Assembly (NCBI GenBank): GCA_021734905.1
Contig: JAIPIB010000002.1
Coordinates: forward strand, 38,167-102,166
DNA from: Minisyncoccota bacterium
GTDB taxonomy: Bacteria > Patescibacteriota > Minisyncoccia > Phycocordibacterales > UBA918
DNA: 64,000 bases
Direction: 5' to 3'
Under the pieces are notes generated by a model that searched no databases, had not been told where the DNA came from, and saw only the letters and a program-made list of their open reading frames with translations. Positions within the stretch are counted from its first letter, which is position 1. Each line of letters begins with the position of its first letter. The position numbers and the translations under genes are program-made. This document shows positions 1 through 64,000 of this stretch, piece after piece.

Positions 1-13
1 TTATGACGATGCC

Positions 14-475
14 GTGACGTTCGCATACGATTCACTTCCATCGACTGAATACGGTGAATCTCTCGCCACAATAAAGGAACGAGCTCGATTGCAAGTGCCT
101 ATGTTTAAGGAATCAGAATTTTCATCATACATTGCGGAAAATACGATTCCCGACTACACTGGTGATCCTGTAACACTTGTCGATTTTAAGACTCTTTCTT
201 TCGCATATGCAGGAGCAACGACTTCAATAAGTGATATTGCTGATGACCTCTCGATTGACTTCACACTCAAGGGAAGCGCTCGAGTAGTCTGGACGTTTGA
301 TGAAGAAATCTTAAAAAATGAACTAGTTTCATTAAAAAAATCTGATTCCACATCAGTCTTTAGCAAATACAGATCAATTCAAGAAGCACATGCAGACATT
401 AGGCCATTTTGGGAGACATCTTTTCCAAGCAAACCTAACAACATTATGATCAAAACAGTTATAGGAAAAGAATAA
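14..475 (+). CDS. hypothetical protein (153 aa; may be N-terminally truncated by window edge)
   Basis: ORF-track ORF. No recognisable motif. Sits directly upstream of the infA promoter region. Confidence 0.35.
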   Translation: MTFAYDSLPSTEYGESLATIKERARLQVPMFKESEFSSYIAENTIPDYTGDPVTLVDFKTLSFAYAGATTSISDIADDLSIDFTLKGSARVVWTFDEEILKNELVSLKKSDSTSVFSKYRSIQEAHADIRPFWETSFPSKPNNIMIKTVIGKE

Positions 476-568
476 TCCTCTGGCTGGAGTCTTTAGATCA
501 TATTTATTAGACACAAAATCAGATAAACGCTTGACGTTTTCTGTATAATTTGGTAAACTCACCGACGT

Positions 569-793
569 TTGATGCAAGAAAAATCAGACAAAGATAATCT
601 CGTCTACGGAACAGTAGAGGAGGCGCTCCCAAACGCGCTTTTTCGTGTTTTGATAGACGGAGAAGATAAGCCAGTAATTACATATCTCGCAGGAAAAATG
701 CGAAGATATAAAATCAGAGTTTTAGTTGGTGACCGCGTAGCAGTGGTCCCAGAACCTTATGGTGGTAAGGGGAGAATTTCAAAACGACTTTAA
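569..793 (+). CDS. infA: translation initiation factor IF-1
   Basis: 74 aa with an S1-like OB fold sequence ([44 protein letters not shown]) typical of IF-1. First gene of the infA-rpmJ-rpsM-rpsK cluster. Confidence 0.9.
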
Positions 794-798
794 ATTTT

Positions 799-915
799 AT
801 GAAAGTACGATCATCAGTTAAAAAAATCAGTCCCGATGACAAAATTGTTCGTCGACGCGGATACGTGTACGTTATTAACAAAAAGAAACCACGTAATAAA
901 CAGCGACAAGGCTAA
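799..915 (+). CDS. rpmJ: 50S ribosomal protein L36
   Basis: Hand translation gives [38 protein letters not shown] (38 aa), absent from the ORF track because it is under 60 aa. The classic L36 pattern MKVR.SVKK and KHKQRQG-type C-terminus is present. Canonical position between infA and rpsM. Confidence 0.85.
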
Positions 916-917
916 GT

Positions 918-1295
918 ATGAGAATTTCAGGTATTACAATTGCAGACAATAAGCAACTTGAGTATAGCCTCACGGCTGTATTTGGTATTGGGCAATCACG
1001 AGCTATTTCTATACTAGGAGAGCTTAAGATTGATCCATCAAGAAAAGTTGTTGATTTAACTACCGAAGAAGAGAATGCAATCCGCGAAAAAGTTGAATCA
1101 TTTACGATTGAGGGGGAGTTGAAACGTTCTGTGAGTGGAAATATCAAACGACTAAAGGATATACAATCATATCGTGGATCACGTCATGCTAAACGACTTC
1201 CTGCACGTGGTCAGCGAACTAAGACAAATGCACGTACTCTAAAAGGAGTTAAAAAGACTATGGGATCTGGTAGACGTAAGCTTGAAAAGACTTAA
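918..1295 (+). CDS. rpsM: 30S ribosomal protein S13
   Basis: MRISGI..IADNKQLEYSLTAVFGIGQSRA and a basic C-terminal tail. Conserved operon position. Confidence 0.95.
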   Translation: MRISGITIADNKQLEYSLTAVFGIGQSRAISILGELKIDPSRKVVDLTTEEENAIREKVESFTIEGELKRSVSGNIKRLKDIQSYRGSRHAKRLPARGQRTKTNARTLKGVKKTMGSGRRKLEKT

Positions 1296-1335
1296 AATTG
1301 CTTTTTAGGCACTATAAAATTATATCGAATGATCT

Positions 1336-1767
1336 ATGGGTAAGAAACGAATCATAAAAAAGAGGGGAGGAAGTGACGCAAGCGCAACATCGCGTGCTCT
1401 TGCTCGTATTCCAAAACAAAAAGTTGCTGTTGGGACATTGAATATTCTCGCAACATTTAATAATACTATTCTCACACTTTGTGATAATAAGGGAAATACT
1501 TTGATTTCTGCATCAAGCGGGACACTTGGTTTTAAAGGTTCTCGAAAAAGCACTCCTTTCGCTGCTGCAAAAGTTGGAGAAATAATAGGGGATAAGGCAG
1601 TTCAAATGAATATGAAGGATGCTAATGTGGTAATCCGTGGAATTGGAGCAGGGAGAGAATCTGCACTTCGTGGTTTTTCAAGCAAGGGCGTAACCATTAC
1701 AAAAATTGCAGACCAGACCCCAGTGCCACACAACGGTCCACGTCCACCTAAGCCGCGTAGAATCTAA
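1336..1767 (+). CDS. rpsK: 30S ribosomal protein S11
   Basis: GTLNILATFNNTILTLCDNKGNTL...GFKGSRKSTPFAA signature of S11. Confidence 0.95.
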   Translation: MGKKRIIKKRGGSDASATSRALARIPKQKVAVGTLNILATFNNTILTLCDNKGNTLISASSGTLGFKGSRKSTPFAAAKVGEIIGDKAVQMNMKDANVVIRGIGAGRESALRGFSSKGVTITKIADQTPVPHNGPRPPKPRRI

Positions 1768-1777
1768 TTTAAATATC

Positions 1778-2392
1778 ATGATAATAGGTCCTAAATATAA
1801 AATTGCAAAAAGACTGGGAGCTCAAGTGTTTGAAAAAACTCAAACTGAGAAATTTGCGCTGTCTGAAGCACGAAGTGCAAGAACAAAAACACGTCGAGGC
1901 CGCGGCGGAATGATGTCCGATTACAAGAAACAACTTATCGAGAAACAGCGAATGCGTTTTTCATACGGAATATCTGAGAAGCAACTATCAAAGTATGTGG
2001 AGGAAGCATTCGAAAAGGGTCACCAACCAATAGCGGACCTTATAGCACGTCTTGAGTCTCGTCTTGATAATGTTGTCTACAGACTCGGCTTTGCTAAGAC
2101 ACGTCGCCTTGCACGACAGATAGTTTCTCACGGACACATCTTTGTTAACGGCAAGAGACTCAATATCGCCTCACATGCAGTTAAAGTTGGCGACAAGATC
2201 TCAATACGAGAAAATAGTAAGCCATCAGCATTGTTTGTTACGCTTTCAGAGACGCTCAGTGACCATACTTCAGTAAACTGGCTTGAACTTAACCAGAAGG
2301 ACCTTATTGGAGAGAAGAAGTCAGAACCAACATACGAGCCTTCAGAAACGTTTTTCGACCCTCAGCAAGTCCTCGAATATTACAGTCGGTAA
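1778..2392 (+). CDS. rpsD: 30S ribosomal protein S4
   Basis: The track ORF begins at 1706 inside rpsK. The in-frame ATG at 1778 (MIIGPKYKIAKRLG...) gives the typical S4 N-terminus. S4 RNA-binding domain (RLDNVVYRLGFAKTRRLARQIVSHGHIFVNG). Confidence 0.88.
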   Translation: MIIGPKYKIAKRLGAQVFEKTQTEKFALSEARSARTKTRRGRGGMMSDYKKQLIEKQRMRFSYGISEKQLSKYVEEAFEKGHQPIADLIARLESRLDNVVYRLGFAKTRRLARQIVSHGHIFVNGKRLNIASHAVKVGDKISIRENSKPSALFVTLSETLSDHTSVNWLELNQKDLIGEKKSEPTYEPSETFFDPQQVLEYYSR

Positions 2393-2414
2393 TATTAATA
2401 AATAATTTAGTATC

Positions 2415-3383
2415 ATGCTTGAAACAAACGTAGCACTACCATCAAAGCCACGAGTTATCAAAGAGGAAGAATTCTCTGGAGTTTTTGAGATTGACGGTCT
2501 TTACCCTGGTTACGGCCACACACTCGGAAATTCACTTCGACGTATTATTCTTTCTTCACTACCAGGTGCCGCAATAACACAGGTGAAAATAGATGGTGCT
2601 CAGCATGAATTCTCGACTATAGCTGGGGTAAAGGAAGATGTAATTACAATTCTTCTAAATCTTAAGCGTGTACGACTCCTTATGCACAGCGACACGCCAA
2701 TGACTCTTTCGCTTAAAGTAACCGGTGGAAAAGTTGTCACTGCTGCTGATATTTCTGCACCAAGTCAGATTGAAATACTTAATCCCGAACAAGTAATTGC
2801 TGAAATTACTGACAAATCAACAACTCTCTCAATTGACCTTACTGTTGAACACGGCCTTGGATATGTTCCTCGAGAAGTTCATCAAAAAGATAAAGTTGAC
2901 ATCGGAACTATTGCACTTGACGCAGTATTCACACCAATTCGTCGTGTTAACTATGAGGTTGAAAATATGCGTGTCGGCGACAGGACTGATTACAATAGAC
3001 TTAGAGTTTTTATTGAAACAGATGGGACCCTTACTCCGAGACAAGCGCTAGAAAACTCAATTGAGATTATGGTGCATCAACTTAAGGCGATTATTGGTTT
3101 TCAAGAAACAGTAGCATCTAAATCAGAACCTGATACATCTACTGAGGATACAGCTAGCACTGATGACTCATCACTTGATACTGATGTCCTTAAAACACGT
3201 ATTGAAACACTTGATCTTTCTACGCGTACACAAAATGCACTTGAAACAGCTAATATCCGAACTGTTGGAGGACTTGTGCGTAAGAAAAAAGATGATATTC
3301 TAGCCCTCGACGGAATTGGGCCAAAAGGTGTAGACGAGCTTGAAGTTATCCTTGGCAACTTGAACATCAGCTTTAAAGAATAA
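2415..3383 (+). CDS. rpoA: DNA-directed RNA polymerase subunit alpha
   Basis: 322 aa. N-terminal dimerisation domain (GHTLGNSLRRIILSSLPGAAIT) and C-terminal CTD (DLSTRTQNALETANIRTVGGLV). Confidence 0.95.
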   Translation: MLETNVALPSKPRVIKEEEFSGVFEIDGLYPGYGHTLGNSLRRIILSSLPGAAITQVKIDGAQHEFSTIAGVKEDVITILLNLKRVRLLMHSDTPMTLSLKVTGGKVVTAADISAPSQIEILNPEQVIAEITDKSTTLSIDLTVEHGLGYVPREVHQKDKVDIGTIALDAVFTPIRRVNYEVENMRVGDRTDYNRLRVFIETDGTLTPRQALENSIEIMVHQLKAIIGFQETVASKSEPDTSTEDTASTDDSSLDTDVLKTRIETLDLSTRTQNALETANIRTVGGLVRKKKDDILALDGIGPKGVDELEVILGNLNISFKE

Positions 3384-3385
3384 GT

Positions 3386-3739
3386 ATGCGACATCATAAC
3401 CAAAACAGAACACTCGGGAGGTCACGAAGTCAACGAACTGCGCTTCTTCGTGGTCTTGCGTTGTCTCTTATTGAGCATGAAAAAATCCAGACAACTGAAG
3501 CTAAGGCAAAGGAACTTCGTCCTTATGTGGAAAAACTTATTACAAAAGGAAAAGAGGGGACACTGACTGCTCGTCGACTTGTTCAAAGTTCGCTCGGTGA
3601 ACCACACACAAACATAGTCAAGAAATTATTTGATGATGTTTCAAAGCGGTATGTTGACCGCAACGGTGGTTATACACGAATTATTAAACTAGGCGATACT
3701 GGAGCAGGTCGCACAGAGGCATACATTGAGCTCGTATAA
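3386..3739 (+). CDS. rplQ: 50S ribosomal protein L17
   Basis: MRHHNQNRTLGRSRSQRTALLRGLA...GGYTRIIKLG pattern. Follows rpoA. Confidence 0.95.
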   Translation: MRHHNQNRTLGRSRSQRTALLRGLALSLIEHEKIQTTEAKAKELRPYVEKLITKGKEGTLTARRLVQSSLGEPHTNIVKKLFDDVSKRYVDRNGGYTRIIKLGDTGAGRTEAYIELV

Positions 3740-3744
3740 TATTT

Positions 3745-4095
3745 ATGGAAAAGAAAGAATATACAATTGACGCAACAAGTAAACGATTAGGTCGCGTGGC
3801 TACTGAGGCCGCTACTATTCTTCTTGGAAAAAATTCAACAAGTTTTGCAAAAAATATTGTTCAGCCAGTTACTGTTACTATTACAAATGTATCAAAGCTT
3901 GATATTAGTGATAAAAAACGAGATACTGAATTCCAAAGTTACTCAGGATATCCTGGAGGACGACGGGTTGAAAATCTTGACCATCTAGCGAACCGCCTTG
4001 GATATGATGAGGTTGTGCGACGTGTCATTAGTGGAATGATTCCAAAGAACAAGCTCCACACACCGCGAATGCTTAACCTTATTGTAACGGAATAA
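3745..4095 (+). CDS. rplM: 50S ribosomal protein L13
   Basis: YTIDATSKRLGRVATEAATILLGK...GMIPKNKL pattern of L13. Confidence 0.9.
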   Translation: MEKKEYTIDATSKRLGRVATEAATILLGKNSTSFAKNIVQPVTVTITNVSKLDISDKKRDTEFQSYSGYPGGRRVENLDHLANRLGYDEVVRRVISGMIPKNKLHTPRMLNLIVTE

Positions 4096-4111
4096 CTCAA
4101 TCATTTTATTT

Positions 4112-4516
4112 ATGGCAACACCACAGAAATACATAGAAGGAATTGGACGACGAAAGACAGCTTCGGCGCGTGTGCGAATTGTGAAATCTGCTGAATCTCG
4201 AGTCATTGTAAACGATCGCCCAATCGCAGAATATTTTTATGCTACTGCTCTTCAAAAGAACATTCTCGATGTTCTTGAGACTGAGAATGCTGGAATTGAT
4301 ACCTACGAAATCTCAGCAAAAGTTTTTGGGGGAGGACTCAGCTCACAGTCAGATGCCATCAAGCTTGGTATTGCTCGTGCACTTGTAAAGGAGAAGGCTG
4401 ATCGACGTATCACACTAAAACGTGCAGGACTTCTCAAGAGAGATCCTCGAGCTGTTGAGCGAAAGAAATTTGGACTCAAGAAAGCACGAAGACGTCCACA
4501 GTGGTCGAAACGTTAG
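4112..4516 (+). CDS. rpsI: 30S ribosomal protein S9
   Basis: C-terminal GGGLSSQSDAIKLGIARAL...KKARRRPQWSKR signature. Confidence 0.95.
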   Translation: MATPQKYIEGIGRRKTASARVRIVKSAESRVIVNDRPIAEYFYATALQKNILDVLETENAGIDTYEISAKVFGGGLSSQSDAIKLGIARALVKEKADRRITLKRAGLLKRDPRAVERKKFGLKKARRRPQWSKR

Positions 4517-4556
4517 TCACAAAAAATGCCACCATCAAGGTGGCATTTTTTGTGAC
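4517..4556 (+). terminator. rho-independent terminator after rpsI
   Basis: Perfect inverted repeat tcacaaaaaatgccacc / ggtggcattttttgtga immediately after the rpsI stop, with a T-run. Confidence 0.65.
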
Positions 4557-4837
4557 TAACGTTTCGAAGTCGGAGCGTTGTGAGTATCTTTCATAATGAG
4601 GCGAACAGCGAGGTGAGAAATGGGATGGAACCCATTTCGCAAGACCTTGAGCAATTTCTGTGAAAGGTGTACGGCGTCTGTAGGACGGTGTCAAAAGTGC
4701 TTAGAAAATCAGAACGCAGTGAATGATTTTACTTAGCAACTCGAGAGTAAGCGTTAACAAGAGCCAGTATGGACTTTTTGACAAAGTCTCATGCGAGGCG
4801 TAGAGTGCGTTCAGACAAATCTTGATATGGAGGAGTT

Positions 4838-5422
4838 ATGGTTACTCGAATTGTTTCTGTTGATTCTGATGAGCGGGGTCTTCTTCACGAACTGGTACTC
4901 AAGCAATTTCTCGACGGCGACTGCTATGCGTTCGCCCTAGCAGTAAGTGAGGGTACTAAATGGCCAATGGTTGGCCTTTTTGAAGGTTCAGTTGCACGTC
5001 ATGCCTGTATCAAGACTCCCGACGGAATGTTCTTCGATGCACGCGGCTTCGTTACTAATGAAGACATTGGTGCGCCGTTCGGTCTTTCCACGCCACACAA
5101 TATGAAATTGGTTTTTCCGAACGATCTTATTCGTGAAGGTGAGACAAAAGAGCGTGTCACGTGGGCAATTGCACGCGCAAGAACTTTTGCTGAGACACTA
5201 TGGCCAAATCTCCCGTGGGACACAAGTCACGTTGACAAGGTTCGTGGTTTTATTGACGAGCTTGAGATACTTTGCTTGAGGCATGGATTTTACATTAGTG
5301 CACAAATCCCTGGCATGCCACCAATGGTAGTGCCAATCGACGGAAATGAGGATGGGTACACAGCAACACAACTTATTGACGGTAGACAGTACTCGCTCAT
5401 GCGCAGATTCGTTGGTGAATAA
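4838..5422 (+). CDS. hypothetical protein (194 aa), GC-richer than neighbours
   Basis: Good SD (ggagg) 8 nt before the ATG. No recognisable motifs. The 280-bp spacer upstream is also GC-richer and contains hairpins. Confidence 0.5.
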   Translation: MVTRIVSVDSDERGLLHELVLKQFLDGDCYAFALAVSEGTKWPMVGLFEGSVARHACIKTPDGMFFDARGFVTNEDIGAPFGLSTPHNMKLVFPNDLIREGETKERVTWAIARARTFAETLWPNLPWDTSHVDKVRGFIDELEILCLRHGFYISAQIPGMPPMVVPIDGNEDGYTATQLIDGRQYSLMRRFVGE

Positions 5423-5451
5423 TTAGGGCTAGCATCGCTAGTCCTGCTTTT

Positions 5452-5480
5452 TTGACACAGACAAATTTCAACTGTATAAT
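5452..5480 (+). promoter_or_regulatory. sigma70-type promoter of grpE-dnaK-dnaJ
   Basis: TTGACA (5452-5457), 17-nt spacer, TATAAT (5475-5480), ending 9 nt before the grpE ATG region. Confidence 0.5.
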
Positions 5481-5488
5481 GCCACTCT

Positions 5489-6073
5489 ATGGTTCATAAA
5501 AAAGAAAAAGATGAAGAAATAGATATGATTTCTGAAGATGAGACTCTAACAGAAATCGAGGACATAGACGTTGAAACTGAAGACGAATCTTTAAAAGACA
5601 AGCTGAGAATCCTTCGCGAAAAGCTCGCTAAAACTGAGGAACAAAAGAAGCAATGTCAGGATGACCTTCAGCGCACGAGAGCAGATTTTCTCAATAGCAA
5701 ACGTAGATTAGAAGAGCAATTAGCCAGAGACAAAGAGAGGGCCACGGACAAAATTCTCTTTGACCTTCTTGCACTTATAGACAGTTTCGATACAGCAATG
5801 ATTGACACAAAACTATGGGAATCAATAGATGAGAAGTGGCGAACAGGAGTAGAAGCAATTCACACAAAACTTCTTTCGATTCTTAAAAGTAATAGTGTTG
5901 AGCAGTTTGACCCGACAGGGTTCACCTTTAATCCAGAGGAACATGAAGCCGTTGGAAGCACACCGATCACCAACAATGCAGATGAAGAAAAAATTATCAC
6001 CGTGCTTCAAAAAGGCTTCAAGAGAAATGACACTGTCATCAGACCTGCAAAAGTTATCGTCGGACACAAATAG
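5489..6073 (+). CDS. grpE: nucleotide exchange factor GrpE
   Basis: Acidic coiled-coil N-terminus, RTRADFLNSKRRLEEQ, and C-terminal beta domain (FDPTGFTFNPEEHEAVGS...VLQKGFKRNDTVIRPAKV). Upstream of dnaK. Confidence 0.85.
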   Translation: MVHKKEKDEEIDMISEDETLTEIEDIDVETEDESLKDKLRILREKLAKTEEQKKQCQDDLQRTRADFLNSKRRLEEQLARDKERATDKILFDLLALIDSFDTAMIDTKLWESIDEKWRTGVEAIHTKLLSILKSNSVEQFDPTGFTFNPEEHEAVGSTPITNNADEEKIITVLQKGFKRNDTVIRPAKVIVGHK

Positions 6074-6112
6074 CATTTATTATTTTCAATTTTAAATTTT
6101 AAAATACAACAT

Positions 6113-8011
6113 ATGGCAAAAATTCTTGGAATTGATTTAGGAACAACAAACTCAGCGGTAGCAATTATTGAAGGAGGTGAGCCGGTCATCATCGAGAACG
6201 CAGAGGGAAATCGAACAACACCTTCTATCGTGGCAATCTCTAAAACAGGAGAACGGCTAGTTGGTCAGATTGCAAAACGACAATCAGTGACAAATCCAAA
6301 AAATACCATCTACGGTATCAAAAGATTTATGGGTCATAACTTTGATGAGGATGTTGTCCAGAGTGACAAAAAGATTGTTCCTTACGAAATTCGTAAAGGA
6401 ACTGATGAAGGTGTCATCATCCATATGGGTGAAAAAGACTATAGACCGGAGGAAGTTTCTGCAATGATTCTTTCAAAAATTAAGGCGGACGCAGAAGCCA
6501 AACTTGGTGAAAAAATAACTGAAGCAGTGATTACTGTTCCTGCATACTTTAATGATGCACAGCGGAAAGCAACACAGGATGCAGGGAAAATTGCAGGGCT
6601 CGATGTAAAGCGAATCATCAATGAGCCAACGGCAGCAGCACTTGCTTACGGATTTAATAAGAAAAAGGAAGAGAAAATTGTTGTCTACGACTTTGGAGGT
6701 GGAACATTTGATGTTACCGTCCTTGAAGTCGGTGATGATGTTATAGAAGTCCAGGCAACAGATGGTGACTCACATATGGGCGGGCGAGATATAGATCAGA
6801 AGATTGTTCGTCACCTCATAGGAGAATATAAAAAATTGGAAGGAATTGACCTCGGTAGTGACCCTCTTGCGCTTCAACGACTTGATGAAGCTGCTGAAAA
6901 GGCAAAACATGAACTCTCAACAGCCGGTGATGCTGAAATTAATATTCCTTTCATCACCTCAGATGCAAACGGTCCGAAACACCTTCTTCTGACACTGACA
7001 CGTGCAAAACTTGAGGAATTAGCTTCAGAGTTTGTTGATCGCTCAATCGAAATTACAAAGCGAGCACTTGAAGCTTCATCAATTAAAAAGGAAGATATCG
7101 ATGAAATTATTCTTGTTGGTGGACAAACTCGAATGCCTCTCATTATTGAGCAGGTCAAAAAACTCTTTGGAAAAGAACCAAACAAATCAGTTAACCCCGA
7201 TGAGGTAGTTGCACTTGGTGCTGCTATTCAAGCTGGAATATTCCAAGGTGACATTCATGACATTACACTTGTTGATGTTATTCCACTTTCACTTGGTATT
7301 GAAACCATGGGCGGAGTTTCTACAACATTAATTGAAAAAAATACCCACATTCCAACAAAGCGTGACCAAGTATTCTCAACTGCTGCTGACAACCAAACAT
7401 CAGTTGAAATTCACATCACACAAGGTGAACGTCCAATGGCTGCTGACAATAAGTCACTTGGACGATTTATTCTTGATGGTATTCCACCAGCACCACGTGG
7501 CATGCCTCAAGTAGAGGTTATCTTTGACGTCGATAGTAACGGAGTACTCAATGTTATTGCAAAAGACAAATCTACGGGAAAGGAGCAGAAGATTCGTATC
7601 GAAGCCAATTCAGGTCTTACAAAAGAAGATATCGAAGGTATGAAGCAAGAAGCTGAGGCACATGCTGATGAAGATCTTAAGAAAAAGGAAGTCATTGAAG
7701 TTCGTAACCTTGCTGACCAGATTATCTATACTGCTGAGAAATCTCTTACGGACCACAAAGATGCAATTACAGAGGAAATAAAGACTGCAGTAGAAGAAAA
7801 GGTTAAGGCACTTAAGGAGGTGAAAGATGCGTCTGACGTTGAAGTAATTAAAACAAAAACGCAAGAACTTAGTACTGAAATGCAAAAGATTGGTGAAGCT
7901 GTCCAAAAACAAGCACCAAAGGACGGAGAGACAAAAACTGAATCTGAGGCACCTGAGGAAGAGACTATCCGTGATGCTGAGGTTAATGACGAGGAGAAGA
8001 AGTCTGAGTAG
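6113..8011 (+). CDS. dnaK: chaperone DnaK (Hsp70)
   Basis: [37 protein letters not shown] and other Hsp70 signatures. 632 aa. Confidence 0.97.
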
Positions 8012-8056
8012 TAGAGCTAGAGAGAAATATCAACCAGGCGTATAACTAACTGATCT

Positions 8057-9124
8057 ATGAAAAACTACTACGAAATACTTGGAATACAAAAGACAGCATC
8101 GAAAGATGAGGTAAAAAAAGCATTTCGTAAATTAGCTTCAAAATACCACCCCGATAAAAAAACAGGCGACGAGGCTAAGTTCAAAGAAATCAGTGAGGCG
8201 TACTCAACGCTCAGTGACGATAAGAAACGCGCTGAGTACGACACGTACGGACGTTCTTATGCAGGCGGAGGAGCTCAAAATGCCCAATGGGGAGGTTTTC
8301 AAGGTGGTTTTCAGGGCGGTGGAGCTGAATTCGACCTAAACGATATATTTGAGAATTTTGGCGATATCTTTGGAGGTGGTGGACATGGGGGTGGCGGACG
8401 CAGTATGCGCGGTAATGACATCTCAGTTGATATTGAGCTTGGATTCAAGGATGCAATCTTCGGAACGAAGCGATCATTGAAGCTTACGAAGAATAATACC
8501 TGCTCAACATGCACCGGAACTGGAGCAAAACCAAATACAGAAACGACTACCTGCAGTACCTGTAACGGGAATGGAAAAGTCCGTGAAACAAGGCAAAGTA
8601 TTCTTGGTCAATTTGCAACAGTTCGAGAATGTTCTGTCTGTATGGGTACAGGAAAGATTCCAAAAGAAAAATGTACTGACTGTGGAGGGGTTGGTATTAA
8701 GCGATCTGAAGATACTGTCGACATTGCAATTCCTGCTGGCATCGAGCCAGGGGAGATGATTCGCATGACTGGACGTGGGGAAGGGATACGCGGTGGAACT
8801 CCTGGAGATCTCTACATCAAGATACATGTGCAGCGCCACCCTACCATTCATCGAAGTGGCGACAATCTTGAGAGCACTCTTCGTGTAAAACTTTCAGATG
8901 CTTTACTTGGCGGCACCTACGGGGTTGAAACACTTGACGGGGTAATAGATATTAAAATTCCGGAAGGAGTAAAACATGGAGAAGTGTTAAGAATCAAAGG
9001 AAAGGGCGTTCCATCGCGATCATCTCGAGGCGATTTCCATGTCAAAATTTCTATAGACATCCCTCAGAAACTTTCCCGAACAGCAAAAAAACTTATCGAA
9101 GAGCTTAGAAAAGAGGGTATTTAA
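8057..9124 (+). CDS. dnaJ: chaperone DnaJ
   Basis: J-domain ([31 protein letters not shown]), G/F-rich linker, and four CxxCxGxG zinc-finger repeats. Confidence 0.95.
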
Positions 9125-9139
9125 TTTTAAAATTAAGCA

Positions 9140-9176
9140 AAACCCCCGATGACTCCGTCACCGGGGGTTTTGCTTT
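9140..9176 (+). terminator. rho-independent terminator after dnaJ
   Basis: aaacccccg ... cgggggttt stem followed by ttttgctttg. Confidence 0.6.
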
Positions 9177-9238
9177 GTCTAGACAAACTTGAGTTACCAC
9201 CAAGTACTACTCCAAACTATAAAAAATAGGCATATAAT

Positions 9239-9724
9239 GTGTACATGGATACAGCTGGAATTGTGACACTTCTCCAAGAGTCAATTTTTATGATTGTTGT
9301 CTTTTCAACTTTTCTTATATATGGCATGGCGAAGGGAAGATACGCACTCATCAATGTACTTTTTGCACTTTACCTCGCACTCCTCATATCAATCAAGTTT
9401 CCATACTATAATCAAATTGTGCAGGGGACAGGGGACAGTAGTGCCGTTGCAAAGATTCTTTTATTTATTAGTTTTTTCCTCGTAGGAATTATTCTATTTA
9501 GACGACACATACCTGGCGACGACTATGAAGCAGCCTTTCATAAAATCGGCAAGAAAGTTCTTCTTGCAGTAATGGCTACTGTGCTTGTTATGATTTTTAG
9601 TTTCCATGCTCTACCGGTAACAGAAATAATCACCCCCGGCACACCAATTCAGGCACTATTTGCCTCACAAGAAAACTTCTTCTGGTGGCTCATCCTCCCA
9701 CTTGCTGTTCTTTTCTTCGTGTAA
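9239..9724 (+). CDS. CvpA-like small integral membrane protein
   Basis: 161 aa with 4 predicted TM helices. Size and topology resemble the CvpA (colicin V production) family. Assignment by resemblance only. Confidence 0.4.
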   Translation: MYMDTAGIVTLLQESIFMIVVFSTFLIYGMAKGRYALINVLFALYLALLISIKFPYYNQIVQGTGDSSAVAKILLFISFFLVGIILFRRHIPGDDYEAAFHKIGKKVLLAVMATVLVMIFSFHALPVTEIITPGTPIQALFASQENFFWWLILPLAVLFFV

Positions 9725-9731
9725 AACCTAT

Positions 9732-10457
9732 ATGCAGATCAAGCCAATTAAAACATCAATTCACTGTATCAGTGATGATTTATTTTCCTTCATAGTTTCA
9801 CATGTTAAAAGACTTGATGATGGGGAAATACTCGTCGTAACATCAAAAATAGTAGCTCTCTCACAAGGAAATATTATTTCGCACGACATGTATACCGAAT
9901 ATCTTAAAAATGTTTCAATGCAGTCTATTCAAACTCCGTGGGCAACGTTCACTCACACAAATGAGGGTTGGTGCATCAATGCGGGCATTGATGAATCGAA
10001 TGCACAAGATAGCCTCATCACACTTCCAAAAAAACCATTTGAATGCGCGCATGCTCTCCTTAAAAAACTCAAGAGACATTATGGTCTAAAAAACCTTGGT
10101 CTTATTATTACAGACACACGAAGTGTACCACTTCGTGTTGGTACTATTGGACGAACCATTGGCTGTGCAGGATTTCATCCCTTCAAAAGTTATATTGGCA
10201 AGAAAGACCTTTTCGGAAGAAAAAGCCGAGTAACGATAAGTAATGTTGCTGATGCCCTTGCGGCAGGTGCCGTTCTTGTCATGGGCGAAGGTAATGAACA
10301 AACACCTCTCGCTGTCATACAAAATGCTCCAATAACCTTCACTCAATCAAAATTAAAAAATGAGGAAACACGTCTTTTCCTTCTCCCCAAAGATGACATC
10401 TTTACATATCTATACAAAAACGCTTCGGTAGAGCCTCACAAACATCCCAAGAAGTAA
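9732..10457 (+). CDS. CofE-like protein (F420-0:gamma-glutamyl ligase family, pfam01996-like)
   Basis: The ATG at 9732 is in frame with track ORF 9660. Motifs ILVVTSKIVALSQGN, GWCINAGIDESN and LIITDTRSVPLRVGTIGRTIGCAG match the CofE/FbiB N-domain signatures (ilvVtSKivSkaeGr, GfvcANAGvDeSN, viisDtfGRpwR.GqvdvAIG). Confidence 0.72.
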   Translation: MQIKPIKTSIHCISDDLFSFIVSHVKRLDDGEILVVTSKIVALSQGNIISHDMYTEYLKNVSMQSIQTPWATFTHTNEGWCINAGIDESNAQDSLITLPKKPFECAHALLKKLKRHYGLKNLGLIITDTRSVPLRVGTIGRTIGCAGFHPFKSYIGKKDLFGRKSRVTISNVADALAAGAVLVMGEGNEQTPLAVIQNAPITFTQSKLKNEETRLFLLPKDDIFTYLYKNASVEPHKHPKK

Positions 10458-10863
10458 GTTTGGGTTTGTAGATGAAGATATAATCAACTTGCTCATCCCA
10501 AGGCTGTCTTTTAAGCACTTCACCAGATTTAAATGACATTGGTGTAGCAACACCAATGCGAAGCCAACCCTTTGGTATACGAGAAAGGAATCTGTCATAC
10601 CACCCACCACCACGCCCATGTCGCGTGCCTGATGAATCAAATGCAGTACCGGGCACAAGCACACACATTCGTCTTCCTTTGGCAAATTTTATACAGGTAT
10701 CCGCCCACTCAATTGGATCAATATGAGAATCGTTGGGTGTAACAATACTGTCCTCACTACGGTATAGCATAGAAAGAGGCAATAAATCTGGCTCATTGAA
10801 AAACGGCACATAGAGTACTACACCGTGACAAAGGGAAATCTCTGGTATTGATTCAAGTATCAT
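10402..10863 (-). CDS. 5-formyltetrahydrofolate cyclo-ligase (MTHFS) family
   Basis: VLYVPFFNEPDLLPL and VPGTAFDSSGTRHGRGGGWYDRFL match the MTHFS signature (G.G.GYYDR). The start is set at ATG 10863 because a minus-strand terminator (10878-10906) lies inside the longer TTG-initiated track ORF. The N-terminus is shorter than in typical MTHFS. Confidence 0.65.
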   Translation of the reverse strand: MILESIPEISLCHGVVLYVPFFNEPDLLPLSMLYRSEDSIVTPNDSHIDPIEWADTCIKFAKGRRMCVLVPGTAFDSSGTRHGRGGGWYDRFLSRIPKGWLRIGVATPMSFKSGEVLKRQPWDEQVDYIFIYKPKLTSWDVCEALPKRFCIDM

Positions 10864-10877
10864 ATTAATAACTATAT

Positions 10878-10906
10878 AAAAAAATGCCGAGGTTGAGAAC
10901 CTCGGC
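10878..10906 (-). terminator. rho-independent terminator after the ATP-grasp gene
   Basis: On the minus strand: gccgaggttctcaacctcggc followed by ttttttt. Confidence 0.6.
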
Positions 10907-10925
10907 AAACTCAAACACTGACTCC

Positions 10926-11936
10926 TTAGACGTCGAGACTCTTAAGTACTTTCGAGTAAAGCTGTTCGACTATCTTCTGCTGGTCAATTCCATTGCGTGA
11001 GTAGTGGTCGAGTCCTGGTGCGGCGTTTATTTCGAGTACCCAATACTGCTTTGACTCTTCAGTGATATCACCACAGATCATGAGGTCAACTCCACAAAGA
11101 CGGAGGCCCATGTCCCGAGTCAGTGACACCGCGAGTGCTCGATACGTAGGATGCACGACACTTGTGACATCGACAGCCTCACCACCGGAAGAGAGATTTG
11201 CATTGTCGAGGAGGAACACCTTCCTGCCCTTCGCGACAACACTCTCGAACGTACAACCATCTCGCGCGAGCTTTTCCTTAATGCGTGGATCATCGAGCAC
11301 AATTTGCGTATCACGCCCCATTCGCGAAAATGAACGTTGCTTCCTGAGGAGAAGCTCGCGTACAGTCCTCTTTCCATCACCTACAACAGAAAGCGGGATA
11401 CGCTCGTACGCTGAAATGACGTCTCCGTCGAGCACCACGATGCGGTAGTCTTTGCCAAAGACAGGGTTCTGCACAAGCACGATGCGATCGTTCTTGAAGA
11501 CTGCGCGTACCGCACGGTAAAACGCACGTTTTGTGTGCACGAGTGCCACATCAGTCCCTTGGCTTCCACTGTTTGGCTTCACAATGACCGGAAGACCAAG
11601 CTTCTGGGCATGAGCATACGCCTCATCAATGCCACGCCGCCTCGCATGAATTGCCTTACACCAGTCATCACGGAAGAACGTCTTGCTTCCCGGAACAACT
11701 GGATAGCCCAGTTTGACCATAAAAAAGTTCGCATAATCCTTGTCTTTCGCAACATCCGATGCGCCTACTGGATTGAGGTCAAGCGTGTTGTACCTGAAAT
11801 ACGTCCGCCTTCCACTCTTAAAGGTGATCTGCCCTACGATACGCCACTCTGGTTCGAGGAGTACCTTCGCCCCAATCTTTGGGGCAATTTTTTGGAGCAT
11901 TTCCCCAAGTACAAGTGATTCGCTTTTCTTTTTCAT
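10926..11936 (-). CDS. stand-alone ATP-grasp ligase homologous to the cyanophycin-synthetase (CphA) ATP-grasp domain / RimK-like
   Basis: LGLPVIVKPNSGSQGTDVALV, YRIVVLDGDVISAYERIPLSVVGDGKRTVRELL, DNANLSSGGEAVDVTSVVHP and VLEINAAPGL align block-for-block with the CphA G-domain (PVVIKPLDGNHGRGITINV, HRVLVVNGKLVAVAERIPAHVTGDG, ATANLSTGGIAIDRTDDIHP, IVEVNAAPG). No Mur-ligase M-domain is present. Confidence 0.75.
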   Translation of the reverse strand: MKKKSESLVLGEMLQKIAPKIGAKVLLEPEWRIVGQITFKSGRRTYFRYNTLDLNPVGASDVAKDKDYANFFMVKLGYPVVPGSKTFFRDDWCKAIHARRRGIDEAYAHAQKLGLPVIVKPNSGSQGTDVALVHTKRAFYRAVRAVFKNDRIVLVQNPVFGKDYRIVVLDGDVISAYERIPLSVVGDGKRTVRELLLRKQRSFSRMGRDTQIVLDDPRIKEKLARDGCTFESVVAKGRKVFLLDNANLSSGGEAVDVTSVVHPTYRALAVSLTRDMGLRLCGVDLMICGDITEESKQYWVLEINAAPGLDHYSRNGIDQQKIVEQLYSKVLKSLDV

Positions 11937-12082
11937 GATTTCTCCTGAGATTGTTGATTGTTGGGTGAGTTAGATTTGTGAACAGACTCTTTCTGCATGT
12001 AAAATGCCATAAAATATAAATTTAGTCAACTGCACCGTAATGTTTCAATACCTTTGCAACACTAAGTTGTATATTGAAACAT

Positions 12083-12801
12083 ATGGCAAAAAACAACTTC
12101 AAAAGACTTAGTTATCTACCAGACAAAATCTGGTGCTCTTGAACTGCGTGGGGATTTTGAGAAGGAAACAATTTGGGCCAGCCTCGATCAAATCGCAGGA
12201 GTTTTTGGTCGGAATAAGTCAGTAATTTCAAGACACCTTAAAAACATTTTTTTGGAGGGCAAATTAGATCGCAACTCAGTTGTTGCAAAAAATGCAACAA
12301 CTGCCAGTGATGGGAAAACTTATCAAGGAGTTTGCTTCAACGTGGGTTTCCCTTGATGTATATGATAAGGAAGAGTTTGAACTGAAAGGAATCACAAAGA
12401 AGAAAGTATCACTCGTAAGCAGTGACCTTTTGTCTGCAATCGGTGATTTGAGAAAGGAATTAGTGAAGAAGAAGGAAGCAACTGAGATGTTTGCATCTGA
12501 ACGTAGGGAAGGGAATATTGAAGGTATTGTCGGAAATGTCATGCAGTCATTCGGAGGTAAGGCAATGTATCCCACAGTTGAAGAGAAGGCCGCTCACCTG
12601 CTCTACTTCATGGTAAAGAACCACCCATTCACCGATGGCAACAAGCGTTCAGGAGCATTTGCATTCATCTGGTTTCTCAGGAAGACCGGTGCGAAGTGAA
12701 GTAGACAAATCAATCCTCCTGCTCTCACACTCCTCATTGCAGAAAGCGACCCATCAAAGAAAGATCAAATGGTCGCCCTCGTAACCCAAATGCTACGGTA
12801 G
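12083..12801 (+). pseudogene. RhuM-family (Fic/Doc-like) gene, disrupted by two frameshifts and an in-frame TGA
   Basis: The C-terminal frame (ASERREGNIEGIVGNVMQSFGGKAMYPTVEEKAAHLLYFMVKNHPFTDGNKRSGAFAFIWFL) matches the RhuM/Doc motif HPFxDGNKR. The N-terminal RhuM block (LVIYQTKSGALELRGDFEKETIWASLDQIAGVFGRNKSVISRHLKNIF) is in another frame. The ATG at 12083 is out of frame across an A6 run (12088-12093). TGA at 12697-12699 interrupts the frame, and homology continues (ALTLLIAESDPSKKDQMVALVTQMLR) to a stop at 12801. Confidence 0.6.
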
Positions 12802-12810
12802 TATCGCTCT

Positions 12811-12850
12811 GAGGCGTGTTGTCTTCGGCAAGACGCCTCTCTTCTTTTAT
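12811..12850 (+). terminator. terminator after the RhuM pseudogene
   Basis: gaggcgt...acgcctc stem followed by tcttcttttat. Confidence 0.5.
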
Positions 12851-12865
12851 ACTTTAGAGAGAATT

Positions 12866-13483
12866 ATGAAAACTGAATTTAATAAGAAAATACTACTTAA
12901 GTACGTTCCCATATACGATGCAAATTTGTCTCTTGCATCAGGTGTCACGCTATCAGACGCTGAAATTTCTGAAGGATATGAATACTGCACACTCTTTGAA
13001 AAAGAGTGGAATTCTGTTGCTCAAGTTCTTGAATATTACACCTCATTAGGATTCAATCTCCCTAATCAGACTCCTGCGTATCTAACTCATCCGAGGGGAA
13101 CCTTTACTCCATTTTCTGACCCCCTTACTCTTCATATAAAGGAGGACAAGGATGATGTTTTGGCGACACTGATTCATGAGTATTGCCATGTACTTTTTCT
13201 ATATCACAAGAACGATATTTTGTCAGACAAAATCTGGAACGCGGTACAAAAAGCATTCCCAACCGAAGATTTTGGTACTCAAGATCACATCACGATAAAC
13301 AAGCTCGCCGAAGGCGGTTTGTATTATTTATGGGGAAGGGAGAAGACAGATGCGATTCTCTCGAAGGAGAGAGCCATGCCTGGTCTCGAGCGAGCGTGGA
13401 AAATACTAGATTCAGCTGAATTAAGGAATACCAACCCTGTTGAAGCAATACTTGAGCTTTGCGCCCAACAGTCTGGAAAATAA
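12866..13483 (+). CDS. hypothetical HExxH-motif protein (putative SprT-like metallohydrolase)
   Basis: 205 aa, no TM. Single HEYCH motif (LIHEYCHVLF). Family not firmly recognised. Confidence 0.45.
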   Translation: MKTEFNKKILLKYVPIYDANLSLASGVTLSDAEISEGYEYCTLFEKEWNSVAQVLEYYTSLGFNLPNQTPAYLTHPRGTFTPFSDPLTLHIKEDKDDVLATLIHEYCHVLFLYHKNDILSDKIWNAVQKAFPTEDFGTQDHITINKLAEGGLYYLWGREKTDAILSKERAMPGLERAWKILDSAELRNTNPVEAILELCAQQSGK

Positions 13484-13503
13484 TTCAGCAACAATCTGAA
13501 TAC

Positions 13504-14079
13504 ATGAAAACTTTATACATTACATACACGCATGGTGATGAGCATCCACCATATGAGATACCAAACGCGCTTGTTGCAAATCCTTTAGCAAGGGAACGAA
13601 ATTTGCGATACATTGAAACTGACCTGAACAGAAGTTTTGGTGTAAAGACACCGGTCTCATATGAAGAAAAAAGAGCTGTTGAATTGGAGGAGATGCTCAA
13701 CGACTATGATCTTGTTGTCGATATTCACAGAACAACAGCACAAACAAAATTTTGTGGCATTGTCACAAAATCTGATGATGCAGTGTATGTACTACCATAT
13801 GGTGTAAGTGCTGTAGTTCTCGTTGAGAATATTCAAAATTCACTTATTTCAAGAGCAAAGCATGGTATAGCATTAGAGTACCCATATGCATATTCGTTGC
13901 ATACTGGTAGCGTTCCACTGTATCGAGTTAAAAAGTTTGTTACTGCAGAACCACACTGGATCGATTTTGAAGAAACCGAACAGGGAATACCATACTTAGT
14001 AAACGAAAAGGCATACCATGGAAAATGTTTTTTACTTGAAAAAATCCATCCAAACATCAACTCAAATTTAAGGGAATAA
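13504..14079 (+). CDS. AstE/AspA (succinylglutamate desuccinylase/aspartoacylase) family zinc hydrolase-like protein
   Basis: The in-frame ATG at 13504 (MKTLYITYTHGDEH) gives the N-terminal metal-binding HG(D/N)E motif. DLNRSFG matches the DLNR motif of the AstE/AspA-M14 fold. Confidence 0.5.
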   Translation: MKTLYITYTHGDEHPPYEIPNALVANPLARERNLRYIETDLNRSFGVKTPVSYEEKRAVELEEMLNDYDLVVDIHRTTAQTKFCGIVTKSDDAVYVLPYGVSAVVLVENIQNSLISRAKHGIALEYPYAYSLHTGSVPLYRVKKFVTAEPHWIDFEETEQGIPYLVNEKAYHGKCFLLEKIHPNINSNLRE

Positions 14080-14172
14080 ATTTATTTAAGGGAATATAAT
14101 CTTAATCTCAAAAGACTAAATTTTGACATGATACAATGTCGAGCATGCTTCGACATAAAGTGCATGTATGCA

Positions 14173-14229
14173 TATGACTTGGTTTTTCTTCACGCTCATT
14201 GCTCCGTTTTGTTTAAAATTGTATTTGTA
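14173..14229 (+). pseudogene. remnant of a DMT/EamA transporter N-terminus
   Basis: Translation MTWFFFTLIAPFCLKLYL* is nearly identical to the N-terminus of the DMT paralog at 16352 (MSWFFFTLIGPFLYAL), then reaches a stop. Confidence 0.45.
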
Positions 14230-14356
14230 AAGAGAAAATGGAACATTCACGATGTTACCAAACAGCACTTTAAGTAGGGCTTTTCTTCATATTGCAATGA
14301 ACTAAAATATATGGTATAATATATTTAGTCAACTTGATCCTTGAAAGGAGTCTGAA

Positions 14357-15280
14357 ATGAACCAAAGTTGGTTTCTGATGGCACTGGTGCCACCGTTACT
14401 GTACGCAGTAACGAATCATATCGACAGAAACCTACTTGGAATTTATTTCAAGGAAGGTGGCGTCGGTACCCTCGTAATAGTCTCATCACTTCTGTCGGTC
14501 ATCCCAATTCCAATTTTCTTATGGGTAGATTCGTCAGTACTGAGTGTTGGCATAGAAAATATGCCAGCATTAGCATTTGCCGGCCTGCTTAATGTAGGTC
14601 TCATCTGGTTTTACCTGAAAGCAATGCAGGATGAGGAGCCAACAGTCGTGATCATCTTCTATTCACTTGTACCAGTACTGGGGCTTGTGTTTGGATATTT
14701 TATTCTCGATGAAACGATTAGCCATATGCAACTCATAGCAATGGCAATAATCATCGTCGGAACAGCACTTGTCTCCTTCGAAATCGGTGAAGCAAATAAC
14801 TTGACGCTGAGAGTCAGTACCCTTGTGAATATGGTTATTGCTTGCACCTGTTGGGCGCTTGAGATGGTGGTGCTCAAAAAAGTTGCACTTGAAGAAAATA
14901 TGTGGAGATCATTATTCTGGGAACATTCCATGATGGTGGTTGTGGGAATCCTCATCTTCATTTTTGTGCCAAAGTACCGTTATCATTTCATGATTGCACT
15001 ACGAAGTAATTCAAAGGCGATCCTATCCCTCAACGCTACCAATGAGGTTCTCTACATCATCGGAAACGTTGTCGGAGCATTTGCATCAATGATGGCGCCA
15101 GTTGCCCTTGTACTCTTGGCACAGCCATTCCAATCGATTTTTGTGTTTGGGATTGCTGTATTTCTAACCAGCTATTTTCCCCGCTTTTCCGCAGAAAAGA
15201 CGGAATTCAAGCACATGCTACAAAAGTTGCTTGCAATCTGTGTGACTGGTATGGGGACATACTTACTCCTAACGTCATAG
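14357..15280 (+). CDS. DMT-superfamily (EamA-like) permease, paralog A
   Basis: 307 aa, 10 TM helices, duplicated EamA architecture. About 50% identical to the ORF at 16352. SD aaaggag before the ATG. Promoter-like TATAAT at about 14312. Confidence 0.8.
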   Translation: MNQSWFLMALVPPLLYAVTNHIDRNLLGIYFKEGGVGTLVIVSSLLSVIPIPIFLWVDSSVLSVGIENMPALAFAGLLNVGLIWFYLKAMQDEEPTVVIIFYSLVPVLGLVFGYFILDETISHMQLIAMAIIIVGTALVSFEIGEANNLTLRVSTLVNMVIACTCWALEMVVLKKVALEENMWRSLFWEHSMMVVVGILIFIFVPKYRYHFMIALRSNSKAILSLNATNEVLYIIGNVVGAFASMMAPVALVLLAQPFQSIFVFGIAVFLTSYFPRFSAEKTEFKHMLQKLLAICVTGMGTYLLLTS

Positions 15281-15310
15281 TGCGGAGTCGGATAGCTCAT
15301 CTTAAACTCA

Positions 15311-15348
15311 AATCGCGTAGCCATAAGCTACGCGATTTTCTTTTTTTT
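15311..15348 (+). terminator. rho-independent terminator after DMT paralog A
   Basis: aatcgcgtagc cataa gctacgcgatt stem followed by ttcttttttttt. Confidence 0.7.
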
Positions 15349-15436
15349 AGTCCTTTGAGTTATCCACTGTCTCTTTAAATGCTATTGTCAAACAGCATTT
15401 TGTATTGTACAATAATTAAATTCTAATAATATTTCT

Positions 15437-16345
15437 GTGATTCCTAAATTTCCAAAATTTAAAAGCATATCTGTTGAGGACAGTAATGAAATACGTCGCT
15501 TTTCAAACCGCTTTCAACCGTATTCTTTTTTTAACTTCTCTAGTCTATGGGCATGGAACACTGAGAAAAAGTGTAAAATATCAAAGCTTAATGGTAATTT
15601 GGTGATGTTTTACACTGATTTTATAACATCGAAACCTTTCGTTACTTTTTTAGGTACGAATAAGGCTAAAGAGACGGCGGCGGAGCTCATCGAGTTTATA
15701 AAGAAGAGCAAAACTGGAGCAGCACTTCGATTCATAACAGAGGAAACAAAAACTTGTTTATTACATTCAGATTTTCATATTAAAGAAGACAGAGATAATT
15801 TTGACTATATTTTTTCAACATCAAAACTCGCTCTTTCAGAAGGTCCTGATTTTAAACAAAAACGTCAACACGCAAACAGATTTTTACGTGAAAATCCAGA
15901 CGCTCGTCTAGTACACGAAGATATGCATGATTTAGCTGTACGAAAGAAGCTTACGGGTGTAATTCGTCAATGGGAGAAAAACAAAATAGATACTAAAAAA
16001 CAATGCAATCTCAAACATGAGCAAGCGGCAATAAATCGTCTACTAAAGAATGATACCAATCGTAAACTCATTCTTTCATGTGTATATGTAGATGAAACGA
16101 TGGTTGGTTTTAGTATCGATGAGATACTTTTAAGTGGTTATGCTATGGCACACTTCATCAAAGCAGATTACTCATACAGGGGTGTTAGCGAGTATATTAA
16201 TGAAAAAGTCGCTGCTCATTTAATTACCCACGGTATTGAACTATGGAATTGGCAGCAAGATTTAAATTTTGACGGTCTTCGTAAACTTAAAATGAGTTAC
16301 CGTCCTGTGCACTTCTTAAAGACATACACCATCTCAAAAAAATAA
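15437..16345 (+). CDS. DUF2156 / MprF C-terminal-domain-like protein (putative aminoacyl-tRNA-dependent aminoacyltransferase, GNAT-pair fold)
   Basis: 302 aa, soluble. Motifs FFNFSSLWAWN, RDNFDYIF...G.DFKQKRQHANRF and C-terminal NFDGLRKLKMSYRPVHF correspond to conserved blocks of the lysyl-PG synthase domain and stand-alone DUF2156 proteins (NLYaWR, FDYIY...KKR...NRF, GLRRFKEKFKP). Recalled from memory, not searched. Confidence 0.62.
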   Translation: MIPKFPKFKSISVEDSNEIRRFSNRFQPYSFFNFSSLWAWNTEKKCKISKLNGNLVMFYTDFITSKPFVTFLGTNKAKETAAELIEFIKKSKTGAALRFITEETKTCLLHSDFHIKEDRDNFDYIFSTSKLALSEGPDFKQKRQHANRFLRENPDARLVHEDMHDLAVRKKLTGVIRQWEKNKIDTKKQCNLKHEQAAINRLLKNDTNRKLILSCVYVDETMVGFSIDEILLSGYAMAHFIKADYSYRGVSEYINEKVAAHLITHGIELWNWQQDLNFDGLRKLKMSYRPVHFLKTYTISKK

Positions 16346-16351
16346 TATTCT

Positions 16352-17272
16352 ATGAGTTGGTTCTTTTTCACACTTATCGGCCCATTTCTGTATGCGCTCA
16401 CTAACCATATAGATAAATTATTACTTGAAAAATATTTCAAGAAGAGTGGAGTAGGTACGCTTATGCTATTTTCGACACTTGTGTCGATATGCGTATTGCC
16501 ATTAATCTATTATTTCGATCAAACTGTATTTGGCGTTGGTATTAAAAATATTGCAGTATTGGCAACTGTTGCGGCTTTGAATGTTCTTGTTCTATATTTT
16601 TACCTTCTTGCACTTAAGGATGAGGAAGCTTCTATTGTGATTGTATTTTACCAACTTGTACCTGTTTTTGCATACATACTAGGATATTTCATTCTCAGTG
16701 AAACGCTAACGCAAATACAACTTATCGCAATGGCAATTGTTATTTTTGGTACAACAATTATTTCTTTTGAGATAGACGTCGAAAACAACTTCAAGCTAAG
16801 AAAAAATACTATTTTTCTTATGACCGCAGCATCTTTTTGTTGGGCATTGGGATCAGTAATTTTTAAGGCCGTTGCGCTTGAGGAAAATGTTATGCGGTCT
16901 CTTTTCTGGGAACATTTTGTTTTGGCAATAATCGGAGTTGGTATCTTTTTCTTTGCCAAGTCTTCAAGGAAACATTTCATTAAAGAAATTGAAATTAATT
17001 CCTCTTCAATACTTTCATTAAACTTCCTTAATGAATCGCTATATATACTTGGTAATTCTGTTTTTGCATACGCATTTCTTCTCGCTCCGATATCACTTAT
17101 TCTTCTAACAAATTCATTTCAGCCGATCTTCGTTTTCATTATTGGTATAATCCTAACAATTTTCTTTCCAAAAATTTCAGCTGAAAAGATTCAAGCAAAG
17201 CACCTTTGGCAAAAAGTTCTTGCCATTGCAATAACTGGAGCGGGAACATACCTCCTGTTGATTTCGTCGTAG
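16352..17272 (+). CDS. DMT-superfamily (EamA-like) permease, paralog B
   Basis: 306 aa, 10 TM helices. Co-linear with and clearly homologous to the ORF at 14357. Confidence 0.8.
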   Translation: MSWFFFTLIGPFLYALTNHIDKLLLEKYFKKSGVGTLMLFSTLVSICVLPLIYYFDQTVFGVGIKNIAVLATVAALNVLVLYFYLLALKDEEASIVIVFYQLVPVFAYILGYFILSETLTQIQLIAMAIVIFGTTIISFEIDVENNFKLRKNTIFLMTAASFCWALGSVIFKAVALEENVMRSLFWEHFVLAIIGVGIFFFAKSSRKHFIKEIEINSSSILSLNFLNESLYILGNSVFAYAFLLAPISLILLTNSFQPIFVFIIGIILTIFFPKISAEKIQAKHLWQKVLAIAITGAGTYLLLISS

Positions 17273-17364
17273 CTTAAAAACGGAATTTAACCTATTAATT
17301 AAAGAGTATGGCCCATCTGTGTATATATAAAAAATAATCAATGTCGGAATGATATAATAAGCTG

Positions 17365-17523
17365 ATGGATATGAAGTCAAGGACATTGTTTCTTTTTATG
17401 TTTGTTCTGTGTATTTTCTCTATTGCTGCTTTATATTACAAAGCTATCATTCAACAAGATTTTGACATTGTGGAGGTGTACGAAGATTCTGAGGAAAATG
17501 ACACTGAAATTGTCTCAGAATAA
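17365..17523 (+). CDS. small secreted/membrane peptide (52 aa): hydrophobic N-terminus, acidic C-terminus
   Basis: Hand translation gives MDMKSRTLFLFMFVLCIFSIAALYYKAIIQQDFDIVEVYEDSEENDTEIVSE. Not in the track. TATAAT about 10 nt upstream. Speculative. Confidence 0.3.
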   Translation: MDMKSRTLFLFMFVLCIFSIAALYYKAIIQQDFDIVEVYEDSEENDTEIVSE

Positions 17524-17534
17524 ATTTCTAATCA

Positions 17535-18077
17535 ATGAAAAAAATATCACCAAAAGCAATTAATGAGGTCCGAATCGAAATGAAACCCTCTAAAATGTTA
17601 AAGGGTGAAGTTGGCGTCTTTGCGACACGCAATCTTAAAAAGAATTCTATCGTGGCGGAAGCAAGTCAATTCTTATGTGAAAGGTTTATTCCGTGGGAAA
17701 AATATAAAGAGCTTGATCCAATTACTCAAAGGAAGGTTATGGATTATTGTTCTGGAGATGTTAAAGGTTTTTACGCTCCTCCAGATTTAAACTACTTATC
17801 TATAGCATGGCATTTAAACCACAGTTGTGAACCGAATGTTGGATTTGATGCGGGCTATAATTTTGTAGCAATGAGGAATATTAAGAAGGGAGAAGAATTG
17901 TTTTGGGATTATTGCTATGACGAATCAAATCCTGATTTCAAGATGAAATGTTCATGTGGTTCAAAAAAATGCAGAGAAGTAATTACTGGTGAAGACTGGA
18001 GAAAACTCATAAAAAATAAAAAGGCTTGGCAGTATCTATCAACTGATATTAAAAAGTTAGCAAAAAATGTTAAATAA
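17535..18077 (+). CDS. SET-domain protein (putative protein lysine methyltransferase)
   Basis: NHSCEPN and ELFWDY SET motifs, followed by post-SET cysteines (CSCGSKKCR). Confidence 0.75.
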   Translation: MKKISPKAINEVRIEMKPSKMLKGEVGVFATRNLKKNSIVAEASQFLCERFIPWEKYKELDPITQRKVMDYCSGDVKGFYAPPDLNYLSIAWHLNHSCEPNVGFDAGYNFVAMRNIKKGEELFWDYCYDESNPDFKMKCSCGSKKCREVITGEDWRKLIKNKKAWQYLSTDIKKLAKNVK

Positions 18078-18087
18078 TTCTTAGCTT

Positions 18088-19800
18088 ATGGATACCTCAA
18101 ATTTAATCATATGCACTGACGCAAGTCCTGATTTTGTGGGTATTTTTGACTTAAGCATTGCTCCTGCCATGCTTTACTATTCCTATATTCCAATTGTTTT
18201 TATATCACTACTGCTAGGTGTGTTTGTTTTGATACAAAATCGATTTTCATTAATAAGCAAAATCCTTTTTCTAATTACACTCCTTTTCTCAATATTTATT
18301 GCGAATGAACTTCTGCAATGGGTAGCGGTTCCTGCTGGAATTATGTACTTTGCATGGTCTCTTTCTCTATTACTACATTTCTTTATTGTTTTACTGACAT
18401 TTTACTTTGTTTATTTGTTCATAAATAAAAATGACTTTTCCTTTTCTCAAAAAGTTTTATTTATGCTAGTTAGTCTTCCAGCAATACTATTACTCCCAAC
18501 AAATTTGAATGTTCCAGCCTTTGACGTTGACTGGTGTGGTGCAATAACTGGACCACTTTGGTATTACCTCTACGCATTTGAAATTGCCACAGCAACGTTC
18601 TTATTGTCATGGGGCATAAAGTTGATCAGAAAATACTACCGCCTTAAAGACAGAGCCTTACTGCCATCAATCTATCTTCTTTTTGGTGCATCGTTCTTCT
18701 TGTTTGTTTTCTTTGGTTCATACTTTGTTAGTGAAATAGCAGACCTTTATGAAATTAATCTATATGAATTTAATTTCATCGGCCCATCTGGAATGCTTAT
18801 CTTTATTGGAGTGTTCTCTTTCATGATTGTAAAATTTAAAACATTTAATATTAAGCTCCTCGGGGCACAAGCGCTTGTGGTTGCACTGTGGTTCCTTGTG
18901 GATTCACTGCTCTTTGTGGCGCAGTCTACAACAACGCGCACTGTTGCTGGCGTTACTCTTCTTATCACAACAATCGCTGGTTACTTCCTTGTGCGAAGCG
19001 TTAAGAAAGAAGTGCAACAAAGGGAAGAACTTGAGATCCTTACCGACCAACTCGCAAAGGCGAACGCACGCCTGAAGCTCTTAGATAAGATGAAATCAGA
19101 ATTTGTCTCTATTGCATCGCACCAACTTCGAAGTCCACTTACATCTATTCGTGGATACGCTTCTATGCTTGCGGAAGGTTCTTACGGCAGACTTCCGGTA
19201 AAAGCGCAGGAGGCTGCTGCAAATATTGCTGACTCGAGTAAATACATGGCAATGTCTATTGAGGATTATCTTAATGTGTCTCGTATTGAAGCCGGGAACA
19301 TGAAGTATGAAATGAGCGACTTTAATCTCAAGGATGCTGCTGAAAAGATTGTCGACGAGATGCGACCGGTTGCTATGAAGAAGGGCCTCGTGATGGTTTT
19401 TCGTTCTGACTGTAACGGAAGTAATCAGATTAATGCAGATATTGGTAAAACACGCCAAGTCATTATGAATCTCCTCGACAACTCAATGAAATATACTCCA
19501 AAGGGAACCATTACAGTTGTTGCTCATGATGATATTAAGAAAAAAAAGATGTACGTTACTATTAAGGATACCGGCGTCGGTATGAGTAAAGAAACACAAG
19601 AAGAAGTCTTTGATAAGTTTGTCCGCGCAAAGAACGCCAACAACATCAATGTCACAGGAACAGGTCTCGGCCTCTTTGTTGCAAAGAAAATGGTTACTGA
19701 GATGAAGGGAAGAGTATGGGCCGAGTCAGAAGGAGAGGGGACTGGGTCTACATTCCACATAGAATTTTCACTACTGCCTGGGAAACCCTCAGTGAGATAA
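18088..19800 (+). CDS. sensor histidine kinase with multi-TM (about 7 TM) N-terminal domain
   Basis: N-terminal 250 aa with multiple TM helices, a coiled coil, then H-box SHQLRSPLTSIRGYASML, N-box DNSMKYT and G-boxes DTGVGM / GTGLGL. No response regulator nearby. Confidence 0.85.
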   Translation: MDTSNLIICTDASPDFVGIFDLSIAPAMLYYSYIPIVFISLLLGVFVLIQNRFSLISKILFLITLLFSIFIANELLQWVAVPAGIMYFAWSLSLLLHFFIVLLTFYFVYLFINKNDFSFSQKVLFMLVSLPAILLLPTNLNVPAFDVDWCGAITGPLWYYLYAFEIATATFLLSWGIKLIRKYYRLKDRALLPSIYLLFGASFFLFVFFGSYFVSEIADLYEINLYEFNFIGPSGMLIFIGVFSFMIVKFKTFNIKLLGAQALVVALWFLVDSLLFVAQSTTTRTVAGVTLLITTIAGYFLVRSVKKEVQQREELEILTDQLAKANARLKLLDKMKSEFVSIASHQLRSPLTSIRGYASMLAEGSYGRLPVKAQEAAANIADSSKYMAMSIEDYLNVSRIEAGNMKYEMSDFNLKDAAEKIVDEMRPVAMKKGLVMVFRSDCNGSNQINADIGKTRQVIMNLLDNSMKYTPKGTITVVAHDDIKKKKMYVTIKDTGVGMSKETQEEVFDKFVRAKNANNINVTGTGLGLFVAKKMVTEMKGRVWAESEGEGTGSTFHIEFSLLPGKPSVR

Positions 19801-19941
19801 AAGAGAAGGGTAATCACTCTTGAAAAAAGATACTTAGTAGTTTTTTAAAGAAAAATGGACACCATAGCTAATATGTGCTATAATTTATTTAGTTAAATTT
19901 CATGTTTTTTCATTCCCAAAATTGGGAGGAAGGAGTCTTAG

Positions 19942-20676
19942 GTGAAAACCCTAATAGTTCTATTTGTAACGACAATGTCTCAAATGGCGTTTGCATACGA
20001 TTCGCCATGGGAGAAGACTCTTGCCTATCCACCAACACTGACCGGTGAAGAACTTGCCCTGGCAGAAACCGAACTCTTGCCAGAAAATGTCGAGAAAACT
20101 AAAATTGCTCTTGCGAGTGACTATGGTCAAAAATTCGATGACACATTGAACGAGGCTTCGCCTTATGTCGAGATCGTCATGAAGACACGCCGTGGCAAGG
20201 ATCCGGCAAATAGCTTGAATGACGTCAGTGCCTACGTAGAATTCCCATTGACGGCAACTCTATCGCTCTGGGTAACTGGAACAGATGACGAGACCTTCAA
20301 GGGAACCTACGTCGGCCTAGCCAGAAAATTTGGCAATTGGCAGGTTGCACTTGGTGGAGGAAGCGTCGTATATGGCGATACTCGTCACAATGTCATCAAT
20401 CCGTGGATCTTGTATTCTACAGATAGTTACGAGGCGTATTTACACGCTGAGTACTACGGAAAGGAGTCGGACAATCGGTGGTGGTATAAAGCCTTTGCTG
20501 ACAAGAAGTTTGGCAACACTAGCTTTGGCCTCTACGGCGAAGCCGGCGTTGGGATAGGTCCTCGGCTCTCATGGCAGGTTACCAAAAACTTGAAATTTTG
20601 GGTTATGGTGCCAGTCGCACTTCAGCCGAATGAAGGGAAAATCAAATTCATGGCGGCAGCTGTCGTCATGTTCTAG
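19942..20676 (+). CDS. secreted protein with OMP-like C-terminal beta-signal (GTG start)
   Basis: Strong SD gggaggaaggag before GTG. Signal peptide MKTLIVLFVTTMSQMAFA. Aromatic-rich. C-terminus ...KFMAAAVVMF ends in Phe with alternating hydrophobics. GC higher than surroundings. Confidence 0.5.
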   Translation: MKTLIVLFVTTMSQMAFAYDSPWEKTLAYPPTLTGEELALAETELLPENVEKTKIALASDYGQKFDDTLNEASPYVEIVMKTRRGKDPANSLNDVSAYVEFPLTATLSLWVTGTDDETFKGTYVGLARKFGNWQVALGGGSVVYGDTRHNVINPWILYSTDSYEAYLHAEYYGKESDNRWWYKAFADKKFGNTSFGLYGEAGVGIGPRLSWQVTKNLKFWVMVPVALQPNEGKIKFMAAAVVMF

Positions 20677-20691
20677 GAAGGTACAGATCAA

Positions 20692-20738
20692 AGGGGCGCA
20701 CGTGCGAAAGCTTGTGTGCCCCTATTTTTTGTTTTTTT
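20692..20738 (+). terminator. rho-independent terminator
   Basis: ggggcgcacgtgcgaaagcttgtgtgcccc hairpin followed by tattttttgttttttt. Confidence 0.6.
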
Positions 20739-20779
20739 ATCCTTTCTTAATATCCTTCAATTTGGTAGTATTTTGATAT

Positions 20780-21718
20780 ATGAAAAAACGACTTTTTACA
20801 GGACTACAACCATCAGGAGCGCTCCATATTGGAAACTACTTTGGGGCACTGAAGCCTTTTAAAGATATAGCGGGGGACTACGATAGTTTTCTCATGATTG
20901 CAGACTACCATTCACTTACCACAATGCGAGACGCAACGACACTGAGAAGCAACATCATTGATGTAGTCAAAGACTATATAGCTATTGGAGTTGAACCAGA
21001 TGAAGTCACTATATTTAAACAATCAGACGTACCAGAACATACAGAACTTGCATGGATATTTGAATGCTTAGTGACCGTACCTTTTCTTTCTCAGGCTCAT
21101 GCGTACAAAGACAAGGTTGCAAAAGGATTGGAAGCAAACGCAGGACTCTTCAATTATCCAATGCTTATGGCTGCAGATATCCTTCTCTATGATGCAGATG
21201 TTGTGCCAGTTGGAGAGGACCAAAGACAGCACGTTGAATACGCAAGGGAAGCTGCAACAAAATTCAATAATGCATATGGGGAGACATTTGTCCCACCTCA
21301 AGAAATGGTCTTGAAAGGAGTCGGCATCGTAGCAGGAACTGATGGTCAGAAGATGAGTAAGAGCTACAAAAACACCATTCCACTTTTTGGAACGAAAGAC
21401 GAAATTTCTAGAGCAGTCATGAGTGTCGTAACTGATTCAAGTGGAGATCGTCCAGAAAACGTCTATTCGATTCATCGTCTGTTTAGAACAGAATCTGAAC
21501 TTGAAGGACTTTATGCAGAGCATGCTGGGAAATATAAAGATCTTAAAGAAGCACTTATAGAAGATATTGAAACTCTCGTTGCACCAATGCGTGAGAAACG
21601 ATCAGAAATTACCGATGATGATGTTCGTACAATTCTAAAAAACGGAAGTGAGAAAGCTCAAGCTCAAGCTCAAAAAAAGATTACAGAAATTCGAGACAGG
21701 ATAGGAGTTTCTATATAA
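20780..21718 (+). CDS. trpS: tryptophanyl-tRNA synthetase
   Basis: Class I HIGH region (GLQPSGALHIGNYFGAL) and KMSKS (GQKMSKSYKN). 312 aa. Confidence 0.9.
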   Translation: MKKRLFTGLQPSGALHIGNYFGALKPFKDIAGDYDSFLMIADYHSLTTMRDATTLRSNIIDVVKDYIAIGVEPDEVTIFKQSDVPEHTELAWIFECLVTVPFLSQAHAYKDKVAKGLEANAGLFNYPMLMAADILLYDADVVPVGEDQRQHVEYAREAATKFNNAYGETFVPPQEMVLKGVGIVAGTDGQKMSKSYKNTIPLFGTKDEISRAVMSVVTDSSGDRPENVYSIHRLFRTESELEGLYAEHAGKYKDLKEALIEDIETLVAPMREKRSEITDDDVRTILKNGSEKAQAQAQKKITEIRDRIGVSI

Positions 21719-21760
21719 TAAATATATCTAGTAATTATTTTTGGTCAGTAAATATACATC

Positions 21761-22297
21761 ATGTCAAGAAAATATCAAATTGGAGTCATGGGCTCTGCTC
21801 AAGATCTTAACTATTCTAAGGAGATTGAACAATTAGCAGAAGATATCGGACTCGAAATTGCTAAAAAAGGTCACATCGTTGTATATGGAGCTGAAAAAGA
21901 TTACGATTCTCTTTCGACAGCTGCAGCACGCGGAGCAAAGAAGGTAAATGGTCTTACTGTGGGAGTTACTTATGGAAAAGGTAAAGATATATGGGACAAA
22001 GAAGGGAACACCGACATTATTATCAGTACTGGCATTGAACGTGGTGGAGGACGTGAATTTGTCCTTGTAAATTCCTGTGATGCAATTATTGCAATATCAG
22101 GAGGGTCTGGCACTTTAACTGAGCTAGCTATTGCATATCAAGCAGATATTCCAATGGTTGTTATGAGGGGAACTGGTGGTTGGTCTGACAAACTAGCTGA
22201 TACTTTTTTTGATGCGCGTGAAAGACGTAAAGTGATTGGCGCAGCAAATGCACAGCAAGCGGTTCAAAATGCTTTGGATCAGATTTCCGGACAGTAA
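21761..22297 (+). CDS. LOG/TIGR00725-like Rossmann-fold protein
   Basis: GVMGSAQ...IAISGGSGTLTELAIAY pattern (GGxGTxxE) of the LOG/DprA-like SLOG families. Confidence 0.55.
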   Translation: MSRKYQIGVMGSAQDLNYSKEIEQLAEDIGLEIAKKGHIVVYGAEKDYDSLSTAAARGAKKVNGLTVGVTYGKGKDIWDKEGNTDIIISTGIERGGGREFVLVNSCDAIIAISGGSGTLTELAIAYQADIPMVVMRGTGGWSDKLADTFFDARERRKVIGAANAQQAVQNALDQISGQ

Positions 22298-22298
22298 A

Positions 22299-22322
22299 AA
22301 CAGCCCACCGGAGTAGGCTGTT
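22299..22322. terminator. bidirectional hairpin between convergent genes
   Basis: aacagcc caccggagta ggctgtt inverted repeat between the 21761 gene (+) and the GNAT gene (-). Confidence 0.45.
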
Positions 22323-22329
22323 AAAAGGG

Positions 22330-22923
22330 TTATACCATGAGAAATCCCTCATGTTCTTTTCTGAAGGTTTCCCAAAGTAGTTCCCAATCATTTCTATAAA
22401 CAGACAACCATATTTGATCCCAGTACTTACCCTGAGCATAATGGTGGTCTTTTAGTCTACCTTCTTCCTTATAGCCACACTTGAGGCTATACGCATGGCT
22501 TCGCTCGTTAAAAGCAATGACATTCGAGTAGACTTTTCGGAGATTCAAGACATTGAAAGCGAATTCAAGCAACAACATCTTTGCTTCGCTTCCATATCCT
22601 TTATCCCAACAGTCTTTTTCTCCAATGAGAGCACCTGTTGTAGCGTGACCTTGCCGATGATCAATGCCATGCAGACCCATAGTACCAATTGGTTTATCAT
22701 CAACAACAATTGCGACCACCATATCGCGTGGCTTGCGTTTGTGCATTGATGTAAACCATTCATTTTCATCAGCCTCCATCATTGGAAGATGGACTTTGAG
22801 ATATTTACTAACTTCTGGATCATTTATCCATTTCAAGAGCAGAGGAACATCCTGTTCAAGTACAGGACGTAATGTTACTCTCTTGCTCCTCCGGAAAATA
22901 ACTTCCTGTTTTACTTCAGACAT
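22330..22923 (-). CDS. GNAT family N-acetyltransferase (RimJ/RimL-like)
   Basis: 197 aa. Acetyl-CoA-binding core pattern (VVAIVVDDKPIGTMGLHGI...GALIGEKDCWDKGYGSEA). Typical RimL-type size. Confidence 0.7.
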   Translation of the reverse strand: MSEVKQEVIFRRSKRVTLRPVLEQDVPLLLKWINDPEVSKYLKVHLPMMEADENEWFTSMHKRKPRDMVVAIVVDDKPIGTMGLHGIDHRQGHATTGALIGEKDCWDKGYGSEAKMLLLEFAFNVLNLRKVYSNVIAFNERSHAYSLKCGYKEEGRLKDHHYAQGKYWDQIWLSVYRNDWELLWETFRKEHEGFLMV

Positions 22924-23226
22924 AATAGTCTCCTTAATTAGGGGATATGGATATCAAAGAACAAATACTAAACAAAAGACCCCAGCTTTTGTTTAGCTGA
23001 GGTCTTTCTATCTGAAAGAAATATTATTAGGAGGGATTTGGTATAGAAATACCGAAGCTAAACACAAGATTATTATCTTTTGCGTAATCACGCATAAAAA
23101 ATCCACAAAGTGGAGAATTAATCTTTGTTGTAACTTGATACATTCTGTAATGCATATATTCAAAATAACACATCATTTGAATGTGTCAATAAATATTCCT
23201 GTAGGTGATTATGCTCGTCTTCCTAT

Positions 23227-23469
23227 CTAGCTATTACGCTTTTGCAAGTAAAGAATCCACCATGCGGTTGTCGCGATTGCGCCCGTAACGGTTGCATAGG
23301 TTAGTGATAGTGAGTAATAGGTTATGACATATAGGCTCATAACTAAAGCAGTTGAGAGACTCGTCCATTTTGAAGGCTTGTTCTCACTTATGATAGAAGG
23401 GATAAGGGCCACAAAAAAGACGATATTACCTAACATAAACACAAGATCTTGCCATGAGAGTTCAAACAT
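23227..23469 (-). CDS. small 2-TM membrane protein (81 aa; start uncertain)
   Basis: The track ORF extends to 23673 but overlaps the small gene plus terminator at 23528-23723. The in-frame ATG at 23469 (MFELSWQDLVFMLGNIVFFVALIPS...) gives a plausible 2-TM protein. Confidence 0.3.
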   Translation of the reverse strand: MFELSWQDLVFMLGNIVFFVALIPSIISENKPSKWTSLSTALVMSLYVITYYSLSLTYATVTGAIATTAWWILYLQKRNS

Positions 23470-23585
23470 AAGTAATAGTATCTTAGCATAACTAACTTCG
23501 GGACTCTGAAAGAAATGCGATAATCTCCACTGTGCATAAAAAAAGGCCGCGTATGAGCATGGCCTTTTGCTTCGGTTGGTCTGCA

Positions 23586-23723
23586 TCAGCCTGGCAAAAT
23601 ATGAGTAGCTATGCCAGATCCAATTCCCAAAAGCTCGATGGTGCCCATGACTACGTACGTAAGTACGGCGCATACCAACACCACGCTTAATGCATATGCT
23701 GCAACGGTCTTTAACTTTTCCAT
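23586..23723 (-). CDS. 45-aa hydrophobic peptide
   Basis: Hand translation gives MEKLKTVAAYALSVVLVCAVLTYVVMGTIELLGIGSGIATHILPG. SD aaaggggggg upstream. Minus-strand terminator (ggcc...ggcc + T7) at 23528-23565 immediately downstream. Confidence 0.35.
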   Translation of the reverse strand: MEKLKTVAAYALSVVLVCAVLTYVVMGTIELLGIGSGIATHILPG

Positions 23724-23849
23724 CTTAGCCCCCCCCTTTAGTTTTGATCAATTCACTTCATATATTATGTCACATATTTACGAATATACAATAGCTTTCA
23801 TTTGACCATACTTTAAAATGCTTATACAATCATAATTACTGATGACGCA

Positions 23850-24040
23850 GCTGACACTGCTGAGGTGAGAGAAGAAAGCTACAATGACTTTGTAGTAAGT
23901 AGAACTCTCCGTTTGGCACGACACGCCAACGATGAGCGCTCATGTCGCATACGACAGGGAAGTAGGGTGGCACCGCGGCAAAGACCGCCCCTACAAATAT
24001 ATTAGTAGGATATTAATATGTTTGTAGGGGCATTTTTTGT
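23850..24040 (+). promoter_or_regulatory. T-box riboswitch leader (tRNA-sensing) upstream of the class IIb aaRS gene
   Basis: Conserved T-box sequence AGGGTGGCACCGCGG at 23964-23978 (consensus AATTAGGGTGGNACCGCGG). F-box-like CCGTTT at 23909-23914. Stem-I-like helices (gagag...ctctc with AGTA-containing distal region). Palindromic stem III (atgagcgctcat). Intrinsic terminator gcccctacaaa...tttgtaggggc + T6 at 23987-24038, 25 nt before the ATG. Confidence 0.55.
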
Positions 24041-24062
24041 TTCTATAAATAGATAAAACAAT

Positions 24063-25421
24063 ATGGAAAGAATACTTATCGCAGAGCTTAAAAATAAACT
24101 TGAACAAGAAGTTACCATTCAAGGATCAGTCAACGTTGTCCGCAATCAAGGCAAGGTCGCTTTTTTTGACTTTAGAGACCGAACCGGAATCGTGCAGGGG
24201 GTTATCTTTGGAAAACCAGAACTACTCGAATCAGTAAAAGTACTTTCACCTGAATCAACAGTTACCGTAGTAGGTACAGTCCATGCACGACAAGAAAAAA
24301 TGATTAATCCGAATGTGCAAAATGGTGATATTGAGCTTGAAATAACAGCAGTTACTATTCTCTCACTTGCTGAAGCATTGCCGTTTGATCTCGATGCAGA
24401 TCTTAATATTGATACACTCCTTGATTACCGGCCACTCACTTTACGACGGAAGCATGAAAAGGCCATCTTTAAGATACAAAGTGAAATAGTTGCAGCCTAT
24501 GGAGCATTTATGCGCAGAGAAGGATTCACAGAGTTCCAGGCACCAAAACTTGTGGGTGGTGATGCAGAAGGGGGTGCTGAAGTATTTAAAGTAGACTACT
24601 TTAATGACCATAAAGCGTACCTCGCAACAAGTCCACAACTCTATAAACAAATCATGGTTGGTGTGTATGAACGTGTATTTACCTTCGCAACAGCATTCCG
24701 TGCTGAAAAGAGTGCGACCACACGACACCTCAGTGAATATACGTCTCTCGACGCCGAAATAGGCTTTATCGAAGACCATACTGACATTATGCGTATCGAG
24801 ACTGCACTCATGCGATACCTAGCAGAGCATCTTCACAACACCACACCAACAGAGCTTGCGGTACTTGGAATGGAAATTCCAAAACTTGGCGATAAGGACA
24901 CGCCACTATTTCCTCACATGAAACTCAGAGAAGCACAGCAACTTATCAAAGAAAAAACAGGAAAGGACAAAACGAATGAACCAGACCTTGAGCCTGAAGA
25001 TGAGCGATGGCTCTGTGAATACGCGCACAATGAACTTAGTAGTGACTTTATCTTTATCACACACTATCCAGTCTCAAAGCGTCCATTCTATACGTATGAA
25101 GATGAAGATGATCTCGGCTTTACAAAAAGCTTTGACTTACTCTTTAGGGGTGTTGAAATTACGACTGGTGGTCAACGTGTTCATGACGTGCAAACACTTC
25201 AAGAAAAAATGCGCGCAAAGAAACTCAATCCAGAAAACTTTGAATTCTACTTACAAATATTCAAAAATGGTATGCCTCCACACGGCGGATGGGGCATGGG
25301 ACTTGAGCGTCTTACTGCAAAATTCTGTGGTGTTCAGAATGTAAAGGAAGCAACCCTCTTCCCGCGTGATATTAACCGCATTGACACATTACTCACTAAG
25401 AATACCGAGCATGCAGATTAA
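24063..25421 (+). CDS. aspS: class IIb aminoacyl-tRNA synthetase, archaeal-type aspartyl-tRNA synthetase (AsnRS not excluded)
   Basis: N-terminal OB anticodon domain. Motif 2 FRAEKSATTRHLSEYTSLDAEIGF. Motif 3/C-terminus GMPPHGGWGMGLERLTAKFCGVQNVKEATLFPRDINRI resembles archaeal-type AspRS (FPRD.NRL) more than AsnRS (FPRTPR). The T-box bulge UGGC predicts a G73-discriminator tRNA (Asp/Asn, not Lys). Confidence 0.75.
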   Translation: MERILIAELKNKLEQEVTIQGSVNVVRNQGKVAFFDFRDRTGIVQGVIFGKPELLESVKVLSPESTVTVVGTVHARQEKMINPNVQNGDIELEITAVTILSLAEALPFDLDADLNIDTLLDYRPLTLRRKHEKAIFKIQSEIVAAYGAFMRREGFTEFQAPKLVGGDAEGGAEVFKVDYFNDHKAYLATSPQLYKQIMVGVYERVFTFATAFRAEKSATTRHLSEYTSLDAEIGFIEDHTDIMRIETALMRYLAEHLHNTTPTELAVLGMEIPKLGDKDTPLFPHMKLREAQQLIKEKTGKDKTNEPDLEPEDERWLCEYAHNELSSDFIFITHYPVSKRPFYTYEDEDDLGFTKSFDLLFRGVEITTGGQRVHDVQTLQEKMRAKKLNPENFEFYLQIFKNGMPPHGGWGMGLERLTAKFCGVQNVKEATLFPRDINRIDTLLTKNTEHAD

Positions 25422-26796
25422 ATTAGCTAAAGTGACAGCGCCAACACAAAGATCGCACACCGAGATAATCTTCGTCGAGAAGGGCGTTGAACGATTTGTA
25501 AAAAATGAAAATTCAACGACACTTGAAATTCCTGCAGGAAAGGTTGAGAAACTAACACCACGCACACTCAGAACGCTTATACGAAATGTCGTTCTAACCG
25601 CAAAAAAACATAAGCTATTAAAGGTAACGATCTCATTTGACTATAAGGTTTTTCCAAAGTGTCACGCCTACAATGAGACGTGGTTTTGGAGTACGATTGC
25701 AGAAAACTTACTCCTTGCCGACTATGAGTATCTTACCTATAAGAGTAAGAAATCATCTCCGACGCTTACTGAGGTTGTACTAAAGGGTGCTGATGGAAAA
25801 TTTGCCAAAGAAGGAATTTCACATGGACAGATCGTTGGAACATATACGAATATCTCACGTGATCTTGCAAATACTCCAGGAGGTGACATGACACCAGCAA
25901 TCCTTGCAGAAAAAACAAAAGGTATTTTTAAGGGAACAAAAGCAGTAGTGACTATTTTGGATGAGAAAAAAATGTCCAAGCTTAATATGGGAGGAGTTCT
26001 TGGTGTTGGAAAAGGTTCAAAGCATAAACCAAAGTTCATCATTATTGAATATCGAGGAGGAAAGAAGTCTGAAAAGCCAGTTGTTTTTGTAGGAAAGGGA
26101 GTCACGTTTGATACAGGAGGGCTTCAAATCAAGCCGGGTATGTCGATGTATGAGATGCATATGGATATGTCAGGCGGAGCCTCGGTTATTTGTTCCATTG
26201 GTGCCATAGCGAAACTTGCACTCAAAAAAAATGTCATTGGATTAATTCCTGCAGTTGAAAACGGTGTTGGAGAGGATGCACTTCATCCCGGAGACGTCCT
26301 CACCATGATGTCAGGAGCAACGGTAGATGTTTTACACACTGACGCAGAGGGGAGACTTATCCTTGCTGATGCACTTCACTATGCACAAAAATATGAACCA
26401 AAATTAATTGTTGATATCGCAACACTAACCGGTGCCTCACTCGTTGCGATTGGTCAGCATGCAAATGTCATCATGACAAAAGACCGCAATCTTGAAGATA
26501 GGTTCCGAGAGCTCGGTGAAGAATCAGGTGATTACACTTTTCCTCTTCCTCTCTGGGATGAATACAAGCAATATTTGAAGGGTGTCCATGCTGATATCTC
26601 AAATATTCCCTCAAGTGATTCTAAATATGGTGGAACTATTACTGCAGGAATGTTTCTTGCACATTTCACCAAGAAAATGAAGTGGGTTCATATAGATATG
26701 GCTCCACGCATGACTTCTGTTGGTAGTGACAAACTCGCAAAGGGCGCAACCGGCGAGCCAACTCGACTCCTCGTACAAATTGCTGAAATGTACTAA
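25411..26796 (+). CDS. pepA: leucyl aminopeptidase (M17 family)
   Basis: NTPGGDMTP, GKGVTFDTGG, and NTDAEGRL-type signature (HTDAEGRLILADAL). The start is set at ATG 25411 (MQIKLAKV), overlapping the aaRS stop by 11 nt. The track ORF starts at 25366. Confidence 0.85.
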   Translation: MQIKLAKVTAPTQRSHTEIIFVEKGVERFVKNENSTTLEIPAGKVEKLTPRTLRTLIRNVVLTAKKHKLLKVTISFDYKVFPKCHAYNETWFWSTIAENLLLADYEYLTYKSKKSSPTLTEVVLKGADGKFAKEGISHGQIVGTYTNISRDLANTPGGDMTPAILAEKTKGIFKGTKAVVTILDEKKMSKLNMGGVLGVGKGSKHKPKFIIIEYRGGKKSEKPVVFVGKGVTFDTGGLQIKPGMSMYEMHMDMSGGASVICSIGAIAKLALKKNVIGLIPAVENGVGEDALHPGDVLTMMSGATVDVLHTDAEGRLILADALHYAQKYEPKLIVDIATLTGASLVAIGQHANVIMTKDRNLEDRFRELGEESGDYTFPLPLWDEYKQYLKGVHADISNIPSSDSKYGGTITAGMFLAHFTKKMKWVHIDMAPRMTSVGSDKLAKGATGEPTRLLVQIAEMY

Positions 26797-26929
26797 AAAA
26801 CGTAGCTATATCCTATTTGTGCACTGGAATTACACAGAAACCCTGTGATTAATTAAATGTCCCCACTTATTACACACCAATCCATAAAAACACCGCTCAA
26901 AATAGCGATATCTTGATACAATTGAGTCA

Positions 26930-29900
26930 ATGTATCTACGGCGACAGCATTTTTTAGTATGTGCGCTTCTGAGTTGCATTCTTGTCTTTGCTCCGGTCTC
27001 TCACACACAGGCATTCTCACTCGATGACTCATCTCTCTGGAGAGGTACTGCGACACTCTTTGCCGGTGTGAGTTCTTTCACCTGTGGCAGTTTCTTCTCG
27101 TACATACTCAATCCACTTGGTCTCTGTGCAACGCCCAACTTTGACGGGGAACCACTCGCACAGAACGATACCCTCCATGACGCAATGGAGGGAATTGTCC
27201 CCGATGAAACACCAACGACCATACCCATTGCACCAACGTACATCACCAATACATACAACACCAATCCAACCACTATCGTACGAGACACAGTGAGAGAGGT
27301 GGTCTACCATACCGAGAGTAATACACCACCTGATCTCTCTCAGTTTGTGACCCGTGACTTCGTGAATAAACAGTCCAATAGAATTTATGATGTTCAGGGA
27401 GATGCACAGAGTACCAATGCTGCATCATTCACCACCAATCTCCTCACGGTATCAGGGGACAGCACCGTATCAGGACTCCTTACTGTTGACGGTGCACTCT
27501 CATCACTCGCATACACCTCTGCACCATACCTCACTGCCACAGATGCTGCTGCCACCTCTACCTTTGCGGGTAGTGTGACGGTTGATGGGCGTGTGGGGAT
27601 TGGGACGACGAGTCCAAAACAAAAATTACATATTGTTGGTAACGCATATACAGAAACACTCATTGAATCTTTGACAGCTGATTCTGCACTGGCACTAAAA
27701 TATGCATCTGGAAACACTGGTGGCATGTTCTTTTACTCAGGTGCCACTGCTGCTGGGTCACTATATGGAGGCAATGATAACAGTCTCAACTTACAAACAT
27801 ACACAGCAAGCCCATTAAAGTTTCTTACAAGCGGAACTGAACGCATGCGTATTTCTGATACTGGAAATGTTGGGATAGGGATAGCTTCACCAAATACTAG
27901 ATTCCAAATTGTAAATGGGTCAGTTTCCGGAAATGACGCTTTTGCCCAGTTCGGAAGTACAGTTGGAGGAACAGGTGAACTAGGCTTGCAGTTTGGACGA
28001 AGTGGAGCTACGTCTGGTTCATTAATAATTCAAGGAGTAAAAGAAGGTACTGGAGCAAATAATTTGTCCCTTCAACCAAGTGGAGGAAACATCGGTATCG
28101 GCACCACCTCTCCAACCTCTAAACTTACCGTCAATGGTGACATACGCATAGAGACAGGCTCAGGAGGACAACTCATCTTTGCAGACGGAAGCACTATGTC
28201 CTCAGCAGCACTTGGTTCAGCAGCAGCACTCTCAAACATCACAGACGCCATCATCACCGGAGACTCAGACACCAACAGTTCAGGTAATATACTATTCAAA
28301 ACCGGCTCCAATGACCGTATGACCATACTAAACAATGGAAATGTGGGAATTGGGACAGTGGGTCCGGGAACACCTCTCCAAGTAAATCACGGAGGAGGAG
28401 CTGATGGTACGAGGCAAAATGTCCTGACAGTTTCTACTGCCGGTTCTGTTACCTATGGTGGGTATATCGGCAATCGTGCTGTATCTGCAAATACGCATCA
28501 AGGCATGTTTATTGAGGGAGGGGGATCTTTAACCCTTGGAGCAAAGAGCTATAACATTGATTTTATAACGGGTGCAGGCATTACTGCTAGTGGCGATACA
28601 AATTTGAGAATGCGAATAGATTCTTCAGGCAACGTCGGCATCGGCACGACAGAGCCGGGCCTGCGTCTGGAAACAAAAGCTGCGGCCGCTGGACTACCAG
28701 CCACTTCTGGCACATCGCAAACTGGAATTATGCGCTTGAGTCAGGGGATTGGCACTGGTGTGGTTGATTTTGGTTTTGGCGGAACGGCTGGATATGGTTG
28801 GATACAGGCTGTTGATAGTGGTAATTTAGCAACCAACTATGGATTATTGTTGAATCCAAACGGCGGCAACGTCGGTATCGGGACGACGAATCCAACACAG
28901 GAACTGACAGTATATGGTGCAGGAAACAATTCTACTGAAATTAATATAATAGAGCCGGATGCAGTCTCCGAATCAATAATTAATTTTGGCGATTCCATGT
29001 CAGGGACGGCACGATATGAAGGTAGAATCTCTTATAACCATACGACTAATGCTTTAAATCTCAGCACAAATCATTTGGTCAGCACGCCCGAACTGACATT
29101 AAAGAATGGAAACGTCGGTATTGGCGTCGCGTCACCGCAGGCAATGCTTGATATTGTTGGTAACGATACCATTCTTAAAGTACGCGACACAAGAACAACA
29201 GGAGGTAACGCGACTTTACAGCTACAGGCAGAAGGTCAGCTTGCCCAGCTTAAATTCTATTACGGAGACAGATTCGCTATCGATAATGGTGGAGGAACGG
29301 AATGGCTTACAATAAAGCAGAACGGAAACATTGGCATCGGCACCACTTCACCACAGGCAAAACTAAGCGTAAAGGGAAGTGGCACCGGTTCAGGCTTCCT
29401 CGCACAGTTCACCGACAGCGCAGATAGTCCCAAGTTCACGATTTTGGATAATGGAAATGTTGGGATTGGTACGGCGATCCCAGGGTCAAAATTAACTGTG
29501 CAAGGAGGAAGTTCGGGAGCTGTTGATTTTGCTGTTATGCATTCTACTGGGAATGCGGGATTGTATTTCTCAACTCTTGCAAGCGGTTCTGGTAGATTAG
29601 TTTTTGCTAATTCCGCAAGTACAATAGTTAACCAAATCGGTATTTCAGATAATGAATACACATACTTCAATAATGGTAACGTAGGTATAGGAACATCGAC
29701 GCCAAGCGCAAAGTTGGATGTGGTCGAAGGAATTATTAGAATTTCGGGCACAAGTGATGCATTCGACCAAACTTTATCTATTCAGAATAATGTGAACAAG
29801 GTTCTTAAGCTTACTGTGGGTTCTAACGGTGGAGGGACGGCATGGTACACACAGCCAAACACAGGAACTCTCGGCGTGGATACTGGGATGGATTTACGTT

Positions 29901-32389
29901 TCTCGGCTGGCGCAGCGGAACGAATGAGAGTTACAAGCGCTGGCAACGTCGGCATCAGCACCACCTCGCCATCAGCAAAACTCGACGTCTGGGGTAATTT
30001 GAAAGTAGGCACCAGTTCAACCCCTACGTTGTTTGTTGATGCCGCGAGCGGAAACGTCGGTATTGGTACAAATAATCCTACTGGTAAGATTCAAATCTAC
30101 GACAATACTGATGCCCTAATACAAAGCACGATAGTAAACGATAGCGCAGGTACTTCGGCATGGTCGAGAGTGGGGGCCGGTGCTAGTTTCTCATCCACAT
30201 TCGTAGAACATTTCAGTAATAGTTATTCAGGTACTGGAGCAAGGCAAACGGGATCAGGAAATCTAACGACAAGTGGTTCTGGGGGATTGAGTATTTCTAC
30301 AGAAACCGCATCAACACCAATTCGCTTTTATACAAGTGGACTCGCCGCATCGAATGAGCGTATGCGTATCGATTCAGCTGGCAACGTCGGTATCGGGACG
30401 ACGAGTCCACAAGGTTCTCTCACTATCAACAGTGGTCAATTTACTGTCCCTGTTGGATCTGCTGGAGCGCCATCAATTACATTTAATGACGATTTGAATA
30501 CTGGTATATATCATAATGCGGCAGATATCATGTCATTCTCTGCTGGTGGAAACACTATTTTTGAATTCTTTAATGATACAAATGGGGCTATTTCTAGAGT
30601 CGGTCTTCAACTTAAAGGTGTTACAGCAACAGGCATACCGTCACTCTCTTTTGCTTCGGATGTCGATACTGGATTCAGTTCTCCTGGTGTTAATATCGTT
30701 AGTCTGATTACTGGAGGAAATGAAAGACTACGCATCGATTCAGCTGGCAACGTCGGGATTGGGACAACAAATCCGCAGCGTATTCTTGATTTATCAAATA
30801 CTAGCGGGGTATTTCTAAGAGGAGACCGAACAAGTGGTGCGGGCGATGCACTGACTATTGTAGGCACAGGACAAGCTGCGGTTGAGGGAGCTCGAATGGT
30901 CATTAATATGGAAAACACTACTGATGCGTCTTCTAATATACAGTTTTATACGCACAATGGAGCTGCACTAGGCGAGAGAATGAGGATAACACAAGCCGGA
31001 AACGTCGGGATTGGCACCACTTCACCATCAGGCTTACTTCATGTACAAAAAGATCAAAATAGCCCAACAAGAATTCAAATTACAAATGAAAACACTGGGG
31101 CAAGTTCCCAAACTGGACTTATGGTTACAAACTCTGCACTTCCAAATTATTATTATACCGCAGGTTTAATGGGGACAAATTTTTCAACAAACGGTTTATT
31201 TGAACCAAATAAAGGTGTAATTTCAGTTGGAGGTGAAATTGATGGGTTAAATATTTTCACACAAAAATCTACAGCTCCATTAATCTTTGGAACTAACGGT
31301 GCGGAGAAAATGCGCATCTCAAACACTGGCAACGTCGGGATTGGAACAACATCACCAACATCAAGGCTCGATATAAAACAATCTGTTGATGCTTTCGGAG
31401 GCGGTATAAGATTAAATCAAGTCGCTGACTCCGATTACGCAGAAATTGTTTCTGCGGGCGATAGGTTGGTATTTGGTTTGAATGGGTATGAAAGAATATC
31501 GATATTAGAGAATGGTAACGTCGGAATTGGAACAACATCACCAACATACAAGTTAGAGGTGGCTGGCACCATAGCTTCAGAATCAAGCGGTGCATACAAC
31601 CTAGGAGCAGCAGGAAGAGACTGGGGATGTCTCTATTACAACTCAGGCACTCTCGGTACCTGCGCATCCGACGAAAGGCTCAAAGAGAACATCAAAACAC
31701 TCACCTTTACAAATGGCACAAGTACTGCACTCAATAAAGTCGCAAACCTTGAACTCCACACCTTTAACTTCAAGAATGCTCCAGGAAGTACCTACAAGGG
31801 ACTTATTGCACAGGAAGCACTCACTGTCGCACCAGAACTTGTTGAACTCGGTAGTGACGGATACTACCGAGTGAAGTACGGTGACATTCAATGGCTCGTC
31901 CTTGAAGCACTGAAGGAACTGTATGGAAAAGTGCAGGCACTACAAGATAAGTTTGTTGATGGTGTGCTAACACTTACGAGTGCCAATGTTGATTATGTTC
32001 AATCACGTGAAATTTGCCTTAGCGACGACACGGGAACAAGTTGTATTGATCGACAGAAACTTCAAAGATTGTTAGAAGGGGATGATGCTTTAAACAATTC
32101 AGATCAAGACAATGTGTCTACATCACAAGATCCTGAACCGACAACTGACACTGTGGATGATGATACGACCAATACAGCCTCATCTAGCGCCCAAGCAAAC
32201 ACCACCACAGAAGTCACTACCCAAGATGATGAGAATTCTGACATTTCACAAGAACAAACACCTACTGAATCTGATGTTATAACTACTCCCACTGAAGAGG
32301 AGGTGCCTTTAAGTGAGTCGACGGTTGAAAATCCTACTACCACTGAACCTGAAGTGACAACTCCAACAGAGACATCTCCTACTCAGTAG
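26930..32389 (+). CDS. giant secreted repeat-rich fibre protein with C-terminal Peptidase-S74 intramolecular chaperone (autocleavage) domain and acidic T/P/E-rich tail
   Basis: 1819 aa. Signal peptide MYLRRQHFLVCALLSCILVFAPVSHTQA. About 20 tandem 45-55 aa repeats carrying [ER]MRI.S.GNVGIGTTSP..KL.V. C-terminal block GAAGRDWGCLYYNSGTLGTCASDERLKENI...YKGLIAQEALTVAPELVE...YRVKYGDIQWLVLEALKEL matches the endosialidase/tail-fibre chaperone domain (S74) with catalytic Ser at 31667-31669. Confidence 0.85.
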   Translation: MYLRRQHFLVCALLSCILVFAPVSHTQAFSLDDSSLWRGTATLFAGVSSFTCGSFFSYILNPLGLCATPNFDGEPLAQNDTLHDAMEGIVPDETPTTIPIAPTYITNTYNTNPTTIVRDTVREVVYHTESNTPPDLSQFVTRDFVNKQSNRIYDVQGDAQSTNAASFTTNLLTVSGDSTVSGLLTVDGALSSLAYTSAPYLTATDAAATSTFAGSVTVDGRVGIGTTSPKQKLHIVGNAYTETLIESLTADSALALKYASGNTGGMFFYSGATAAGSLYGGNDNSLNLQTYTASPLKFLTSGTERMRISDTGNVGIGIASPNTRFQIVNGSVSGNDAFAQFGSTVGGTGELGLQFGRSGATSGSLIIQGVKEGTGANNLSLQPSGGNIGIGTTSPTSKLTVNGDIRIETGSGGQLIFADGSTMSSAALGSAAALSNITDAIITGDSDTNSSGNILFKTGSNDRMTILNNGNVGIGTVGPGTPLQVNHGGGADGTRQNVLTVSTAGSVTYGGYIGNRAVSANTHQGMFIEGGGSLTLGAKSYNIDFITGAGITASGDTNLRMRIDSSGNVGIGTTEPGLRLETKAAAAGLPATSGTSQTGIMRLSQGIGTGVVDFGFGGTAGYGWIQAVDSGNLATNYGLLLNPNGGNVGIGTTNPTQELTVYGAGNNSTEINIIEPDAVSESIINFGDSMSGTARYEGRISYNHTTNALNLSTNHLVSTPELTLKNGNVGIGVASPQAMLDIVGNDTILKVRDTRTTGGNATLQLQAEGQLAQLKFYYGDRFAIDNGGGTEWLTIKQNGNIGIGTTSPQAKLSVKGSGTGSGFLAQFTDSADSPKFTILDNGNVGIGTAIPGSKLTVQGGSSGAVDFAVMHSTGNAGLYFSTLASGSGRLVFANSASTIVNQIGISDNEYTYFNNGNVGIGTSTPSAKLDVVEGIIRISGTSDAFDQTLSIQNNVNKVLKLTVGSNGGGTAWYTQPNTGTLGVDTGMDLRFSAGAAERMRVTSAGNVGISTTSPSAKLDVWGNLKVGTSSTPTLFVDAASGNVGIGTNNPTGKIQIYDNTDALIQSTIVNDSAGTSAWSRVGAGASFSSTFVEHFSNSYSGTGARQTGSGNLTTSGSGGLSISTETASTPIRFYTSGLAASNERMRIDSAGNVGIGTTSPQGSLTINSGQFTVPVGSAGAPSITFNDDLNTGIYHNAADIMSFSAGGNTIFEFFNDTNGAISRVGLQLKGVTATGIPSLSFASDVDTGFSSPGVNIVSLITGGNERLRIDSAGNVGIGTTNPQRILDLSNTSGVFLRGDRTSGAGDALTIVGTGQAAVEGARMVINMENTTDASSNIQFYTHNGAALGERMRITQAGNVGIGTTSPSGLLHVQKDQNSPTRIQITNENTGASSQTGLMVTNSALPNYYYTAGLMGTNFSTNGLFEPNKGVISVGGEIDGLNIFTQKSTAPLIFGTNGAEKMRISNTGNVGIGTTSPTSRLDIKQSVDAFGGGIRLNQVADSDYAEIVSAGDRLVFGLNGYERISILENGNVGIGTTSPTYKLEVAGTIASESSGAYNLGAAGRDWGCLYYNSGTLGTCASDERLKENIKTLTFTNGTSTALNKVANLELHTFNFKNAPGSTYKGLIAQEALTVAPELVELGSDGYYRVKYGDIQWLVLEALKELYGKVQALQDKFVDGVLTLTSANVDYVQSREICLSDDTGTSCIDRQKLQRLLEGDDALNNSDQDNVSTSQDPEPTTDTVDDDTTNTASSSAQANTTTEVTTQDDENSDISQEQTPTESDVITTPTEEEVPLSESTVENPTTTEPEVTTPTETSPTQ
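27590..31560 (+). repeat. in-frame coding tandem repeats (GNVGIGT units) inside the fibre gene
   Basis: Recurrent nucleotide units aacgtcgg(c/t)at(c/t)gg(c/g)ac(c/g)ac and peptide GNVGIGTTSP occur about 20 times. Confidence 0.7.
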
Positions 32390-32429
32390 AGCATCTATTC
32401 TTTCTCACTCAACGTGGGGCGGGGATAGA

Positions 32430-32452
32430 TGTGCGCGCCGAAGGTGCGCACA
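32430..32452 (+). terminator. hairpin after the fibre gene (weak terminator)
   Basis: atgtgcgc gccgaaggt gcgcacat 8-bp stem. No clear T-run. Confidence 0.3.
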
Positions 32453-32467
32453 TGATAAAATGTTTGT

Positions 32468-33220
32468 GTGGAAGAAAGTTTACAGCGAGCTTCTGATGCG
32501 GCCTTTAGTATTCAGACTGAATCATATTCAGGTCCTTTAGATTTGCTCATTGATCTTATTGAAAAGAGAAAATTTCTTATTAATGACATCTCTTTAGCTT
32601 CTGTTACTGACGATTACATGCGGTATATTGCTCAATTTGAGCAAAGTCCACTGCGTGAAATGGCAGACTTTATTGTACTTGCATCAACACTACTTCTCCT
32701 CAAATCAAAGTCATTGCTACCAATTCTTGAGCTTTCAGAAGCTGAAGAAGAGACTGTTGAATCATTGGAGCGACGGCTGAGGTATTATCAAATTTTTCGC
32801 ACTGAAGGGAAATTACTTGCTTCACTATTTGATGTCCGTCGTGCATTTGAAAGACCGTTTGCTGTCGATCAAATACCTCTCTTTCTGCCCGATTCTAGCG
32901 TAACCGCTGACACACTTGGTATTGCTATAACCAATGTTATTGCAAACCTACCAAAGAAGATTGAAAAACCAAAAGTTAAAGTACGAACAGTGGTTTCACT
33001 TGAGACGATGATAGAACGTCTCCTTGCTCGTATAGAAAAACAATTTTTATTTAAATTTAGGGACTTTACAGGAGATGCTACTGAAAGATCAACCGTTATT
33101 GTTAGTTTCCTTGCTGTTCTTGAGATGGTCAAGCAGGGAAGTGTTATGGCTCACCAAAGCGCTCGATTTAATGATATAGAAATAAAACGAGAGGGCTCGT
33201 CAGCTCCAAGATACCAGTAA
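32468..33220 (+). CDS. scpA: segregation and condensation protein A
   Basis: GPLDLLIDLIEKRKFLINDISLASVTDDYMRYI kleisin N-terminal motif. GTG start per track. Followed by scpB. Confidence 0.78.
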   Translation: MEESLQRASDAAFSIQTESYSGPLDLLIDLIEKRKFLINDISLASVTDDYMRYIAQFEQSPLREMADFIVLASTLLLLKSKSLLPILELSEAEEETVESLERRLRYYQIFRTEGKLLASLFDVRRAFERPFAVDQIPLFLPDSSVTADTLGIAITNVIANLPKKIEKPKVKVRTVVSLETMIERLLARIEKQFLFKFRDFTGDATERSTVIVSFLAVLEMVKQGSVMAHQSARFNDIEIKREGSSAPRYQ

Positions 33221-33276
33221 CAGACTAATCGACAGGTCACCCACAAAATTACACATTTTATTGCTATACTACCTTT

Positions 33277-33840
33277 ATGGATCTCGAAATGAAGATCGAG
33301 GCTGTTTTGTTTTATAAAACAGAGCCTATGAAAAAATCAGCACTTGCTGAACTTTTTTCAGTGCCCATAGAAGAAATTGAAATTGCGCTTATAAGACTCA
33401 CTGAAAGGTTACAGGGTCACGGACTTCAGATTACTACCACCGATACCTCAGCTCAACTTGTTACTTCATCAAGTATGTCTGATCTTATTGATATGGTTCG
33501 TAAAGATGAAGTTCGAGGAGAGATAGGAAAGGCAGGAGCTGAAACACTTTCCATAATCCTCTATCGTGGACCACTATCCCGTATTGAACTCGATAGAATT
33601 CGTGGAGTCAACTCATCTTTTATTTTAAGAAATCTTCTTATTCGAGGACTTATTGAAAGACGTCCGCATCCATCTGATTCACGTTCATATGTATACGCGT
33701 CCACACCTGAATTACTAAATCATATTGGCATTTCAAAAAGAGAGGAATTACCAGATTTTGAAAGAATATTGAATGAGCTCGATACTTTTGAAAAAGAGGT
33801 GTCTTCCTCGGCGATTGCAGAGTCAGAAATATCATCATGA
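33277..33840 (+). CDS. scpB: segregation and condensation protein B
   Basis: Tandem winged-helix pattern (EAVLFYKTEPMKKSALAELF...TLSIILYRGPLSRIELDRIRGVNSSFILRNLLIRGLIER). Confidence 0.8.
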   Translation: MDLEMKIEAVLFYKTEPMKKSALAELFSVPIEEIEIALIRLTERLQGHGLQITTTDTSAQLVTSSSMSDLIDMVRKDEVRGEIGKAGAETLSIILYRGPLSRIELDRIRGVNSSFILRNLLIRGLIERRPHPSDSRSYVYASTPELLNHIGISKREELPDFERILNELDTFEKEVSSSAIAESEISS

Positions 33841-34913
33841 GTAATATCCCTGAAAACATAAAGGACGAGAGCCTACTAATTCCTAATGAGTCCCAGGAGT
33901 CAGTAGATGGTACGAACCCTGAACTTCCCACAACTGAAGAACCAGCTCATGCAACATCACCTATTCCTGTTCTTCCACAACTATCGGTTGCTTTGGGTGT
34001 CCTTGTGTTTGTTTTTGGAGTTACATATATCGGTGCTGCGAAAACACTTTCAAAAAATCCGAATACAAATGAGATGCGGATTGAGACAACCCTTTCTGAT
34101 ACCTCAAAGAATTTAGCCATAGCAACAAACTTTTTTGATGCTGTAACGCTTGAGGCAAAAAGTGCTTTTGTTTGGGATGTACAGACACAAAGAGTTCTCT
34201 TTAATAAAAATGCTGATGACATTCATCCTTTGGCATCTGTCACAAAGCTAATGACTGCGCTCGTTGCTTACGAACTCCTCGACCCAACTGATAAAGTTAA
34301 GATCTCTCAACGATCACTCAGAACTGAAGGGGATAGTGGTTTTGTAGATGGAGAAGAGTTTTCTATGCGAAATCTCGTTGATCTTACTCTTATTTCATCG
34401 TCAAATGACGGTGCTGTTGCCCTGAGTGAGAAAATCGGCGCGACAGTTGTCCGATCACAAGACCCAGAAAAAGTTTTTGTAGAAGCAATGAACCTGCGGG
34501 CTACGGAGTTGGGACTCACAAATACACGCTTTTTAAATAGTTCAGGTCTGGATATTTCAAAATCAGAGGCTGGAGCTTATGGAACAGCGCGTGATATTGC
34601 TCTACTTATGGAGTATATAATTACCAAAAGTGCTGATGTTACAGAACTTACAACAACTGACATCACGACCATTTCAAATAATTCTGGTGAATACCATATC
34701 GTCAAGAATACTAATGATGTAGTAAACGGTATTGATGGACTTATTGCTTCGAAAACTGGCTATACAGTACTCGCTGGAGGAAATCTTGTTGTAGCTTTTG
34801 ATGCTGGTTTTAATAGACCGATTGTAATTGCAATACTTGGCTCTTCTCAAAACGGTCGCTTCAACGACATACTGAAGCTTGTAAATAGCGCTCGACAGAC
34901 TATCAATAACTAA
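33837..34913 (+). CDS. D-alanyl-D-alanine carboxypeptidase (S11, PBP5-like)
   Basis: SxxK (ASVTK), SxN (SSSND) and KTG (KTGYT) motifs. N-terminal TM anchor. 4-nt overlap with scpB. Confidence 0.8.
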   Translation: MSNIPENIKDESLLIPNESQESVDGTNPELPTTEEPAHATSPIPVLPQLSVALGVLVFVFGVTYIGAAKTLSKNPNTNEMRIETTLSDTSKNLAIATNFFDAVTLEAKSAFVWDVQTQRVLFNKNADDIHPLASVTKLMTALVAYELLDPTDKVKISQRSLRTEGDSGFVDGEEFSMRNLVDLTLISSSNDGAVALSEKIGATVVRSQDPEKVFVEAMNLRATELGLTNTRFLNSSGLDISKSEAGAYGTARDIALLMEYIITKSADVTELTTTDITTISNNSGEYHIVKNTNDVVNGIDGLIASKTGYTVLAGGNLVVAFDAGFNRPIVIAILGSSQNGRFNDILKLVNSARQTINN

Positions 34914-34922
34914 CCTTTACCT

Positions 34923-36002
34923 ATGCCTATGGATGTAACAATCATAAAAGTACTTGCACCTACAGCAATTGCTTTTACTGTAGGTATCCTTATTACTCCA
35001 ATAATTTCACACCATCTCTACAAATTCGAGATGTGGAAAAAGAAATCTGGAAAAGGCATTGGTTATGGTGGAGGTGCGACTCCAATTTTTGACAGACTTC
35101 ACAAGAACCGTGACACAAATACCCCGAGAATGGGCGGAATTGTTATCTGGGCAAGCGTACTTATTACTGCCGTTCTTATATGGGCTCTTCAATTTCTATT
35201 TAATGACCATCCCGTAGGAACACTGAATTTCCTCAGTAGATCTCAAACATGGCTTCCTCTTTTCGCTCTCATAATTGGAGCAGGAGTTGGTTTTATTGAT
35301 GATTTTCTTGTTGTTCGAGGAACTGGCAAGCATTTTGCTGGAGGGCTACCACTACTGCAGCGGCTCCTTGTTGTAGGAATTACAGCAATCTTCAGCGCAT
35401 GGTGGTTTTATGAAAAACTTGATGTAAGTACCGTGACTTTGATAGGTTATGGGCAAATCAAGCTTGGTATATTTTTCATTCCTTTCTTTGTCATCATTGC
35501 GCTTGCTATTTATGCAAGCAGTGTCATCGATGGAATTGATGGTCTATCCGGAGGTACTTTTATGTTCATCTTTTCAGCATATGCTGGAATCGCTGTCTAT
35601 CAGAACCAGATTGATATCGCTGCATTTTGCGCAACAATCGTCGGAGGGATACTTGCATTTCTCTGGTTTAATGTTCCCCCGGCGAGATTTTACATGACAG
35701 AGACAGGAATTATGGCGCTCACAATGTCTCTTACAATCGTTGCTTTTATGACCGACTCGCTCGGTGGAGGTGAAGGTGTTTCCGTCCTTCCCATTATTGG
35801 TATTCTACTTGTTGTGACAGTACTTTCAGATATTTTGCAACTTATCTCAAAGAGAATACTTGGAAAAAAACTTTTCCTTATTGCTCCACTTCATCACCAC
35901 TTCGAAGCAATAGGCTGGCCTGCTGAAAAGGTGACTATGCGTTACTGGATTCTAGGTTTTGTCGCTGCCGTAATTGGAATCATACTGACAATAATGTTTT
36001 AG
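34923..36002 (+). CDS. mraY: phospho-N-acetylmuramoyl-pentapeptide transferase
   Basis: DDFLVV, VIDGIDGLSGG and APLHHHFE motifs. Multi-TM. Confidence 0.9.
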   Translation: MPMDVTIIKVLAPTAIAFTVGILITPIISHHLYKFEMWKKKSGKGIGYGGGATPIFDRLHKNRDTNTPRMGGIVIWASVLITAVLIWALQFLFNDHPVGTLNFLSRSQTWLPLFALIIGAGVGFIDDFLVVRGTGKHFAGGLPLLQRLLVVGITAIFSAWWFYEKLDVSTVTLIGYGQIKLGIFFIPFFVIIALAIYASSVIDGIDGLSGGTFMFIFSAYAGIAVYQNQIDIAAFCATIVGGILAFLWFNVPPARFYMTETGIMALTMSLTIVAFMTDSLGGGEGVSVLPIIGILLVVTVLSDILQLISKRILGKKLFLIAPLHHHFEAIGWPAEKVTMRYWILGFVAAVIGIILTIMF

Positions 36003-36003
36003 C

Positions 36004-37104
36004 ATGCAACATACCTTTGATCGAACACTTCTCATTTTTACTGTGACACTTGTTGTTATAGGCTTCTTAATATTTTCATCAGCGTCACTTGGTTTACTGG
36101 CGCGCGAAGGTGCTCGTTTTTCTTCAGTAGCACTCAATCAAATACTGTTTGGTATCGTTGGTGGGGGAGCAGCACTTTTCCTAATGAGCACAGTGCATTA
36201 TCGCTGGTGGCGGCAATACGCATTTTATATTTTTTTATTCAGCCTTATTCTCACACTGTGCGTTTTTGTACCAGGTATAGGATTTTCTCATGGCGGAGCA
36301 AAACGGTGGATTGCTATTGGTTCAATTTCTCTGCAACCTGCAGAGCTCCTTAAAATTTCTTTTACTATCTATATGGCAACATGGCTTTCCGGCATGAAAC
36401 ATCATATAGGATCATTTAAAAAGGGGACCTTACCATTTGCTCTTTTTGTTGGATTAGTTGGAATACCTTTCCTCTTACAACCAGATACTGATAGTTATTT
36501 AATTATGGCAACAGCCTCTGTTGCCATGTTTATTACGGCCGGAGGAAGGATTCGTGACGTGATCATTATGGGCTTCTCAGGGATACTTCTTCTCGCTGTA
36601 CTTGCTTTCTCTAGACCATACATTATGGAACGTTTACAGACTTTTATTAACCCGGCAAATGACCCACAGGGTTCCGGTTACCAAATCAAGCAATCCCTCA
36701 TCGCAGTTGGTTCAGGAGGTTTTATAGGTCGTGGATTTGGGCAAAGTATCCAAAAGTTTGAATACTTACCAGAGCCTATAGGTGACTCGATTTTTGCTGT
36801 TTATGCTGAAGAATTTGGATTCTTTGGTTCAGTTGCTCTCCTCCTTCTTTTTGCAGGATTTGCCCTGCGAGGATACAAAATTGCGACACGTGCACCAGAT
36901 CTTTTTGGAATGCTTCTTGTTGTTGGTATCGTTACAATCATTATTACTCAGACAATCTTAAATATTGCTGCAATGCTCGGAATTGCGCCACTTTCCGGAC
37001 TGCCCCTACCATTCATTAGCCACGGTGGAACAGCATTACTTATAACACTCGCTTCAGTAGGCATTATTCTCAACGTATCAAAGTATCAGAAAAATTTTTC
37101 CTGA
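36004..37104 (+). CDS. ftsW: SEDS peptidoglycan glycosyltransferase FtsW/RodA
   Basis: GAKRWI.IG.ISLQPAELLKI and SHGGTALL motifs. 10 TM. Confidence 0.85.
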   Translation: MQHTFDRTLLIFTVTLVVIGFLIFSSASLGLLAREGARFSSVALNQILFGIVGGGAALFLMSTVHYRWWRQYAFYIFLFSLILTLCVFVPGIGFSHGGAKRWIAIGSISLQPAELLKISFTIYMATWLSGMKHHIGSFKKGTLPFALFVGLVGIPFLLQPDTDSYLIMATASVAMFITAGGRIRDVIIMGFSGILLLAVLAFSRPYIMERLQTFINPANDPQGSGYQIKQSLIAVGSGGFIGRGFGQSIQKFEYLPEPIGDSIFAVYAEEFGFFGSVALLLLFAGFALRGYKIATRAPDLFGMLLVVGIVTIIITQTILNIAAMLGIAPLSGLPLPFISHGGTALLITLASVGIILNVSKYQKNFS

Positions 37105-37144
37105 GAGCAGTATTTTGAGCGTGCTATGATAGAACATACAAACT

Positions 37145-38275
37145 ATGAATGACAAAGGACCAAACATTCGCATACTTTTTGTTGGAGGTGGCACTGGTGG
37201 CCATTTTTACCCACTCATAGCAATTGCCGAGTCTCTAAGGACTCATGCTTATCAAACGACATTATATTACGCTGGCCCTGATGAATATGACAAAGATGCA
37301 CTCATCACGAACGGAATAAAATTTGTTCAAATTCCGTCGGGAAAGCGCCGTCGATATTTTTCAATATTAAATTTTTTTGATACTTTTAAAACTGTTTTTG
37401 GTATCTGCATAGCATTAATTAAACTTTTGATTATTTATCCTGACGTTGTCATGAGTAAAGGTGGTTTTACAAGTGTCCCTGTTGTTGTTGCTGCTTGGCT
37501 TCTTAGAATACCCATTGTTATCCATGAATCTGATTCAGTACCAGGAAAAGCAAATGTTCTTGCCTCACGTTTTGCACAGACTATTGTTGTAGCATATCCT
37601 GAAATAGTAAATCTTTTTTCACATCCAAAAATTCTCCTTTTGGGAATACCTATTCGCCAATCACTGCTTTCGAAACCGCGCGAAGATGCTTACGCTAGCC
37701 TTGGAATTGATTCTGAAAGACCTGTTATTTTAATTCTGGGAGGCTCGCAAGGAGCTGAAAAAATTAATAGACTTATACTGGATTCGCTTGACGAGCTGTT
37801 GGTTTCGTTTACAGTCATTCATCAAACTGGAAAGTCGAATTACGAGCTTTGTAAGCTCTCTGCTGAGAGTTTGGTTCCTAATCAGAGCCTTATAACACAC
37901 TACCATCCAACACCTTTTTTGGACGGGCCGTTACTTAATGATGCGTACCACTCTGCCAATGTAGTGATTTCCCGTGCAGGAAGTACTTCAATTTATGAAA
38001 TTGCAATACATGGAAAACCTGCTATTTTAATACCGATTCCAGAAAGTATCAGCCACGATCAGCGAACAAATGCATATGCATACAGCAGAACAGGTGCAGC
38101 CATAGTACTAGAGGAATCCAATTTCTCAGATACCTTGCTTAGTGCAGAAATTGGCCGTATTATGAGCGACAAGCAGCTATATGCAGAGATGTCATCGTCA
38201 GCTCTACTCTTCGGGAAGAGAGATGCTGCCGAACAGATTAAAACAATCCTTCTCGAGATTGCAGAACAACACTAA
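37145..38275 (+). CDS. murG: undecaprenyldiphospho-muramoylpentapeptide beta-N-acetylglucosaminyltransferase
   Basis: GGGTGGHFYPLIAIAESL and GGSQGA motifs. mraY-ftsW-murG order. Confidence 0.85.
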   Translation: MNDKGPNIRILFVGGGTGGHFYPLIAIAESLRTHAYQTTLYYAGPDEYDKDALITNGIKFVQIPSGKRRRYFSILNFFDTFKTVFGICIALIKLLIIYPDVVMSKGGFTSVPVVVAAWLLRIPIVIHESDSVPGKANVLASRFAQTIVVAYPEIVNLFSHPKILLLGIPIRQSLLSKPREDAYASLGIDSERPVILILGGSQGAEKINRLILDSLDELLVSFTVIHQTGKSNYELCKLSAESLVPNQSLITHYHPTPFLDGPLLNDAYHSANVVISRAGSTSIYEIAIHGKPAILIPIPESISHDQRTNAYAYSRTGAAIVLEESNFSDTLLSAEIGRIMSDKQLYAEMSSSALLFGKRDAAEQIKTILLEIAEQH

Positions 38276-38283
38276 GTATAGAT

Positions 38284-39654
38284 ATGTCAATTTTCCAGGA
38301 AAAAAAAGTTATAACTCGTATGGCTCCGAGTCCCACCGGACACCTTCACATAGGAACGGCAAGAACGGCCATATTCAACTATTTATTTGCACGTAAGCAT
38401 AACGGGACATTTATTTTACGGACAGAGGATACGGACAAGGAGCGTAGTAAAAAAGAGTTCGAAGATGAGATCACTGATGGACTAGCTTGGTTAGGTATCA
38501 AATGGGATTCATTTTATCGCCAATCTGAAAGGACGCTCATCTATACAGGGTACCTTAATACCACTATAGAAAAGGGGAGTGCATATGTTAGTAAAGAAGA
38601 AAGTAAGATGCGACCTGGTGAAATGGTTGAGGTTGTTCGCCTTAAGAATCCTAACAAAGTAATTTCATTTACTGATGAAATTCGGGGTGAAATTTCTTTC
38701 GACACGACTGAACTTGGTGATTTTGTTATAGCTCGATCTATCACTGACCCTCTCTACCATTTTACAGTTGTTGTCGACGATCACGAGATGGAAGTAACGC
38801 ACGTTATTCGTGGCGAAGATCACATCTCAAATACACCACGTCAGATTCTAATCCAAGAAGCAATCGGTGCTCTGCGTCCACAGTATGCCCACCTACCACT
38901 CATTCTTGCCCCCGACAGATCTAAACTTTCAAAGAGACATGGTGCTGTAATGCTTAGTGATTATAAACATCAGGGCTTTATTCAACCAGCACTTATAAAT
39001 TATCTAACACTACTTGGGTGGAATCCTGGTACTGATCAAGAATTTTTTACACTTGATGAACTTATCAATGCATTCGATCTCTCAGGAGTACAAAAGGGTG
39101 GGGCGATCTTTGATGTAGAAAAACTGAAGTGGTTTAACAAAGAACACGTGAGTGGATTTTCAGATACTGACTACTACGATTATGTAACAAAATATATTAC
39201 TCCAGCACTTCTTGCACTACCACAATTTTCTACCGACAGGCTTTTAAGGTTATTGCCCACAATCAAGGAGAGGACTGCTGCTGGTGCGGAAATTACATTA
39301 GAATGTGAGAAAGGGGAGTATGATTTCGCTTTTCAAACTCCAAAAATCGAACCACAGATGGTTAAATGGAAAAATGACGCTTCCCCAAAAGTTACCTTAC
39401 AGAGACTTCAAAAACTTGCGGAAATAATTTCTCTCATGGATGAGTCTTTCTCAATTGACGAGATAAAAAATAGAATATGGGGATACGCTACTGATGCAGG
39501 AAAAGGAGAGGTGCTTTGGCCACTTCGCGTCTCACTAACGGGGAAGGAGCGTTCCCCAGACCCTTTTACAGTCATTCACATTATAGGGCCAAGTGAAGCC
39601 TATACAAGAATTAAGAGGGCCTGTGATACAATTTTAAGTGACAGTCTTGCTTAG
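38284..39654 (+). CDS. gltX: glutamyl-tRNA synthetase
   Basis: RMAPSPTGHLHIGTARTAIFNYLFARKHNGTFILRTEDTD and KLSKR motifs. Confidence 0.9.
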   Translation: MSIFQEKKVITRMAPSPTGHLHIGTARTAIFNYLFARKHNGTFILRTEDTDKERSKKEFEDEITDGLAWLGIKWDSFYRQSERTLIYTGYLNTTIEKGSAYVSKEESKMRPGEMVEVVRLKNPNKVISFTDEIRGEISFDTTELGDFVIARSITDPLYHFTVVVDDHEMEVTHVIRGEDHISNTPRQILIQEAIGALRPQYAHLPLILAPDRSKLSKRHGAVMLSDYKHQGFIQPALINYLTLLGWNPGTDQEFFTLDELINAFDLSGVQKGGAIFDVEKLKWFNKEHVSGFSDTDYYDYVTKYITPALLALPQFSTDRLLRLLPTIKERTAAGAEITLECEKGEYDFAFQTPKIEPQMVKWKNDASPKVTLQRLQKLAEIISLMDESFSIDEIKNRIWGYATDAGKGEVLWPLRVSLTGKERSPDPFTVIHIIGPSEAYTRIKRACDTILSDSLA

Positions 39655-39676
39655 GACTAAAACGTCAAATCCTTGA

Positions 39677-40999
39677 ATGACAAAATTTGCAATAAACATT
39701 TCATTCCAGTATTTTTTGCTAATTTTAACTGTAGTTGGCTGCTTTGTTTTTTTTGGTCATGACAATATAGTAAATGCGCAATCTGAAATCAATACTCTCA
39801 AAAATGAAATCGGTGAACGAAACAATCGTCTAAAAGAGATTGAGGCGGAAATCGCTAGTTACCAAATTGAACTTAAGAAAGTCGGCGGACAAAAATCATC
39901 TCTGCAGAAGGCAGTTACTCAACTCGAGCTTGAACGTAAGAAAGTGGAAGCTGACATAAGCTATACGCAAAACAAAATCGGAATGACCGATCTTGAAATT
40001 GAAAAACTTGCTCTTGAAATTAGTGAAACGGAAAAAAGCATAACCCTCAACAAGGAGGCCATCAGTGAAACTATCCAGTCTCTTTCGGAGATTGATAATA
40101 ATTCTCTTGTTGAAGTTCTTCTTCAGTATGACAACCTATCTGAGTTCTGGAATAAAATTGATGAATTATCCCAAATACGTAGAGTAATTTCTGATGAGGT
40201 TAAGCTCCTTACTTCACGCGAAATACTACTTGAAGAAAAATATTCATCAACAAACAAAAAACGGGGGACTCTCGTTAACTTGAAGGATCAATACTCTGAC
40301 CAGAATTCAGTCCTTATTGAAAATCGAACAGAGAAGAGTAAATTATTGAGTGCCACAAAAAATGAGGAGGCTTCATACCAAAAACTTCTTAAAGATAAAG
40401 AGGCTGCTCGGGAAAAAATACTCAAGGAACTTAGAGATTTTGAGGCTAAACTGCAATTTATTCTTGACCCAAATACAATACCTACACGAGGGACAGTAGT
40501 ATTCAATTGGCCAGTAGAGAATTATGTCATTACGCAACTCTTCGGAGGTACCGAATTTGCAAAACAAAATGCTTCAGTCTATGGTGGGAGGGCATATCAT
40601 CCTGGTGTTGACTTTGGAGTTCCTAGGGGAACAAAAATCTTTGCACCCTTATCAGGTACTGTGCGTGCGACGGGAGACACAGACCTCGTCCAGGGATGCT
40701 ACTCGTGGGGGAAATGGACACTTATTGATCATGCAAACGGCCTTTCAACTCTTTACGCGCACCAAAGCCTTCAGAGTGTCGTCCCAGGACAGCAGGTTAA
40801 AACTGGTGAAGTAATTGGATATTCTGGTAATACAGGCTATTCAACTGGACCGCATTTACATTTTACTGTATATGCAAAAGCAGGTGTCACCGTCAGAAAG
40901 TTTAACGAAATTAAAGCAGTAACAAGTTGTGGCGCAGCAACAACCCCTGTGGCAGCCTCAGATGCATATATTGACCCAATGGTATATTTACCCCAGTAG
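39677..40999 (+). CDS. M23 family peptidoglycan endopeptidase with N-terminal coiled coil (EnvC-like)
   Basis: TM anchor, about 250 aa coiled coil, and LytM motifs HPGVDFG...HLHFTV. Confidence 0.85.
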   Translation: MTKFAINISFQYFLLILTVVGCFVFFGHDNIVNAQSEINTLKNEIGERNNRLKEIEAEIASYQIELKKVGGQKSSLQKAVTQLELERKKVEADISYTQNKIGMTDLEIEKLALEISETEKSITLNKEAISETIQSLSEIDNNSLVEVLLQYDNLSEFWNKIDELSQIRRVISDEVKLLTSREILLEEKYSSTNKKRGTLVNLKDQYSDQNSVLIENRTEKSKLLSATKNEEASYQKLLKDKEAAREKILKELRDFEAKLQFILDPNTIPTRGTVVFNWPVENYVITQLFGGTEFAKQNASVYGGRAYHPGVDFGVPRGTKIFAPLSGTVRATGDTDLVQGCYSWGKWTLIDHANGLSTLYAHQSLQSVVPGQQVKTGEVIGYSGNTGYSTGPHLHFTVYAKAGVTVRKFNEIKAVTSCGAATTPVAASDAYIDPMVYLPQ

Positions 41000-41057
41000 G
41001 GCAGAGAACTGATTGACGAAATATTGTGCGACACAACAATAATTCAATTTAATACGT

Positions 41058-41537
41058 ATGAAGCGACTGCTTTTAACAACAATACTTATCGGAGTGATCT
41101 ACATACTCGGAACACTTGTGTTTACAGAAATTCGAACATTTGTTGATGATGCCTCACTCACAATGAGTGGCGTCAACTTAACATCCGCTCGGACAGCAAT
41201 ACTTAAAAATTATAATGAAAGTATCCTTCCTGAAAACGAACTCTTAAGTGATGATGCGGCATTTAAAATTAATCCAGTCTACATAAATACAGACAAAAGA
41301 ATTGATCTCGTTGCTTCAGTTAATTCTGAAGCAACATGCGGGACTGGAGGATGTATAGTGACACTGTACATCCAAAATGACGAGAGAGAGTACATTCCGC
41401 TCAATTTTGCTTACACGGTGAAGGAATTATCTGTAAAAAACAGCATTACAAACGAAATGCATGATTTGGAGATCAATAATGACGATTCAATGATACTTAA
41501 ATGGAACGGTGAGGAATACTCTCTGAATGTTCAGTAA
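41058..41537 (+). CDS. hypothetical exported protein
   Basis: N-terminal TM/signal (LLLTTILIGVIYILGTLVF). CTGGC motif. No family recognised. Confidence 0.45.
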   Translation: MKRLLLTTILIGVIYILGTLVFTEIRTFVDDASLTMSGVNLTSARTAILKNYNESILPENELLSDDAAFKINPVYINTDKRIDLVASVNSEATCGTGGCIVTLYIQNDEREYIPLNFAYTVKELSVKNSITNEMHDLEINNDDSMILKWNGEEYSLNVQ

Positions 41538-41709
41538 AAGAATTTAATGAAGAAAGTTAATAGGAACTATATGCCAATATGATTACGCACACACATACGC
41601 ACTTTTGCTCCATCAACTACTTTTTCAATTTTTGTATATGGGGAAGGGGTTAAATTTATATAGGTCGCAAAAGATATATTGTGCGACACTCATATAATTA
41701 GCAAATGGC

Positions 41710-42480
41710 TTATTCCCTATCTACAAATCCAAACTCTTTTTTAATTTGCGCATACTGTTCATCTTCTCTACTCAGCACAACTGAGACAGTTCCCTCACAA
41801 CTAAGTTGTTCTTTAATCTCTGTGTGCTTTTCAATATATTTTTGTAGTTTTGCTGGAATTATTTCATCCTGCGAAAGCACTCTGATTTTGTAGATTTCAC
41901 GAAGTGTCTCTTTAAGAACAGTGTAATGTGTACACCCCAGTACAAGAGTATCTATCTTCCCTACCAATGCTTGAATATCCTCATGCAGTGCTGCGCATGC
42001 TTCCATAAATTTTCCCTGTTCAATGAGTGGAACGAGTAGTGGTGTAGGGTAACTTGTTAGACTTACTCCTGACGAAATCTTATCGAGCTCTTTACTATAT
42101 TTATTTGAGTGTATAGTTCTTACTGTACCGATCAGAAGTGCTCGTTTTGCGCCACAGCCAACAAGCTCTTCAACAGTCGGGATAATCACTCCGAGCACCT
42201 TTCTGTCTGCATACACACCAGTAAGGATGTTATCCTGAAGTCTCCGAACAGATTCAGCTGAAGCGGTGTTACATGCAACAATAACTAACAAAGCGTCTGA
42301 ATCAAAAAGTTTTTTAACAGCGTTCTCCGTCAATAGATAAATCTCCTCTTCAGTTTTGTCACCGTATGGTAAATTCGCTGTGTCTCCGTAATAGATATAG
42401 TCATACTCTGGCAAAAGCTGTCGAGTTGCTTTTAATATAGTAAGTCCGCCAAGTCCTGAGTCAAAGAAACCAATTTTCAT
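41710..42480 (-). CDS. murI: glutamate racemase
   Basis: IGFFDSGLGGLT, VIVACNTAS and LVLGCTHY motifs. Confidence 0.9.
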   Translation of the reverse strand: MKIGFFDSGLGGLTILKATRQLLPEYDYIYYGDTANLPYGDKTEEEIYLLTENAVKKLFDSDALLVIVACNTASAESVRRLQDNILTGVYADRKVLGVIIPTVEELVGCGAKRALLIGTVRTIHSNKYSKELDKISSGVSLTSYPTPLLVPLIEQGKFMEACAALHEDIQALVGKIDTLVLGCTHYTVLKETLREIYKIRVLSQDEIIPAKLQKYIEKHTEIKEQLSCEGTVSVVLSREDEQYAQIKKEFGFVDRE

Positions 42481-42492
42481 AGGTAAAATAAT

Positions 42493-42729
42493 TTACACCT
42501 CAACCCGTGTAAATCGTTGCATAGTTTTTCCATTATGCTCAACACTTTCCTCAAACACACCTCTTAAGCGAATCCATGTAGCATTATTTCCATAATCTAA
42601 GGAGTCGTATTCTGCTCGATAAACGACATATTCTTCCTTTGGATTTGCCTCAAACCTACCAATCGCAACAACTGTGTACAAATTTCCATTCTTATAATGT
42701 ACATAGCACTTCCCTATTTCAGCTTTCAT
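42493..42729 (-). CDS. DUF1653-family small protein
   Basis: 78 aa. YVHYKNGNLY...VVYRAEYD...W.RLRGVF pattern of DUF1653. Confidence 0.55.
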   Translation of the reverse strand: MKAEIGKCYVHYKNGNLYTVVAIGRFEANPKEEYVVYRAEYDSLDYGNNATWIRLRGVFEESVEHNGKTMQRFTRVEV

Positions 42730-42740
42730 AGTAATTGATT

Positions 42741-43202
42741 TTATCTATTATTCGACAAGTTCACAATTCTTATAAAATGTTTTTTCGCTACAGGTTGGAC
42801 GGATAATCGCATGCCCTTTTGAGTAACCAGCATATCATCAAAAAATGGGTCTCTCTTTAATTCAGTTAGTGTAACGGGTTCTGAAAATCTAGCAATAAAT
42901 TTTACATCAATTGCGAACCACCGTGGAGAGCTTTTTGTAGATTTATCATCGAATTTGTATGATGAAGAATCAAATTGTGTTGGATCTGAATATGCACTGC
43001 CCGATATTTCAGCCACACCAGCAATACCAATGGGTTTCGTGTTTGAATGATAAAAAAGAACTCTATCGCCATTTTCCATTTCGTCACGGATAAAATTACG
43101 TGCCTGATAATTACGCACATCATCCCACATACTCACTCCATCTCGCATAAGATCGTCGACTGAGTAGCATGACGGCTCAGTTTTCATTAACCAGTACTTC
43201 AT
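42741..43202 (-). CDS. EVE (PUA-like) domain protein
   Basis: MKYWLMKTEPSCYSVDDL...MWDDVRNYQARNFIRDEM..GDRVLFYHSNTKPIGIAGVAEI is typical of the EVE domain. Confidence 0.7.
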   Translation of the reverse strand: MKYWLMKTEPSCYSVDDLMRDGVSMWDDVRNYQARNFIRDEMENGDRVLFYHSNTKPIGIAGVAEISGSAYSDPTQFDSSSYKFDDKSTKSSPRWFAIDVKFIARFSEPVTLTELKRDPFFDDMLVTQKGMRLSVQPVAKKHFIRIVNLSNNR

Positions 43203-43284
43203 AGTATCTATTGTAGACTTTTTGCTATACTTAGTATAGAAGCAATTTGTACAATATTACTATCATTAAACTCAATTAAATCTC

Positions 43285-43689
43285 ATGATGTCAGAATCAC
43301 ATCGCACGTTCTTGCGAACAAAAGGCACCCTACTCGGGAGATCATTAATAGGATTACTTTTCTTGGTCTCAGGAGTAAGTATGCTTCTTTCAATGGGAGT
43401 GTCAGGACTTTCGGGAGTGCTCTCGGGAATGGGAATTCCACTTTCAGGACTCGCTGCAGTACTTGTCCTTGCAACAAAGATTCTTGGTGGTGCCTCACTC
43501 ATACTTGGTTACAAAGTTGATTGTGCGGCTCAAGCACTTTTTATCTTTACACTACTTACCGTTGTCTTTGTTCACAACAATATGGAGGAACTTACCGCAG
43601 CTCTAAAGAACCTTTCAATTATGGGTGGACTTCTCTACATTCTTGCATATGGTCCTGGAGACGGTTGGAGAATAGCACGATCTGCCTAG
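43285..43689 (+). CDS. DoxX-family membrane protein
   Basis: 134 aa, 4 TM, glycine-rich helices typical of DoxX. Confidence 0.55.
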   Translation: MMSESHRTFLRTKGTLLGRSLIGLLFLVSGVSMLLSMGVSGLSGVLSGMGIPLSGLAAVLVLATKILGGASLILGYKVDCAAQALFIFTLLTVVFVHNNMEELTAALKNLSIMGGLLYILAYGPGDGWRIARSA

Positions 43690-43713
43690 CACCAATCTTC
43701 CCCGCTAAGCAAC

Positions 43714-43746
43714 AAAAAACCTCCCAAAATTGGGAGGTTTTTTGTT
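43714..43746. terminator. bidirectional rho-independent terminator
   Basis: aaaaaacctccca aaat tgggaggtttttt, with the A-run and T-run serving convergent genes. Confidence 0.65.
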
Positions 43747-43749
43747 ATA

Positions 43750-44130
43750 TTAACGCATTGCAATCGTACGTGACCAACAGGGTGCCGAGGCATTCCATGG
43801 TTTTGTACCTTGCCGTAAGTAGAGATCACGAGCAAATTCCATGTTGTCGTACATATTCGTTAGATCGAGGCCAAGTTCCATAGCCTTTGTACCGTGGTAA
43901 CGCGTATTAATTTGCATTACACCAGTATCAGCAGGGTCAACTCTTCCTCTCAGAATTGTACCGTCATCAATGGTATGTCGAAATGTCGATTCACAACGCG
44001 CGATTTGAATCATGACGGGTATGTCGCTAAAGTAGGAACGTACCGCTTCCTCAGTATTCATTCCAACCAGCCGTTCTTTAGCAACCTGATCTTCAATTGT
44101 TGCAATGTGCCCATATGCAGTATCCGTCAC
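43750..44130 (-). CDS. small SLT-domain (lytic transglycosylase-like) protein
   Basis: ES motif (IARCESTF) and GVMQIN resemble the SLT catalytic signature. The track ORF starts with GTG. The in-frame upstream extension encodes a signal-anchor (see findings). Confidence 0.5.
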   Translation of the reverse strand: MTDTAYGHIATIEDQVAKERLVGMNTEEAVRSYFSDIPVMIQIARCESTFRHTIDDGTILRGRVDPADTGVMQINTRYHGTKAMELGLDLTNMYDNMEFARDLYLRQGTKPWNASAPCWSRTIAMR

Positions 44131-44443
44131 CGGAACTGCTACTACGTTCGTTACAGCAATGACTGCCGTAATTAAACTAGATAAAATAAGCCTAGGGTCT
44201 TATCCAACAAAATAGCGATCAAGAGTTGTGCTTTTGTGCATAGTTGATATCCACGTCTGCATAACCGATGAGCGCTACTGCATGACCACGTGTCATACAA
44301 AAAACGACCTGAAGTCGCTCTATTAATAGTATACCACGTGCTACAGTATTGTCAAATTATGCAACGTATCTAATTGGTAGTCAATGGTCAATTGTTTCTA
44401 TATTTTAAGCCATTTTCAAAGCAAAAATACTTGAATATTGTGT

Positions 44444-45292
44444 CTATATAATGTCTAATTTATCCTTCAGGAGAGCCATTGCTCCGTAGAGACCGCCCTC
44501 ATCTTTTAAGGTCGCATCAAGGATTATTGGACACGGAAGAAGACCGTCAAGGACTTCTTCCGTGTGATTCTTGATCATTTCCAGTGGAATGCGCGGATCT
44601 CCAATTACCATAGACCCGCCAAGAACAATGGCGTCCGGTGACCAGTACACAATAGTGTTTTTAAGGCCGTAAGCGAGCTGTAGTGCCAGTTCATCCCAAA
44701 CTGAGTCATCCTGTGCAATTTCGTATGGCTTCACTCCCCTTCGCTTCTCAAGTGCCGTTCCTGAAACAAGGTTTTCAAGTGTTGGAGGAATTGTAGGTCC
44801 AAGAAGTGTACGATCAATATCAAGAATCTGATGTCCTGGTTCGAACCCAACACTTGAAACATCAATGTGTCCCCCAACAAAACGTGCCCCACCCACACCA
44901 GTACTTACAGTATGATACGCAACAATGTTGTGGTCTTTTCCAGCTCCAAAGACAACCTCTCCAAGTCCAACCATTGCGGTGTCATTCTCCAAAAAAATAT
45001 CTGTATCAAATTCCATCCTCAGGTCTTCTACAATATTCCTCCCTACCCAGTCACATAGCTTTGTCTCACTAACGATACCCGTCTTTTCATGATTTAATGG
45101 TCCACGAATACCTCCAGCTATTGAGCTAACTTTGTTGCCATCGAGAACTTCTTTAACTCCAGCTATAACAGCTTTGATTCCGTCTATATAAAGTGGTGGT
45201 GTGTCGAACTTTACAACCTTAACAAACGTCCTCAAATCTTCACTTGATGCTATCCTTGTTTTTGTACCTCCTATATCAAAAAGTATATACAT
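44444..45292 (-). CDS. ROK-family sugar kinase (glucokinase-like)
   Basis: ILFDIGGTKTRIA N-terminal ATPase motif, with G-rich ROK motifs. The start is set at ATG 45292 (MYILFDIGGTK), just after the pgi stop. Confidence 0.72.
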   Translation of the reverse strand: MYILFDIGGTKTRIASSEDLRTFVKVVKFDTPPLYIDGIKAVIAGVKEVLDGNKVSSIAGGIRGPLNHEKTGIVSETKLCDWVGRNIVEDLRMEFDTDIFLENDTAMVGLGEVVFGAGKDHNIVAYHTVSTGVGGARFVGGHIDVSSVGFEPGHQILDIDRTLLGPTIPPTLENLVSGTALEKRRGVKPYEIAQDDSVWDELALQLAYGLKNTIVYWSPDAIVLGGSMVIGDPRIPLEMIKNHTEEVLDGLLPCPIILDATLKDEGGLYGAMALLKDKLDII

Positions 45293-45296
45293 AATA

Positions 45297-46559
45297 TCAA
45301 GAGCCAAGCACCTTACGAGTATGCTTTTTATACAACTCGACGCTCGGCTGATTAAATGGATCAACGTCTAAAACCTTTCCGAGACACATAACTTCATACA
45401 TCAGAGAACTGAACATAAAGCCAATTTCATATTCGTTGCATTTCTTTATTTCAGAATAACGATATGAAAGTTTCTGATCAGCATATGCCTTAATGACTCC
45501 CTCTTTGATAGCATATAGAGCATCGTGGAATTTTTTTCCCCTAAGAAACGGGACGTGTTGAAAAAGCCAGCTTGATTTTAGTAGTCTTAAGGAATTGTTT
45601 TCATCACACCACACAAAGTGTGTGTAGATATTCTTATACCCTCCTAAATATAACTGGGCCATTGAATGCAAATCAACTGCAGATGAGACAATAGGGAGAA
45701 GTTGGTGTGTAAACACCTTCCCTGATAGAGTCACATTTTTACCAATACTCTCTGCGAGCAACTGTCTGTACCAATTACCACAAAGAATGAGTTTTTTGTT
45801 GAAGGTGAAAAAATTTACGGTATGTACCCCCTCTTCTGCATGTGCCGCAAGGGTCGTTGCATAGGAGTTCGTCTGCTTCATTGTCTGGGAGTTCATGAAT
45901 GAATTTGCGCCACGACAGAGTTGCGTAACGTCAATTCCAAGTAGTGTAAGTGGGACGATTCCTACAGCTGAAAAAACCGAGTACCTACCCTTTACCATTT
46001 CAGGAAATGAAAAAGTAAGGATCCCACGTTCTTTACCAACATTGTAAAACGTTGAATCTTTACTACCGACGAAGATTACTCTTTTCTCGAATTTATCACC
46101 GAAATATTTCACACCCACCTCAATTGCTTTAATTGCATTCATCATTGTCTCGGTGGTTGTTCCTGATTTTGTAATTACAACGACAGCAATATCTTGTACA
46201 TTCTTAGTGCTCTTTAATATCGTCTCAAATCGCTGAAGTGCATCAGTATCGAGACAGTCTAAAGTTAATAAGGATGGACTTCCCTTTTTTGAAAGGGCAC
46301 TGTATACAGCCTCAGTTCCAAGACTCGACCCACCAATACCAATAAGTACTACGTGTTGGGGTTTTTTAAAGTTACGAAGAGCTTTCTTTATGTTGCTTTG
46401 ATACGCAATGTCGCCAGCAATAAAGAGTGCTGACTCTGGTCTACTATAATGGGCACTTTCCTTAAATACTAAAATTTCTTTAGCATACGCATCTAAAAGT
46501 TTCTTTGAAGAAGTCAGCTTATCTTTTGGAAATTTACTAAAATGAAGTGATGATTCCAT
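45297..46559 (-). CDS. pgi: glucose-6-phosphate isomerase
   Basis: VVLIGIGGSSLG and other PGI signatures. 420 aa. Confidence 0.85.
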   Translation of the reverse strand: MESSLHFSKFPKDKLTSSKKLLDAYAKEILVFKESAHYSRPESALFIAGDIAYQSNIKKALRNFKKPQHVVLIGIGGSSLGTEAVYSALSKKGSPSLLTLDCLDTDALQRFETILKSTKNVQDIAVVVITKSGTTTETMMNAIKAIEVGVKYFGDKFEKRVIFVGSKDSTFYNVGKERGILTFSFPEMVKGRYSVFSAVGIVPLTLLGIDVTQLCRGANSFMNSQTMKQTNSYATTLAAHAEEGVHTVNFFTFNKKLILCGNWYRQLLAESIGKNVTLSGKVFTHQLLPIVSSAVDLHSMAQLYLGGYKNIYTHFVWCDENNSLRLLKSSWLFQHVPFLRGKKFHDALYAIKEGVIKAYADQKLSYRYSEIKKCNEYEIGFMFSSLMYEVMCLGKVLDVDPFNQPSVELYKKHTRKVLGS

Positions 46560-46567
46560 ACGAGGAT

Positions 46568-47314
46568 TTACATTTGCCTTTGGCTCTTCATATCTACGTT
46601 CTTGAGAATATATTCGTATGCCTCATCGACAGAATCAACGAGATGGAAGAGATCTAGATCCTCTTTATCTATTGCGCTATATTTTTGCAAAAGAGACTTC
46701 TTAAAAAACTCTATAAGCGGTGACCAGTATTCCTTACCGTATAAAACTATAGGGATACGTGATATCTTTCTAGTCTGAATAAGCGTAATTATCTCAAGAA
46801 ATTCATCAAGCGTTCCGAATCCTCCTGGAAAATAGATGTAAACCTCAGAAGCAAAAGAAAGCATTACTTTTCGTGAAAAAAAGTAGTGAAAACTCTCAGA
46901 TTCAGTCACGTATGGATTTAGTTTTTGCTCCATCGGGAGTTGAATATTTAGTCCAACTGATTTTCCTCCAACTTTAAAAGATCCGACATTAGCCGCCTCC
47001 ATGATACCCGGTCCACCGCCTGTAATAATCGCAAAACCCTTTTTTGCTAATTTTGATGCAAGTAATTCAGCGGTTTTATAATATGGATCACGCGGTGAAA
47101 ACCGAGCACTCCCAAAGAATGTCGCAGCGGTTCCATATTTTCTTAAAATCTCAAAACCATCGACGAACTCAGACATAATTCTAAAAATACGCCATGATTG
47201 AATTGCGTCATCAGTTTCAAAAAGATCACTCAAAACCCTGCAGTGATCATTCTCACGATCCTTAACAAAACTATCTTTTTTCTTTGACTCACTTTTTTTT
47301 CTAAACGTTGTCAT
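46568..47314 (-). CDS. LOG family protein (TIGR00730; cytokinin riboside 5'-monophosphate phosphoribohydrolase-like)
   Basis: ITGGGPGIMEA...PGGFGTLDEF signature. Confidence 0.75.
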   Translation of the reverse strand: MTTFRKKSESKKKDSFVKDRENDHCRVLSDLFETDDAIQSWRIFRIMSEFVDGFEILRKYGTAATFFGSARFSPRDPYYKTAELLASKLAKKGFAIITGGGPGIMEAANVGSFKVGGKSVGLNIQLPMEQKLNPYVTESESFHYFFSRKVMLSFASEVYIYFPGGFGTLDEFLEIITLIQTRKISRIPIVLYGKEYWSPLIEFFKKSLLQKYSAIDKEDLDLFHLVDSVDEAYEYILKNVDMKSQRQM

Positions 47315-47337
47315 TTAGAAATTCTAACACGTGACAC

Positions 47338-47946
47338 TCACCAAGGAATAGCAAATTTTTCAAATTCTGGTAACAACTTTTTATTGTAAAGGAGACGTGA
47401 AATTACTTCAGCGTGACAAAGTGCCCCCGTGAGTGCGTTGTGTGGTTCTGGCTCCTCCGGAATACCACAATAATTAAGTACCCCATTAAGGTTAAGTGCT
47501 GACCGTCGATGTTGTGGATCAATTGGTGGTTGTATTCCATGCGTTATCATATGCATATAGCAAAGTGTATGTGTATCTATTGTCCTATGAGCAAGATCCC
47601 ATGACAATCCTTCACGGAGTGCAGCAGCTCTCAAAAAATCACGGTCAAAAGACACATTTTGTCCTGCGAGCGTTCTATCCCCCATATGTTCTGACCATTC
47701 AAGAAACCTGCGCACCACTTCACCTTCTGGATTCTTTTGCGGATCATTGATTTCCTCTTCTGAGAAACCAGTGATCGCAAGTGAATCAGGCATTATATGA
47801 GAGCCACTCCAAATACGACACTCTTCATAAAAACGGTTCTCAGGATTATCTAGATCAAGAGCACCTATCGATACAATTGAATGCTTCTCGTATTCTGTTC
47901 CTGACGCTTCAATATCTACTACTAACATGTCAAAAGCATACCACAC
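47338..47946 (-). CDS. DEDDh 3'-5' exonuclease (DnaQ-like)
   Basis: Exo I VVDIEASG, Exo II FDRDFL, Exo III H..L.DA. Confidence 0.7.
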   Translation of the reverse strand: MWYAFDMLVVDIEASGTEYEKHSIVSIGALDLDNPENRFYEECRIWSGSHIMPDSLAITGFSEEEINDPQKNPEGEVVRRFLEWSEHMGDRTLAGQNVSFDRDFLRAAALREGLSWDLAHRTIDTHTLCYMHMITHGIQPPIDPQHRRSALNLNGVLNYCGIPEEPEPHNALTGALCHAEVISRLLYNKKLLPEFEKFAIPW

Positions 47947-47958
47947 AAGAACATCTAT

Positions 47959-48660
47959 ATGGAATACCCTTTAAATTTGGACTACAATGTTTACATGCAG
48001 ATTATTTTAGAAAAATCTTGGAAGAAGGCTTTTAAAAACGAATTTAATAAGCCATATTTTGAGAAACTCGCCAGCTCTGTAAGCGAAGCGTACTGTGGTG
48101 ATGAGTTGGTCTTCCCTCCAAAAGAATTAATTTTCAACGCACTCAATCTATGCCCACTTGATGATCTTAAAGTCGTCATACTTGGACAAGATCCGTATCA
48201 TGGTGCACACCAGGCACATGGACTCTGTTTTTCAGTTCAAGAAGGTACAAAGGTACCACCTTCGCTCCAAAACATCTACAAGGAGCTTCAGAATGACTTG
48301 GGAATACCTATACGTACGATTGGCGACCTGAGCTCGTGGGCAAGACAAGGAGCACTCCTTCTCAACGCTACACTCACCGTTCTCAATGGAAAACCAGGGT
48401 CACATCAAGGACTTGGTTGGGAACAGTTTACTAATGCCGTTATTAAAAAAATTTCCGACGAGAAAAAACACATAGTTTTTCTTCTCTGGGGAAAATATGC
48501 ACAGGATAAGGAAAAATTTATCAATGCACAAAAGCATCTTATACTCACAGCACCTCACCCATCCCCTTTCTCAGCATACACCGGTTTTTTTGGATGCAAA
48601 CATTTTAGTAAAGCAAACGAGTATCTCAAGAAACACGGCCGGCAACCTATTGAGTGGTAG
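47959..48660 (+). CDS. ung: uracil-DNA glycosylase (family 1)
   Basis: GQDPYHGAHQAHGLCFSV and HPSPFS motifs. Confidence 0.9.
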   Translation: MEYPLNLDYNVYMQIILEKSWKKAFKNEFNKPYFEKLASSVSEAYCGDELVFPPKELIFNALNLCPLDDLKVVILGQDPYHGAHQAHGLCFSVQEGTKVPPSLQNIYKELQNDLGIPIRTIGDLSSWARQGALLLNATLTVLNGKPGSHQGLGWEQFTNAVIKKISDEKKHIVFLLWGKYAQDKEKFINAQKHLILTAPHPSPFSAYTGFFGCKHFSKANEYLKKHGRQPIEW

Positions 48661-48758
48661 CTCTTACTATAATAGACACGATTAGAAAATCATTGTACTA
48701 TTGCATCCAGAATTTTGTACCGCCAATTTTGGCAAAACTTAATACAGGAGGAAGGTAC

Positions 48759-48860
48759 ATGAACCAATCTGACCAGCACTCTGTAGCACAGAGAAATCTT
48801 CAGCAACTGAGCGAGAACCTCGTACAAAAAGCCCTTGCGGAAACGCTTGGGCTTTTTTAA
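48759..48860 (+). CDS. 33-aa small ORF with strong RBS
   Basis: caggaggaagg SD 6 nt before the ATG. MNQSDQHSVAQRNLQQLSENLVQKALAETLGLF. Speculative. Confidence 0.25.
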   Translation: MNQSDQHSVAQRNLQQLSENLVQKALAETLGLF

Positions 48861-48863
48861 AGC

Positions 48864-49271
48864 TTATATTCCCTTACAGTTACTTGCGGGAGTATAACCA
48901 GCTTTTTCAGCCTCTTCCTTTGTTGCAAACCAGACTTTATTTTCTTCTTTGATTTGCTTTGCGCTTCCACACCATGGAAGGTGATACTTAGTACCACTCT
49001 TCGAAGCCACATAGCCCCCCTCAGACAAATTTGAGGTGTCTGTTTTCTGACTATTCGTGGCGCTGCTTCTGGGAATTGACTCCACTGTTTCAAGCATATC
49101 TGTCTGAGGCAATACACGAGCTGCATTTTGAGTACTTATAACATTCTCTGAAACTGAAAATCTCCCTAAAATAAAGGAGATTAAAGCTACGACAATGATA
49201 AGAACTGATAATACAAAATCGGCATTATTAAGCAGCCCCTTGAATTTTAACCATATTTCTTGTATACTCAT
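48864..49271 (-). CDS. membrane-anchored protein with C-terminal Cys-containing motif
   Basis: N-terminal TM. C-terminal KYHLPWCGSAKQIKEENKVWFATKEEAEKAGYTPASNC resembles the Ada-type/small zinc-ribbon-like YH..C....I...N..F.S.EEA..AGY.PC motif. Confidence 0.45.
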   Translation of the reverse strand: MSIQEIWLKFKGLLNNADFVLSVLIIVVALISFILGRFSVSENVISTQNAARVLPQTDMLETVESIPRSSATNSQKTDTSNLSEGGYVASKSGTKYHLPWCGSAKQIKEENKVWFATKEEAEKAGYTPASNCKGI

Positions 49272-49333
49272 TCCCGTTAATTATACATGAACTCACGCGG
49301 GCTGACCTGCTGAGCAATTAGGAATTAAGTCAT

Positions 49334-49612
49334 ATGTCAACTAAAAAAGCCGGAGGTAATGCAAAGAACCTGTCAGACTCAGCAGCAAAATACCTTGGTG
49401 TTAAGCGTGGGAATGGCCAAACTGTAAAAGTTGGGGAAGTAATTGTCCGACAAAGAGGAACAAGGATAGAAGCTGGTAAAAATGTACTTGTTGGTAAAGA
49501 CCATACTCTCTTTGCCGCAAAGGCTGGCAAAGTATCTTTCGGAAATATGCGAAAGATCAACTTCACTGGAAAAACTGTCGTAAAGAAGAAAGTTGGTATT
49601 GTAACTGCATAA
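49334..49612 (+). CDS. rpmA: 50S ribosomal protein L27
   Basis: [40 protein letters not shown] signature. Confidence 0.9.
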
Positions 49613-49627
49613 GTAATTGTGCGTCAC

Positions 49628-49664
49628 TCAAAAAAAAAACGAGGACTTAGTCCTCGTTTTTTTT
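49628..49664. terminator. bidirectional rho-independent terminator
   Basis: aaaaaaaaaa cgaggac tta gtcctcg tttttttt. Confidence 0.7.
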
Positions 49665-49687
49665 ATTTCGTAAAATTGCTAGAAAGA

Positions 49688-50431
49688 TTAACTCTGCGGA
49701 GCTTCAACAATTGTAATATTTTCTATAATGACCGGCTCTGTTGGAAGATTTGCTTGTCCTGTTTCAACATTCGAAATAGCATCTACGACATCCATACCTT
49801 TAGTTATTCTTCCAAAAACTGGATGTTTTGAACTATAAGGCTCCTTGTTAAAATCGAGTCCAGTATTATCGACTGTGTTAATGAAAAACTGACTTCCTCC
49901 AGAGTTCGGCTGTCCAGTATTTGCCATAGCTATAGTTCCCCGTACATTTGTCAGTAATTCTCCTTCCACAAATTCATCTGCAATGGTGTATCCTGGACCT
50001 CCTGAGCCGTACTTTGAAGTATCATCTTCCTTTGTATTTGGGTCACCAGCCTGAATCATAAACCCATCAATGACACGGTGAAATTTAATCCCGTCATAGA
50101 ATTTCTCCTCAGCAAGCTTTATAAAATTGGCTGTCGTAATTGGCATTACATTTTCAAAGAGTTCAATTTCAATAGTTCCAAGATTGGTCTTCATAAGTGC
50201 GATTTTATTCATAGAATTTGATATTTCTGGGTTAGTGATTTTTAATTCCTCAGGCGAAAGTGGCCCTTCCAGTTTCTCATCGGCACCAAGGAGGAGTTCC
50301 GGGGGTTGATTGTTTCTATCGATCCACCAACCGATACAAGCCAGGAGTACTACTGAAGCGATGAGGACAAATGCTATTTGCTTAATACTTGCCATAAATA
50401 TTATTATTTCTTGACTATTACTAAATGACAC
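49688..50431 (-). CDS. peptidyl-prolyl cis-trans isomerase (cyclophilin type) with N-terminal TM anchor
   Basis: GGSQFFINTVDNTGLD and HPVFGRITKGMDVVD cyclophilin motifs. Confidence 0.85.
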   Translation of the reverse strand: MSFSNSQEIIIFMASIKQIAFVLIASVVLLACIGWWIDRNNQPPELLLGADEKLEGPLSPEELKITNPEISNSMNKIALMKTNLGTIEIELFENVMPITTANFIKLAEEKFYDGIKFHRVIDGFMIQAGDPNTKEDDTSKYGSGGPGYTIADEFVEGELLTNVRGTIAMANTGQPNSGGSQFFINTVDNTGLDFNKEPYSSKHPVFGRITKGMDVVDAISNVETGQANLPTEPVIIENITIVEAPQS

Positions 50432-50844
50432 ACTCCTTGGATCTTTCCAAACACTAAAGGAATATCGTGTTGTCCAATTTCCTTGATTGGGTGTTCAAGT
50501 TGAATCTGAGTCTTCGTAACTTGATGTCCTATTTCTTGTAGATACGTAGCGATATTTTCTGCACTAACTCCCTTAAAGAGATGTCCTTGATCATTTGCTT
50601 CAATCTTATACTCAACAAGTTTTTCTCTTAATGCAGAGACAGTCTCCTCGAATGCTTGTTCATTATTATGTTTGAGTTCATTTTGTTTAAGGACGACTTG
50701 TGAGAGTCGCTTCATGTTCTCTGGGGTTGCAATGACCGCAAGTTTTCGTGGAATAAGAAAGTTAAGTGCGTGACCGCTTGGCACTTCCTTTACTTCAGAT
50801 CTTTTCCCCAATCGCGCCACATCCTTTGTAAGAATTACTTTCAT
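50404..50844 (-). CDS. rplI: 50S ribosomal protein L9
   Basis: MKVILTKDVARLGKRSEVKEV.SGHALNFLIPRKLA signature. Confidence 0.85.
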   Translation of the reverse strand: MKVILTKDVARLGKRSEVKEVPSGHALNFLIPRKLAVIATPENMKRLSQVVLKQNELKHNNEQAFEETVSALREKLVEYKIEANDQGHLFKGVSAENIATYLQEIGHQVTKTQIQLEHPIKEIGQHDIPLVFGKIQGVCHLVIVKK

Positions 50845-50929
50845 TTTAAATTATATAGCTTCTTATATACTAGTTGAGACAACATCATAACAGATTCAAG
50901 AGATGATTCAAATCATTCAATATTGTGCA

Positions 50930-51140
50930 CTGTTCAGAAGAATTATAGTCCTTACAGGACCTGTCCACTCATTGGGCCTTTTTGTTTAAAAAGCCCTCAA
51001 TGAGTCTTGCGAGACTCAAGGTATTCGTCTCTCACGCTACGCTTCTGCTATTGTTTTTGAGAACGTTCGACCGTCTGCATCGGCTGTTTCCATTATGAAT
51101 AGGAAACATCGATGGAAGAAGAATTATAGTCGTACGCTTC
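50930..51140. repeat. about 20-bp direct repeats flanking a hairpin-rich spacer
   Basis: agaagaattatagtccttac (50935-50954) and gaagaagaattatagtcgtac (51118-51138), separated by about 165 bp containing two palindromes (ctcattgggc...gccctcaatgag, gagtcttgcgagactc). Confidence 0.4.
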
Positions 51141-52451
51141 TTAATTCTTCTTCATAAACTCGAGAGCAGCATCCATTTGTGGGTCAATATTTGCTGTTCT
51201 ATCATCAGCAGTTCTTTCAACAACAATATCAGGTGTCAAACCTCCTGCAGATATAGACAAACCATTTGGAGTAAGCCATCTTGCAATCGTTATCTTAAGA
51301 GATGAACCATCATCAAGCTTCACCAACTCCTGAACTGAACCCTTACCAAAGGTTTGTGCACCAATAATAGTTGCCACCCCGTGTTCCTTAAGGGCACCAG
51401 CAAGAATTTCTGATGCAGAGGCTGAACCACCATCAACAAGAACAATGAATTTTTTTGGTGTAAAAAATCCAAGGTTTTTTCCGGAACTTCGATAAACTTC
51501 TTCTTTGATATCATCCCCAAAACTCTCACGTACAACAGTCTTGCCGAGTGGTAAAAAATAACTCGCAATTCCAACAGCACTTTGGAGATATCCTCCCGGA
51601 TTACCGCGAAGATCAAAAATTAATTTTTTCTTTTTACTTTTTACAAATTCACGGAGAGCGTTTTGCATTTCAAGTTCCGATATAGCATTGAAACTATACA
51701 GAGAAATAATAAATACATCATCCTTTATTTCGGTCTTACTTGTCGGAATCGTAATCGTGTCCCGAATTACTGAAATAGTCAAAAATTCATCCTCCTCCGC
51801 TCGGAGTATTGTGAATGTTACTTCTGTCCCTCGCTCCCCTCGAATAAGTAGCACGGCTTCGTCGATATTCATTCCCTCTGCAGATTTATCATTAATTTTA
51901 AGGATACTATCCCCCGCCATAAGACCTGCATTTTCAGCTGGACTCTCTGGCAGTGGAGCTATAACAGTAACCAGATTATCTCGAATGCCAACCTCCATTC
52001 CTACTCCACTAAAATTACCACTGATATCTTCCTCAAACATTGAAGCTTGACTTGGAGGCATGTAAACGGTGTACGGATCGCCGTATGATTTTACAAGGCC
52101 GCTTATAGCACCCTCTAACTTTTTCCGTGTATCTATCTGTTCAGTTGTTGAAGACTGAACAAATTTTTGATCAAGTGTGTTCCAGACCCTCCAAAATTCA
52201 GTAAGGTCAATTGTATCATCAGCTTTTGCTTGTCTGTCAAAAAAAGAAAAAACGTTTGCTTCTAGGTTTGTGTTTCCGCCCAAATGCAAACCAGAAAAAA
52301 ATGTCGCCACCGCAAGGAGTACTGAAAGGCCAACACTAAGAAGTGGTAACGATTTCCTCTCGATTATCTCCTCCGTTGTCTCTGTCACAGTGAAAACATC
52401 ATCCTGAATTACAGATGGCTCAAGCGTAGTTACTTCCCTATTATCATTCAT
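51141..52451 (-). CDS. carboxyl-terminal processing protease (S41, CtpA-like)
   Basis: GNPGGYL and DGGSASASEILAGAL S41 motifs, with a PDZ region. The start is set at the internal ATG (MNDNREVTT..., TM anchor) because the first 98 aa of the track ORF look non-protein-like. Coordinate is +/-1. Confidence 0.78.
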   Translation of the reverse strand: MNDNREVTTLEPSVIQDDVFTVTETTEEIIERKSLPLLSVGLSVLLAVATFFSGLHLGGNTNLEANVFSFFDRQAKADDTIDLTEFWRVWNTLDQKFVQSSTTEQIDTRKKLEGAISGLVKSYGDPYTVYMPPSQASMFEEDISGNFSGVGMEVGIRDNLVTVIAPLPESPAENAGLMAGDSILKINDKSAEGMNIDEAVLLIRGERGTEVTFTILRAEEDEFLTISVIRDTITIPTSKTEIKDDVFIISLYSFNAISELEMQNALREFVKSKKKKLIFDLRGNPGGYLQSAVGIASYFLPLGKTVVRESFGDDIKEEVYRSSGKNLGFFTPKKFIVLVDGGSASASEILAGALKEHGVATIIGAQTFGKGSVQELVKLDDGSSLKITIARWLTPNGLSISAGGLTPDIVVERTADDRTANIDPQMDAALEFMKKN

Positions 52452-52533
52452 ATGTAATGAGATTATCTCATACTCTGCCCTACTTATACAAAAAATAACT
52501 TTTATATGGCACACCTTATGATAAAATATCCCT

Positions 52534-53445
52534 ATGATTGAACGTTTTACACAGAATAAAATTCGCTGGATAAATCTCAAAACACCAACTCCTGCTGAAA
52601 TAAAAAAGGCCATGACTGAGCTAGATATCCCGTTTATACTCATGAATGACCTCATGACGCCAGTTCCTAAAAATAGTGCTGTTGTCGTTGATTCAGTTAT
52701 TAAAATTACACTTGATTTCCCCGTTGTTAAACGTATTGATACCAATCATGCACATGAAGTTAAATACATCATTTCAAAACGGAGCCTTTTGACTGTCCAA
52801 TACGAAGAAATGGAAGCTATAGATAGATTTAAACGTCAATTTGAAGTTTCTGCGACACTCCGAAAATCGCAAAAGGGACTCACTGGGGCCCACCTCTTTA
52901 TTTCTTTAATAAATAATTTTTACGATAGTGCATCGGCAAAACTTGATTATATTGAAACAAAATTATCTGACATTGAAACAGACATCTTTAATAACAACGA
53001 AAAACAAATGGTGATAGAAATCTCAGAAGTAAGTAAAAGACTTATTCGTTTTCGACATGTTATGGGAAGTCATGCAGAAATCTTTGATGACGCAACACTT
53101 TTTTTAAACACTGTGTACAAAAATATTTTTGCGAAAGATTTGCAAGACATCCAGGGTCATAGCCTTCTTCTTACACATCGAACAAACACGCTTTTTGACA
53201 CACTTACCGCGTTACGAGAAACAAACATCGCAATGCTCAACACACGACAAAACGAAATCATAAAAAACCTCACACTGATGGCATTTATTACCTTCCCACT
53301 CAGTCTTCTCAGCTCAATGTTTGGAATGAATACCGAAACAACTCCAATAATCGGCACATATGGTGATTTTTGGGTTATTGTTGGAATTATGCTTCTCGGC
53401 GTTGTCGGTTTCTTTATCTTCTTTAAACGTAAAGGATGGCTATAG
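52534..53445 (+). CDS. CorA-family Mg2+/Co2+ transporter
   Basis: C-terminal two TM helices with GMN motif (SMFGMNTETT). Confidence 0.8.
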   Translation: MIERFTQNKIRWINLKTPTPAEIKKAMTELDIPFILMNDLMTPVPKNSAVVVDSVIKITLDFPVVKRIDTNHAHEVKYIISKRSLLTVQYEEMEAIDRFKRQFEVSATLRKSQKGLTGAHLFISLINNFYDSASAKLDYIETKLSDIETDIFNNNEKQMVIEISEVSKRLIRFRHVMGSHAEIFDDATLFLNTVYKNIFAKDLQDIQGHSLLLTHRTNTLFDTLTALRETNIAMLNTRQNEIIKNLTLMAFITFPLSLLSSMFGMNTETTPIIGTYGDFWVIVGIMLLGVVGFFIFFKRKGWL

Positions 53446-53523
53446 TAGTAACTTTTCAATGTAATTAGTGATCCTCTTTGAATTTGATACACTGTAGAGT
53501 ACCAATTAACGACGAAGTAATTC

Positions 53524-54987
53524 ATGAAATTTTTTAATTTTTTTACAAAGAGTGTAGCAACAAGTACCGTAGACTTACCTATATTTTTCTACAATTCTGC
53601 AACAAGTTCAAAAGAGGAATTTAAATCCTTGAAGCCAAAAACTGTCTTGCTCTATACCTGTGGTCCAACTGTCTACGATCATATCCATATCGGAAATCTT
53701 CGTTCATTTCTCCTTGCTGATTTAATTAAGCGCGTCTGTCTATACAACGGATACACTGTTAAGCATGTCATGAATTTTACTGATTTTGGACACCTCACCG
53801 ACGATGGCGATGGTGGCGAAGATAAGATGATGAATGCCCTGAAACGTGACGGAAAGACAATCTCGCTCTCCTCTATGCGTGAAGTGGCAGAAATTTACAT
53901 GCAATCTTTCAAAGATGACAATGAGGTATTCAGGAATATTGCTCCCACTCTCTATACACCAGCAAGTGACTATGTGAAGGAGCAGATTCGTCTCATTCAA
54001 ACTCTTGTTGAAAAAGGCTACGCATACGAAACATCTGATGGCGTTTATTATGATATTTCAAAGTTTCCAAAATATGGAGTACTTGGGAATATTAATGTCG
54101 CACAGATGCAAAGCGGAGTCCGTGTTGCAATAAACCCAAAAAAGAGAAACCCTGCTGATTTTGCTCTCTGGAAAAAGGCTCTCCTCGGATGGGAAAGTGC
54201 ATGGGGTAAAGGCTTTCCTGGCTGGCACATCGAATGTACAGCAATGGTTTTTGCCACGCTTGGCAAGCAAATTGACATCCATACCGGTGGCGAAGATTTG
54301 AAGTATACCCACCACAACGGTGAGATTGCTCAAGCAGAGGCAGTGACCGGAAAAAAGTACGTTTCCTATTGGCTTCATAATGCGCACATCAAAATTAATG
54401 ACACAAAAATTGCGAAGTCTCTGGGTAACGGTATACAGCTCTCAAATCTTGTTGACGAAGGTTACTCGCCTTTGGTTTACCGGTACTGGCTTCTCACTGG
54501 ACATTACCGAACAACGATGAACTTTACCTTTGAAGCACTCGATGGTTCAAAGCAGGCACTTTTTAAGTTGAAGCGATTTGTCTTTGAGGAATGTAAAAAT
54601 GTTGTAGGAACAATACATGAAGGATACCGAGTAAAATTTCATACAGCAATAAATGATGACCTCGACACTGCTCGTGGAATTGCACTCATGTGGGAAATTG
54701 TTAAAGATGACTCACTTTCAAAGCCCGATAAGGTGGCAACCTTAAAAGAAATAGACTCTGTTTTCGATCTTGGACTTAACGATGATACCAGTGATATAAT
54801 ACGAGAATTAGGAATTGTTGGTGAGAATGTAATTCCAGCTGATATTCAAGAATTACTTGAAAAAAGAATGCTGGCTCGAACCACATACAATTGGTCTGAG
54901 GCAGACCTCCTCCGTGACGAGATCAATCTAAAAGGATACGCTATTGAAGACACCCCGACTGGACAAAAGATTTCAAAATCAGTATAA
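53524..54987 (+). CDS. cysS: cysteinyl-tRNA synthetase
   Basis: CGPTVYDHIHIGNLRSF (HIGH) and KIAKSLGN (KMSKS) motifs. Zn-binding Cys/His. Confidence 0.9.
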   Translation: MKFFNFFTKSVATSTVDLPIFFYNSATSSKEEFKSLKPKTVLLYTCGPTVYDHIHIGNLRSFLLADLIKRVCLYNGYTVKHVMNFTDFGHLTDDGDGGEDKMMNALKRDGKTISLSSMREVAEIYMQSFKDDNEVFRNIAPTLYTPASDYVKEQIRLIQTLVEKGYAYETSDGVYYDISKFPKYGVLGNINVAQMQSGVRVAINPKKRNPADFALWKKALLGWESAWGKGFPGWHIECTAMVFATLGKQIDIHTGGEDLKYTHHNGEIAQAEAVTGKKYVSYWLHNAHIKINDTKIAKSLGNGIQLSNLVDEGYSPLVYRYWLLTGHYRTTMNFTFEALDGSKQALFKLKRFVFEECKNVVGTIHEGYRVKFHTAINDDLDTARGIALMWEIVKDDSLSKPDKVATLKEIDSVFDLGLNDDTSDIIRELGIVGENVIPADIQELLEKRMLARTTYNWSEADLLRDEINLKGYAIEDTPTGQKISKSV

Positions 54988-55012
54988 CCACTCTTCTTAC
55001 TGAGGAAGGTCA

Positions 55013-55056
55013 TAAACCCTTTCAGTAGAGCCGCAGGCTCTACTGAAAGGGTTTAT
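55013..55056. terminator. 21-bp perfect hairpin after cysS
   Basis: ataaaccctttcagtagagcc gca ggctctactgaaagggtttat. No T-run. Confidence 0.45.
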
Positions 55057-55150
55057 AGATAGCTTCTCTACTCGATAGTATTTGTCCCCTTGTAATCCAC
55101 AAAATCCATGAATTTAGAGCTTCCAATATTCATGATACAATGCTCGCACT

Positions 55151-56548
55151 ATGGAAGAATTTGTACAGGAATCAAAAGGGACAAAAAGTCGCCTTTTACG
55201 AAATCCTCCGCAAAATCTTGACGCTGAACGCGCACTCATCGGAGCAATTATCCTTAAGTCAGAGGCAATGCATGATGTCTCAGTGACTGTATACCCTGAA
55301 TCATTCTATGCTGATAAGCATCGTGAAATTTATCGAGCGATCCTTGATATCTTCATGCAAGGAGATCCTATCGACATTCTTACACTCACAACAAAATTAA
55401 AAAGTCGAAGTCTTTTAGATCGAGTTGGAGGAGCTGGTTACATTACTGAACTTGTTGAGTCTGTGCCTGCGGCAAGTAATGCAATTTACTATGCCGAGCT
55501 AGTACAGAACAAATCAATTCTTCGTGGCCTTATTAATGCTGCAGACGATATCGCCGAAATTGGATACTCGGATCCAGAAAATATCGATGAAGCAATGGAC
55601 ACTGCAGAAAAGAAAGTCTATCAAGTCACCAATGCACCGACAACACAAAAGTTTACACCTATTGGTAGTTCACTTACCGAAGCATGGGATCGATTTGAAA
55701 AACTAAATTCATCGACAGACATCCACCGAGGAATTCCAACAGGATTTGCATCACTTGATAATCTTCTTGCCGGACTACAAAAATCTGACCTTATTATTCT
55801 TGCAGCAAGGCCGAGTATGGGTAAAACGACCTTCGCACTCGATATTGCTCGCAACGCAGCATGTATTTCTGGGGCGTCAGTCGGTATTTTCTCTCTTGAA
55901 ATGAGTGATCAGCAACTTGTTGATCGCATGCTCGCAGCAGAAGCTGGAGTTGATTCATGGAAGCTTCGTACCGGAAAACTTACAACTGACCAGGAATTTG
56001 AAGCTGTCCAAGCCGCTATGGGTAGGCTCTCTGAAGCCCCTATCCATATTGATGACCAACCTGGAAACAATATTCTTAAGATGAGATCTTCAGCAAGGCG
56101 TCTCAAGAATGAACACGGGCTTGATCTCCTTATCGTTGATTACCTCCAACTCATGAGTCCAACGTCTGCTCGTAATAGTGATTCAATGGTACAGCAAGTG
56201 ACTGAAATTTCTCGATCTCTCAAAATTCTTGCGCGCGAGCTTGATGTGCCCGTCGTTGCACTTTCTCAACTTTCTCGAGCTGTTGAGCAACGTGGTGGAA
56301 AACCACGACTCTCAGACCTCCGCGACTCTGGATCCATCGAGCAAGATGCTGACGTCGTTATGTTTATTCACCGTGAGGATAAAATCAACAAGGAATCTGA
56401 CAGGCCAAACGTTGCTGAAATTCTCGTTGAAAAACACCGTAATGGTCCTGTGGGAAGTGCTGAACTCTTCTTTGACTCAAAACATGTTCGTTTTATAAGC
56501 CTTGATACCCACCACACCGTTGGTGCTGGTGGTGGTGATGATTTCTAA
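55151..56548 (+). CDS. dnaB: replicative DNA helicase
   Basis: Walker A ARPSMGKTTFALDIA, DnaB N-domain, and H1-H4 motifs. Confidence 0.9.
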   Translation: MEEFVQESKGTKSRLLRNPPQNLDAERALIGAIILKSEAMHDVSVTVYPESFYADKHREIYRAILDIFMQGDPIDILTLTTKLKSRSLLDRVGGAGYITELVESVPAASNAIYYAELVQNKSILRGLINAADDIAEIGYSDPENIDEAMDTAEKKVYQVTNAPTTQKFTPIGSSLTEAWDRFEKLNSSTDIHRGIPTGFASLDNLLAGLQKSDLIILAARPSMGKTTFALDIARNAACISGASVGIFSLEMSDQQLVDRMLAAEAGVDSWKLRTGKLTTDQEFEAVQAAMGRLSEAPIHIDDQPGNNILKMRSSARRLKNEHGLDLLIVDYLQLMSPTSARNSDSMVQQVTEISRSLKILARELDVPVVALSQLSRAVEQRGGKPRLSDLRDSGSIEQDADVVMFIHREDKINKESDRPNVAEILVEKHRNGPVGSAELFFDSKHVRFISLDTHHTVGAGGGDDF

Positions 56549-56553
56549 ACTCT

Positions 56554-57168
56554 ATGACCTCGTTTGACAAACTAATCAAATATTTTGAGCGCTTTCCTGG
56601 AATTGGTGCCCGACAAGCAAAACGCTTTGCATTTCATATCCTGACTCTTGAAGAACCTGATGTCGTTGAGCTTGCAGAACTAATACGCACAATCAATACA
56701 AGTGTAGCGACGTGCCCTTCCTGCTACAGGTTTCATTCTATCTACAACGACGTGCTTCATTGTCAAATTTGTAGAAATGAATCACGAGATCGCTCTAAAC
56801 TTACCATTGTGGAACGCGACACCGATATCGACGCCATAGAGCGAAGCGGTACTTATAATGGGTTGTATTTTGTCCTTGGAGGGATGGTGCCGCTTCTCGA
56901 CTCACACGATATAAAGAAACTACGTGGTGGCACACTTAAACATCTCGTGGCTGAACGAGCAGAGCAGGATCTTGCAGAAATAATTCTCGGATTCTCAATA
57001 AATCCTGATGGTGAGAATACCGGCAGATACATAGAGATGCTCCTCAAAGACACGACAACAAAGCACGCAATAACTATTACTCACCTTGGCCGTGGTCTCT
57101 CGACGGGATCTGAACTTGAATATGCTGACTCTGAAACAATTAAAAATGCTTTTATTAATAGAAGCTGA
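56554..57168 (+). CDS. recR: recombination protein RecR
   Basis: HhH (FPGIGARQAKRFAFHIL), C4 zinc finger (CPSCYRF...CQICRN) and Toprim domain. TGA stop. Confidence 0.9.
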   Translation: MTSFDKLIKYFERFPGIGARQAKRFAFHILTLEEPDVVELAELIRTINTSVATCPSCYRFHSIYNDVLHCQICRNESRDRSKLTIVERDTDIDAIERSGTYNGLYFVLGGMVPLLDSHDIKKLRGGTLKHLVAERAEQDLAEIILGFSINPDGENTGRYIEMLLKDTTTKHAITITHLGRGLSTGSELEYADSETIKNAFINRS

Positions 57169-57370
57169 TAAACAAAAAAACCCGCACGCCGTAGCTGCAG
57201 GCCCCACAAAAACATGAGTTGGTGTATGTGCAATAAATGCCTAGCATGAGTTAGTCGGCCAAGACCCAGACAACACCCTAAACCGCGAATTGACCCCCAT
57301 GACAAATGACACTTGTGCCACAGACATTCTCAGTAAAATATACTCAGAAACTTTAAAAGTCAATCAATCA

Positions 57371-57408
57371 AAGCATAGAAAAAAACACCATGCTTGCTGC
57401 ATGATGTT
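57371..57408. terminator. bidirectional terminator downstream of rplU
   Basis: aaaaaaacaccatgcttgc tgcatgatgttttttt, with A-run and T-run flanks. Confidence 0.5.
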
Positions 57409-57419
57409 TTTTTGTGAAG

Positions 57420-57767
57420 CTATTTAAGTGCCTCGATCCTTACTTGGGAATATCTCTGTCGATGACCAATTCTTCGATCACGATTGCTCTTTGCTTTGTA
57501 TCTTACAATGTGGAGTTTTGTTCCCTTCTTCTCTCCTAGAAATGTTGCTTTTACCTTAGCTCCAACAATGTATGGCTCACCAATTGTAGTATCTTGTCCG
57601 TTATCTACCATCAAGACTTTATCAAATTCAAAAACATCTCCTTCGTTGAGTTGCGCATCAAGAAGTTCAACCTCAATAACTTCTCCCACAGAAACCATAT
57701 ACTGCTTACCACCTGTCTCAATGACAGCAAATTCTAACACTTCTGTTGTCGCTTTCTCATTTTTCAT
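57420..57767 (-). CDS. rplU: 50S ribosomal protein L21
   Basis: AVIETGGKQYMVSVGEVIEVE...KKGTKLHIVRYKAKSNRDRRIGHRQ pattern. The start is set at ATG 57767. The track ORF extends to 57812. Confidence 0.85.
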   Translation of the reverse strand: MKNEKATTEVLEFAVIETGGKQYMVSVGEVIEVELLDAQLNEGDVFEFDKVLMVDNGQDTTIGEPYIVGAKVKATFLGEKKGTKLHIVRYKAKSNRDRRIGHRQRYSQVRIEALK

Positions 57768-57897
57768 AACGTCGGTGATTGTACAAGAAAACAACAAAAT
57801 ATGCAACTTCAAAGCGCTCTATGTCAGTTCTTGTATGTTTTTTTGACTATGTGTAGGAATATGCTCTATACGGATCAATAAGGATCACAAAATAAGC

Positions 57898-58986
57898 TTA
57901 TTCGCTCGTTTCCTGAGGTTTTTCTAGTGTCACTGGCTCAATATCCATAGTATCACCGGTTATCTTTACAACATCCTTATCAACCTTTCCAAGTTCCTTC
58001 TGTGCAGCATTGTAGTGATTAACTGTCGTACTGAGTGAATTCCCCACCTTCTTGAAATAATCATCATACGCCTTAAGGTGACGAGAAAGACTTTCCACAT
58101 GCTTCCCTATCTGCTTGGCAGATTCTTCTATTTTGAAAGCACGAAAGCCATACAAAACGGACTGCAGGTACGCAGCAAACGTTGTTGGGGACACGATAAT
58201 GACATTCTTATCTTTGTAAGCATAATCAATAAGAGACCGCGTGTTTACCTTAACTGAACCAACCTCATTTACGAGCAAATCATAATAAATTGCTTCCGCC
58301 GGAATATACATAAATGCAAACGGTAACGTACCGTCCTTAGGACGAATATATTTTGCGGTCTCATCAATTCGTTTCTTAAGATCTTTCTTAAATTCATCTT
58401 CGAGCACCTCTCTTTTTGCTTCATCAGTCTCGTCAACTAGTCTACGATAGTTGTCGAGAGAAAACTTTGCATCAACAGGTATCATTCCATCTTTTGTAAT
58501 AATGACCGCATCAACAGTTTCACCTCCTGGAAATTGATATTGAGGTTTGTATGCTGTTGCTGGAAGCATATTTTCAAGAGCAAGTTGCAATGATGCTTCA
58601 CCGAGATTCCCCCGCTGCTTTTGGTGTTTCAAAACCTTTTCAAGATTTTGTAATTGCTCTGCAACTGAAAAAACCTGTTTTGAAGATTCAGACACTTCAC
58701 TCACCCCCTTGACTACATTACGAAGTTGTTCGTTCACCTCTTTATTAATTTCCTGAATTAACTCACGACTTTCACGAGACTGTGAACGTGCACCTTCCTG
58801 CATCGCGCGATTACTCTCAGTCATTCGTTCATCAACCGTTTTTGTGAGATCTTGTAATTGCTGCTGGAGCATGAGAAGCCCATCTGAAGATTCCTTAATA
58901 TCCTCTTTTCTAACTAAGAAGACATACACTAAAATTGTTACAATTGCGAGTAGCGCTACAAAGATGCCTATTTCTACGGTATTCAT
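57898..58986 (-). CDS. rmuC: DNA recombination protein RmuC
   Basis: N-terminal TM, long coiled coil, and C-terminal RmuC nuclease-like block (GETVDAVIITKDGMIPVDAKFSLDNY...FMYIPAEAIYY). Confidence 0.8.
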   Translation of the reverse strand: MNTVEIGIFVALLAIVTILVYVFLVRKEDIKESSDGLLMLQQQLQDLTKTVDERMTESNRAMQEGARSQSRESRELIQEINKEVNEQLRNVVKGVSEVSESSKQVFSVAEQLQNLEKVLKHQKQRGNLGEASLQLALENMLPATAYKPQYQFPGGETVDAVIITKDGMIPVDAKFSLDNYRRLVDETDEAKREVLEDEFKKDLKKRIDETAKYIRPKDGTLPFAFMYIPAEAIYYDLLVNEVGSVKVNTRSLIDYAYKDKNVIIVSPTTFAAYLQSVLYGFRAFKIEESAKQIGKHVESLSRHLKAYDDYFKKVGNSLSTTVNHYNAAQKELGKVDKDVVKITGDTMDIEPVTLEKPQETSE

Positions 58987-59035
58987 TGAAGTATTCTAGC
59001 ATGGGTTATGTGATAGTATAGGGATATAATTTTTA

Positions 59036-59500
59036 ATGACTATGGAATTACATACACAAATTAAAGAGGAGCTAAAAACGGCAATGAAAGCACATGATGC
59101 AGTCAAACTTCGTACAGTACGTGGAATGCTTACCGCTTTTACTAATGAACTCGTCGCTACAGGAAGCACTCCCCAGGGAATGCTTCCTGATGAAAATGTG
59201 CTTGGAGTTATCAAACGACTTGCGAAGCAGCGAAAGGAATCCATTGTGCAATACGAAGCAGCGGGACGTACTGATCTCTCTGAACCAGAGAAAGAGGAAT
59301 TGGTAGTTCTCAATTCGTACCTTCCACAAATGATGTCTCGTGATGAAATTCGTCCGGTAGTAGCAAAAAAGATTTCTGAACTCGGGGATGTCGACAAAAC
59401 TAAAATTGGAATACTTATCGGCTCACTTATGAAAGAATTTAATGGGAAAGCAGAAGGTGGTGACATTAAAGCTGTAGTTGAAGAGCTGTTGGCGAAATAA
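59036..59500 (+). CDS. GatB/YqeY domain protein
   Basis: MTMELHTQIKEELKTAMKAHDAVKLRTVRGMLTAFTNELV matches the YqeY family. Confidence 0.8.
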   Translation: MTMELHTQIKEELKTAMKAHDAVKLRTVRGMLTAFTNELVATGSTPQGMLPDENVLGVIKRLAKQRKESIVQYEAAGRTDLSEPEKEELVVLNSYLPQMMSRDEIRPVVAKKISELGDVDKTKIGILIGSLMKEFNGKAEGGDIKAVVEELLAK

Positions 59501-59566
59501 ACTTTTTAGCTTGTAATTTTTCCTAGGCAAACATATAGTGTGTGTTGTTCTTCTTGGAGAAACGCA

Positions 59567-59755
59567 ATGAACAAAAAATTTGTTTCAGTAACTCGAATAA
59601 GAGATGGTCGAGGAGACGCTGATCTCAGTACACACCTTCGCTCACTCCGTAAGTCAGGAGTTTCCTTTCCACCCATCAATCCAGAAATCGACAAGGATAG
59701 ATCCAAGAGGACGAAACGATCGTGTATGCTAAAGATACCCAAATTAGCTATATAA
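59567..59755 (+). CDS. small basic hypothetical protein (62 aa)
   Basis: The in-frame ATG with SD ggag (MNKKFVSVTRIRDGRGDADLSTHLRSLRKS...) is followed by a 13-bp perfect hairpin (59764-59792). Confidence 0.35.
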   Translation: MNKKFVSVTRIRDGRGDADLSTHLRSLRKSGVSFPPINPEIDKDRSKRTKRSCMLKIPKLAI

Positions 59756-59805
59756 CACGAACAATGCCCGAAGCGCTAAGCGCTTCGGGCATTTCTAGTA
59801 TACTA

Positions 59806-59834
59806 TTGACATTGCTACTGATTCATTAGATAAT
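59806..59834 (+). promoter_or_regulatory. sigma70-like promoter
   Basis: TTGACA (59806-59811), 17-nt spacer, GATAAT (59829-59834). Upstream of the 59881 gene. Confidence 0.45.
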
Positions 59835-59880
59835 ATCTATAGAGAAGTTCCCCTATCCAATAATTCATAAGGAGTCAAAG

Positions 59881-60186
59881 ATGGGTTCTACAATAGTCTG
59901 TCATGCCTTAGGTGAAAATATGGTGATGGTAAATTTAAGCATATTTGTTGTAACCTTTGAAAAAAAAGCGGACGGATCTGCAAAGTTTGTCACCAAAGTA
60001 AAAACAGTCGGGGACGGTCGGGTTTCGATTCCTGAAGGAATGTACATACAGATGAAGGAGGCTGCCAACTCATTTTTCAGGGGAGAAACAAAACCCAAAG
60101 AAATTCCAGATGAAACTGAACTTAACCACATGCGAACTCGGTGTGCAAAAGTTCGAGCGAGTCTCGGAAAATGTACAAAAGTGTGA
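59881..60186 (+). CDS. hypothetical protein with possible AbrB/MazE-like swapped-hairpin motif
   Basis: SD aaggag. VKTVGDGRVSIPEGMY resembles the AbrB/SpoVT/MazE signature (d..GRv.IPke). Terminator 60189-60222 (ggccagaaacgc ttt gcgtttctggcc + T-run). Confidence 0.4.
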   Translation: MGSTIVCHALGENMVMVNLSIFVVTFEKKADGSAKFVTKVKTVGDGRVSIPEGMYIQMKEAANSFFRGETKPKEIPDETELNHMRTRCAKVRASLGKCTKV

Positions 60187-60238
60187 TGGGCCAGAAACGC
60201 TTTGCGTTTCTGGCCATTTTTATATCAAACTCATGCCA

Positions 60239-60266
60239 TTGACAAACACAATATTTAACATATAAT
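60239..60266 (+). promoter_or_regulatory. consensus sigma70 promoter
   Basis: TTGACA (60239-60244), 16-nt spacer, TATAAT (60261-60266). SD aaaggag and ATG at 60296 follow. Confidence 0.5.
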
Positions 60267-60295
60267 CTTCCAGTGCAATTTCAAAGGAGCTCGTA

Positions 60296-60625
60296 ATGCA
60301 ACAGGTTCTAGAACGAACGAAACGTAAGGTTGTTCTTTCGCGAGATCAAGAAGGATTCATCTCTGCAACACTAATTTGTCCACTTATGACATTTTCCAGC
60401 ATGCGTCATTTTGCACACCGAATGCATAATTTTCTTGCTTCCTCAGAAGCCGTGGCGCTTGCATGTACAGCTGCACATGTACCTGACGGAAGAAGTTTTA
60501 CCGTCATCTTAAATCCACAAAAGAAACCGGACGAAATGCAAAAACGATTGGAAAATTTTAAATCAGCCCTCATAATGATTGTGGGTAGCGATGAAATTGT
60601 TGCTGATTTCAAAAGTTTGAATTAA
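60296..60625 (+). CDS. hypothetical protein (109 aa)
   Basis: Own promoter and SD. Followed by terminator 60648-60675 (gacatcgc ttat gcggtgtc + T7). Confidence 0.4.
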   Translation: MQQVLERTKRKVVLSRDQEGFISATLICPLMTFSSMRHFAHRMHNFLASSEAVALACTAAHVPDGRSFTVILNPQKKPDEMQKRLENFKSALIMIVGSDEIVADFKSLN

Positions 60626-60763
60626 CCCATACCCTACCAACCTACAGGACATCGCTTATGCGGTGTCTTTTTTTGTCTACAAAGTATAACCAAGATATCT
60701 ACCCTTGACAAGGTGAATAATTAAATGTACTGTATTTGTTGATTTGTTCACAAGGAGAATCAC

Positions 60764-61087
60764 ATGCGCCAACTACGTGTTGCACTGACACAAATTGACC
60801 ACCGTCCCGTTGCTGAGGTGCGAATTCCACCACCCGATGGGCTGCGTGTGCTTGAAGTAATCCAACGTATAGAAAACGAACTCGGTGGAGGAATTTATCG
60901 AGACCTCGACATTGCCGTAATCGACGAAGGAACGTGGGCAATCACATTGCGTGTTTACCCTCACGCTGAAATCGATACACTCAACAGAATGTTGCTCTTG
61001 CAATGGGCGACAAAACGTCTTGTTGAATTTTCGCCGGCGATCGATATAACGAACCTCCGTGAGATACAAAAAAGGGTCCTGCACTAA
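60764..61087 (+). CDS. hypothetical protein (107 aa), GC-richer
   Basis: TTGACA at 60705-60710 upstream, SD aaggag. Followed by tandem hairpin terminators at 61102-61168. Confidence 0.4.
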   Translation: MRQLRVALTQIDHRPVAEVRIPPPDGLRVLEVIQRIENELGGGIYRDLDIAVIDEGTWAITLRVYPHAEIDTLNRMLLLQWATKRLVEFSPAIDITNLREIQKRVLH

Positions 61088-61101
61088 TTTGTGCATGGTT
61101 T

Positions 61102-61131
61102 CCAAAAAAGGCGTTGTTTGCAACGCCTTTT
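61102..61131. terminator. bidirectional terminator between the 60764 gene and truB
   Basis: aaaaaa ggcgttg tttg caacgcc tttt. Confidence 0.5.
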
Positions 61132-61172
61132 GTTTTGTCCGACGAAGGCTTTGCCTTCGTCGGTTTTATGTT

Positions 61173-61838
61173 TCATTTAGCCAATTCCCTCGCCTCTTTA
61201 ACGTCAAACTCGCCAATTTTTGTTCGCCTTAAATTCTGAAGTGTTGCAGGATACCCAAGCCTCCTCCCAATCTCTTCTGCAAGCGAACGAATGTACGTAC
61301 CACTCCCGACATGAAAACGCACAGTTACCACACATCGATTTTTGCCACACTTAATTCCCATTAGTTCTGCCTCATACACTTTCATTTCGCGCATTGGTAT
61401 ATCTACAACAACATTGCCTGTTTTCTCAGCCTTTCGCGCTCGTTTGTACATTGGTACCCCATCTTTCTTAATGGCTGAGTATGCAGAAACTGGAAGTACT
61501 ATAGTACCAATCATTTCACCTAAAAATTTTTTTACTTCCTTTTCATCAAGGTAGCTGACATCTTTTTCTTCGAGAATTACTCCCTCCAAATCTCCTGTCG
61601 AACGTTTCTCGCCAATGCGAATTTCTGCAACGTATTCTTTATCTAGTTTAAGAAAACTTTCAAGTTTTTTAGTCCCCTTTTCAATTCCAACAATCATGAG
61701 CCCTGTAGCAAGTGGGTCAAGCGTTCCAGCATGACCCATTTTGCGAATACCTAACTCTTTCCGCAATCGACGAATGACATCAAAGGAAGTTATTCCCTTT
61801 GGCTTATCGATTAGGATAATATCCTGTAAATCTTCCAT
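61173..61838 (-). CDS. truB: tRNA pseudouridine(55) synthase
   Basis: LIDKPKGITSFDVIRRLRKELGIRKMGHAGTLDPLATGLMIVGIEKGTK catalytic Asp motif. Short form lacking PUA domain. Confidence 0.85.
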   Translation of the reverse strand: MEDLQDIILIDKPKGITSFDVIRRLRKELGIRKMGHAGTLDPLATGLMIVGIEKGTKKLESFLKLDKEYVAEIRIGEKRSTGDLEGVILEEKDVSYLDEKEVKKFLGEMIGTIVLPVSAYSAIKKDGVPMYKRARKAEKTGNVVVDIPMREMKVYEAELMGIKCGKNRCVVTVRFHVGSGTYIRSLAEEIGRRLGYPATLQNLRRTKIGEFDVKEARELAK

Positions 61839-61867
61839 TCCTCGTATAGTATCTAATAAGGCTGATC

Positions 61868-63112
61868 TTACAAGACGAGAAGCGATGGATTTAAAGCGAG
61901 AATAAATCCAAGTGCGAGCATCAAGAGACCACCTATGAGTAAGGACAGTTGCGAGTATTTGTGTCCATTTGACTCTAAGCTAGAAAATCCCCAGATAGCT
62001 AGACCGAACACAACAACATCATCAACCATATATCCAAGCGTGTATACCAAAATATAGAATTGTTGCATTACAAAATCCAAATTGTTAATTTCAAGAATCT
62101 TCGTATATGCCTGCGGAATGCCGATAGAACACGCGAACTCAATAACATTGACCGAGAAAGCGAGAGCAATAATTGCAAGCAGGGTAAAAATAGTCGTTGG
62201 TCGTGTAACAAGGTCTTTAATACGCTCAGTTGTCGCGTGTTGAGAATCCATATCACTCACATCACACACAAGAGGTTTGTTTCTATTCTTTCTATATCGA
62301 TATAAAAAGAATGTACCGCCACCAATGGCAAGGAGTCCAATAAGTGGTGTCACAATTGCATCAAGCCCTACAAAGTCCCATGTCTTAAACCAAATATTCA
62401 AAATTAGGTTATACATTATCGCTTCTGCAACAATGAATATTCCCGCAGTCAAAATCATTTTTCGTCTATCCCCTATCTGGGAAAGAAGAACTAAAAATGT
62501 AATAAGCACCCACATCGCGCACGGATTAAAACCATCGATAGTGCCGAGAACTGCTGAGAGTGAAAAAAGCGAAAAAGTCTTGAGGTCTACAATACCCAAA
62601 AAGGGTAGCTTGAAAACAAATTCGTTAGGATTTTTAATTGAATTACACTCTTTTCCCTCCTTATCACATCCTTCTCCGTCCAAAACATCTGATTGTTTTA
62701 CTGCTCTCTCTATATGGTCTTCAATTGTTCTAAAATCACTGTCATGCGCTCTTAGAACAGCATCCTTAATCATTACTCCTGTTGTCTCTGGAGCATTAAA
62801 GCCCTGAATGACTTCCCCTCCGACCACAGTGAGTGGCGTTACCTGTGAGAGTTCATGTTTTTCAATTAGTCTGTTGAAGTAATCAGCAGCTTCTTTATCA
62901 TCAATAATATTATGGTACTCATAAATGACATTCTCAGTCTCTGAAACATACATATCCAAAAAAGCCTTTTCGGCAACACAATGTGCGCAATCATCACGTC
63001 CAAAAAGAAAAACCGAAATGATTTCATTATGTGCCTGAACTTTCGTTTGAAATGCTGTGAATAAAACTACAAAAACTGCCAATGTAATACCAAAATTTTT
63101 CATGTTTATCAT
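61868..63112 (-). CDS. thiol:disulfide oxidoreductase-like membrane protein (thioredoxin-like CxxC domain fused to CcdA/DsbD-like TM domain)
   Basis: Signal peptide, then periplasmic CAHC (FLFGRDDCAHCVAEKAFL), then 6-8 TM helices with intramembrane cysteines (GFNPCAMW, EFACSIG). The start is set at ATG 63112 (MINMKNF). The track ORF extends to 63202. Confidence 0.5.
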   Translation of the reverse strand: MINMKNFGITLAVFVVLFTAFQTKVQAHNEIISVFLFGRDDCAHCVAEKAFLDMYVSETENVIYEYHNIIDDKEAADYFNRLIEKHELSQVTPLTVVGGEVIQGFNAPETTGVMIKDAVLRAHDSDFRTIEDHIERAVKQSDVLDGEGCDKEGKECNSIKNPNEFVFKLPFLGIVDLKTFSLFSLSAVLGTIDGFNPCAMWVLITFLVLLSQIGDRRKMILTAGIFIVAEAIMYNLILNIWFKTWDFVGLDAIVTPLIGLLAIGGGTFFLYRYRKNRNKPLVCDVSDMDSQHATTERIKDLVTRPTTIFTLLAIIALAFSVNVIEFACSIGIPQAYTKILEINNLDFVMQQFYILVYTLGYMVDDVVVFGLAIWGFSSLESNGHKYSQLSLLIGGLLMLALGFILALNPSLLVL

Positions 63113-63140
63113 AATAGCATCAACCTCTAAATACCCTAAA

Positions 63141-63557
63141 CTATATCTCCACAGCGATCGCATCAAGTGATACTGCGCGTAACTGTGCCCTGCGCACGAC
63201 ATAATCTGGTAAGGCCAGCTCTACATGTTCCCAGAATCGCGCCGAGTGATTAAGCTCAGCAAGGTGACAAAGCTCATGAACAATAATGTAGTCAATGAGT
63301 AACTCAGGAAGAAAAATAATCCTATAATTAAAATTAAGATTTCTTTTTGAAGAGCAACTTCCCCACCGAGATTTTTGATTTCGAATAGCTACACGCTTAT
63401 AGAGATGTTTATAAAATTCGTTCCAATATGCCAAGCGCACCTCCACAACAGCTCGAGCTTTTTCTTTGTGCGCTTCATAGTGCGCTTGTGAGGATTTTGA
63501 TACAGAACGTCTTTTACGCCGATATATTTTTCTTTTAAAAATCCACTGAATACCCAT
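63141..63557 (-). CDS. YgjP-like (DUF45/WLM-type) zinc metallohydrolase
   Basis: HELCHLAELNHSARFW motif typical of DUF45. Confidence 0.7.
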   Translation of the reverse strand: MGIQWIFKRKIYRRKRRSVSKSSQAHYEAHKEKARAVVEVRLAYWNEFYKHLYKRVAIRNQKSRWGSCSSKRNLNFNYRIIFLPELLIDYIIVHELCHLAELNHSARFWEHVELALPDYVVRRAQLRAVSLDAIAVEI

Positions 63558-63578
63558 GACTGATTCGATTATGTTGAA

Positions 63579-63986
63579 CTATTTTTGTGCTGAATAGATA
63601 ATCCTACCTAACCGTATTATGTCGTAATCATATTCCTCACCTAACTCTTCGTAAATTGGCTTCAATTTTTCAATGCCACATTTCTTAATTGCGTCTGAAA
63701 TGCGAGGAAAAACCTGTTCCCATGAAATATATGGAGGAATAAGACTATGCAGATGTTCACCTTGAATTTCTCCTTGGTCAGCAAGTTTTTCGATATGACT
63801 CCATATTGTTGAAAGTGCCATCTGACGTTCTTTTGCAATATCAGACGCGTTTAATTTTTTAAGCAAGAGGACTTTTGTCTGCTCATAAGTATTATCCTGT
63901 TTTCCTTTCGCGGCATAAGGAGCTCTTTTCATTGTACTTCCTCCATCAATCTTCCCTCCACAAAGTGAAACGAAGTTTCTTTGCAT
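63579..63986 (-). CDS. hypothetical HTH-domain protein
   Basis: Helix-turn-helix-like LNASDIAKERQMALSTIWSHIEKL. Start possibly at internal ATG 63932. Confidence 0.4.
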   Translation of the reverse strand: MQRNFVSLCGGKIDGGSTMKRAPYAAKGKQDNTYEQTKVLLLKKLNASDIAKERQMALSTIWSHIEKLADQGEIQGEHLHSLIPPYISWEQVFPRISDAIKKCGIEKLKPIYEELGEEYDYDIIRLGRIIYSAQK

Positions 63987-64000
63987 AGCAAGAGCCTCTT

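Follow-up and report, generated by a model that had tools for sequence, protein, structure and literature searches.

The window analysed here is a 64-kb stretch of DNA from a Patescibacteria (CPR) MAG. It encodes, side by side, a CofE-like gamma-glutamyl ligase, an MTHFS-like protein and an ATP-grasp ligase (Table 1). The ORF listing and the gene calls agree that all three are real ORFs, in the convergent arrangement that the initial annotation had described, and coordinates were refined via NCBI/Logan gene calls for the identical contig. The CofE-like and MTHFS-like genes converge such that their 3' ends share 56 nt (10402-10457). HMMs built from CPR relatives find no FolC (its absence from the window had been noted before), DHFR, ThyA, SHMT or FolD in the whole 64 kb.

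Table 1. Features identified at the locus, with positions in the window
Feature	Position	Strand	Basis and remarks
Membrane protein	9245-9724	+	ORF and gene call; about 159-161 aa, multi-pass
CofE-like gamma-glutamyl ligase, 241 aa	9732-10457	+	PF01996
MTHFS-like protein, 153 aa	10402-10863	-	PF01812
Intrinsic-terminator-like hairpin and T7 run	10885-10907	-	10 bp stem, 6 GC
Stand-alone ATP-grasp carboxylate-amine ligase, 336 aa	10926-11936	-	Family HMM scores; conserved anchor of the module

The hairpin and its T7 run directly follow the stop codon of the ATP-grasp gene, and a TATAGT box lies a few nt before the ATG of the MTHFS gene. Most related loci have a stem of the class GCYSRRG...CYYSRGC with a T-run just behind the ATP-grasp gene; across 1.31 Mb, 22 of the 24 matches to this pattern are so placed. 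No THF or ZTP riboswitch was identified near the genes by Rfam; the only hits are sub-threshold and fall on the dnaJ terminator.

A gap of 7 nt separates the membrane protein gene from the CofE-like gene that follows it, and the two are probably co-transcribed. This protein had been called CvpA-like, an identity that finds no support: no CvpA/Colicin_V or other Pfam or NCBIfam model matches it, even at E<=10, and its homologues are not kept with the module. They were found at three related loci only, at one of which (L021) the gene adjoins dnaJ rather than folate genes. The membrane protein does not belong to the conserved module.

CofE-like and MTHFS-like proteins

The CofE-family assignment made in the initial annotation holds in a profile search, in which the protein exceeds the gathering score of PF01996 (E=2.4e-40; 138.8 bits, cutoff 25). 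Among NCBIfam models, TIGR04132 ('putative folate metabolism gamma-glutamate ligase') scores highest, with 173 bits over profile positions 1-234 of 241; its cutoff is 350. Both models for CofE itself score under their cutoffs (TIGR01916, 135.8 vs 180.65 bits; NF009809, 137.6 vs 274 bits). Solved CofE structures (PDB 2G9I, 2PHN, 7ULD) belong to the same fold family and match at ~94 bits over residues 79-201. The protein differs from CofE in these equivalog scores and in its genomic context, which is that of folate and not F420.

We took a census of 77 related species loci, in which the identities of neighbouring genes were checked by Pfam and NCBIfam. The CofE-like gene occurs in 26 loci and FolC in 10, with both together in none; 35 of the 77 loci have one or the other, never both (hypergeometric P=0.015). 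The CofE-like gene also adjoins MTHFS, DHFR-like and other folate genes, and so shows both the clustering and the replacement of FolC that are typical of FolC2. Because of its family placement and its mutual exclusivity with FolC, the protein is best read as a putative FolC2-type folyl(poly)glutamate synthase.

FolC2 of Chlamydia trachomatis (CT611; COG1478), a CofE homologue, was identified as a folylglutamate synthase in 2007, when it alone complemented E. coli folC (PMC1971073). Its clustering with 5-formyl-THF cycloligase was already figured in that year (PMC1971073 Fig. 5A legend; PMC4161248). Thus, displacement of FolC by a CofE homologue is not new, with an experimental precedent for Chlamydia CT611 only; the CPR protein is placed by sequence and context. 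CT611 is likewise a CofE-family protein (PF01996) encoded beside folate genes, including the cycloligase, in a bacterium without sign of F420. TIGR04132 is the best-scoring curated model for the CPR protein, whose gene alternates with FolC, but the shortfall against its cutoff indicates a separate clade. Furthermore, the hosts are free-living or episymbiotic Patescibacteria rather than intracellular pathogens, and the CPR gene is accompanied by an ATP-grasp gene, which the Chlamydia clusters lack.

The MTHFS-like protein matches PF01812 (E=6.8e-14; 52.6 bits, cutoff 27) over profile positions 86-183 of 186 only, and reaches 65.6 bits with the equivalog TIGR02727, for which the cutoff is 84.9. 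The N-terminal shortening noticed in the initial annotation is genuine and extends to the whole family: homologues from Patescibacteria measure 135-160 aa, all lack ~30-40 residues at the N-terminal end, and their alignment to solved MTHFS begins at about residue 33 of 1SOU. Missing are the first ~30 canonical residues, with the N-terminal helix, and the short N-terminus has no conserved Lys/Arg. In the human and Mycoplasma MTHFS structures, Lys/Arg residues of the N-terminal segment contact ATP.

The AF2 model of the protein (pLDDT 89.5) has MTHFS structures as its top Foldseek matches (TMq 0.52-0.62), so that the predicted fold agrees with that of known MTHFS (YgfA; PDB 1SOU, 1WKC, 1SBQ, 2JCB, 3HY3). 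The protein retains the invariant motifs E24, PG.xFD, RxGRGxGWYD and D123. E24 and the GRGGGWYD loop are invariant in the family, and E24 corresponds to E61 of human MTHFS, which contacts the pterin (PMC10545881). The CPR protein therefore combines the MTHFS fold with the pterin-binding Glu, the phosphate-binding loop (G-x-G-x-G-Y-Y-D, conserved here as G-x-G-x-G-(Y/W)-Y-D) and the C-terminal acidic motif.

The ATP-grasp protein and its gene neighbourhoods

The ATP-grasp protein matches PF08443 and PF07478. Its best NCBIfam match is cyanophycin synthetase (TIGR02068), which gives 164 bits (cutoff 850) over positions 237-471 of 862. As had been claimed from the sequence, only the G-domain part is matched, and the Mur-ligase half is absent. 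Residues K120, R279, D284, E302 and N304 are invariant among orthologues. The structural model (pLDDT 80) has ATP-grasp proteins as neighbours and the fold of that superfamily, in which the catalytic Lys and Arg and the E-x-N metal ligands are present. Among solved structures, GshF (3LN6) and CphA1/2 come closest (TMq 0.63-0.71), and the protein belongs to the type of the cyanophycin synthetase G domain and the GshF C-terminal domain. These closest relatives (PDB 7WAE, 7LG5, 8FXI, 3LN6) are 23-28% identical and share with it both the catalytic residues and the N(L/I)S-x-GG loop. Unlike them, the CPR protein stands alone, without the CphA N and M domains or the GshA half. Its first ~60 residues are highly conserved and specific to this family, and its context is folate metabolism. 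In 10 of 80 loci the gene adjoins the Mur-ligase-type FolC, an echo of the pairing of G and M domains in CphA1.

The initial annotation drew a parallel to the CofE and CofF/MptN pair, which does not hold literally: the protein falls outside the RimK family, with all RimK-type scores below cutoff (TIGR00768, 55.6 vs 143.4 bits; MptN, 43.5 vs 350; CofF, 28.5 vs 300; RimK, 34 vs 331). The Foldseek TMq to the RimK family is ~0.48, compared with 0.63-0.71 for CphA and GshF. Nor does the protein group with D-Ala-D-Ala ligases (Ddl), whose models give it 20-44 bits where 243 or more is required. One locus (L059) also encodes a canonical full-length Ddl, so the ATP-grasp is no Ddl replacement there, and we rejected an analogue of Ddl on both grounds. 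We identified no fusion to a folate enzyme among the long relatives, which are either tandem ATP-grasps or joined to acylphosphatase, TPR or MmgE/PrpD.

Orthologues of the ~336-aa protein, 60-93% identical, were identified at 80 GTDB species loci across Patescibacteria, and 478 species matched. At about 67% identity, compared with about 53% for DnaJ, the protein is among the most conserved in these genomes. A folate gene is located within 6 kb in 55 of the 77 loci in the census and is immediately adjacent in 39 (51%); in the other 22, there is none within 6 kb. These neighbours include the short MTHFS, the CofE-like ligase, FolC, FolD, DHFR, ThyA and SHMT, in many gene orders. They bear out the earlier suggestion of a link to folate, and the cluster is not tied to F420. 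In CPR genomes, folA, glyA and folD are common (PMC11974145).

The trio itself recurs in at least five gene orders and orientations, a shuffling that selection explains better than inherited synteny does. Same-strand arrays include ATP-grasp then MTHFS, CofE-like then ATP-grasp, and ATP-grasp, a membrane protein, a RibD_C/DHFR-like gene and the CofE-like gene. The association also extends to divergent members of the family, one of which (45% identical) adjoins a short MTHFS and another (34% identical) formate-THF ligase; a third is near DHFR-Dcd-ThyA-Tmk. The ATP-grasp gene is associated with folate genes. A function analogous to formate-THF ligase is unlikely, because a divergent member is located beside the canonical enzyme (FTHFS).

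Possible roles in folate metabolism

Patescibacteria are not known to make folate, yet most keep folate-dependent enzymes. Capture and retention of this cofactor therefore bear directly on host dependence, in a group that accounts for a large share of bacterial diversity.

We propose that the trio may constitute a Patescibacteria-wide module for the salvage and retention of folate, and on the sequence evidence give this reading a probability of about 0.45. The CofE-like protein, as a FolC2-type ligase, would add one or more gamma-linked glutamates to folate and would replace canonical FolC in the genomes that carry it. 5-formyl-THF is a stable form of salvaged folate and also a by-product of SHMT. 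Its conversion to 5,10-methenyl-THF by the short MTHFS is suggested by the pterin-binding and phosphate-loop motifs. The likeliest role for the ATP-grasp would be to join an amino acid, either glutamate or aspartate, to an alpha-carboxylate in the (poly)glutamyl tail of folate. Its partner would be the gamma-ligase present in each genome, be it FolC2 or FolC. We propose ligation at an alpha-carboxylate because the nearest characterised relatives, the CphA G domain and the glutathione-synthetase domain of GshF, act on a C-terminal one, and thus we infer both substrate and product. In these enzymes, an acyl-phosphate is formed on a terminal alpha-carboxylate and is then attacked by the amine of an amino acid.

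Two members of the module appear to fit known roles, in FolC2-type glutamylation and in the recycling and salvage of 5-formyl-THF. The new element is the ATP-grasp, and our literature search returned no description of a folate-linked CPR ATP-grasp. It is apparently an enzyme associated with folate that has so far gone undescribed, and for which tailoring of the folate side chain is a reasonable hypothesis. We propose a functional analogy to MptN, CofF and MyfB, alpha-L-glutamate ligases of the RimK family that finish cofactor glutamyl tails (PMC8141765; PMC8498797). The ATP-grasp would similarly extend a tail begun by another ligase, but belongs to a different ATP-grasp clade. If it does modify folate tails, it would represent a new step of folate metabolism and a new class of cofactor-tailing enzyme.

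A more specific version is that alpha-linked amino acids cap or branch the folyl-gamma-glutamate tails made by FolC2 or FolC throughout Patescibacteria, giving rise to a chemically distinct folate pool; we offer this tentatively, as possible rather than likely. An alpha-linked folate tailing activity was reportedly detected biochemically in E. coli in the 1980s, and the ATP-grasp gene, if it has this function, would be the first gene known for it.

The ATP-grasp could instead be a peptide or amino-acid ligase acting on something other than folate, for example a cell-wall precursor, small thiol or osmolyte dipeptide, and be encoded near folate genes simply as part of a conserved housekeeping island for nucleotide and one-carbon metabolism. 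Its nearest characterised relatives, GshF, CphA and N-acetylglutaminylglutamine synthetase (105 bits), all make peptides. In another CPR genome, a 40%-identical paralogue occupies the murD slot of a cell-wall cluster, between mraY and ftsW, and the wider ATP-grasp family is thus not uniformly linked to folate. PurL/Q/M/E, Dcd and Tmk are frequent neighbours too, and the 22 loci without a folate gene would be accommodated. Nevertheless, we consider this explanation unlikely. A folate gene is directly adjacent in about half of the loci, despite shuffled orders and orientations, the same-strand arrays point to direct linkage, and even remote members adjoin Fhs or MTHFS. In addition, mur genes are missing from the recurrent neighbours of the orthologues, and canonical Ddl is present in L059. 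Were the ATP-grasp not to modify folate, the strong genomic linkage would still mark a function tied to one-carbon and thymidylate metabolism.

Formation of the first glutamate bond is an improbable function. In that case the ATP-grasp would resemble dihydrofolate synthase (DHFS), linking (dihydro)pteroate through its pABA carboxylate to L-Glu and leaving FolC or FolC2 only to extend the tail. Carboxylate-amine ligase chemistry suits an ATP-grasp, the gene is constantly paired with FolC or a CofE-like gene, and monofunctional, FPGS-only FolC is known in folate salvagers (PMC13408713). However, neither folP nor folK, which would produce the dihydropteroate, is found among the neighbours. The CPR surveys consulted report genes for folate interconversion only (PMC11974145), and complementation of E. 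coli folC required only FolC2 of Chlamydia (PMC1971073).

There is similarly little chance that the ATP-grasp and the short MTHFS form a two-part enzyme, in which the former supplies an ATP-dependent activation of which the latter is no longer capable, or otherwise handles a formyl or one-carbon unit on folate. Of all adjacencies, the most frequent is ATP-grasp followed by MTHFS in the same orientation (19 immediate neighbours), and the N-terminal ~30 residues are lacking from the whole CPR MTHFS family. Yet the conserved terminator-like hairpin separates the two genes, and the short MTHFS retains its invariant phosphate loop and acidic residues. Each also often occurs without the other nearby, and the ATP-grasp coexists with canonical formate-THF ligase.

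An ordinary F420 tail pair (cofE and cofF) or a genuine cyanophycin synthetase, the functions for which PGAP names the two proteins ('coenzyme F420-0:L-glutamate ligase' and 'cyanophycin synthetase'), is hardly credible: scores fall short of the CofE and CofF cutoffs, folate genes dominate the neighbourhoods, cofC/D/G/H and fbiC are absent from the 64-kb window and from the recurrent neighbours of the 80 loci, a review omits Patescibacteria from the F420 producers (PMC8498797), and at 336 aa the ATP-grasp is far shorter than the ~860-900 aa of the CphA family, whose N and Mur-ligase M domains it lacks. The label 'cyanophycin synthetase' would wrongly imply synthesis of a nitrogen-storage polymer in hundreds of MAGs. 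Some IMG annotations already name these CPR CofE-like proteins DHFS/FPGS.

A conserved ATP-grasp ligase and its companion genes

The window encodes a stand-alone ATP-grasp ligase of the cyanophycin synthetase (CphA) G-domain type that is robustly linked to folate, highly conserved, uncharacterised and misannotated. We did not find a published description of this Patescibacteria enzyme in literature searches. The four open reading frames described in the initial annotation were all identified, and their starts were refined using gene calls on identical DNA from the MAG GCA_021734385.1 ("Candidatus Pacebacteria bacterium") and from Logan assemblies. Profile searches supported the assignment of three of the products to the CofE-like, MTHFS-like (5-formyl-THF cyclo-ligase) and ATP-grasp families. 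The neighbouring membrane protein had been called CvpA-like, a name that could not be sustained, as no match to CvpA/Colicin_V or to any other model was found even at E<=10.

Features of the cluster in the window
Feature	Position	Strand	Remarks
Membrane protein	9245-9724	+	ORF and gene call
CofE-like	9732-10457	+	241 aa; PF01996, E=2.4e-40
MTHFS-like	10402-10863	-	153 aa; PF01812, E=6.8e-14, C-terminal half of the model only
Terminator-like hairpin	10907-10885	-	strong, with T7 run; directly 3' of the ATP-grasp stop codon
ATP-grasp	10926-11936	-	336 aa; best curated match is cyanophycin synthetase, positions 237-471 of 862

The CofE-like and MTHFS-like genes are convergent and share 56 nt at their 3' ends (window 10402-10457), so both transcripts would be mutually antisense there. 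Overlaps of tens of nucleotides also occur at the 3' ends in relatives arranged alike (e.g., loci L003, L043, L052 and L108). As initially reported, FolC is absent from the window; neither it nor DHFR, ThyA, SHMT or FolD was detectable in the 64 kb. The remainder of the window carries peptidoglycan genes and housekeeping genes typical of reduced genomes.

A database search for the ATP-grasp returned several thousand relatives, the best 120 of which are all about 336 aa long and 64-100% identical; their named sources are Pacebacteria, Kaiserbacteria, Doudnabacteria, Minisyncoccia and other Patescibacteria. When one genome per GTDB species was searched, 478 stretches with a relative were identified, and identity in the best 80 is 60-93%. 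DnaJ in the same genomes is only ~53% identical, so constraint on the ATP-grasp is unusually strong. Its catalytic residues are invariant.

Only the central part of the cyanophycin synthetase model is matched, consistent with the earlier description of an enzyme without the Mur-ligase half. The next-best curated matches are the C-terminal glutathione synthetase domain of GshAB and N-acetylglutaminylglutamine synthetase. The AF2 model (pLDDT 80) most resembles the GshF ATP-grasp and the G domains of CphA1 and CphA2 (TMq 0.63-0.71), with RimK and Ddl structures set well apart (TMq about 0.45), and a PDB sequence search agrees with the structure comparison.

Several other identities were considered and rejected. 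The protein is not a cyanophycin synthetase, given that the N and M domains are absent and the score of 164 bits falls short of the 850-bit cutoff. Model scores rule out membership of the RimK/MptN/CofF family and also of Ddl, a canonical copy of which lies alongside the ATP-grasp in one locus (L059). No Rosetta-stone link was obtained: the longer relatives either have two ATP-grasps in tandem or are fused to unrelated domains.

Folate genes around the ATP-grasp

We called the ORFs of 80 loci, grouped them into clusters and built HMMs; Pfam and NCBIfam were used to check representatives of the clusters. The ATP-grasp itself was called in 77 of the loci, which form the base of the census. At least one folate gene lies within 6 kb in 55 of these 77 and is the immediate neighbour in 39, bearing out the proposal that the cluster is folate-related. 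Recurrent neighbours include a CofE-like gene (26 loci), short MTHFS (21 loci, in most cases the next gene downstream in the same orientation), a RibD_C/DHFR-like reductase (14), ThyA, dCTP deaminase and DHFR (11 each), SHMT (10) and canonical FolC scoring above the TIGR01499 cutoff (10, typically transcribed divergently from the ATP-grasp), as well as FolD, dCMP deaminase, Tmk and PurL/Q/M/E. CofE-like or FolC occurs in 35/77 loci and the two occur together in none (hypergeometric P=0.015). When metagenome contigs were searched starting from MTHFS, the trio of CofE-like, short MTHFS and ATP-grasp genes was recovered again, and its occurrence in at least five orders or orientations argues against mere inherited synteny. 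More distant family members were also found beside folate genes: one of 45% identity adjoins a 152-aa MTHFS, one of 34% identity adjoins formate-THF ligase and formate dehydrogenase, and another divergent member is near DHFR-Dcd-ThyA-Tmk.

For the CofE-like protein, the best NCBIfam model is TIGR04132 (putative folate metabolism gamma-glutamate ligase; 173 bits, below cutoff); CofE equivalog models give about 136 bits, also below their cutoffs. Chlamydia FolC2 (CT611), a COG1478/CofE homologue, complemented an E. coli folC mutant (PMC1971073; restated in PMC4161248), and clustering of folC2 with a 5-formyl-THF cycloligase gene was figured in the 2007 paper (PMC1971073). Some IMG annotations of CPR CofE-like proteins read "dihydrofolate synthase / folylpolyglutamate synthase". 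Based on the TIGR04132 score, the Chlamydia precedent, the IMG names and the mutual exclusivity with FolC, a FolC2-type enzyme is the best reading of the CofE-like protein. Of the "unconventional glutamylation" by a CofE homologue suggested in the initial annotation, the link to folate stands and the novelty does not, as this activity is already known as FolC2. The solution was already known, and what is new is the clade rather than the route.

The MTHFS-like protein is a member of a short family (135-160 aa) that extends throughout Patescibacteria. Its apparent N-terminal shortening is real and family-wide, with ~30 canonical residues absent; in the human MTHFS structure these residues make basic contacts to ATP. 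MTHFS structures are the first matches to the AF2 model, which is confident (pLDDT 89.5). The counterpart of human E61, which contacts the pterin ring (PMC10545881), is invariant in the family, as is the GRGGGWYD loop.

In most related loci, including those of distant Patescibacteria, the ATP-grasp gene is followed, whichever gene comes next, by a stem of the class GCYSRRG-loop-CYYSRGC with a T-run (besides the window: L003, L010, L016, L018, L026, L028, L030, L038, L040, L042, L045, L046, L058, L067, L106, L110 and L116). A scan of 1.31 Mb of fetched DNA placed 22 of 24 motif matches at this position. A TATAGT box follows the hairpin in the window, lying a few nucleotides upstream of the MTHFS start codon (ATG), and a TATA-like box is similarly located just upstream of the MTHFS start in other loci where the two genes adjoin. 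Terminator stems are not usually conserved in sequence, and this one may mark a regulatory element. It matched no Rfam family.

In seven loci (L024, L040, L050, L061, L063, L067 and L077) a ~242-aa multi-pass membrane protein is encoded between the ATP-grasp and the DHFR-like reductase, in an operon ordered ATP-grasp, membrane protein, RibD_C/DHFR-like, CofE-like. This conserved protein matched no Pfam or NCBIfam family and is a candidate transporter of folate or a precursor.

Proposed role of the ATP-grasp

The GshF ATP-grasp and CphA G domains form an acyl phosphate on a terminal alpha-carboxylate, to which an amino acid is then added. This chemistry and the folate gene context lead to our favoured hypothesis, by analogy, that the ATP-grasp would ligate an amino acid (Glu or Asp) to an alpha-carboxylate of the folate glutamyl tail, acting alongside a gamma-ligase (FolC2 or FolC). 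MptN, CofF and MyfB provide a functional parallel, although the ATP-grasp clade differs (PMC8141765, PMC8498797). There is also a resemblance to the G+M architecture of cyanophycin synthetase in how often this G-type ATP-grasp is paired with FolC, an enzyme of the Mur-ligase type.

Less likely, though a real contender, is a peptide ligase with a non-folate role. A full-length paralogue of 40% identity was identified between mraY and ftsW in a cell-wall cluster of another CPR genome (L167, 2693-3706; L168, 175-1188), where it occupies the usual murD slot (compare window 34923-37104). The cluster is otherwise syntenic with that at 33.8-41 kb in the window, which is without the paralogue. The wider family thus has at least one member in a non-folate context, and this paralogue is possibly a peptidoglycan-peptide ligase. 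Addition of the first glutamate by the ATP-grasp, in a dihydrofolate-synthase-like role, is possible, less favoured and improbable; we give a similarly slim chance to the less favoured possibility that it is a partner of the truncated MTHFS.

Database names and other genes of the window

Annotation of Patescibacteria MAGs by the NCBI pipeline systematically assigns "cyanophycin synthetase" to the 336-aa ATP-grasp and "coenzyme F420-0:L-glutamate ligase" to the CofE-like protein (e.g., P0001, P0002, P0010, P0020, P0090, P0097, P0241, P0242 and others). Very probably neither name is correct, and metabolic reconstructions that relied on them would be misled.

Adjoining the ATP-grasp is an ORF of 139 aa (12280-12699, + strand) that encodes a Fic/DOC domain (PF02661, E=1e-12) and scores just below the cutoff of the death-on-curing toxin model. 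The gene calls of the public contig omit this ORF; in L003 it is 95% conserved. Beyond it (12866-14079, + strand) are genes for a 205-aa HExxH protein (weak SprT-like match, E=0.014) and a short AstE/AspA-family protein (191-206 aa) with the aspartoacylase / succinylglutamate desuccinylase catalytic domain. Hydrolases of this type act on N-acyl-Asp/Glu bonds, and here one is encoded close to a putative ligase of Glu or Asp, but other loci do not keep the two together. Housekeeping genes surround a large coding region at 26930-32389 (+ strand), the 1819-aa product of which is a surface protein or derived from a phage and carries a Peptidase_S74 domain (intramolecular chaperone auto-processing, of the tail-fibre/endosialidase type).

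Follow-up and report, generated by a model that had tools for sequence, protein, structure and literature searches.

What does a soluble relative of the MprF synthase do between two membrane permeases? In a 64,000-nucleotide stretch from a small-genome bacterium of the CPR/Patescibacteria (Minisyncoccota), referred to here as the window, a predicted transferase of the DUF2156 family is encoded between two EamA/DMT permeases and is followed by a small membrane peptide, a SET-domain protein and a histidine kinase. The initial annotation took this arrangement for a split MprF, a two-component system in which DMT permeases replace the flippase domain, and all the open reading frames that it described are present where it placed them. 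Two questions have to be separated: whether enzyme and permease work together, and whether the acceptor of the amino acid is a lipid. All features of the window given below lie on the + strand.

A free-standing enzyme outside the MprF branch

The DUF2156 gene (15437-16345) has a GTG start and encodes 302 aa. Its product is predicted to be an aminoacyl-tRNA-dependent transferase. Pfam finds a sole domain in it, PF09924 (LPG_synthase_C), with an E-value of 1.2e-28 and 100.5 bits against a cut-off of 27.5, and the match covers profile positions 11-297 of 298. This establishes the homology to MprF synthases that had been proposed from the blocks FSSLWAWN, RDNFDYIF, KQKRQHANRF and GLRKLKMSYRP, each of which is found in the translation. 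Hydrophobic segments are absent from the protein, in which the Kyte-Doolittle mean over 19 residues peaks at 1.18, and no amphipathic or hydrophobic anchor is evident, in agreement with a soluble enzyme lacking a fused flippase.

AlphaFold2 predicts a tandem GNAT fold for the enzyme, with a mean pLDDT of 90.8. In a Foldseek search of the PDB, 2HQY ranks first, followed by the MprF C-domains and FemX, all with a probability of 1.00. The TM-score is 0.83 to 2HQY at 26% identity, 0.63-0.65 to the MprF C-domains at 11-13% identity and about 0.6 to FemX; aminoacyl-tRNA-dependent peptide synthases were matched in the fold search as well. 2HQY is also the best sequence match, with an E-value of 1.6e-15 for the single protein (phmmer) and 5.5e-35 for a profile of the CPR family, over residues 8-303. 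Run against the PDB, this profile found only 2HQY and no MprF chain at E≤1. The enzyme lies outside the MprF branch and belongs to the free-standing 2HQY-like branch.

2HQY, a 'conserved hypothetical protein' of Bacteroides thetaiotaomicron, is likewise a free-standing DUF2156 protein without a membrane domain and shares length and architecture with the CPR enzyme, but it offers no substrate, and we know of no member of its branch for which one has been established. The CPR proteins differ from it by an additional N-terminal IPxFPxF motif, invariant among them, and by a CPR-specific gene context. The 2HQY-like subfamily comprises 675 clusters at E≤1e-30, and of its 150 best representatives almost all have a length near 300 aa; a few are partial (203-260 aa) or reach up to 389 aa.

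In the model, both GNAT halves are joined by a basic helix at residues 137-152, DFKQKRQHANRFLREN, in which K140, R143 and F149 are invariant across 20 family members. Such a positively charged inter-GNAT helix is the proposed binding element for the tRNA acceptor stem (PMC6103681, PMC13219428). The MprF-type aminoacyl-phosphatidylglycerol synthases (4V34, 4V36, 5VRV, 7DUW) share PF09924, the tandem-GNAT fold and the basic linking helix with the CPR enzyme. However, MprF carries an N-terminal integral-membrane flippase domain that is not fused to the CPR enzyme, which is paired with a DMT carrier instead and has decarboxylases in its gene context.

One permease partner and one diverged paralog

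DMT1 (14357-15280, 307 aa; PF00892, E-value 4.2e-14) precedes the enzyme gene, and DMT2 (16352-17272, 306 aa; PF00892) starts 6 nt past its stop codon. The two permeases are 53% identical across 304 residues without a gap, close to the initial estimate of about 50%. Their PF00892 EamA scores (53.4 and 52.4 bits) come from the first repeat only, and the second repeat has no Pfam match. The DMT2 model (pLDDT 85) has the ten long helices that had been predicted, and its TM-scores to SLC35B1, LicB and TPT are 0.66-0.72. The solved structures related to DMT2, namely those of SLC35B1, the choline importer LicB, TPT, CST and YddG, all belong to carriers of small solutes. This fold similarity is silent on the direction of transport and is compatible with a lipid-linked substrate too. 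AdiC was rejected as a relative, its Foldseek matches being noise. Neither permease reaches the characterised DMT subfamilies compared, as TIGR00950 (the 2A78 carboxylate/amino acid/amine transporters) gives 33.8 and 42.9 bits, far under the NCBIfam equivalog cut-off of 230, and the YedA equivalog gives 17.8 against a cut-off of 270.

DMT1 retains all 31 invariant columns of the family alignment A2, and in the tree it falls outside the clade formed by DMT2 orthologs. This branching contradicts the recent tandem duplication that had been suggested and indicates that DMT1 is an old, diverged paralog. DMT2 is 58-74% identical to the DUF2156-adjoining permeases of other CPR lineages and is the conserved partner of the enzyme. 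Of the proposed two-component system, DMT2 is retained as the enzyme's partner, DMT1 is set apart as a paralog, and the pair is placed in a larger cassette.

The remnant of a third DMT copy is real, although it was first placed one base off. It is the 5' end of a DMT gene at 14174-14230, a 19-codon ORF with its ATG at 14174 that reads MTWFFFTLIAPFCLKLYL before the stop, and it shares 10 of 12 residues with the N-terminus of DMT2, MSWFFFTLIGPF. The pattern W[FL]F[FLM].L[IV].P has only two occurrences in the six frames of the window, in the relic and in DMT2, and tblastn with DMT orthologs in the 277-nt intergenic region gives an E-value of about 4e-6. The relic possibly continues weakly to about 14285, past an 11-codon deletion.

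DMT1 appears to have a promoter and a terminator of its own. A promoter-like site lies 5' of it at 14292-14320 (TTGCAA-17-TATAAT with an extended TG; a pattern match only), and a terminator-like hairpin in the DMT1/enzyme gap at 15310-15348 has a 12-bp stem with 6 G-C pairs and a T-run. Another promoter-like site at 15385-15413 (TTGTCA-17-TACAAT; again a pattern match only) precedes the DUF2156 gene, which is probably co-transcribed with DMT2. These promoters and terminators rest on matches to a consensus, and their total in the region is no greater than in shuffled sequence. The operon-like signals were counted as support for the reading favoured below.

A conserved cassette with an exchangeable enzyme

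Comparison across CPR/Patescibacteria indicates that these genes belong to a previously undescribed cassette of the form (pyruvoyl decarboxylase)-enzyme-DMT-s13x-(SET)-multi-TM histidine kinase. That DUF2156 would be found beside DMT genes elsewhere was borne out by the neighbourhood survey. In 52 of the 64 non-redundant related loci carrying both genes, the gap between them is at most 150 nt, and 49 of these 52 pairs are on the same strand. Either gene order and both orientations occur among the 64 loci. The pair is intact in a 73%-identical relative even though its flanks differ, and the adjacency spans lineages in which DUF2156 is only 30-50% identical. Mean identity to the window copies is 60% for the permease versus 42% for the enzyme. 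A DMT homolog lies within 3 kb of DUF2156 in 21 of 40 CPR-type loci versus none of 39 non-CPR loci, a set that did not include the Bacteroides thetaiotaomicron locus of 2HQY. Enzyme and permease probably cooperate in one conserved module.

Synteny extends beyond the cassette, with DnaK/DnaJ upstream in the window and in L009, and with tryptophanyl-tRNA synthetase and a class II aminoacyl-tRNA synthetase downstream. Long conserved gene order is typical of CPR genomes, and part of the cassette synteny is perhaps inherited and not functional. One could go further and ascribe the whole arrangement to gene order inherited in streamlined genomes, as the long-range synteny might suggest, with the permeases acting as ordinary metabolite carriers and no functional link at all. 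We give this account very little credence, because the adjacency outlasts changes of order, strand and entire flanks, holds between strongly diverged DUF2156 proteins, and is missing in the non-CPR homologs.

A permease-centred survey covered 73 metagenome loci, many of them cut by contig ends. DUF2156 is present in 39 of them, an uncharacterised 280-aa enzyme family (x280) in 19 and a GARS-like ATP-grasp ligase, assigned by Pfam, in 8, so that at least one of the three occurs in 66 loci (90%). The enzyme typically lies 6-90 nt from the permease on the same strand. s13x was found in 54 loci and the kinase in 53. DUF2156 is missing in 20 of the 52 loci that have at least 1 kb on each side of the DMT gene, and unrelated enzymes replace it in about 40% of informative loci, where the permease is still 60-74% identical. 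These counts suggest a stable core of 10-helix DMT permease, s13x and multi-TM kinase, in which the permease is bound more tightly to s13x and the kinase than to DUF2156. They also suggest a permease-adjoining 'enzyme slot', occupied in the window by the 2HQY-type enzyme.

The DMT-s13x-kinase part being the most constant, the permease might be a co-sensor acting with s13x and the kinase, and the slot enzyme might merely be co-regulated or adjacent, sharing no substrate with it. The loci devoid of DUF2156 fit this picture, as do distant CPR lineages that have DUF2156 with another multi-TM protein and a kinase but no DMT. However, one of three enzymes stands beside the permease in nine loci out of ten, and the pair survives inversions and order changes. 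Their closeness on the same strand argues for a shared pathway, and a sensor that has nothing to do with the enzyme's substrate seems rather improbable.

Decarboxylases and a possible amine acceptor

The acceptor is suggested by a different set of neighbours. The protein P0128 is an AdoMet_dc::DUF2156 fusion, an AdoMet_dc-type gene lies immediately 5' of DUF2156 in many loci, and PvlArgDC, which is unrelated to AdoMet_dc, takes the same position beside DUF2156. Of 40 GTDB CPR-type loci, 19 have a decarboxylase of one family or the other no more than 3 kb away. In the DUF2156 tree, almost every clade contains decarboxylase-linked members, and this is true of clades sister to the window's own. 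For CPR homologs of AdoMetDC, activity as ornithine or arginine decarboxylases has been demonstrated (PMC10407285). The presence of two unrelated pyruvoyl decarboxylase families beside DUF2156, one of them also as a fusion, points towards a small amine and away from phosphatidylglycerol. No decarboxylase, x280 or GARS-like gene was found within the 64-kb window, and no member of the window's DUF2156 subclade has a decarboxylase nearby, so that the amine is borrowed from relatives that are 35-45% identical.

The swaps of the slot enzyme, together with the adjoining and fused decarboxylases, lead us to prefer, at a probability of roughly 40%, a tRNA-dependent transfer of an amino acid to an amine that stems from a decarboxylase, coupled to DMT transport, over a split MprF, with the window as one instance of the cassette. 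In this model, the soluble enzyme would accept an amino acid from aminoacyl-tRNA, as its family membership and conserved basic inter-GNAT helix suggest, and would pass it to a small cationic amine of the agmatine or putrescine type, as the decarboxylases of its relatives suggest. In the window's genome this amine would have to be imported or synthesised elsewhere. DMT2 would move the substrate or the product through the membrane, in one direction or the other. The peptide, the SET protein and the kinase, which lie in the same apparent transcription unit, may take part in sensing or regulation, as far as synteny can indicate. That the acceptor is specifically a small amine is much less certain than the existence of the module. 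GARS-type ligases such as PurD couple an amino-acid carboxylate to an amine, the same net outcome as aminoacyl transfer onto an amine, and we count this in favour of the model. A point against it is that, as far as we know, every bacterial DUF2156 enzyme characterised so far that has a membrane partner modifies lipids.

A bolder version, which we consider speculative and rather unlikely, is a lineage-wide and hitherto undescribed CPR pathway in which an aminoacyl conjugate of agmatine or a related amine is exported by the DMT permease and sensed by the Cys-rich protein and the kinase. A pyruvoyl decarboxylase would supply the amine and aminoacyl-tRNA the amino acid, variant cassettes would use GARS-like ATP-grasp activation or the 280-aa enzyme instead, and the dedicated permease would export the cationic conjugate. 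If true, these episymbiotic bacteria would make, in the form of the conjugate, a surface or signalling molecule of their own, and a first function would be assigned within the 2HQY-like branch.

Comparison with a split MprF and other known systems

In the split-MprF reading, the soluble enzyme aminoacylates an inner-leaflet lipid (PG, DAG, a glycolipid or a scavenged lysolipid), one or both DMTs flip it outward, and the kinase detects envelope or charge stress. The homology and the fold on which it was built stand, and so does an enzyme-DMT partnership, which is conserved. PF09924 membership, the similarity to MprF synthase domains and the close, conserved adjacency with a membrane protein speak for it. 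In addition, the small DMT-superfamily proteins ArnE/ArnF can flip lipid-linked cargo, and the kinase GraS/ApsS controls mprF in known systems. Fungal ErgS is a free-standing DUF2156 protein that acts on a lipid (PMC8913301). The assignment to the MprF branch does not stand, and the role of lipid flippase is not supported. Identity to the MprF domains is low and the family profile reaches none of their chains, the enzyme has no evident anchor, the solved relatives of DMT2 carry small solutes, and the adjoining or fused pyruvoyl decarboxylases use soluble substrates. Moreover, one highly conserved permease serves unrelated enzymes, x280 and the GARS-like ligase, which fits poorly with a flippase dedicated to aminoacyl lipids; PurD, the characterised member of the GARS-like family, acts on soluble substrates. 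We regard a split MprF as unlikely.

Among known systems, fungal ErgS and ErdS are free-standing or AspRS-fused DUF2156 proteins that aminoacylate ergosterol (PMC8913301, PMC7334510, PMC13219428). Like the CPR enzyme, they have the dGNAT-alpha(+) architecture, and they are active as tRNA-dependent transferases without a flippase; as described, these are proteins of eukaryotes whose acceptor is a sterol and which lack a transporter partner. VlmA of valanimycin biosynthesis and Sbb17/Sba18 (9WQX, 9WQY), which act on streptothrisamine, move an aminoacyl group from tRNA onto the amine or hydroxylamine of a soluble metabolite; the fold match to the CPR enzyme has a TM-score of about 0.6 at 10-11% identity. 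This is the chemistry that we propose for the CPR enzyme, but VlmA and Sbb17/Sba18 are located in actinomycete antibiotic gene clusters.

The likeness to AdiA/AdiC and to pyruvoyl ArgDC/OrnDC polyamine clusters (PMC10407285) lies in the arginine/ornithine-type pyruvoyl decarboxylase beside a carrier in relatives of the window. In contrast to AdiA/AdiC, the CPR carrier is a DMT protein and not an APC-family antiporter, and an acyl- or aminoacyl-transfer enzyme stands between decarboxylase and carrier. Unlike the polyamine clusters, the CPR cassette lacks spermidine and homospermidine synthase genes, and the window lacks the decarboxylase.

Downstream genes

The small peptide, SET-domain protein and sensor kinase noted downstream of DMT2 were all recovered. 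With an HMM made from 64 s13x proteins, the 52-aa single-TM peptide (17365-17523) is the top hit among the 627 ORFs of the window (E-value 1.4e-4). It aligns to the s13x TM anchor and juxtamembrane motif, its position is syntenic, and it is 83% identical to its counterpart in the sister locus L002. s13x can be described from its sequences as a family of small membrane-anchored Cys-rich proteins, and the peptide is evidently a shortened member that lacks the Cys-rich ectodomain.

The SET-domain methyltransferase (17535-18077, 180 aa; PF00856, E-value 2.3e-12) is an occasional component of the cassette, with a gene at the equivalent place in L015, L017, L026, L091, L092, L097, L134, L145 and L153; in L020 a PrmA-like methyltransferase holds this position. 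SET and PrmA families methylate protein amines. The enzyme might accordingly direct the tRNA-borne amino acid to a macromolecule, either a peptidoglycan precursor in the manner of Fem proteins or a protein N-terminus or lysine in the manner of L/F- and arginyl-transferases, with the methyltransferase then acting on the same target. The resemblance of the model to FemX and the peptide synthases agrees with this. However, SET genes occur in just 9 of 73 and 2 of 40 cassettes, the enzyme has no sequence-level membership of the Fem or L/F-transferase families, and the permease and decarboxylases would be left without a role, which makes a macromolecular target very unlikely.

The histidine kinase (18088-19800, 570 aa) has HisKA and HATPase_c domains and, at its N-terminus, a domain of about 300 aa with several TM segments. 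Full-length homologs lie 3' of the DMT gene in most related loci, which makes the kinase a near-constant member of the cassette. A one-query tblastn of low sensitivity found no receiver domain in the window or related loci. Further downstream, a 244-aa secreted beta-rich protein without a Pfam family (19942-20676) has its own promoter-like and terminator-like sites and is 30% identical (E-value 1e-27) to a 208-aa protein whose gene in L091 lies between those for the DMT and the SET protein. The tryptophanyl-tRNA synthetase that follows (20780-21718; PF00579) has copies 62-72% identical 3' of the kinase in L009, L017, L018, L024, L026, L032 and L079, and is probably a housekeeping enzyme.

A free-standing DUF2156 enzyme of the 2HQY-like branch

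The 302-aa protein encoded at 15437-16345 on the forward strand (the enzyme) truly belongs to the DUF2156 superfamily, within its uncharacterised 2HQY-like branch. A Pfam search matches it to PF09924 with 100.5 bits over essentially the whole profile, in agreement with the MprF-C/DUF2156 homology noticed in the initial annotation, and it contains no hydrophobic segment. Its AlphaFold2 model (mean pLDDT 90.8) consists of two GNAT halves with a basic helix (137-152) between them. The anticipated tandem GNAT fold is therefore predicted as well, with 2HQY, MprF C-domains and FemX among the structural matches. Family, fold and the lack of a membrane domain are established by these data. The proposed kinship with MprF, by contrast, does not hold. 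The sole solved sequence relative is 2HQY, a free-standing Bacteroides protein, found at E-values of 1.6e-15 with the single protein and 5.5e-35 with a profile built from 20 CPR homologs; that profile reached no MprF chain in the PDB at E<=1. By fold, 2HQY ranks far ahead (TM 0.83, 26% identity), followed by the MprF C-domains (TM 0.63-0.65, 11-13% identity) and then by FemX and the aminoacyl-tRNA-dependent peptide synthases Sbb17/Sba18 (TM about 0.6). Given the low identity and the missing sequence match, we reject the view of the enzyme as an MprF synthase domain minus its flippase. An identical 302-aa protein carries the database name 'phosphatidylglycerol lysyltransferase domain-containing protein [Candidatus Pacebacteria bacterium]', which assigns the window to a metagenome-assembled CPR/Patescibacteria genome.

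When 1.84 billion representatives were searched exhaustively, 675 clusters (50% identity) fell in the 2HQY-like branch at E<=1e-30, and nearly all of the best 150 of these 675 are free-standing proteins of about 300 aa. [quoted passage not shown]

Conserved pairing with a DMT permease

The next gene downstream encodes DMT2, an EamA/DMT permease (16352-17272, forward strand). Its model (pLDDT 85, ten long helices) matches SLC35B1, the choline importer LicB, the triose-phosphate translocator, the CMP-sialic acid transporter and YddG. Other lineages have a single permease of this kind, and DMT2 is its ortholog (58-74% identity). A 73%-identical relative retains the DMT-DUF2156-DMT order with a wholly different downstream flank, and relatives of about 50% identity in other CPR classes have DUF2156-DMT or DMT-DUF2156, then a small protein and a multi-TM kinase.

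Among non-redundant loci from a scan of GTDB species representatives, a DMT homolog lies within 3 kb of DUF2156 in 21 of 40 CPR-type loci versus 0 of 39 non-CPR loci (Clostridium, spirochaetes, Aminicenantes and others). The reverse survey was seeded with 80 metagenome loci carrying DMT2-type permeases at 60-74% identity. DUF2156 occurs in 32 of the 52 permease loci with at least 1 kb on each side, nearly always as the immediate neighbour. The DUF2156-EamA/DMT neighbourhood of the initial annotation is thus a recurring one: the two genes are within 150 nt of each other in 52 of 64 non-redundant loci that have both, and 49 of these 52 pairs share a strand. Both gene orders are seen in the 64 loci, as are divergent and convergent arrangements, and mean identity to the window's copies is 60% for the permease versus 42% for the enzyme. 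Inherited gene order alone would predict a much weaker pattern of adjacency than this. We put the probability that the enzyme and the permease are functionally coupled at about 0.75. A query concatenating DUF2156 and DMT2 revealed no DUF2156::EamA fusion among the 10 proteins scored, which is weak evidence of absence; the same query exposed a fusion of an AdoMet_dc-type decarboxylase with DUF2156, and permeases with C-terminal extensions.

The wider cassette

Almost everywhere the permease gene precedes two others, encoding first a small membrane-anchored protein (s13x, about 130-140 aa) and then a multi-TM kinase (about 550-570 aa) whose membrane segments are N-terminal. Of 73 non-redundant loci found from the permease, 54 have s13x and 53 the kinase; many of these contigs end early. 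The 64 s13x sequences (e.g. L009 6932-7360 and L008 6049-6441; L- and P-numbers denote related loci from other genomes or metagenomes and their proteins) nearly always lie between the DMT and multi-TM kinase genes. They have a single TM helix at the N-terminus, then an ectodomain of about 100 aa rich in Cys, of which about 10 are conserved (consensus YEGECDP...CFVGCEDDECTEEYYYSK); Pfam gives no match. All ORFs named in the initial annotation exist in the window, including that of a 52-aa peptide downstream of DMT2, which had been taken for a small secreted peptide. This peptide ranks first among 627 window ORFs against the s13x HMM (E 1.4e-4), aligns with the s13x anchor and juxtamembrane motif, and shares its syntenic position. 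It is a truncated form of the membrane-anchored s13x.

SET-domain genes occupy the same cassette place in a minority of loci, and in L020 a PrmA-like methyltransferase follows DUF2156 in place of SET. In L091, the gene between those of the permease and the SET protein codes for a homolog of the secreted 244-aa protein of the window. More distant CPR lineages have a different gene after DUF2156, coding for an unrelated multi-TM protein (MP275, about 275 aa), and then a kinase. Proteins of the MP275 type span 275-385 aa (L051 7952-8779, L027 7931-9088 and 14 other loci), belong to no Pfam family, and are often followed by a protein of about 100 aa and then a kinase. MP275 was rejected as a detached sensor domain of the window-type kinase (hhalign probability 1%). 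One receiver-domain query, a low-sensitivity test, found no response regulator in the window. Kinase-DUF2156 adjacency also occurs in Clostridium (10 of the 39 non-CPR loci), in genomes so closely interrelated that it is not counted as evidence. In Clostridium tagluense (L069 3169-10951), a free-standing DUF2156 gene lies beside that of a 1131-aa 7TMR-DISM hybrid histidine kinase, with a GNAT (Acetyltransf_3) gene and an amino-acid permease on its other side. Similar large kinases lie 5' of DUF2156 in several related Clostridium loci.

Alternative enzymes at the DUF2156 position, and decarboxylases beside them

In permease loci without DUF2156, the permease adjoins either a family of about 280 aa (x280) or a GARS-like ATP-grasp ligase, the latter accompanied in some loci by a small GNAT-like protein. 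Counting DUF2156, x280 and the ligase together, 66 of 73 loci have such an enzyme no more than 3 kb from the permease. The x280 proteins (~270-290 aa) are encoded directly upstream of the DMT permease (L092 2819-3661, L124 2773-3579, L120 1418-2227 and ~20 further loci), and their invariant motifs include ATPN.E..RF, DFN..GK, TLWGE.L..FH and G.LFE. With no match in Pfam or the PDB and an hhalign probability of 0.2%, x280 was rejected as a diverged DUF2156 or GNAT protein. The survey also exposes an uncharacterised family in the slot of DUF2156. CPR genomes are generally thought to be without purine synthesis, and the GARS-like ligase therefore probably has another role.

A small pyruvoyl decarboxylase is found with each of the three enzyme types. 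An AdoMet_dc-type gene lies directly upstream of DUF2156 in many loci, and in L091 the two are joined in a single 466-aa ORF (P0128, 8001-9401) with an intact ESHISIHTFP processing motif, followed by an EamA permease, the homolog of the 244-aa protein and a SET protein. P0013 (366 aa) carries a remnant of this N-terminal decarboxylase domain. PvlArgDC, which is unrelated to AdoMet_dc, is directly upstream of DUF2156 in L104, L108, L156, L031 and others. AdoMet_dc also occurs with x280 (L092, L101), and a decarboxylase precedes the GARS-like ATP-grasp gene and the DMT-s13x-kinase core in L172 3295-4993 (with AdoMet_dc) and L106 2878-4954 (with PvlArgDC). A decarboxylase lies within 3 kb of DUF2156 in 19 of the 40 GTDB CPR-type loci. 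In the DUF2156 tree, members linked to a decarboxylase occur in almost all clades, among them sisters of the clade that contains the window's enzyme.

PvlArgDC is by definition an arginine decarboxylase family. CPR homologs of AdoMetDC have been found by experiment to be ornithine or arginine decarboxylases (PMC10407285). Two unrelated decarboxylase families at one position, together with the fusion, are the strongest functional clue in this study, and imply that the decarboxylation product, agmatine or putrescine, would enter the DUF2156 pathway.

Proposed pathway and significance

GARS-type ligases join an amino-acid carboxylate to an amine. DUF2156 could form the same type of bond with aminoacyl-tRNA as the donor, as its family membership and basic helix suggest; ATP-grasp ligases and tRNA-dependent transferases are documented to replace one another in a comparable way in peptidoglycan branch synthesis. 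In the mechanism we favour, the acceptor would be an amine, given the decarboxylase context and the ATP-grasp parallel. DMT2 may serve the pathway as a transporter in either direction, and synteny suggests the kinase as a sensor or regulator. The main weakness is that an amine acceptor for the window's own enzyme is extrapolated from relatives 35-45% identical to it, since no decarboxylase, x280 or ATP-grasp cassette gene is near in the window or its whole DUF2156 subclade. The initial annotation had instead proposed a split MprF, in which two DMT permeases replace the flippase domain and the product is an aminoacyl-lipid or an aminoacylated metabolite. We consider the lipid model unlikely: the permease is highly conserved even though the neighbouring enzyme is swapped for unrelated ones, the decarboxylases of the cassettes act on soluble substrates, and the structural relatives of DMT2 are small-solute carriers.

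Few tRNA-dependent aminoacyl transferases beyond translation are known, and each opened new biology, as with MprF (antimicrobial-peptide resistance), the Fem enzymes (cell wall) and ErdS (fungal sterols). CPR bacteria are host-dependent with minimal metabolism, and almost none of their gene functions have been tested experimentally. The amine acceptor proposed here is a testable substrate hypothesis for a large branch, whose CPR members share their cassette with a sensor kinase, a very well conserved permease and, in many loci, a decarboxylase of the arginine/ornithine type. The cassette context may also point to an envelope or signalling system in CPR. The enzyme superfamily is known; the conserved partner set around its 2HQY-like branch is new, and we do not claim a new mechanism. 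Our literature search found no paper linking DUF2156 with EamA/DMT carriers and none on this CPR cassette; the sole CPR mention found assumes lysyl-PG synthesis from annotation (PMC6031116).

Apparent gain and decay of permease copies

A second EamA/DMT permease, DMT1, is encoded upstream of the enzyme (14357-15280, forward strand) and shares 53% gap-free identity with DMT2. A recent tandem duplication had been proposed, and we reject it: in a distance tree DMT1 branches outside the clade of DMT2 orthologs, it is only 50-58% identical to the permeases of other lineages, and it is as far from DMT2 (52% identity) as from permeases of other CPR classes. DMT1 retains 31 of 31 invariant columns of the family alignment and is therefore probably functional. 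The degraded third DMT copy of the initial annotation is real, although its coordinates were one base off. It is a 19-codon ORF at 14174-14230 on the forward strand (MTWFFFTLIAPFCLKLYL, then a stop) corresponding to a DMT 5' end, with 10 of its first twelve residues identical to the DMT2 N-terminus; the motif has no third occurrence in six frames of the window. In a sister lineage, the upstream DMT copy is just 49% identical to DMT1 and is split by a frameshift in one population. L111 and L112 carry further tandem DMT pairs. Taken with the divergence of DMT1 and the relic, this suggests that additional permease copies have repeatedly been gained and have decayed 5' of the enzyme gene, rather than arising in one recent event.

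The upstream DMT paralog is broken into 266-aa and 46-aa ORFs in L002 (6993-7878) and is an intact 294-aa ORF in L003 (6994-7878), a contig otherwise near-identical. The difference reflects either continuing decay of the extra copy or an assembly error. Separately, P0125 (L092 3663-5174), P0123, P0126 and P0127 are DMT2-type permeases, about 55% identical, with a ~200-aa C-terminal extension that looks beta-rich. Homology between the extension of these 503-aa permeases and the secreted 244-aa protein of the window was rejected, as the two show no significant similarity.

Transcription units and surrounding genes

Promoters and terminators were called by pattern matching only. On the forward strand, a promoter-like site lies 5' of DMT1 (14292-14320), a strong hairpin with a T-run 3' of it (15310-15348), and a second promoter-like site 5' of the enzyme gene (15385-15413). 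From the enzyme through DMT2, the 52-aa peptide and SET to the histidine kinase, gaps are 6-92 nt (6 nt between enzyme and DMT2), and the scan found no terminator-like site within this run. From these sites and short gaps, DMT1 looks monocistronic and the five genes look like a single operon. The gene of the 244-aa secreted protein has promoter-like and terminator-like sites of its own.

The window's other genes, at about 40% G+C, include ribosomal proteins, DnaK/DnaJ and many aminoacyl-tRNA synthetases, in keeping with a CPR origin. In the 64 kb, ARAGORN found no tRNA or tmRNA gene, and an Rfam scan gave no family at or above its gathering score. Just upstream of the cassette, amide-bond enzymes cluster at 9660-14079: a CofE-like F420-0:gamma-glutamyl ligase homolog (9660-10457), a stand-alone 336-aa ATP-grasp protein resembling the ligase domain of cyanophycin synthetase (10926-11936, minus strand) and a short AstE/AspA-like deacylase (13459-14079), which is 95% conserved beside the cassette in L002. 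The same region also has an ORF of 139 aa with a Fic domain (12280-12699). Just downstream of TrpRS, 21761-22923 encodes a SLOG/LOG-like protein (LDcluster4, 178 aa) and a convergent GNAT (Acetyltransf_3, 197 aa); an Acetyltransf_3 gene is also found near the cassette in L002 and adjoining DUF2156 in Clostridium. Further along, an 1819-aa ORF with an N-terminal signal-like segment (26930-32389) presumably encodes one of the large surface proteins commonly seen in CPR genomes.

What the first reader, a model, noticed from the sequence alone, without database searches (positions are those of the whole stretch)
17535..18077. SET-domain protein lysine methyltransferase in a reduced bacterial genome
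The 180-aa protein has NHSCEPN, ELFWDY and post-SET CxCGSKKC motifs, i.e. a complete SET catalytic core. Bacterial SET proteins are sporadic and usually associated with host-chromatin manipulation (Legionella RomA, Chlamydia NUE) or methylation of nucleoid proteins. Here it sits between the DMT/DUF2156 module and an orphan 7TM histidine kinase, inside what looks like an accessory island.
Basis: partly seen in the sequence, partly recalled or inferred. Interest (0 to 1): 0.5.

Follow-up and report, generated by a model that had tools for sequence, protein, structure and literature searches.

The report
SET methyltransferase inside a kinase operon
A small, intact SET-domain methyltransferase in a Candidate Phyla Radiation bacterium is the middle gene of a conserved three-gene operon with a tiny membrane protein and a multi-pass sensor histidine kinase, which suggests, but does not prove, that lysine methylation is tied to membrane signalling in these bacteria.

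Summary
ORF 17535..18077 (+, 180 aa) is a complete SET/post-SET methyltransferase: Pfam SET scores 47.7 bits, the NHSCEPN, ELFWDY and CxCx4C motifs are all present, the AlphaFold model has pLDDT 94, and the best structural matches are MLL1 and SET1. The host is a Candidatus Pacebacteria (CPR) MAG, where GenBank already calls the protein "SET domain-containing protein".

- There is no signal peptide and no effector-type extra domain.
- Codon usage (GC3) is native, and the gene co-diverges with the neighbouring TrpRS. It is therefore not a recent island and probably not a host-chromatin effector.
- The "orphan" kinase starts only 10 nt downstream.

The unit small protein–SET–multi-pass kinase recurs in at least 13 non-redundant CPR loci. 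It has a conserved extended −10 box 6 nt before the first ATG, SETs from three different subclades, two gene orders and sometimes unrelated flanks. Relatives of this SET are also coupled or fused to DUF2156, an ATP-grasp enzyme, an unknown ~280-aa protein, or transmembrane domains.

The substrate is unknown. My best guess is a lysine on a membrane-associated partner. A BurB-like small-molecule or lipid substrate is the main rival.

The parts
17350..17358 (+). Putative extended -10 promoter element TGaTATAAT, ending 6 nt before the ATG of the small ORF. This predicts a leaderless or near-leaderless transcript.
   Evidence: Read from the sequence. A TGnTA(T/C)AAT box at the same 6-nt distance is present in L001, L034, L039 and L041, a TATAAT without the TG in L044, and nearby boxes occur in L035 and L007. 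The generic promoter scan did not report it because there is no -35 match, so this is an inference.
17365..17523 (+). First gene of the operon: a 52-aa micro-protein with a short basic N-terminus (MDMKSR), one TM helix (about residues 7-23), a conserved YK-x-I-I-x-Q-D-F-D/E-I-V segment and an acidic tail (pI 4.05).
   Evidence: ORF. Homologues sit immediately next to SET and/or the kinase in L001, L002, L007, L009, L034, L035, L039, L040, L041, L043, L044, L100, L101 and L102. GenBank lists it as hypothetical protein MCF7815707.1. No Pfam family matches.
17535..18077 (+). The finding itself: a 180-aa cytoplasmic SET/post-SET SAM-dependent methyltransferase with a family-specific C-terminal ITGxDW-plus-helices extension and Trp124 at the Phe/Tyr-switch position.
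18088..19800 (+). Third gene: a 570-aa sensor histidine kinase with about 8-9 N-terminal TM segments (residues ~33-302), a juxtamembrane RSVKKE motif, an H-box SHQLRSPL, and a HATPase_c domain.
   Evidence: Pfam HisKA 57 bits and HATPase_c 86 bits. The N-terminal 320 aa match no Pfam family, but some homologues carry PF16927 HisKA_7TM. The gene is adjacent to SET (-4 to +10 nt) in 10 close-clade loci and in L100, L102, L104 and L105. The H-box is conserved.
19856..19884 (+). Strong sigma-70-like promoter match (TGGACA-17-TATAAT, TG-extended) after the kinase stop codon. It marks the 3' boundary of the operon and the start of the next transcription unit.
   Evidence: 11 of 12 matches. No terminator-like site lies on the + strand between 17365 and 19800.
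14357..17272 (+). Looser upstream guild EamA - DUF2156 (LPG_synthase_C, 15437-16345) - EamA. It is probably a separate transcription unit but is a recurrent neighbour of the cassette.
   Evidence: Pfam. DUF2156 lies upstream of the small ORF in L001, L002, L009 and L044, and EamA in many loci. A DUF2156-SET fusion protein, P0211, exists.

Best explanation
The gene encodes a catalytically intact, cytoplasmic SET/post-SET SAM-dependent methyltransferase of a Candidatus Pacebacteria (CPR) bacterium. It is the middle gene of a self-contained operon: conserved extended -10 box, then a leaderless 52-aa single-pass membrane protein, then SET, then a multi-pass sensor histidine kinase.

Shown:
- the SET fold and the SAM-binding, catalytic and zinc residues;
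- the absence of an export signal;
- the native codon usage;
- the recurrence of the three-gene unit across divergent CPR lineages.

Inferred:
- The enzyme works at the inner face of the membrane as the soluble enzymatic component of this signalling cassette.
- It transfers methyl groups from SAM to the epsilon-amine of a lysine on a cassette-associated target.
- The target is most likely a protein or peptide: the micro-protein before or at membrane insertion, the kinase's cytoplasmic part, or a client delivered by the neighbouring ligase-type enzymes.
- Methylation thereby tunes or forms part of the signal handled by the kinase.
- Trp124 at the Phe/Tyr-switch position suggests a narrow active site and low methylation multiplicity (weak inference).
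For: Identity as a SET enzyme:
- Pfam SET 47.7 bits.
- Invariant N95, H96, C98, N101, D125, C139, C141, C146, and Y126 at >=90%.
- AlphaFold pLDDT 94.4.
- The family profile matches MLL1 over its full length at 80 bits.

Cytoplasmic location: no hydrophobic segment.

Operon structure:
- The gaps are 11 nt and 10 nt.
- No internal terminator, and a strong promoter follows the kinase.
- A conserved TGnTAtAAT box lies 6 nt before the first ATG in several loci.

Conservation of the cassette:
- SET-kinase spacing is -4 to +10 nt in 10 non-redundant close-clade loci, found by unbiased neighbour clustering of 82 SET loci.
- Starting from the kinase side, divergent kinases (37-43% sensor identity) again have SET and the micro-protein.
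- HK-linked SETs belong to three subclades that are 30-40% identical to each other.
- L102 has the order SET-small-kinase with unrelated flanks, and L105 also lies outside the DnaK...TrpRS block.

Vertical history:
- SET/kinase/TrpRS identities co-vary: 90/88/75, 63/56/71, 57/51/62, 47/32/54.
- GC3 is native.

Membrane theme: relatives are fused to 3-4 TM domains (P0198, P0201, P0205) or to the TM-containing DUF4760 (P0180).
Against: - No biochemical data exist and the substrate is unknown.
- No lysine is invariant in the kinase's cytoplasmic region or in the micro-protein among SET-linked loci; K and R interchange.
- The micro-protein's conserved segment and acidic tail are predicted to be extracytoplasmic, out of reach of a cytoplasmic enzyme after insertion.
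- Close-clade SETs with the same conserved insert residues occur in higher-GC non-CPR contigs (L005, L008) without the kinase or micro-protein. There they sit next to an ATP-grasp gene. A substrate unrelated to the kinase therefore remains plausible.
- Some kinase orthologues lack SET (L101, L103).
- Much of the synteny lies within one DnaK...TrpRS block of related genomes.
Confidence: 0.45

Rival explanations
1. Small-molecule or lipid methyltransferase. The SET enzyme methylates a non-protein amine (or thioether) made by the neighbouring ligase-type enzymes: DUF2156 aminoacyl-tRNA transferase here, a GARS-like ATP-grasp or the unknown ~280-aa protein elsewhere. An example product would be the lysine head-group of a lysyl-lipid or an amino-acid conjugate. 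EamA transporters would export or flip the product, and the kinase would sense it or its effect.
For: - SET is flanked upstream by DUF2156, ATP-grasp or unk280 in about 19 of about 25 loci of the close and sister clades. These include non-CPR loci that lack the kinase, with overlapping genes in L008, L011 and L054.
- Fusions exist: P0211 is DUF2156+SET and P0174 is unk280+SET.
- EamA recurs in the neighbourhood.
- Membrane-anchored SET fusions exist.
Against: - The family profile aligns with protein-lysine SETs over its full length but with BurB only over the C-terminal half.
- No BurI/BurD/BurE-type genes are nearby.
- In the close clade the upstream enzyme varies and appears to be a separate transcription unit from the small-SET-kinase operon.
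- The SET half of the DUF2156 fusion P0211 lacks the catalytic DY tyrosine (ELTADL).
- L102 has the cassette with none of these three enzymes detected in the ~2 kb held upstream of SET.
Confidence: 0.22
2. General endogenous protein-lysine methyltransferase acting on, for example, a nucleoid protein (HU) or translation factors. Its place in the kinase operon would then reflect only co-expression or inherited synteny, not a direct functional link.
For: - Precedents exist: cpnSET methylates Hc1 and Go1-SET methylates MC1-alpha (PMC3980110).
- A 45%-identical relative (P0041) sits beside two HU genes.
- No conserved lysine was found in the cassette proteins.
- Close relatives exist without the kinase (L005, L008).
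Against: - There is no HU gene in the 64-kb window, and HU adjacency is seen only in L037/L038 among 82 loci.
- The SET-kinase link persists across three SET subclades, two gene orders and unrelated flanks, with 4-nt overlaps. Passive synteny does not easily explain this.
Confidence: 0.2
3. Secreted effector that methylates host histones or histone-like proteins, in the manner of Legionella RomA/LegAS4 or Chlamydia NUE.
For: - CPR bacteria are commonly host-dependent (general knowledge).
- The best sequence and structure matches are histone methyltransferases.
- BaSET is reported to be secreted without a recognisable signal.
Against: - No signal peptide or TM segment.
- No accessory effector domains.
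- Tight translational coupling to a membrane kinase and micro-protein.
- Relatives occur in free-living-type Nitrososphaerota archaea and in proteobacterial contigs.
Confidence: 0.06

Closest known systems
MLL/SET1 (KMT2)-type SET + post-SET catalytic domains
   Different: It is a 180-aa standalone protein with no WDR5/RbBP5/ASH2L-type partners or chromatin-reader domains. Trp replaces Tyr at the Phe/Tyr-switch position (ELFWDY against ELTYDY). It has an extra conserved ITGxDW-plus-helical C-terminal extension. It is bacterial, encoded in a kinase operon, and has no histone substrate in the cell.
BurB (Burkholderia thailandensis Met S-methyltransferase, PDB 9l4t)
   Different: The match covers only the C-terminal half (residues 88-153). 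There are no burI/burD/burE-like pathway genes nearby. BurB belongs to a secondary-metabolite cluster, not a kinase operon.
Prokaryotic SETs acting on nucleoid proteins (Chlamydophila cpnSET-Hc1; Methanosarcina Go1-SET-MC1-alpha) and secreted SET effectors (RomA/LegAS4, NUE, BaSET)
   Same: All are prokaryotic SET-domain lysine methyltransferases. An endogenous-target precedent exists.
CheR-chemoreceptor-CheA (analogy only)
   Same: A SAM-dependent methyltransferase is encoded with, and acts on, a membrane sensory complex that controls a histidine kinase.
   Different: CheR is a class I Rossmann methyltransferase that O-methylates glutamates. There is no sequence or fold relationship. No methylesterase or receptor gene is present here. 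This is purely a functional analogy and was not tested.
Agr-type peptide signalling (AgrD precursor, AgrB, polytopic kinase AgrC) (analogy only)
   Same: A ~45-50-aa precursor-like protein with a hydrophobic N-terminus and an acidic C-terminal tail is encoded beside a polytopic histidine kinase and a modifying enzyme, with an exporter nearby.
   Different: There is no AgrB-like peptidase and no response regulator in the operon. No sequence similarity was tested or claimed. This rests on general knowledge and is speculative.

Membership tests
SET domain methyltransferase superfamily (PF00856) | Significant match to the SET profile above the curated threshold | tested here: met
   47.7 bits against a cutoff of 22.4, E 2.3e-12, residues 26-126 covering profile positions 2-104 of 105.
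SET domain methyltransferase superfamily (PF00856) | SAM-binding/pseudoknot motif NHxCxPN and the C-terminal ELxF/YDY motif with the catalytic Tyr | tested here: met
   N95-H96-S97-C98-E99-P100-N101 and E121-L-F-W124-D125-Y126. N95, H96, C98, N101 and D125 are invariant, and Y126 is >=90% conserved in 46 sequences. The variation is Trp at the switch position.
SET domain methyltransferase superfamily (PF00856) | SET beta-clip/pseudoknot fold | tested here: met
SET domain methyltransferase superfamily (PF00856) | Post-SET CxCx4C zinc cluster (KMT2/SET2/SUV39-type) | tested here: met
   C139, C141 and C146 are invariant, together with C98 of NHSC. They align with the MLL1 post-SET CNCGAKKC. Metal binding itself is not testable here.
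SET domain methyltransferase superfamily (PF00856) | SAM-dependent methyl transfer to a protein lysine | not testable with these tools
   This needs an enzyme assay. BurB shows that the fold alone does not fix the substrate class.
Secreted bacterial SET effectors (RomA/LegAS4, NUE, BaSET) | Export from the bacterium (secretion signal or effector architecture such as ankyrin repeats) | tested here: not met
   No hydrophobic N-terminal or TM segment. SET is the only Pfam domain. Type III/IV signals cannot be scored with these tools.
Secreted bacterial SET effectors (RomA/LegAS4, NUE, BaSET) | Methylation of host histones | not testable with these tools
   There is no assay and the host is unknown.
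BurB/MSMT methionine S-methyltransferases | Full-length similarity to BurB | tested here: not met
BurB/MSMT methionine S-methyltransferases | Clustering with SMM decarboxylase/aminotransferase/dehydrogenase (burI/D/E) genes | tested here: not met
   No such Pfam families were found among the neighbours scanned or in homologous loci.
Nucleoid-protein-directed prokaryotic SETs (cpnSET, Go1-SET) | Association with, or methylation of, an endogenous DNA-binding protein | tested here: inconclusive
   No HU gene is in the window, and HU is adjacent only in L037/L038, the 45%-identity clade.
CPR 'micro-protein + SET + multi-pass histidine kinase' cassette (defined here) | SET gene within 0-15 nt of a homologous TM micro-protein gene and a homologous multi-TM HisKA/HATPase_c kinase, all on one strand | tested here: met
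   The window gaps are 11 and 10 nt. The same unit is in L001, L002, L007, L009, L034, L035, L039, L040, L041 and L100, and in a different order in L102.

The most novel reading that the evidence does not exclude
SET-catalysed lysine methylation is an integral step of a previously undescribed CPR signalling cassette. The enzyme would modify one of three things: the co-encoded micro-protein (acting as a co-sensor, or as an Agr-like pheromone precursor matured together with the neighbouring DUF2156, ATP-grasp or unknown-280 enzymes and exported by EamA); the kinase itself; or a lysyl-lipid or amino-acid conjugate made by DUF2156. In each case methylation would set what the multi-pass kinase senses or how it signals. 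This would be the first link between a SET enzyme and bacterial two-component or peptide signalling.
Probability: 0.25. Interest if true: 0.75.

Novelty: new variant of a known kind. Interest (0 to 1): 0.5.

Why it matters
SET enzymes are the main histone-lysine methyltransferases of eukaryotes. Their bacterial relatives are known mainly as secreted effectors or nucleoid-protein modifiers. Here a minimal, intact SET/post-SET enzyme in an ultra-small CPR bacterium is locked into an operon with a sensor kinase and a membrane micro-protein. SETs from three subclades fill the same slot, and relatives are fused to membrane domains and to ligase-type enzymes.

If the coupling is functional, it points to lysine (or amine) methylation as part of membrane signalling or envelope or peptide modification in a lineage with very few regulatory systems. 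It also gives a concrete, cheap test set: one 180-aa enzyme, one 52-aa peptide and one kinase. If the coupling is only co-expression, the gene is an ordinary, already-annotated SET homologue.

Tried and rejected
- **BurB orthology.** Rejected: the match covers only the C-terminal half and there are no pathway genes.
- **HU or another nucleoid protein as an adjacent substrate.** There is no HU in the window, and HU is adjacent only in L037/L038.
- **Response regulator partner.** phmmer with CheY and PhoB found none among the window's ORFs of 60 aa or longer.
- **Anti-phage defence role.** No PADLOC hit for SET, the micro-protein or DUF2156. The kinase gave only a generic ATPase hit.
- **Recent horizontal island.** Rejected for SET, the small ORF, the kinase and DUF2156 on the basis of GC3 and co-divergence.
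- **Unknown-280 as a remote DUF2156 homologue.** Rejected: hhalign probability 0.1%.
- **A conserved target lysine in the kinase or micro-protein.** None is invariant.
- **Pfam families for the micro-protein, the kinase sensor region, unknown-280 and the TM-170 protein.** None found.
- **tRNA and Rfam scans of the window.** Nothing found.
- **Genome scan with the broad alignment A1.** It failed for lack of a conserved stretch, so it was repeated with A2.
- **Literature.** Nothing on SET in Patescibacteria or on SET-kinase neighbourhoods. The Iyer et al. 2009 amidoligase paper was not held.
- **Residue-level alignment to BurB.** Not obtained, because BurB ranked below the five alignments printed.
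- **Complex prediction (SET + micro-protein + kinase).** Not possible with the single-chain tool.

Full report
**1. Observation**

- Pfam SET (PF00856) matches at 47.7 bits (cutoff 22.4, E 2.3e-12) over residues 26-126. NCBIfam has no specific model for it.
- The motifs are N95-H96-S97-C98-E99-P100-N101, E121-L-F-W124-D125-Y126 and C139-x-C141-x4-C146.
- In a 46-member family alignment N95, H96, C98, N101, D125, C139, C141, C146 and R147 are invariant, and Y126 is at least 90% conserved.
- AlphaFold2 with that alignment gives pLDDT 94.4 and pTM 0.87.
- Foldseek against the PDB returns only SET/post-SET lysine methyltransferases at the top: MLL1, MLL4, ASH1L, NSD and SETD2, at E~1e-8.

**2. Organism**

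The neighbouring TrpRS (20780..21718) is 100% identical to a protein of a "Candidatus Pacebacteria bacterium" MAG on a 181,883-bp contig. Relatives at 73-75% identity are in Kaiserbacteria genomes of about 1 Mb.

The exact SET, small-ORF and kinase proteins are in GenBank as MCF7815706.1 ("SET domain-containing protein"), MCF7815707.1 ("hypothetical protein") and MCF7815705.1 ("sensor histidine kinase"). "Reduced bacterial genome" is therefore right, and the SET annotation as such is not new.

**3.

The operon structure:
- A 52-aa ORF at 17365..17523 (MDMKSRTLFLFMFVLCIFSIAALYYKAIIQQDFDIVEVYEDSEENDTEIVSE) ends 11 nt before the SET start. It has one TM helix and an acidic tail.
- The kinase starts 10 nt after the SET stop.
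- There is no terminator-like site inside 17365-19800.
- A strong promoter match (19856-19884) follows the kinase.
- An extended -10 box, TGaTATAAT (17350-17358), ends 6 nt before the first ATG. The same arrangement (TGnTA(T/C)AAT + 6 nt + ATG) is found in L001, L034, L039 and L041, a TATAAT without the TG in L044, and nearby boxes are in L035 and L007. This suggests a leaderless operon mRNA. It is an inference.

**4. Conservation of the cassette**

I fetched 100+ loci that encode SET relatives or kinase relatives.
- Unbiased clustering of neighbours over 82 non-redundant SET loci shows the kinase directly downstream (-4 to +10 nt) in 10 close-clade loci, and the micro-protein in 10 or more.
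- The micro-protein alignment shows a conserved pattern: M-D-x-K-S-K-I-L, a TM helix, then F/Y-Y-K/R-x-φ-φ-x-Q/K-D/N-F-E/D-I-φ.
- Starting from the kinase's sensor region, L100 (43% identity) has EamA-small-SET-kinase, but its SET comes from a different subclade (30% identical to the window's).
- L102 (37% identity) has a third SET type in the order SET-small-kinase, with unrelated flanks.
- L101 has small-kinase only. L103 has an expanded small-ORF homologue, an unknown 268-aa protein, and the kinase.
- The second SET subclade (P0078/P0088) is also directly upstream of such a kinase.
- An NJ tree places HK-linked SETs in three clades, interleaved with non-linked SETs.

Within the window's clade, SET/kinase/TrpRS identities co-vary: 90/88/75, 63/56/71, 58/55/63, 57/51/62, 55/36/55 and 47/32/54.

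GC3 of SET (0.287), the small ORF (0.34), the kinase (0.371) and DUF2156 (0.287) lies within the window's 0.335 +/- 0.059. The module is therefore native and vertically inherited. The local GC dip comes from amino-acid composition (codon positions 1 and 2).

**5. Wider guild**

Upstream of the cassette there is almost always one of three things, often together with an EamA transporter:
- a DUF2156/LPG_synthase_C protein (window, L001, L002, L009, L044);
- a GARS-like ATP-grasp (L007, L100, L101);
- an uncharacterised ~280-aa protein (L034, L035, L039, L041, L104, L105).

In higher-GC, non-CPR contigs (GC 54-61%), close or sister-clade SETs lack the kinase and micro-protein. They lie next to or overlap the ATP-grasp (L005, L008) or the unknown-280 gene (L011, L054).

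An exhaustive search found 28 clusters at E<=1e-30, 511 at 1e-10 and 3600 at 1e-3 among 1.84 billion representatives. It also revealed fusions:
- unknown-280+SET (P0174);
- DUF2156+SET (P0211, whose SET lacks the catalytic Tyr);
- DUF4760+SET (P0180);
- FRG+SET (P0183, P0194);
- 3-4 TM + SET (P0198, P0201, P0205).

Unknown-280 is not detectably related to DUF2156.

**6. Mechanism**

What is shown is an intact SAM-dependent SET enzyme, cytoplasmic (no hydrophobic segment), encoded in a conserved operon with a membrane micro-protein and a multi-pass kinase. That kinase has no response regulator within the 64-kb window.

What I infer is that the enzyme acts at the membrane's inner face on a lysine of a cassette-associated target, and so tunes or forms part of the signal.

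Evidence against a specific intra-cassette lysine:
- No lysine is invariant in the kinase cytoplasmic part or the micro-protein.
- Close relatives with the same conserved insert residues work without the kinase (L005, L008).

A generic nucleoid-protein methylase is possible by precedent (cpnSET-Hc1, Go1-SET-MC1-alpha). It has support only from one divergent clade that sits next to HU.

A secreted host-chromatin effector is unlikely, given the absence of a signal or effector domains and the operon context.

**7. Comparison and novelty**

The protein is a member of the SET superfamily, closest to KMT2/SET1-type SET+post-SET cores. It has three distinctive features:
- Trp at the Phe/Tyr-switch position;
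- a conserved ITGxDW-helical C-terminal extension;
- the kinase/micro-protein operon.

I found no report of SET proteins in Patescibacteria or of SET-histidine-kinase neighbourhoods in the held literature. I therefore rate it a new variant of a known kind. The enzyme family is ordinary and already annotated. The conserved cassette and guild are new and testable, but they are supported only by comparative genomics.

**8. Verdict**
- Observation: confirmed.
- Interpretation: partly supported.
- Interest: 0.5.
- Most novel reading not excluded: methylation as an integral step of a CPR-specific signalling, peptide or lipid cassette, with probability about 0.25.

Noticed in passing
window 19942-20676 (+): A 244-aa protein with an N-terminal signal-like sequence and a C-terminal ...VVMF, and no Pfam or NCBIfam hit. 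Its GC3 is 0.51, about 3 sd above the window mean. It has its own strong promoter at 19856-19884. Homologues are in L001 and, next to an EamA gene, in the 54%-GC 'Gammaproteobacteria' MAG contig L005. It could be a horizontally acquired, possibly beta-barrel-like envelope protein in a CPR genome.
   Followed up: partly
window 14357-15280 (+) vs 16352-17272 (+): Two paralogous EamA transporters flank the DUF2156 gene. The first has GC3 0.471, an outlier, and the second 0.30. The EamA of the proteobacterial contig L005 scores slightly better against the first. This suggests different origins for the two copies.
   Followed up: partly
L034:4994-5824, L011:5141-5998, L103:2193-2999, P0174 residues 10-268: An uncharacterised ~255-337-aa protein family with no Pfam match recurs immediately upstream of SET or of the kinase, in both CPR and non-CPR contigs. 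It is fused to SET in P0174. It is absent from this window.
   Followed up: partly
window 10926-11936 (-) and 9660-10457 (+): A RimK-like ATP-grasp ligase (GC3 0.537, the strongest outlier in the window) lies next to a protein of the F420-0:gamma-glutamyl ligase (CofE) family. This is another amino-acid-ligating pair about 6 kb upstream of the SET operon. Any relation to the SET guild is unknown.
   Followed up: no
window 26930-32389 (+): A 1819-aa protein whose only Pfam hit is Peptidase_S74 (the intramolecular chaperone of endosialidase/tail-fibre type) at residues 1580-1638. It could be a giant surface or fibre-like protein.
   Followed up: no
window 12280-12699 (+) and 13459-14079 (+): A short Fic/DOC-domain ORF (139 aa, TTG start) and a 206-aa ORF that matches only part of the AstE/AspA catalytic domain. 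Both may be degraded genes in the variable stretch between DnaJ and the EamA/DUF2156 module.
   Followed up: no
L005 (GC 54%), L008 (GC 57%), L011 (GC 61%): Close or sister-clade SET genes (46-61% identical) occur on high-GC contigs binned as Gammaproteobacteria, Burkholderiales and Verrucomicrobia. There they lie next to or overlap an ATP-grasp or unknown-280 gene, without the kinase. This implies transfer of the SET (and in L005 of the EamA and 244-aa genes) between CPR and other phyla.
   Followed up: partly
L037:4196-6743, L038: In a 45%-identical SET clade the gene overlaps an upstream DUF4760 membrane-protein gene. It is followed by two HU genes and a nucleotidyltransferase/HEPN toxin-antitoxin pair. 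This is a quite different context from the window's, and DUF4760-SET fusions exist (P0180).
   Followed up: partly
window 1-64000: No tRNA, tmRNA or Rfam family at gathering threshold was found anywhere in the 64 kb.
   Followed up: yes
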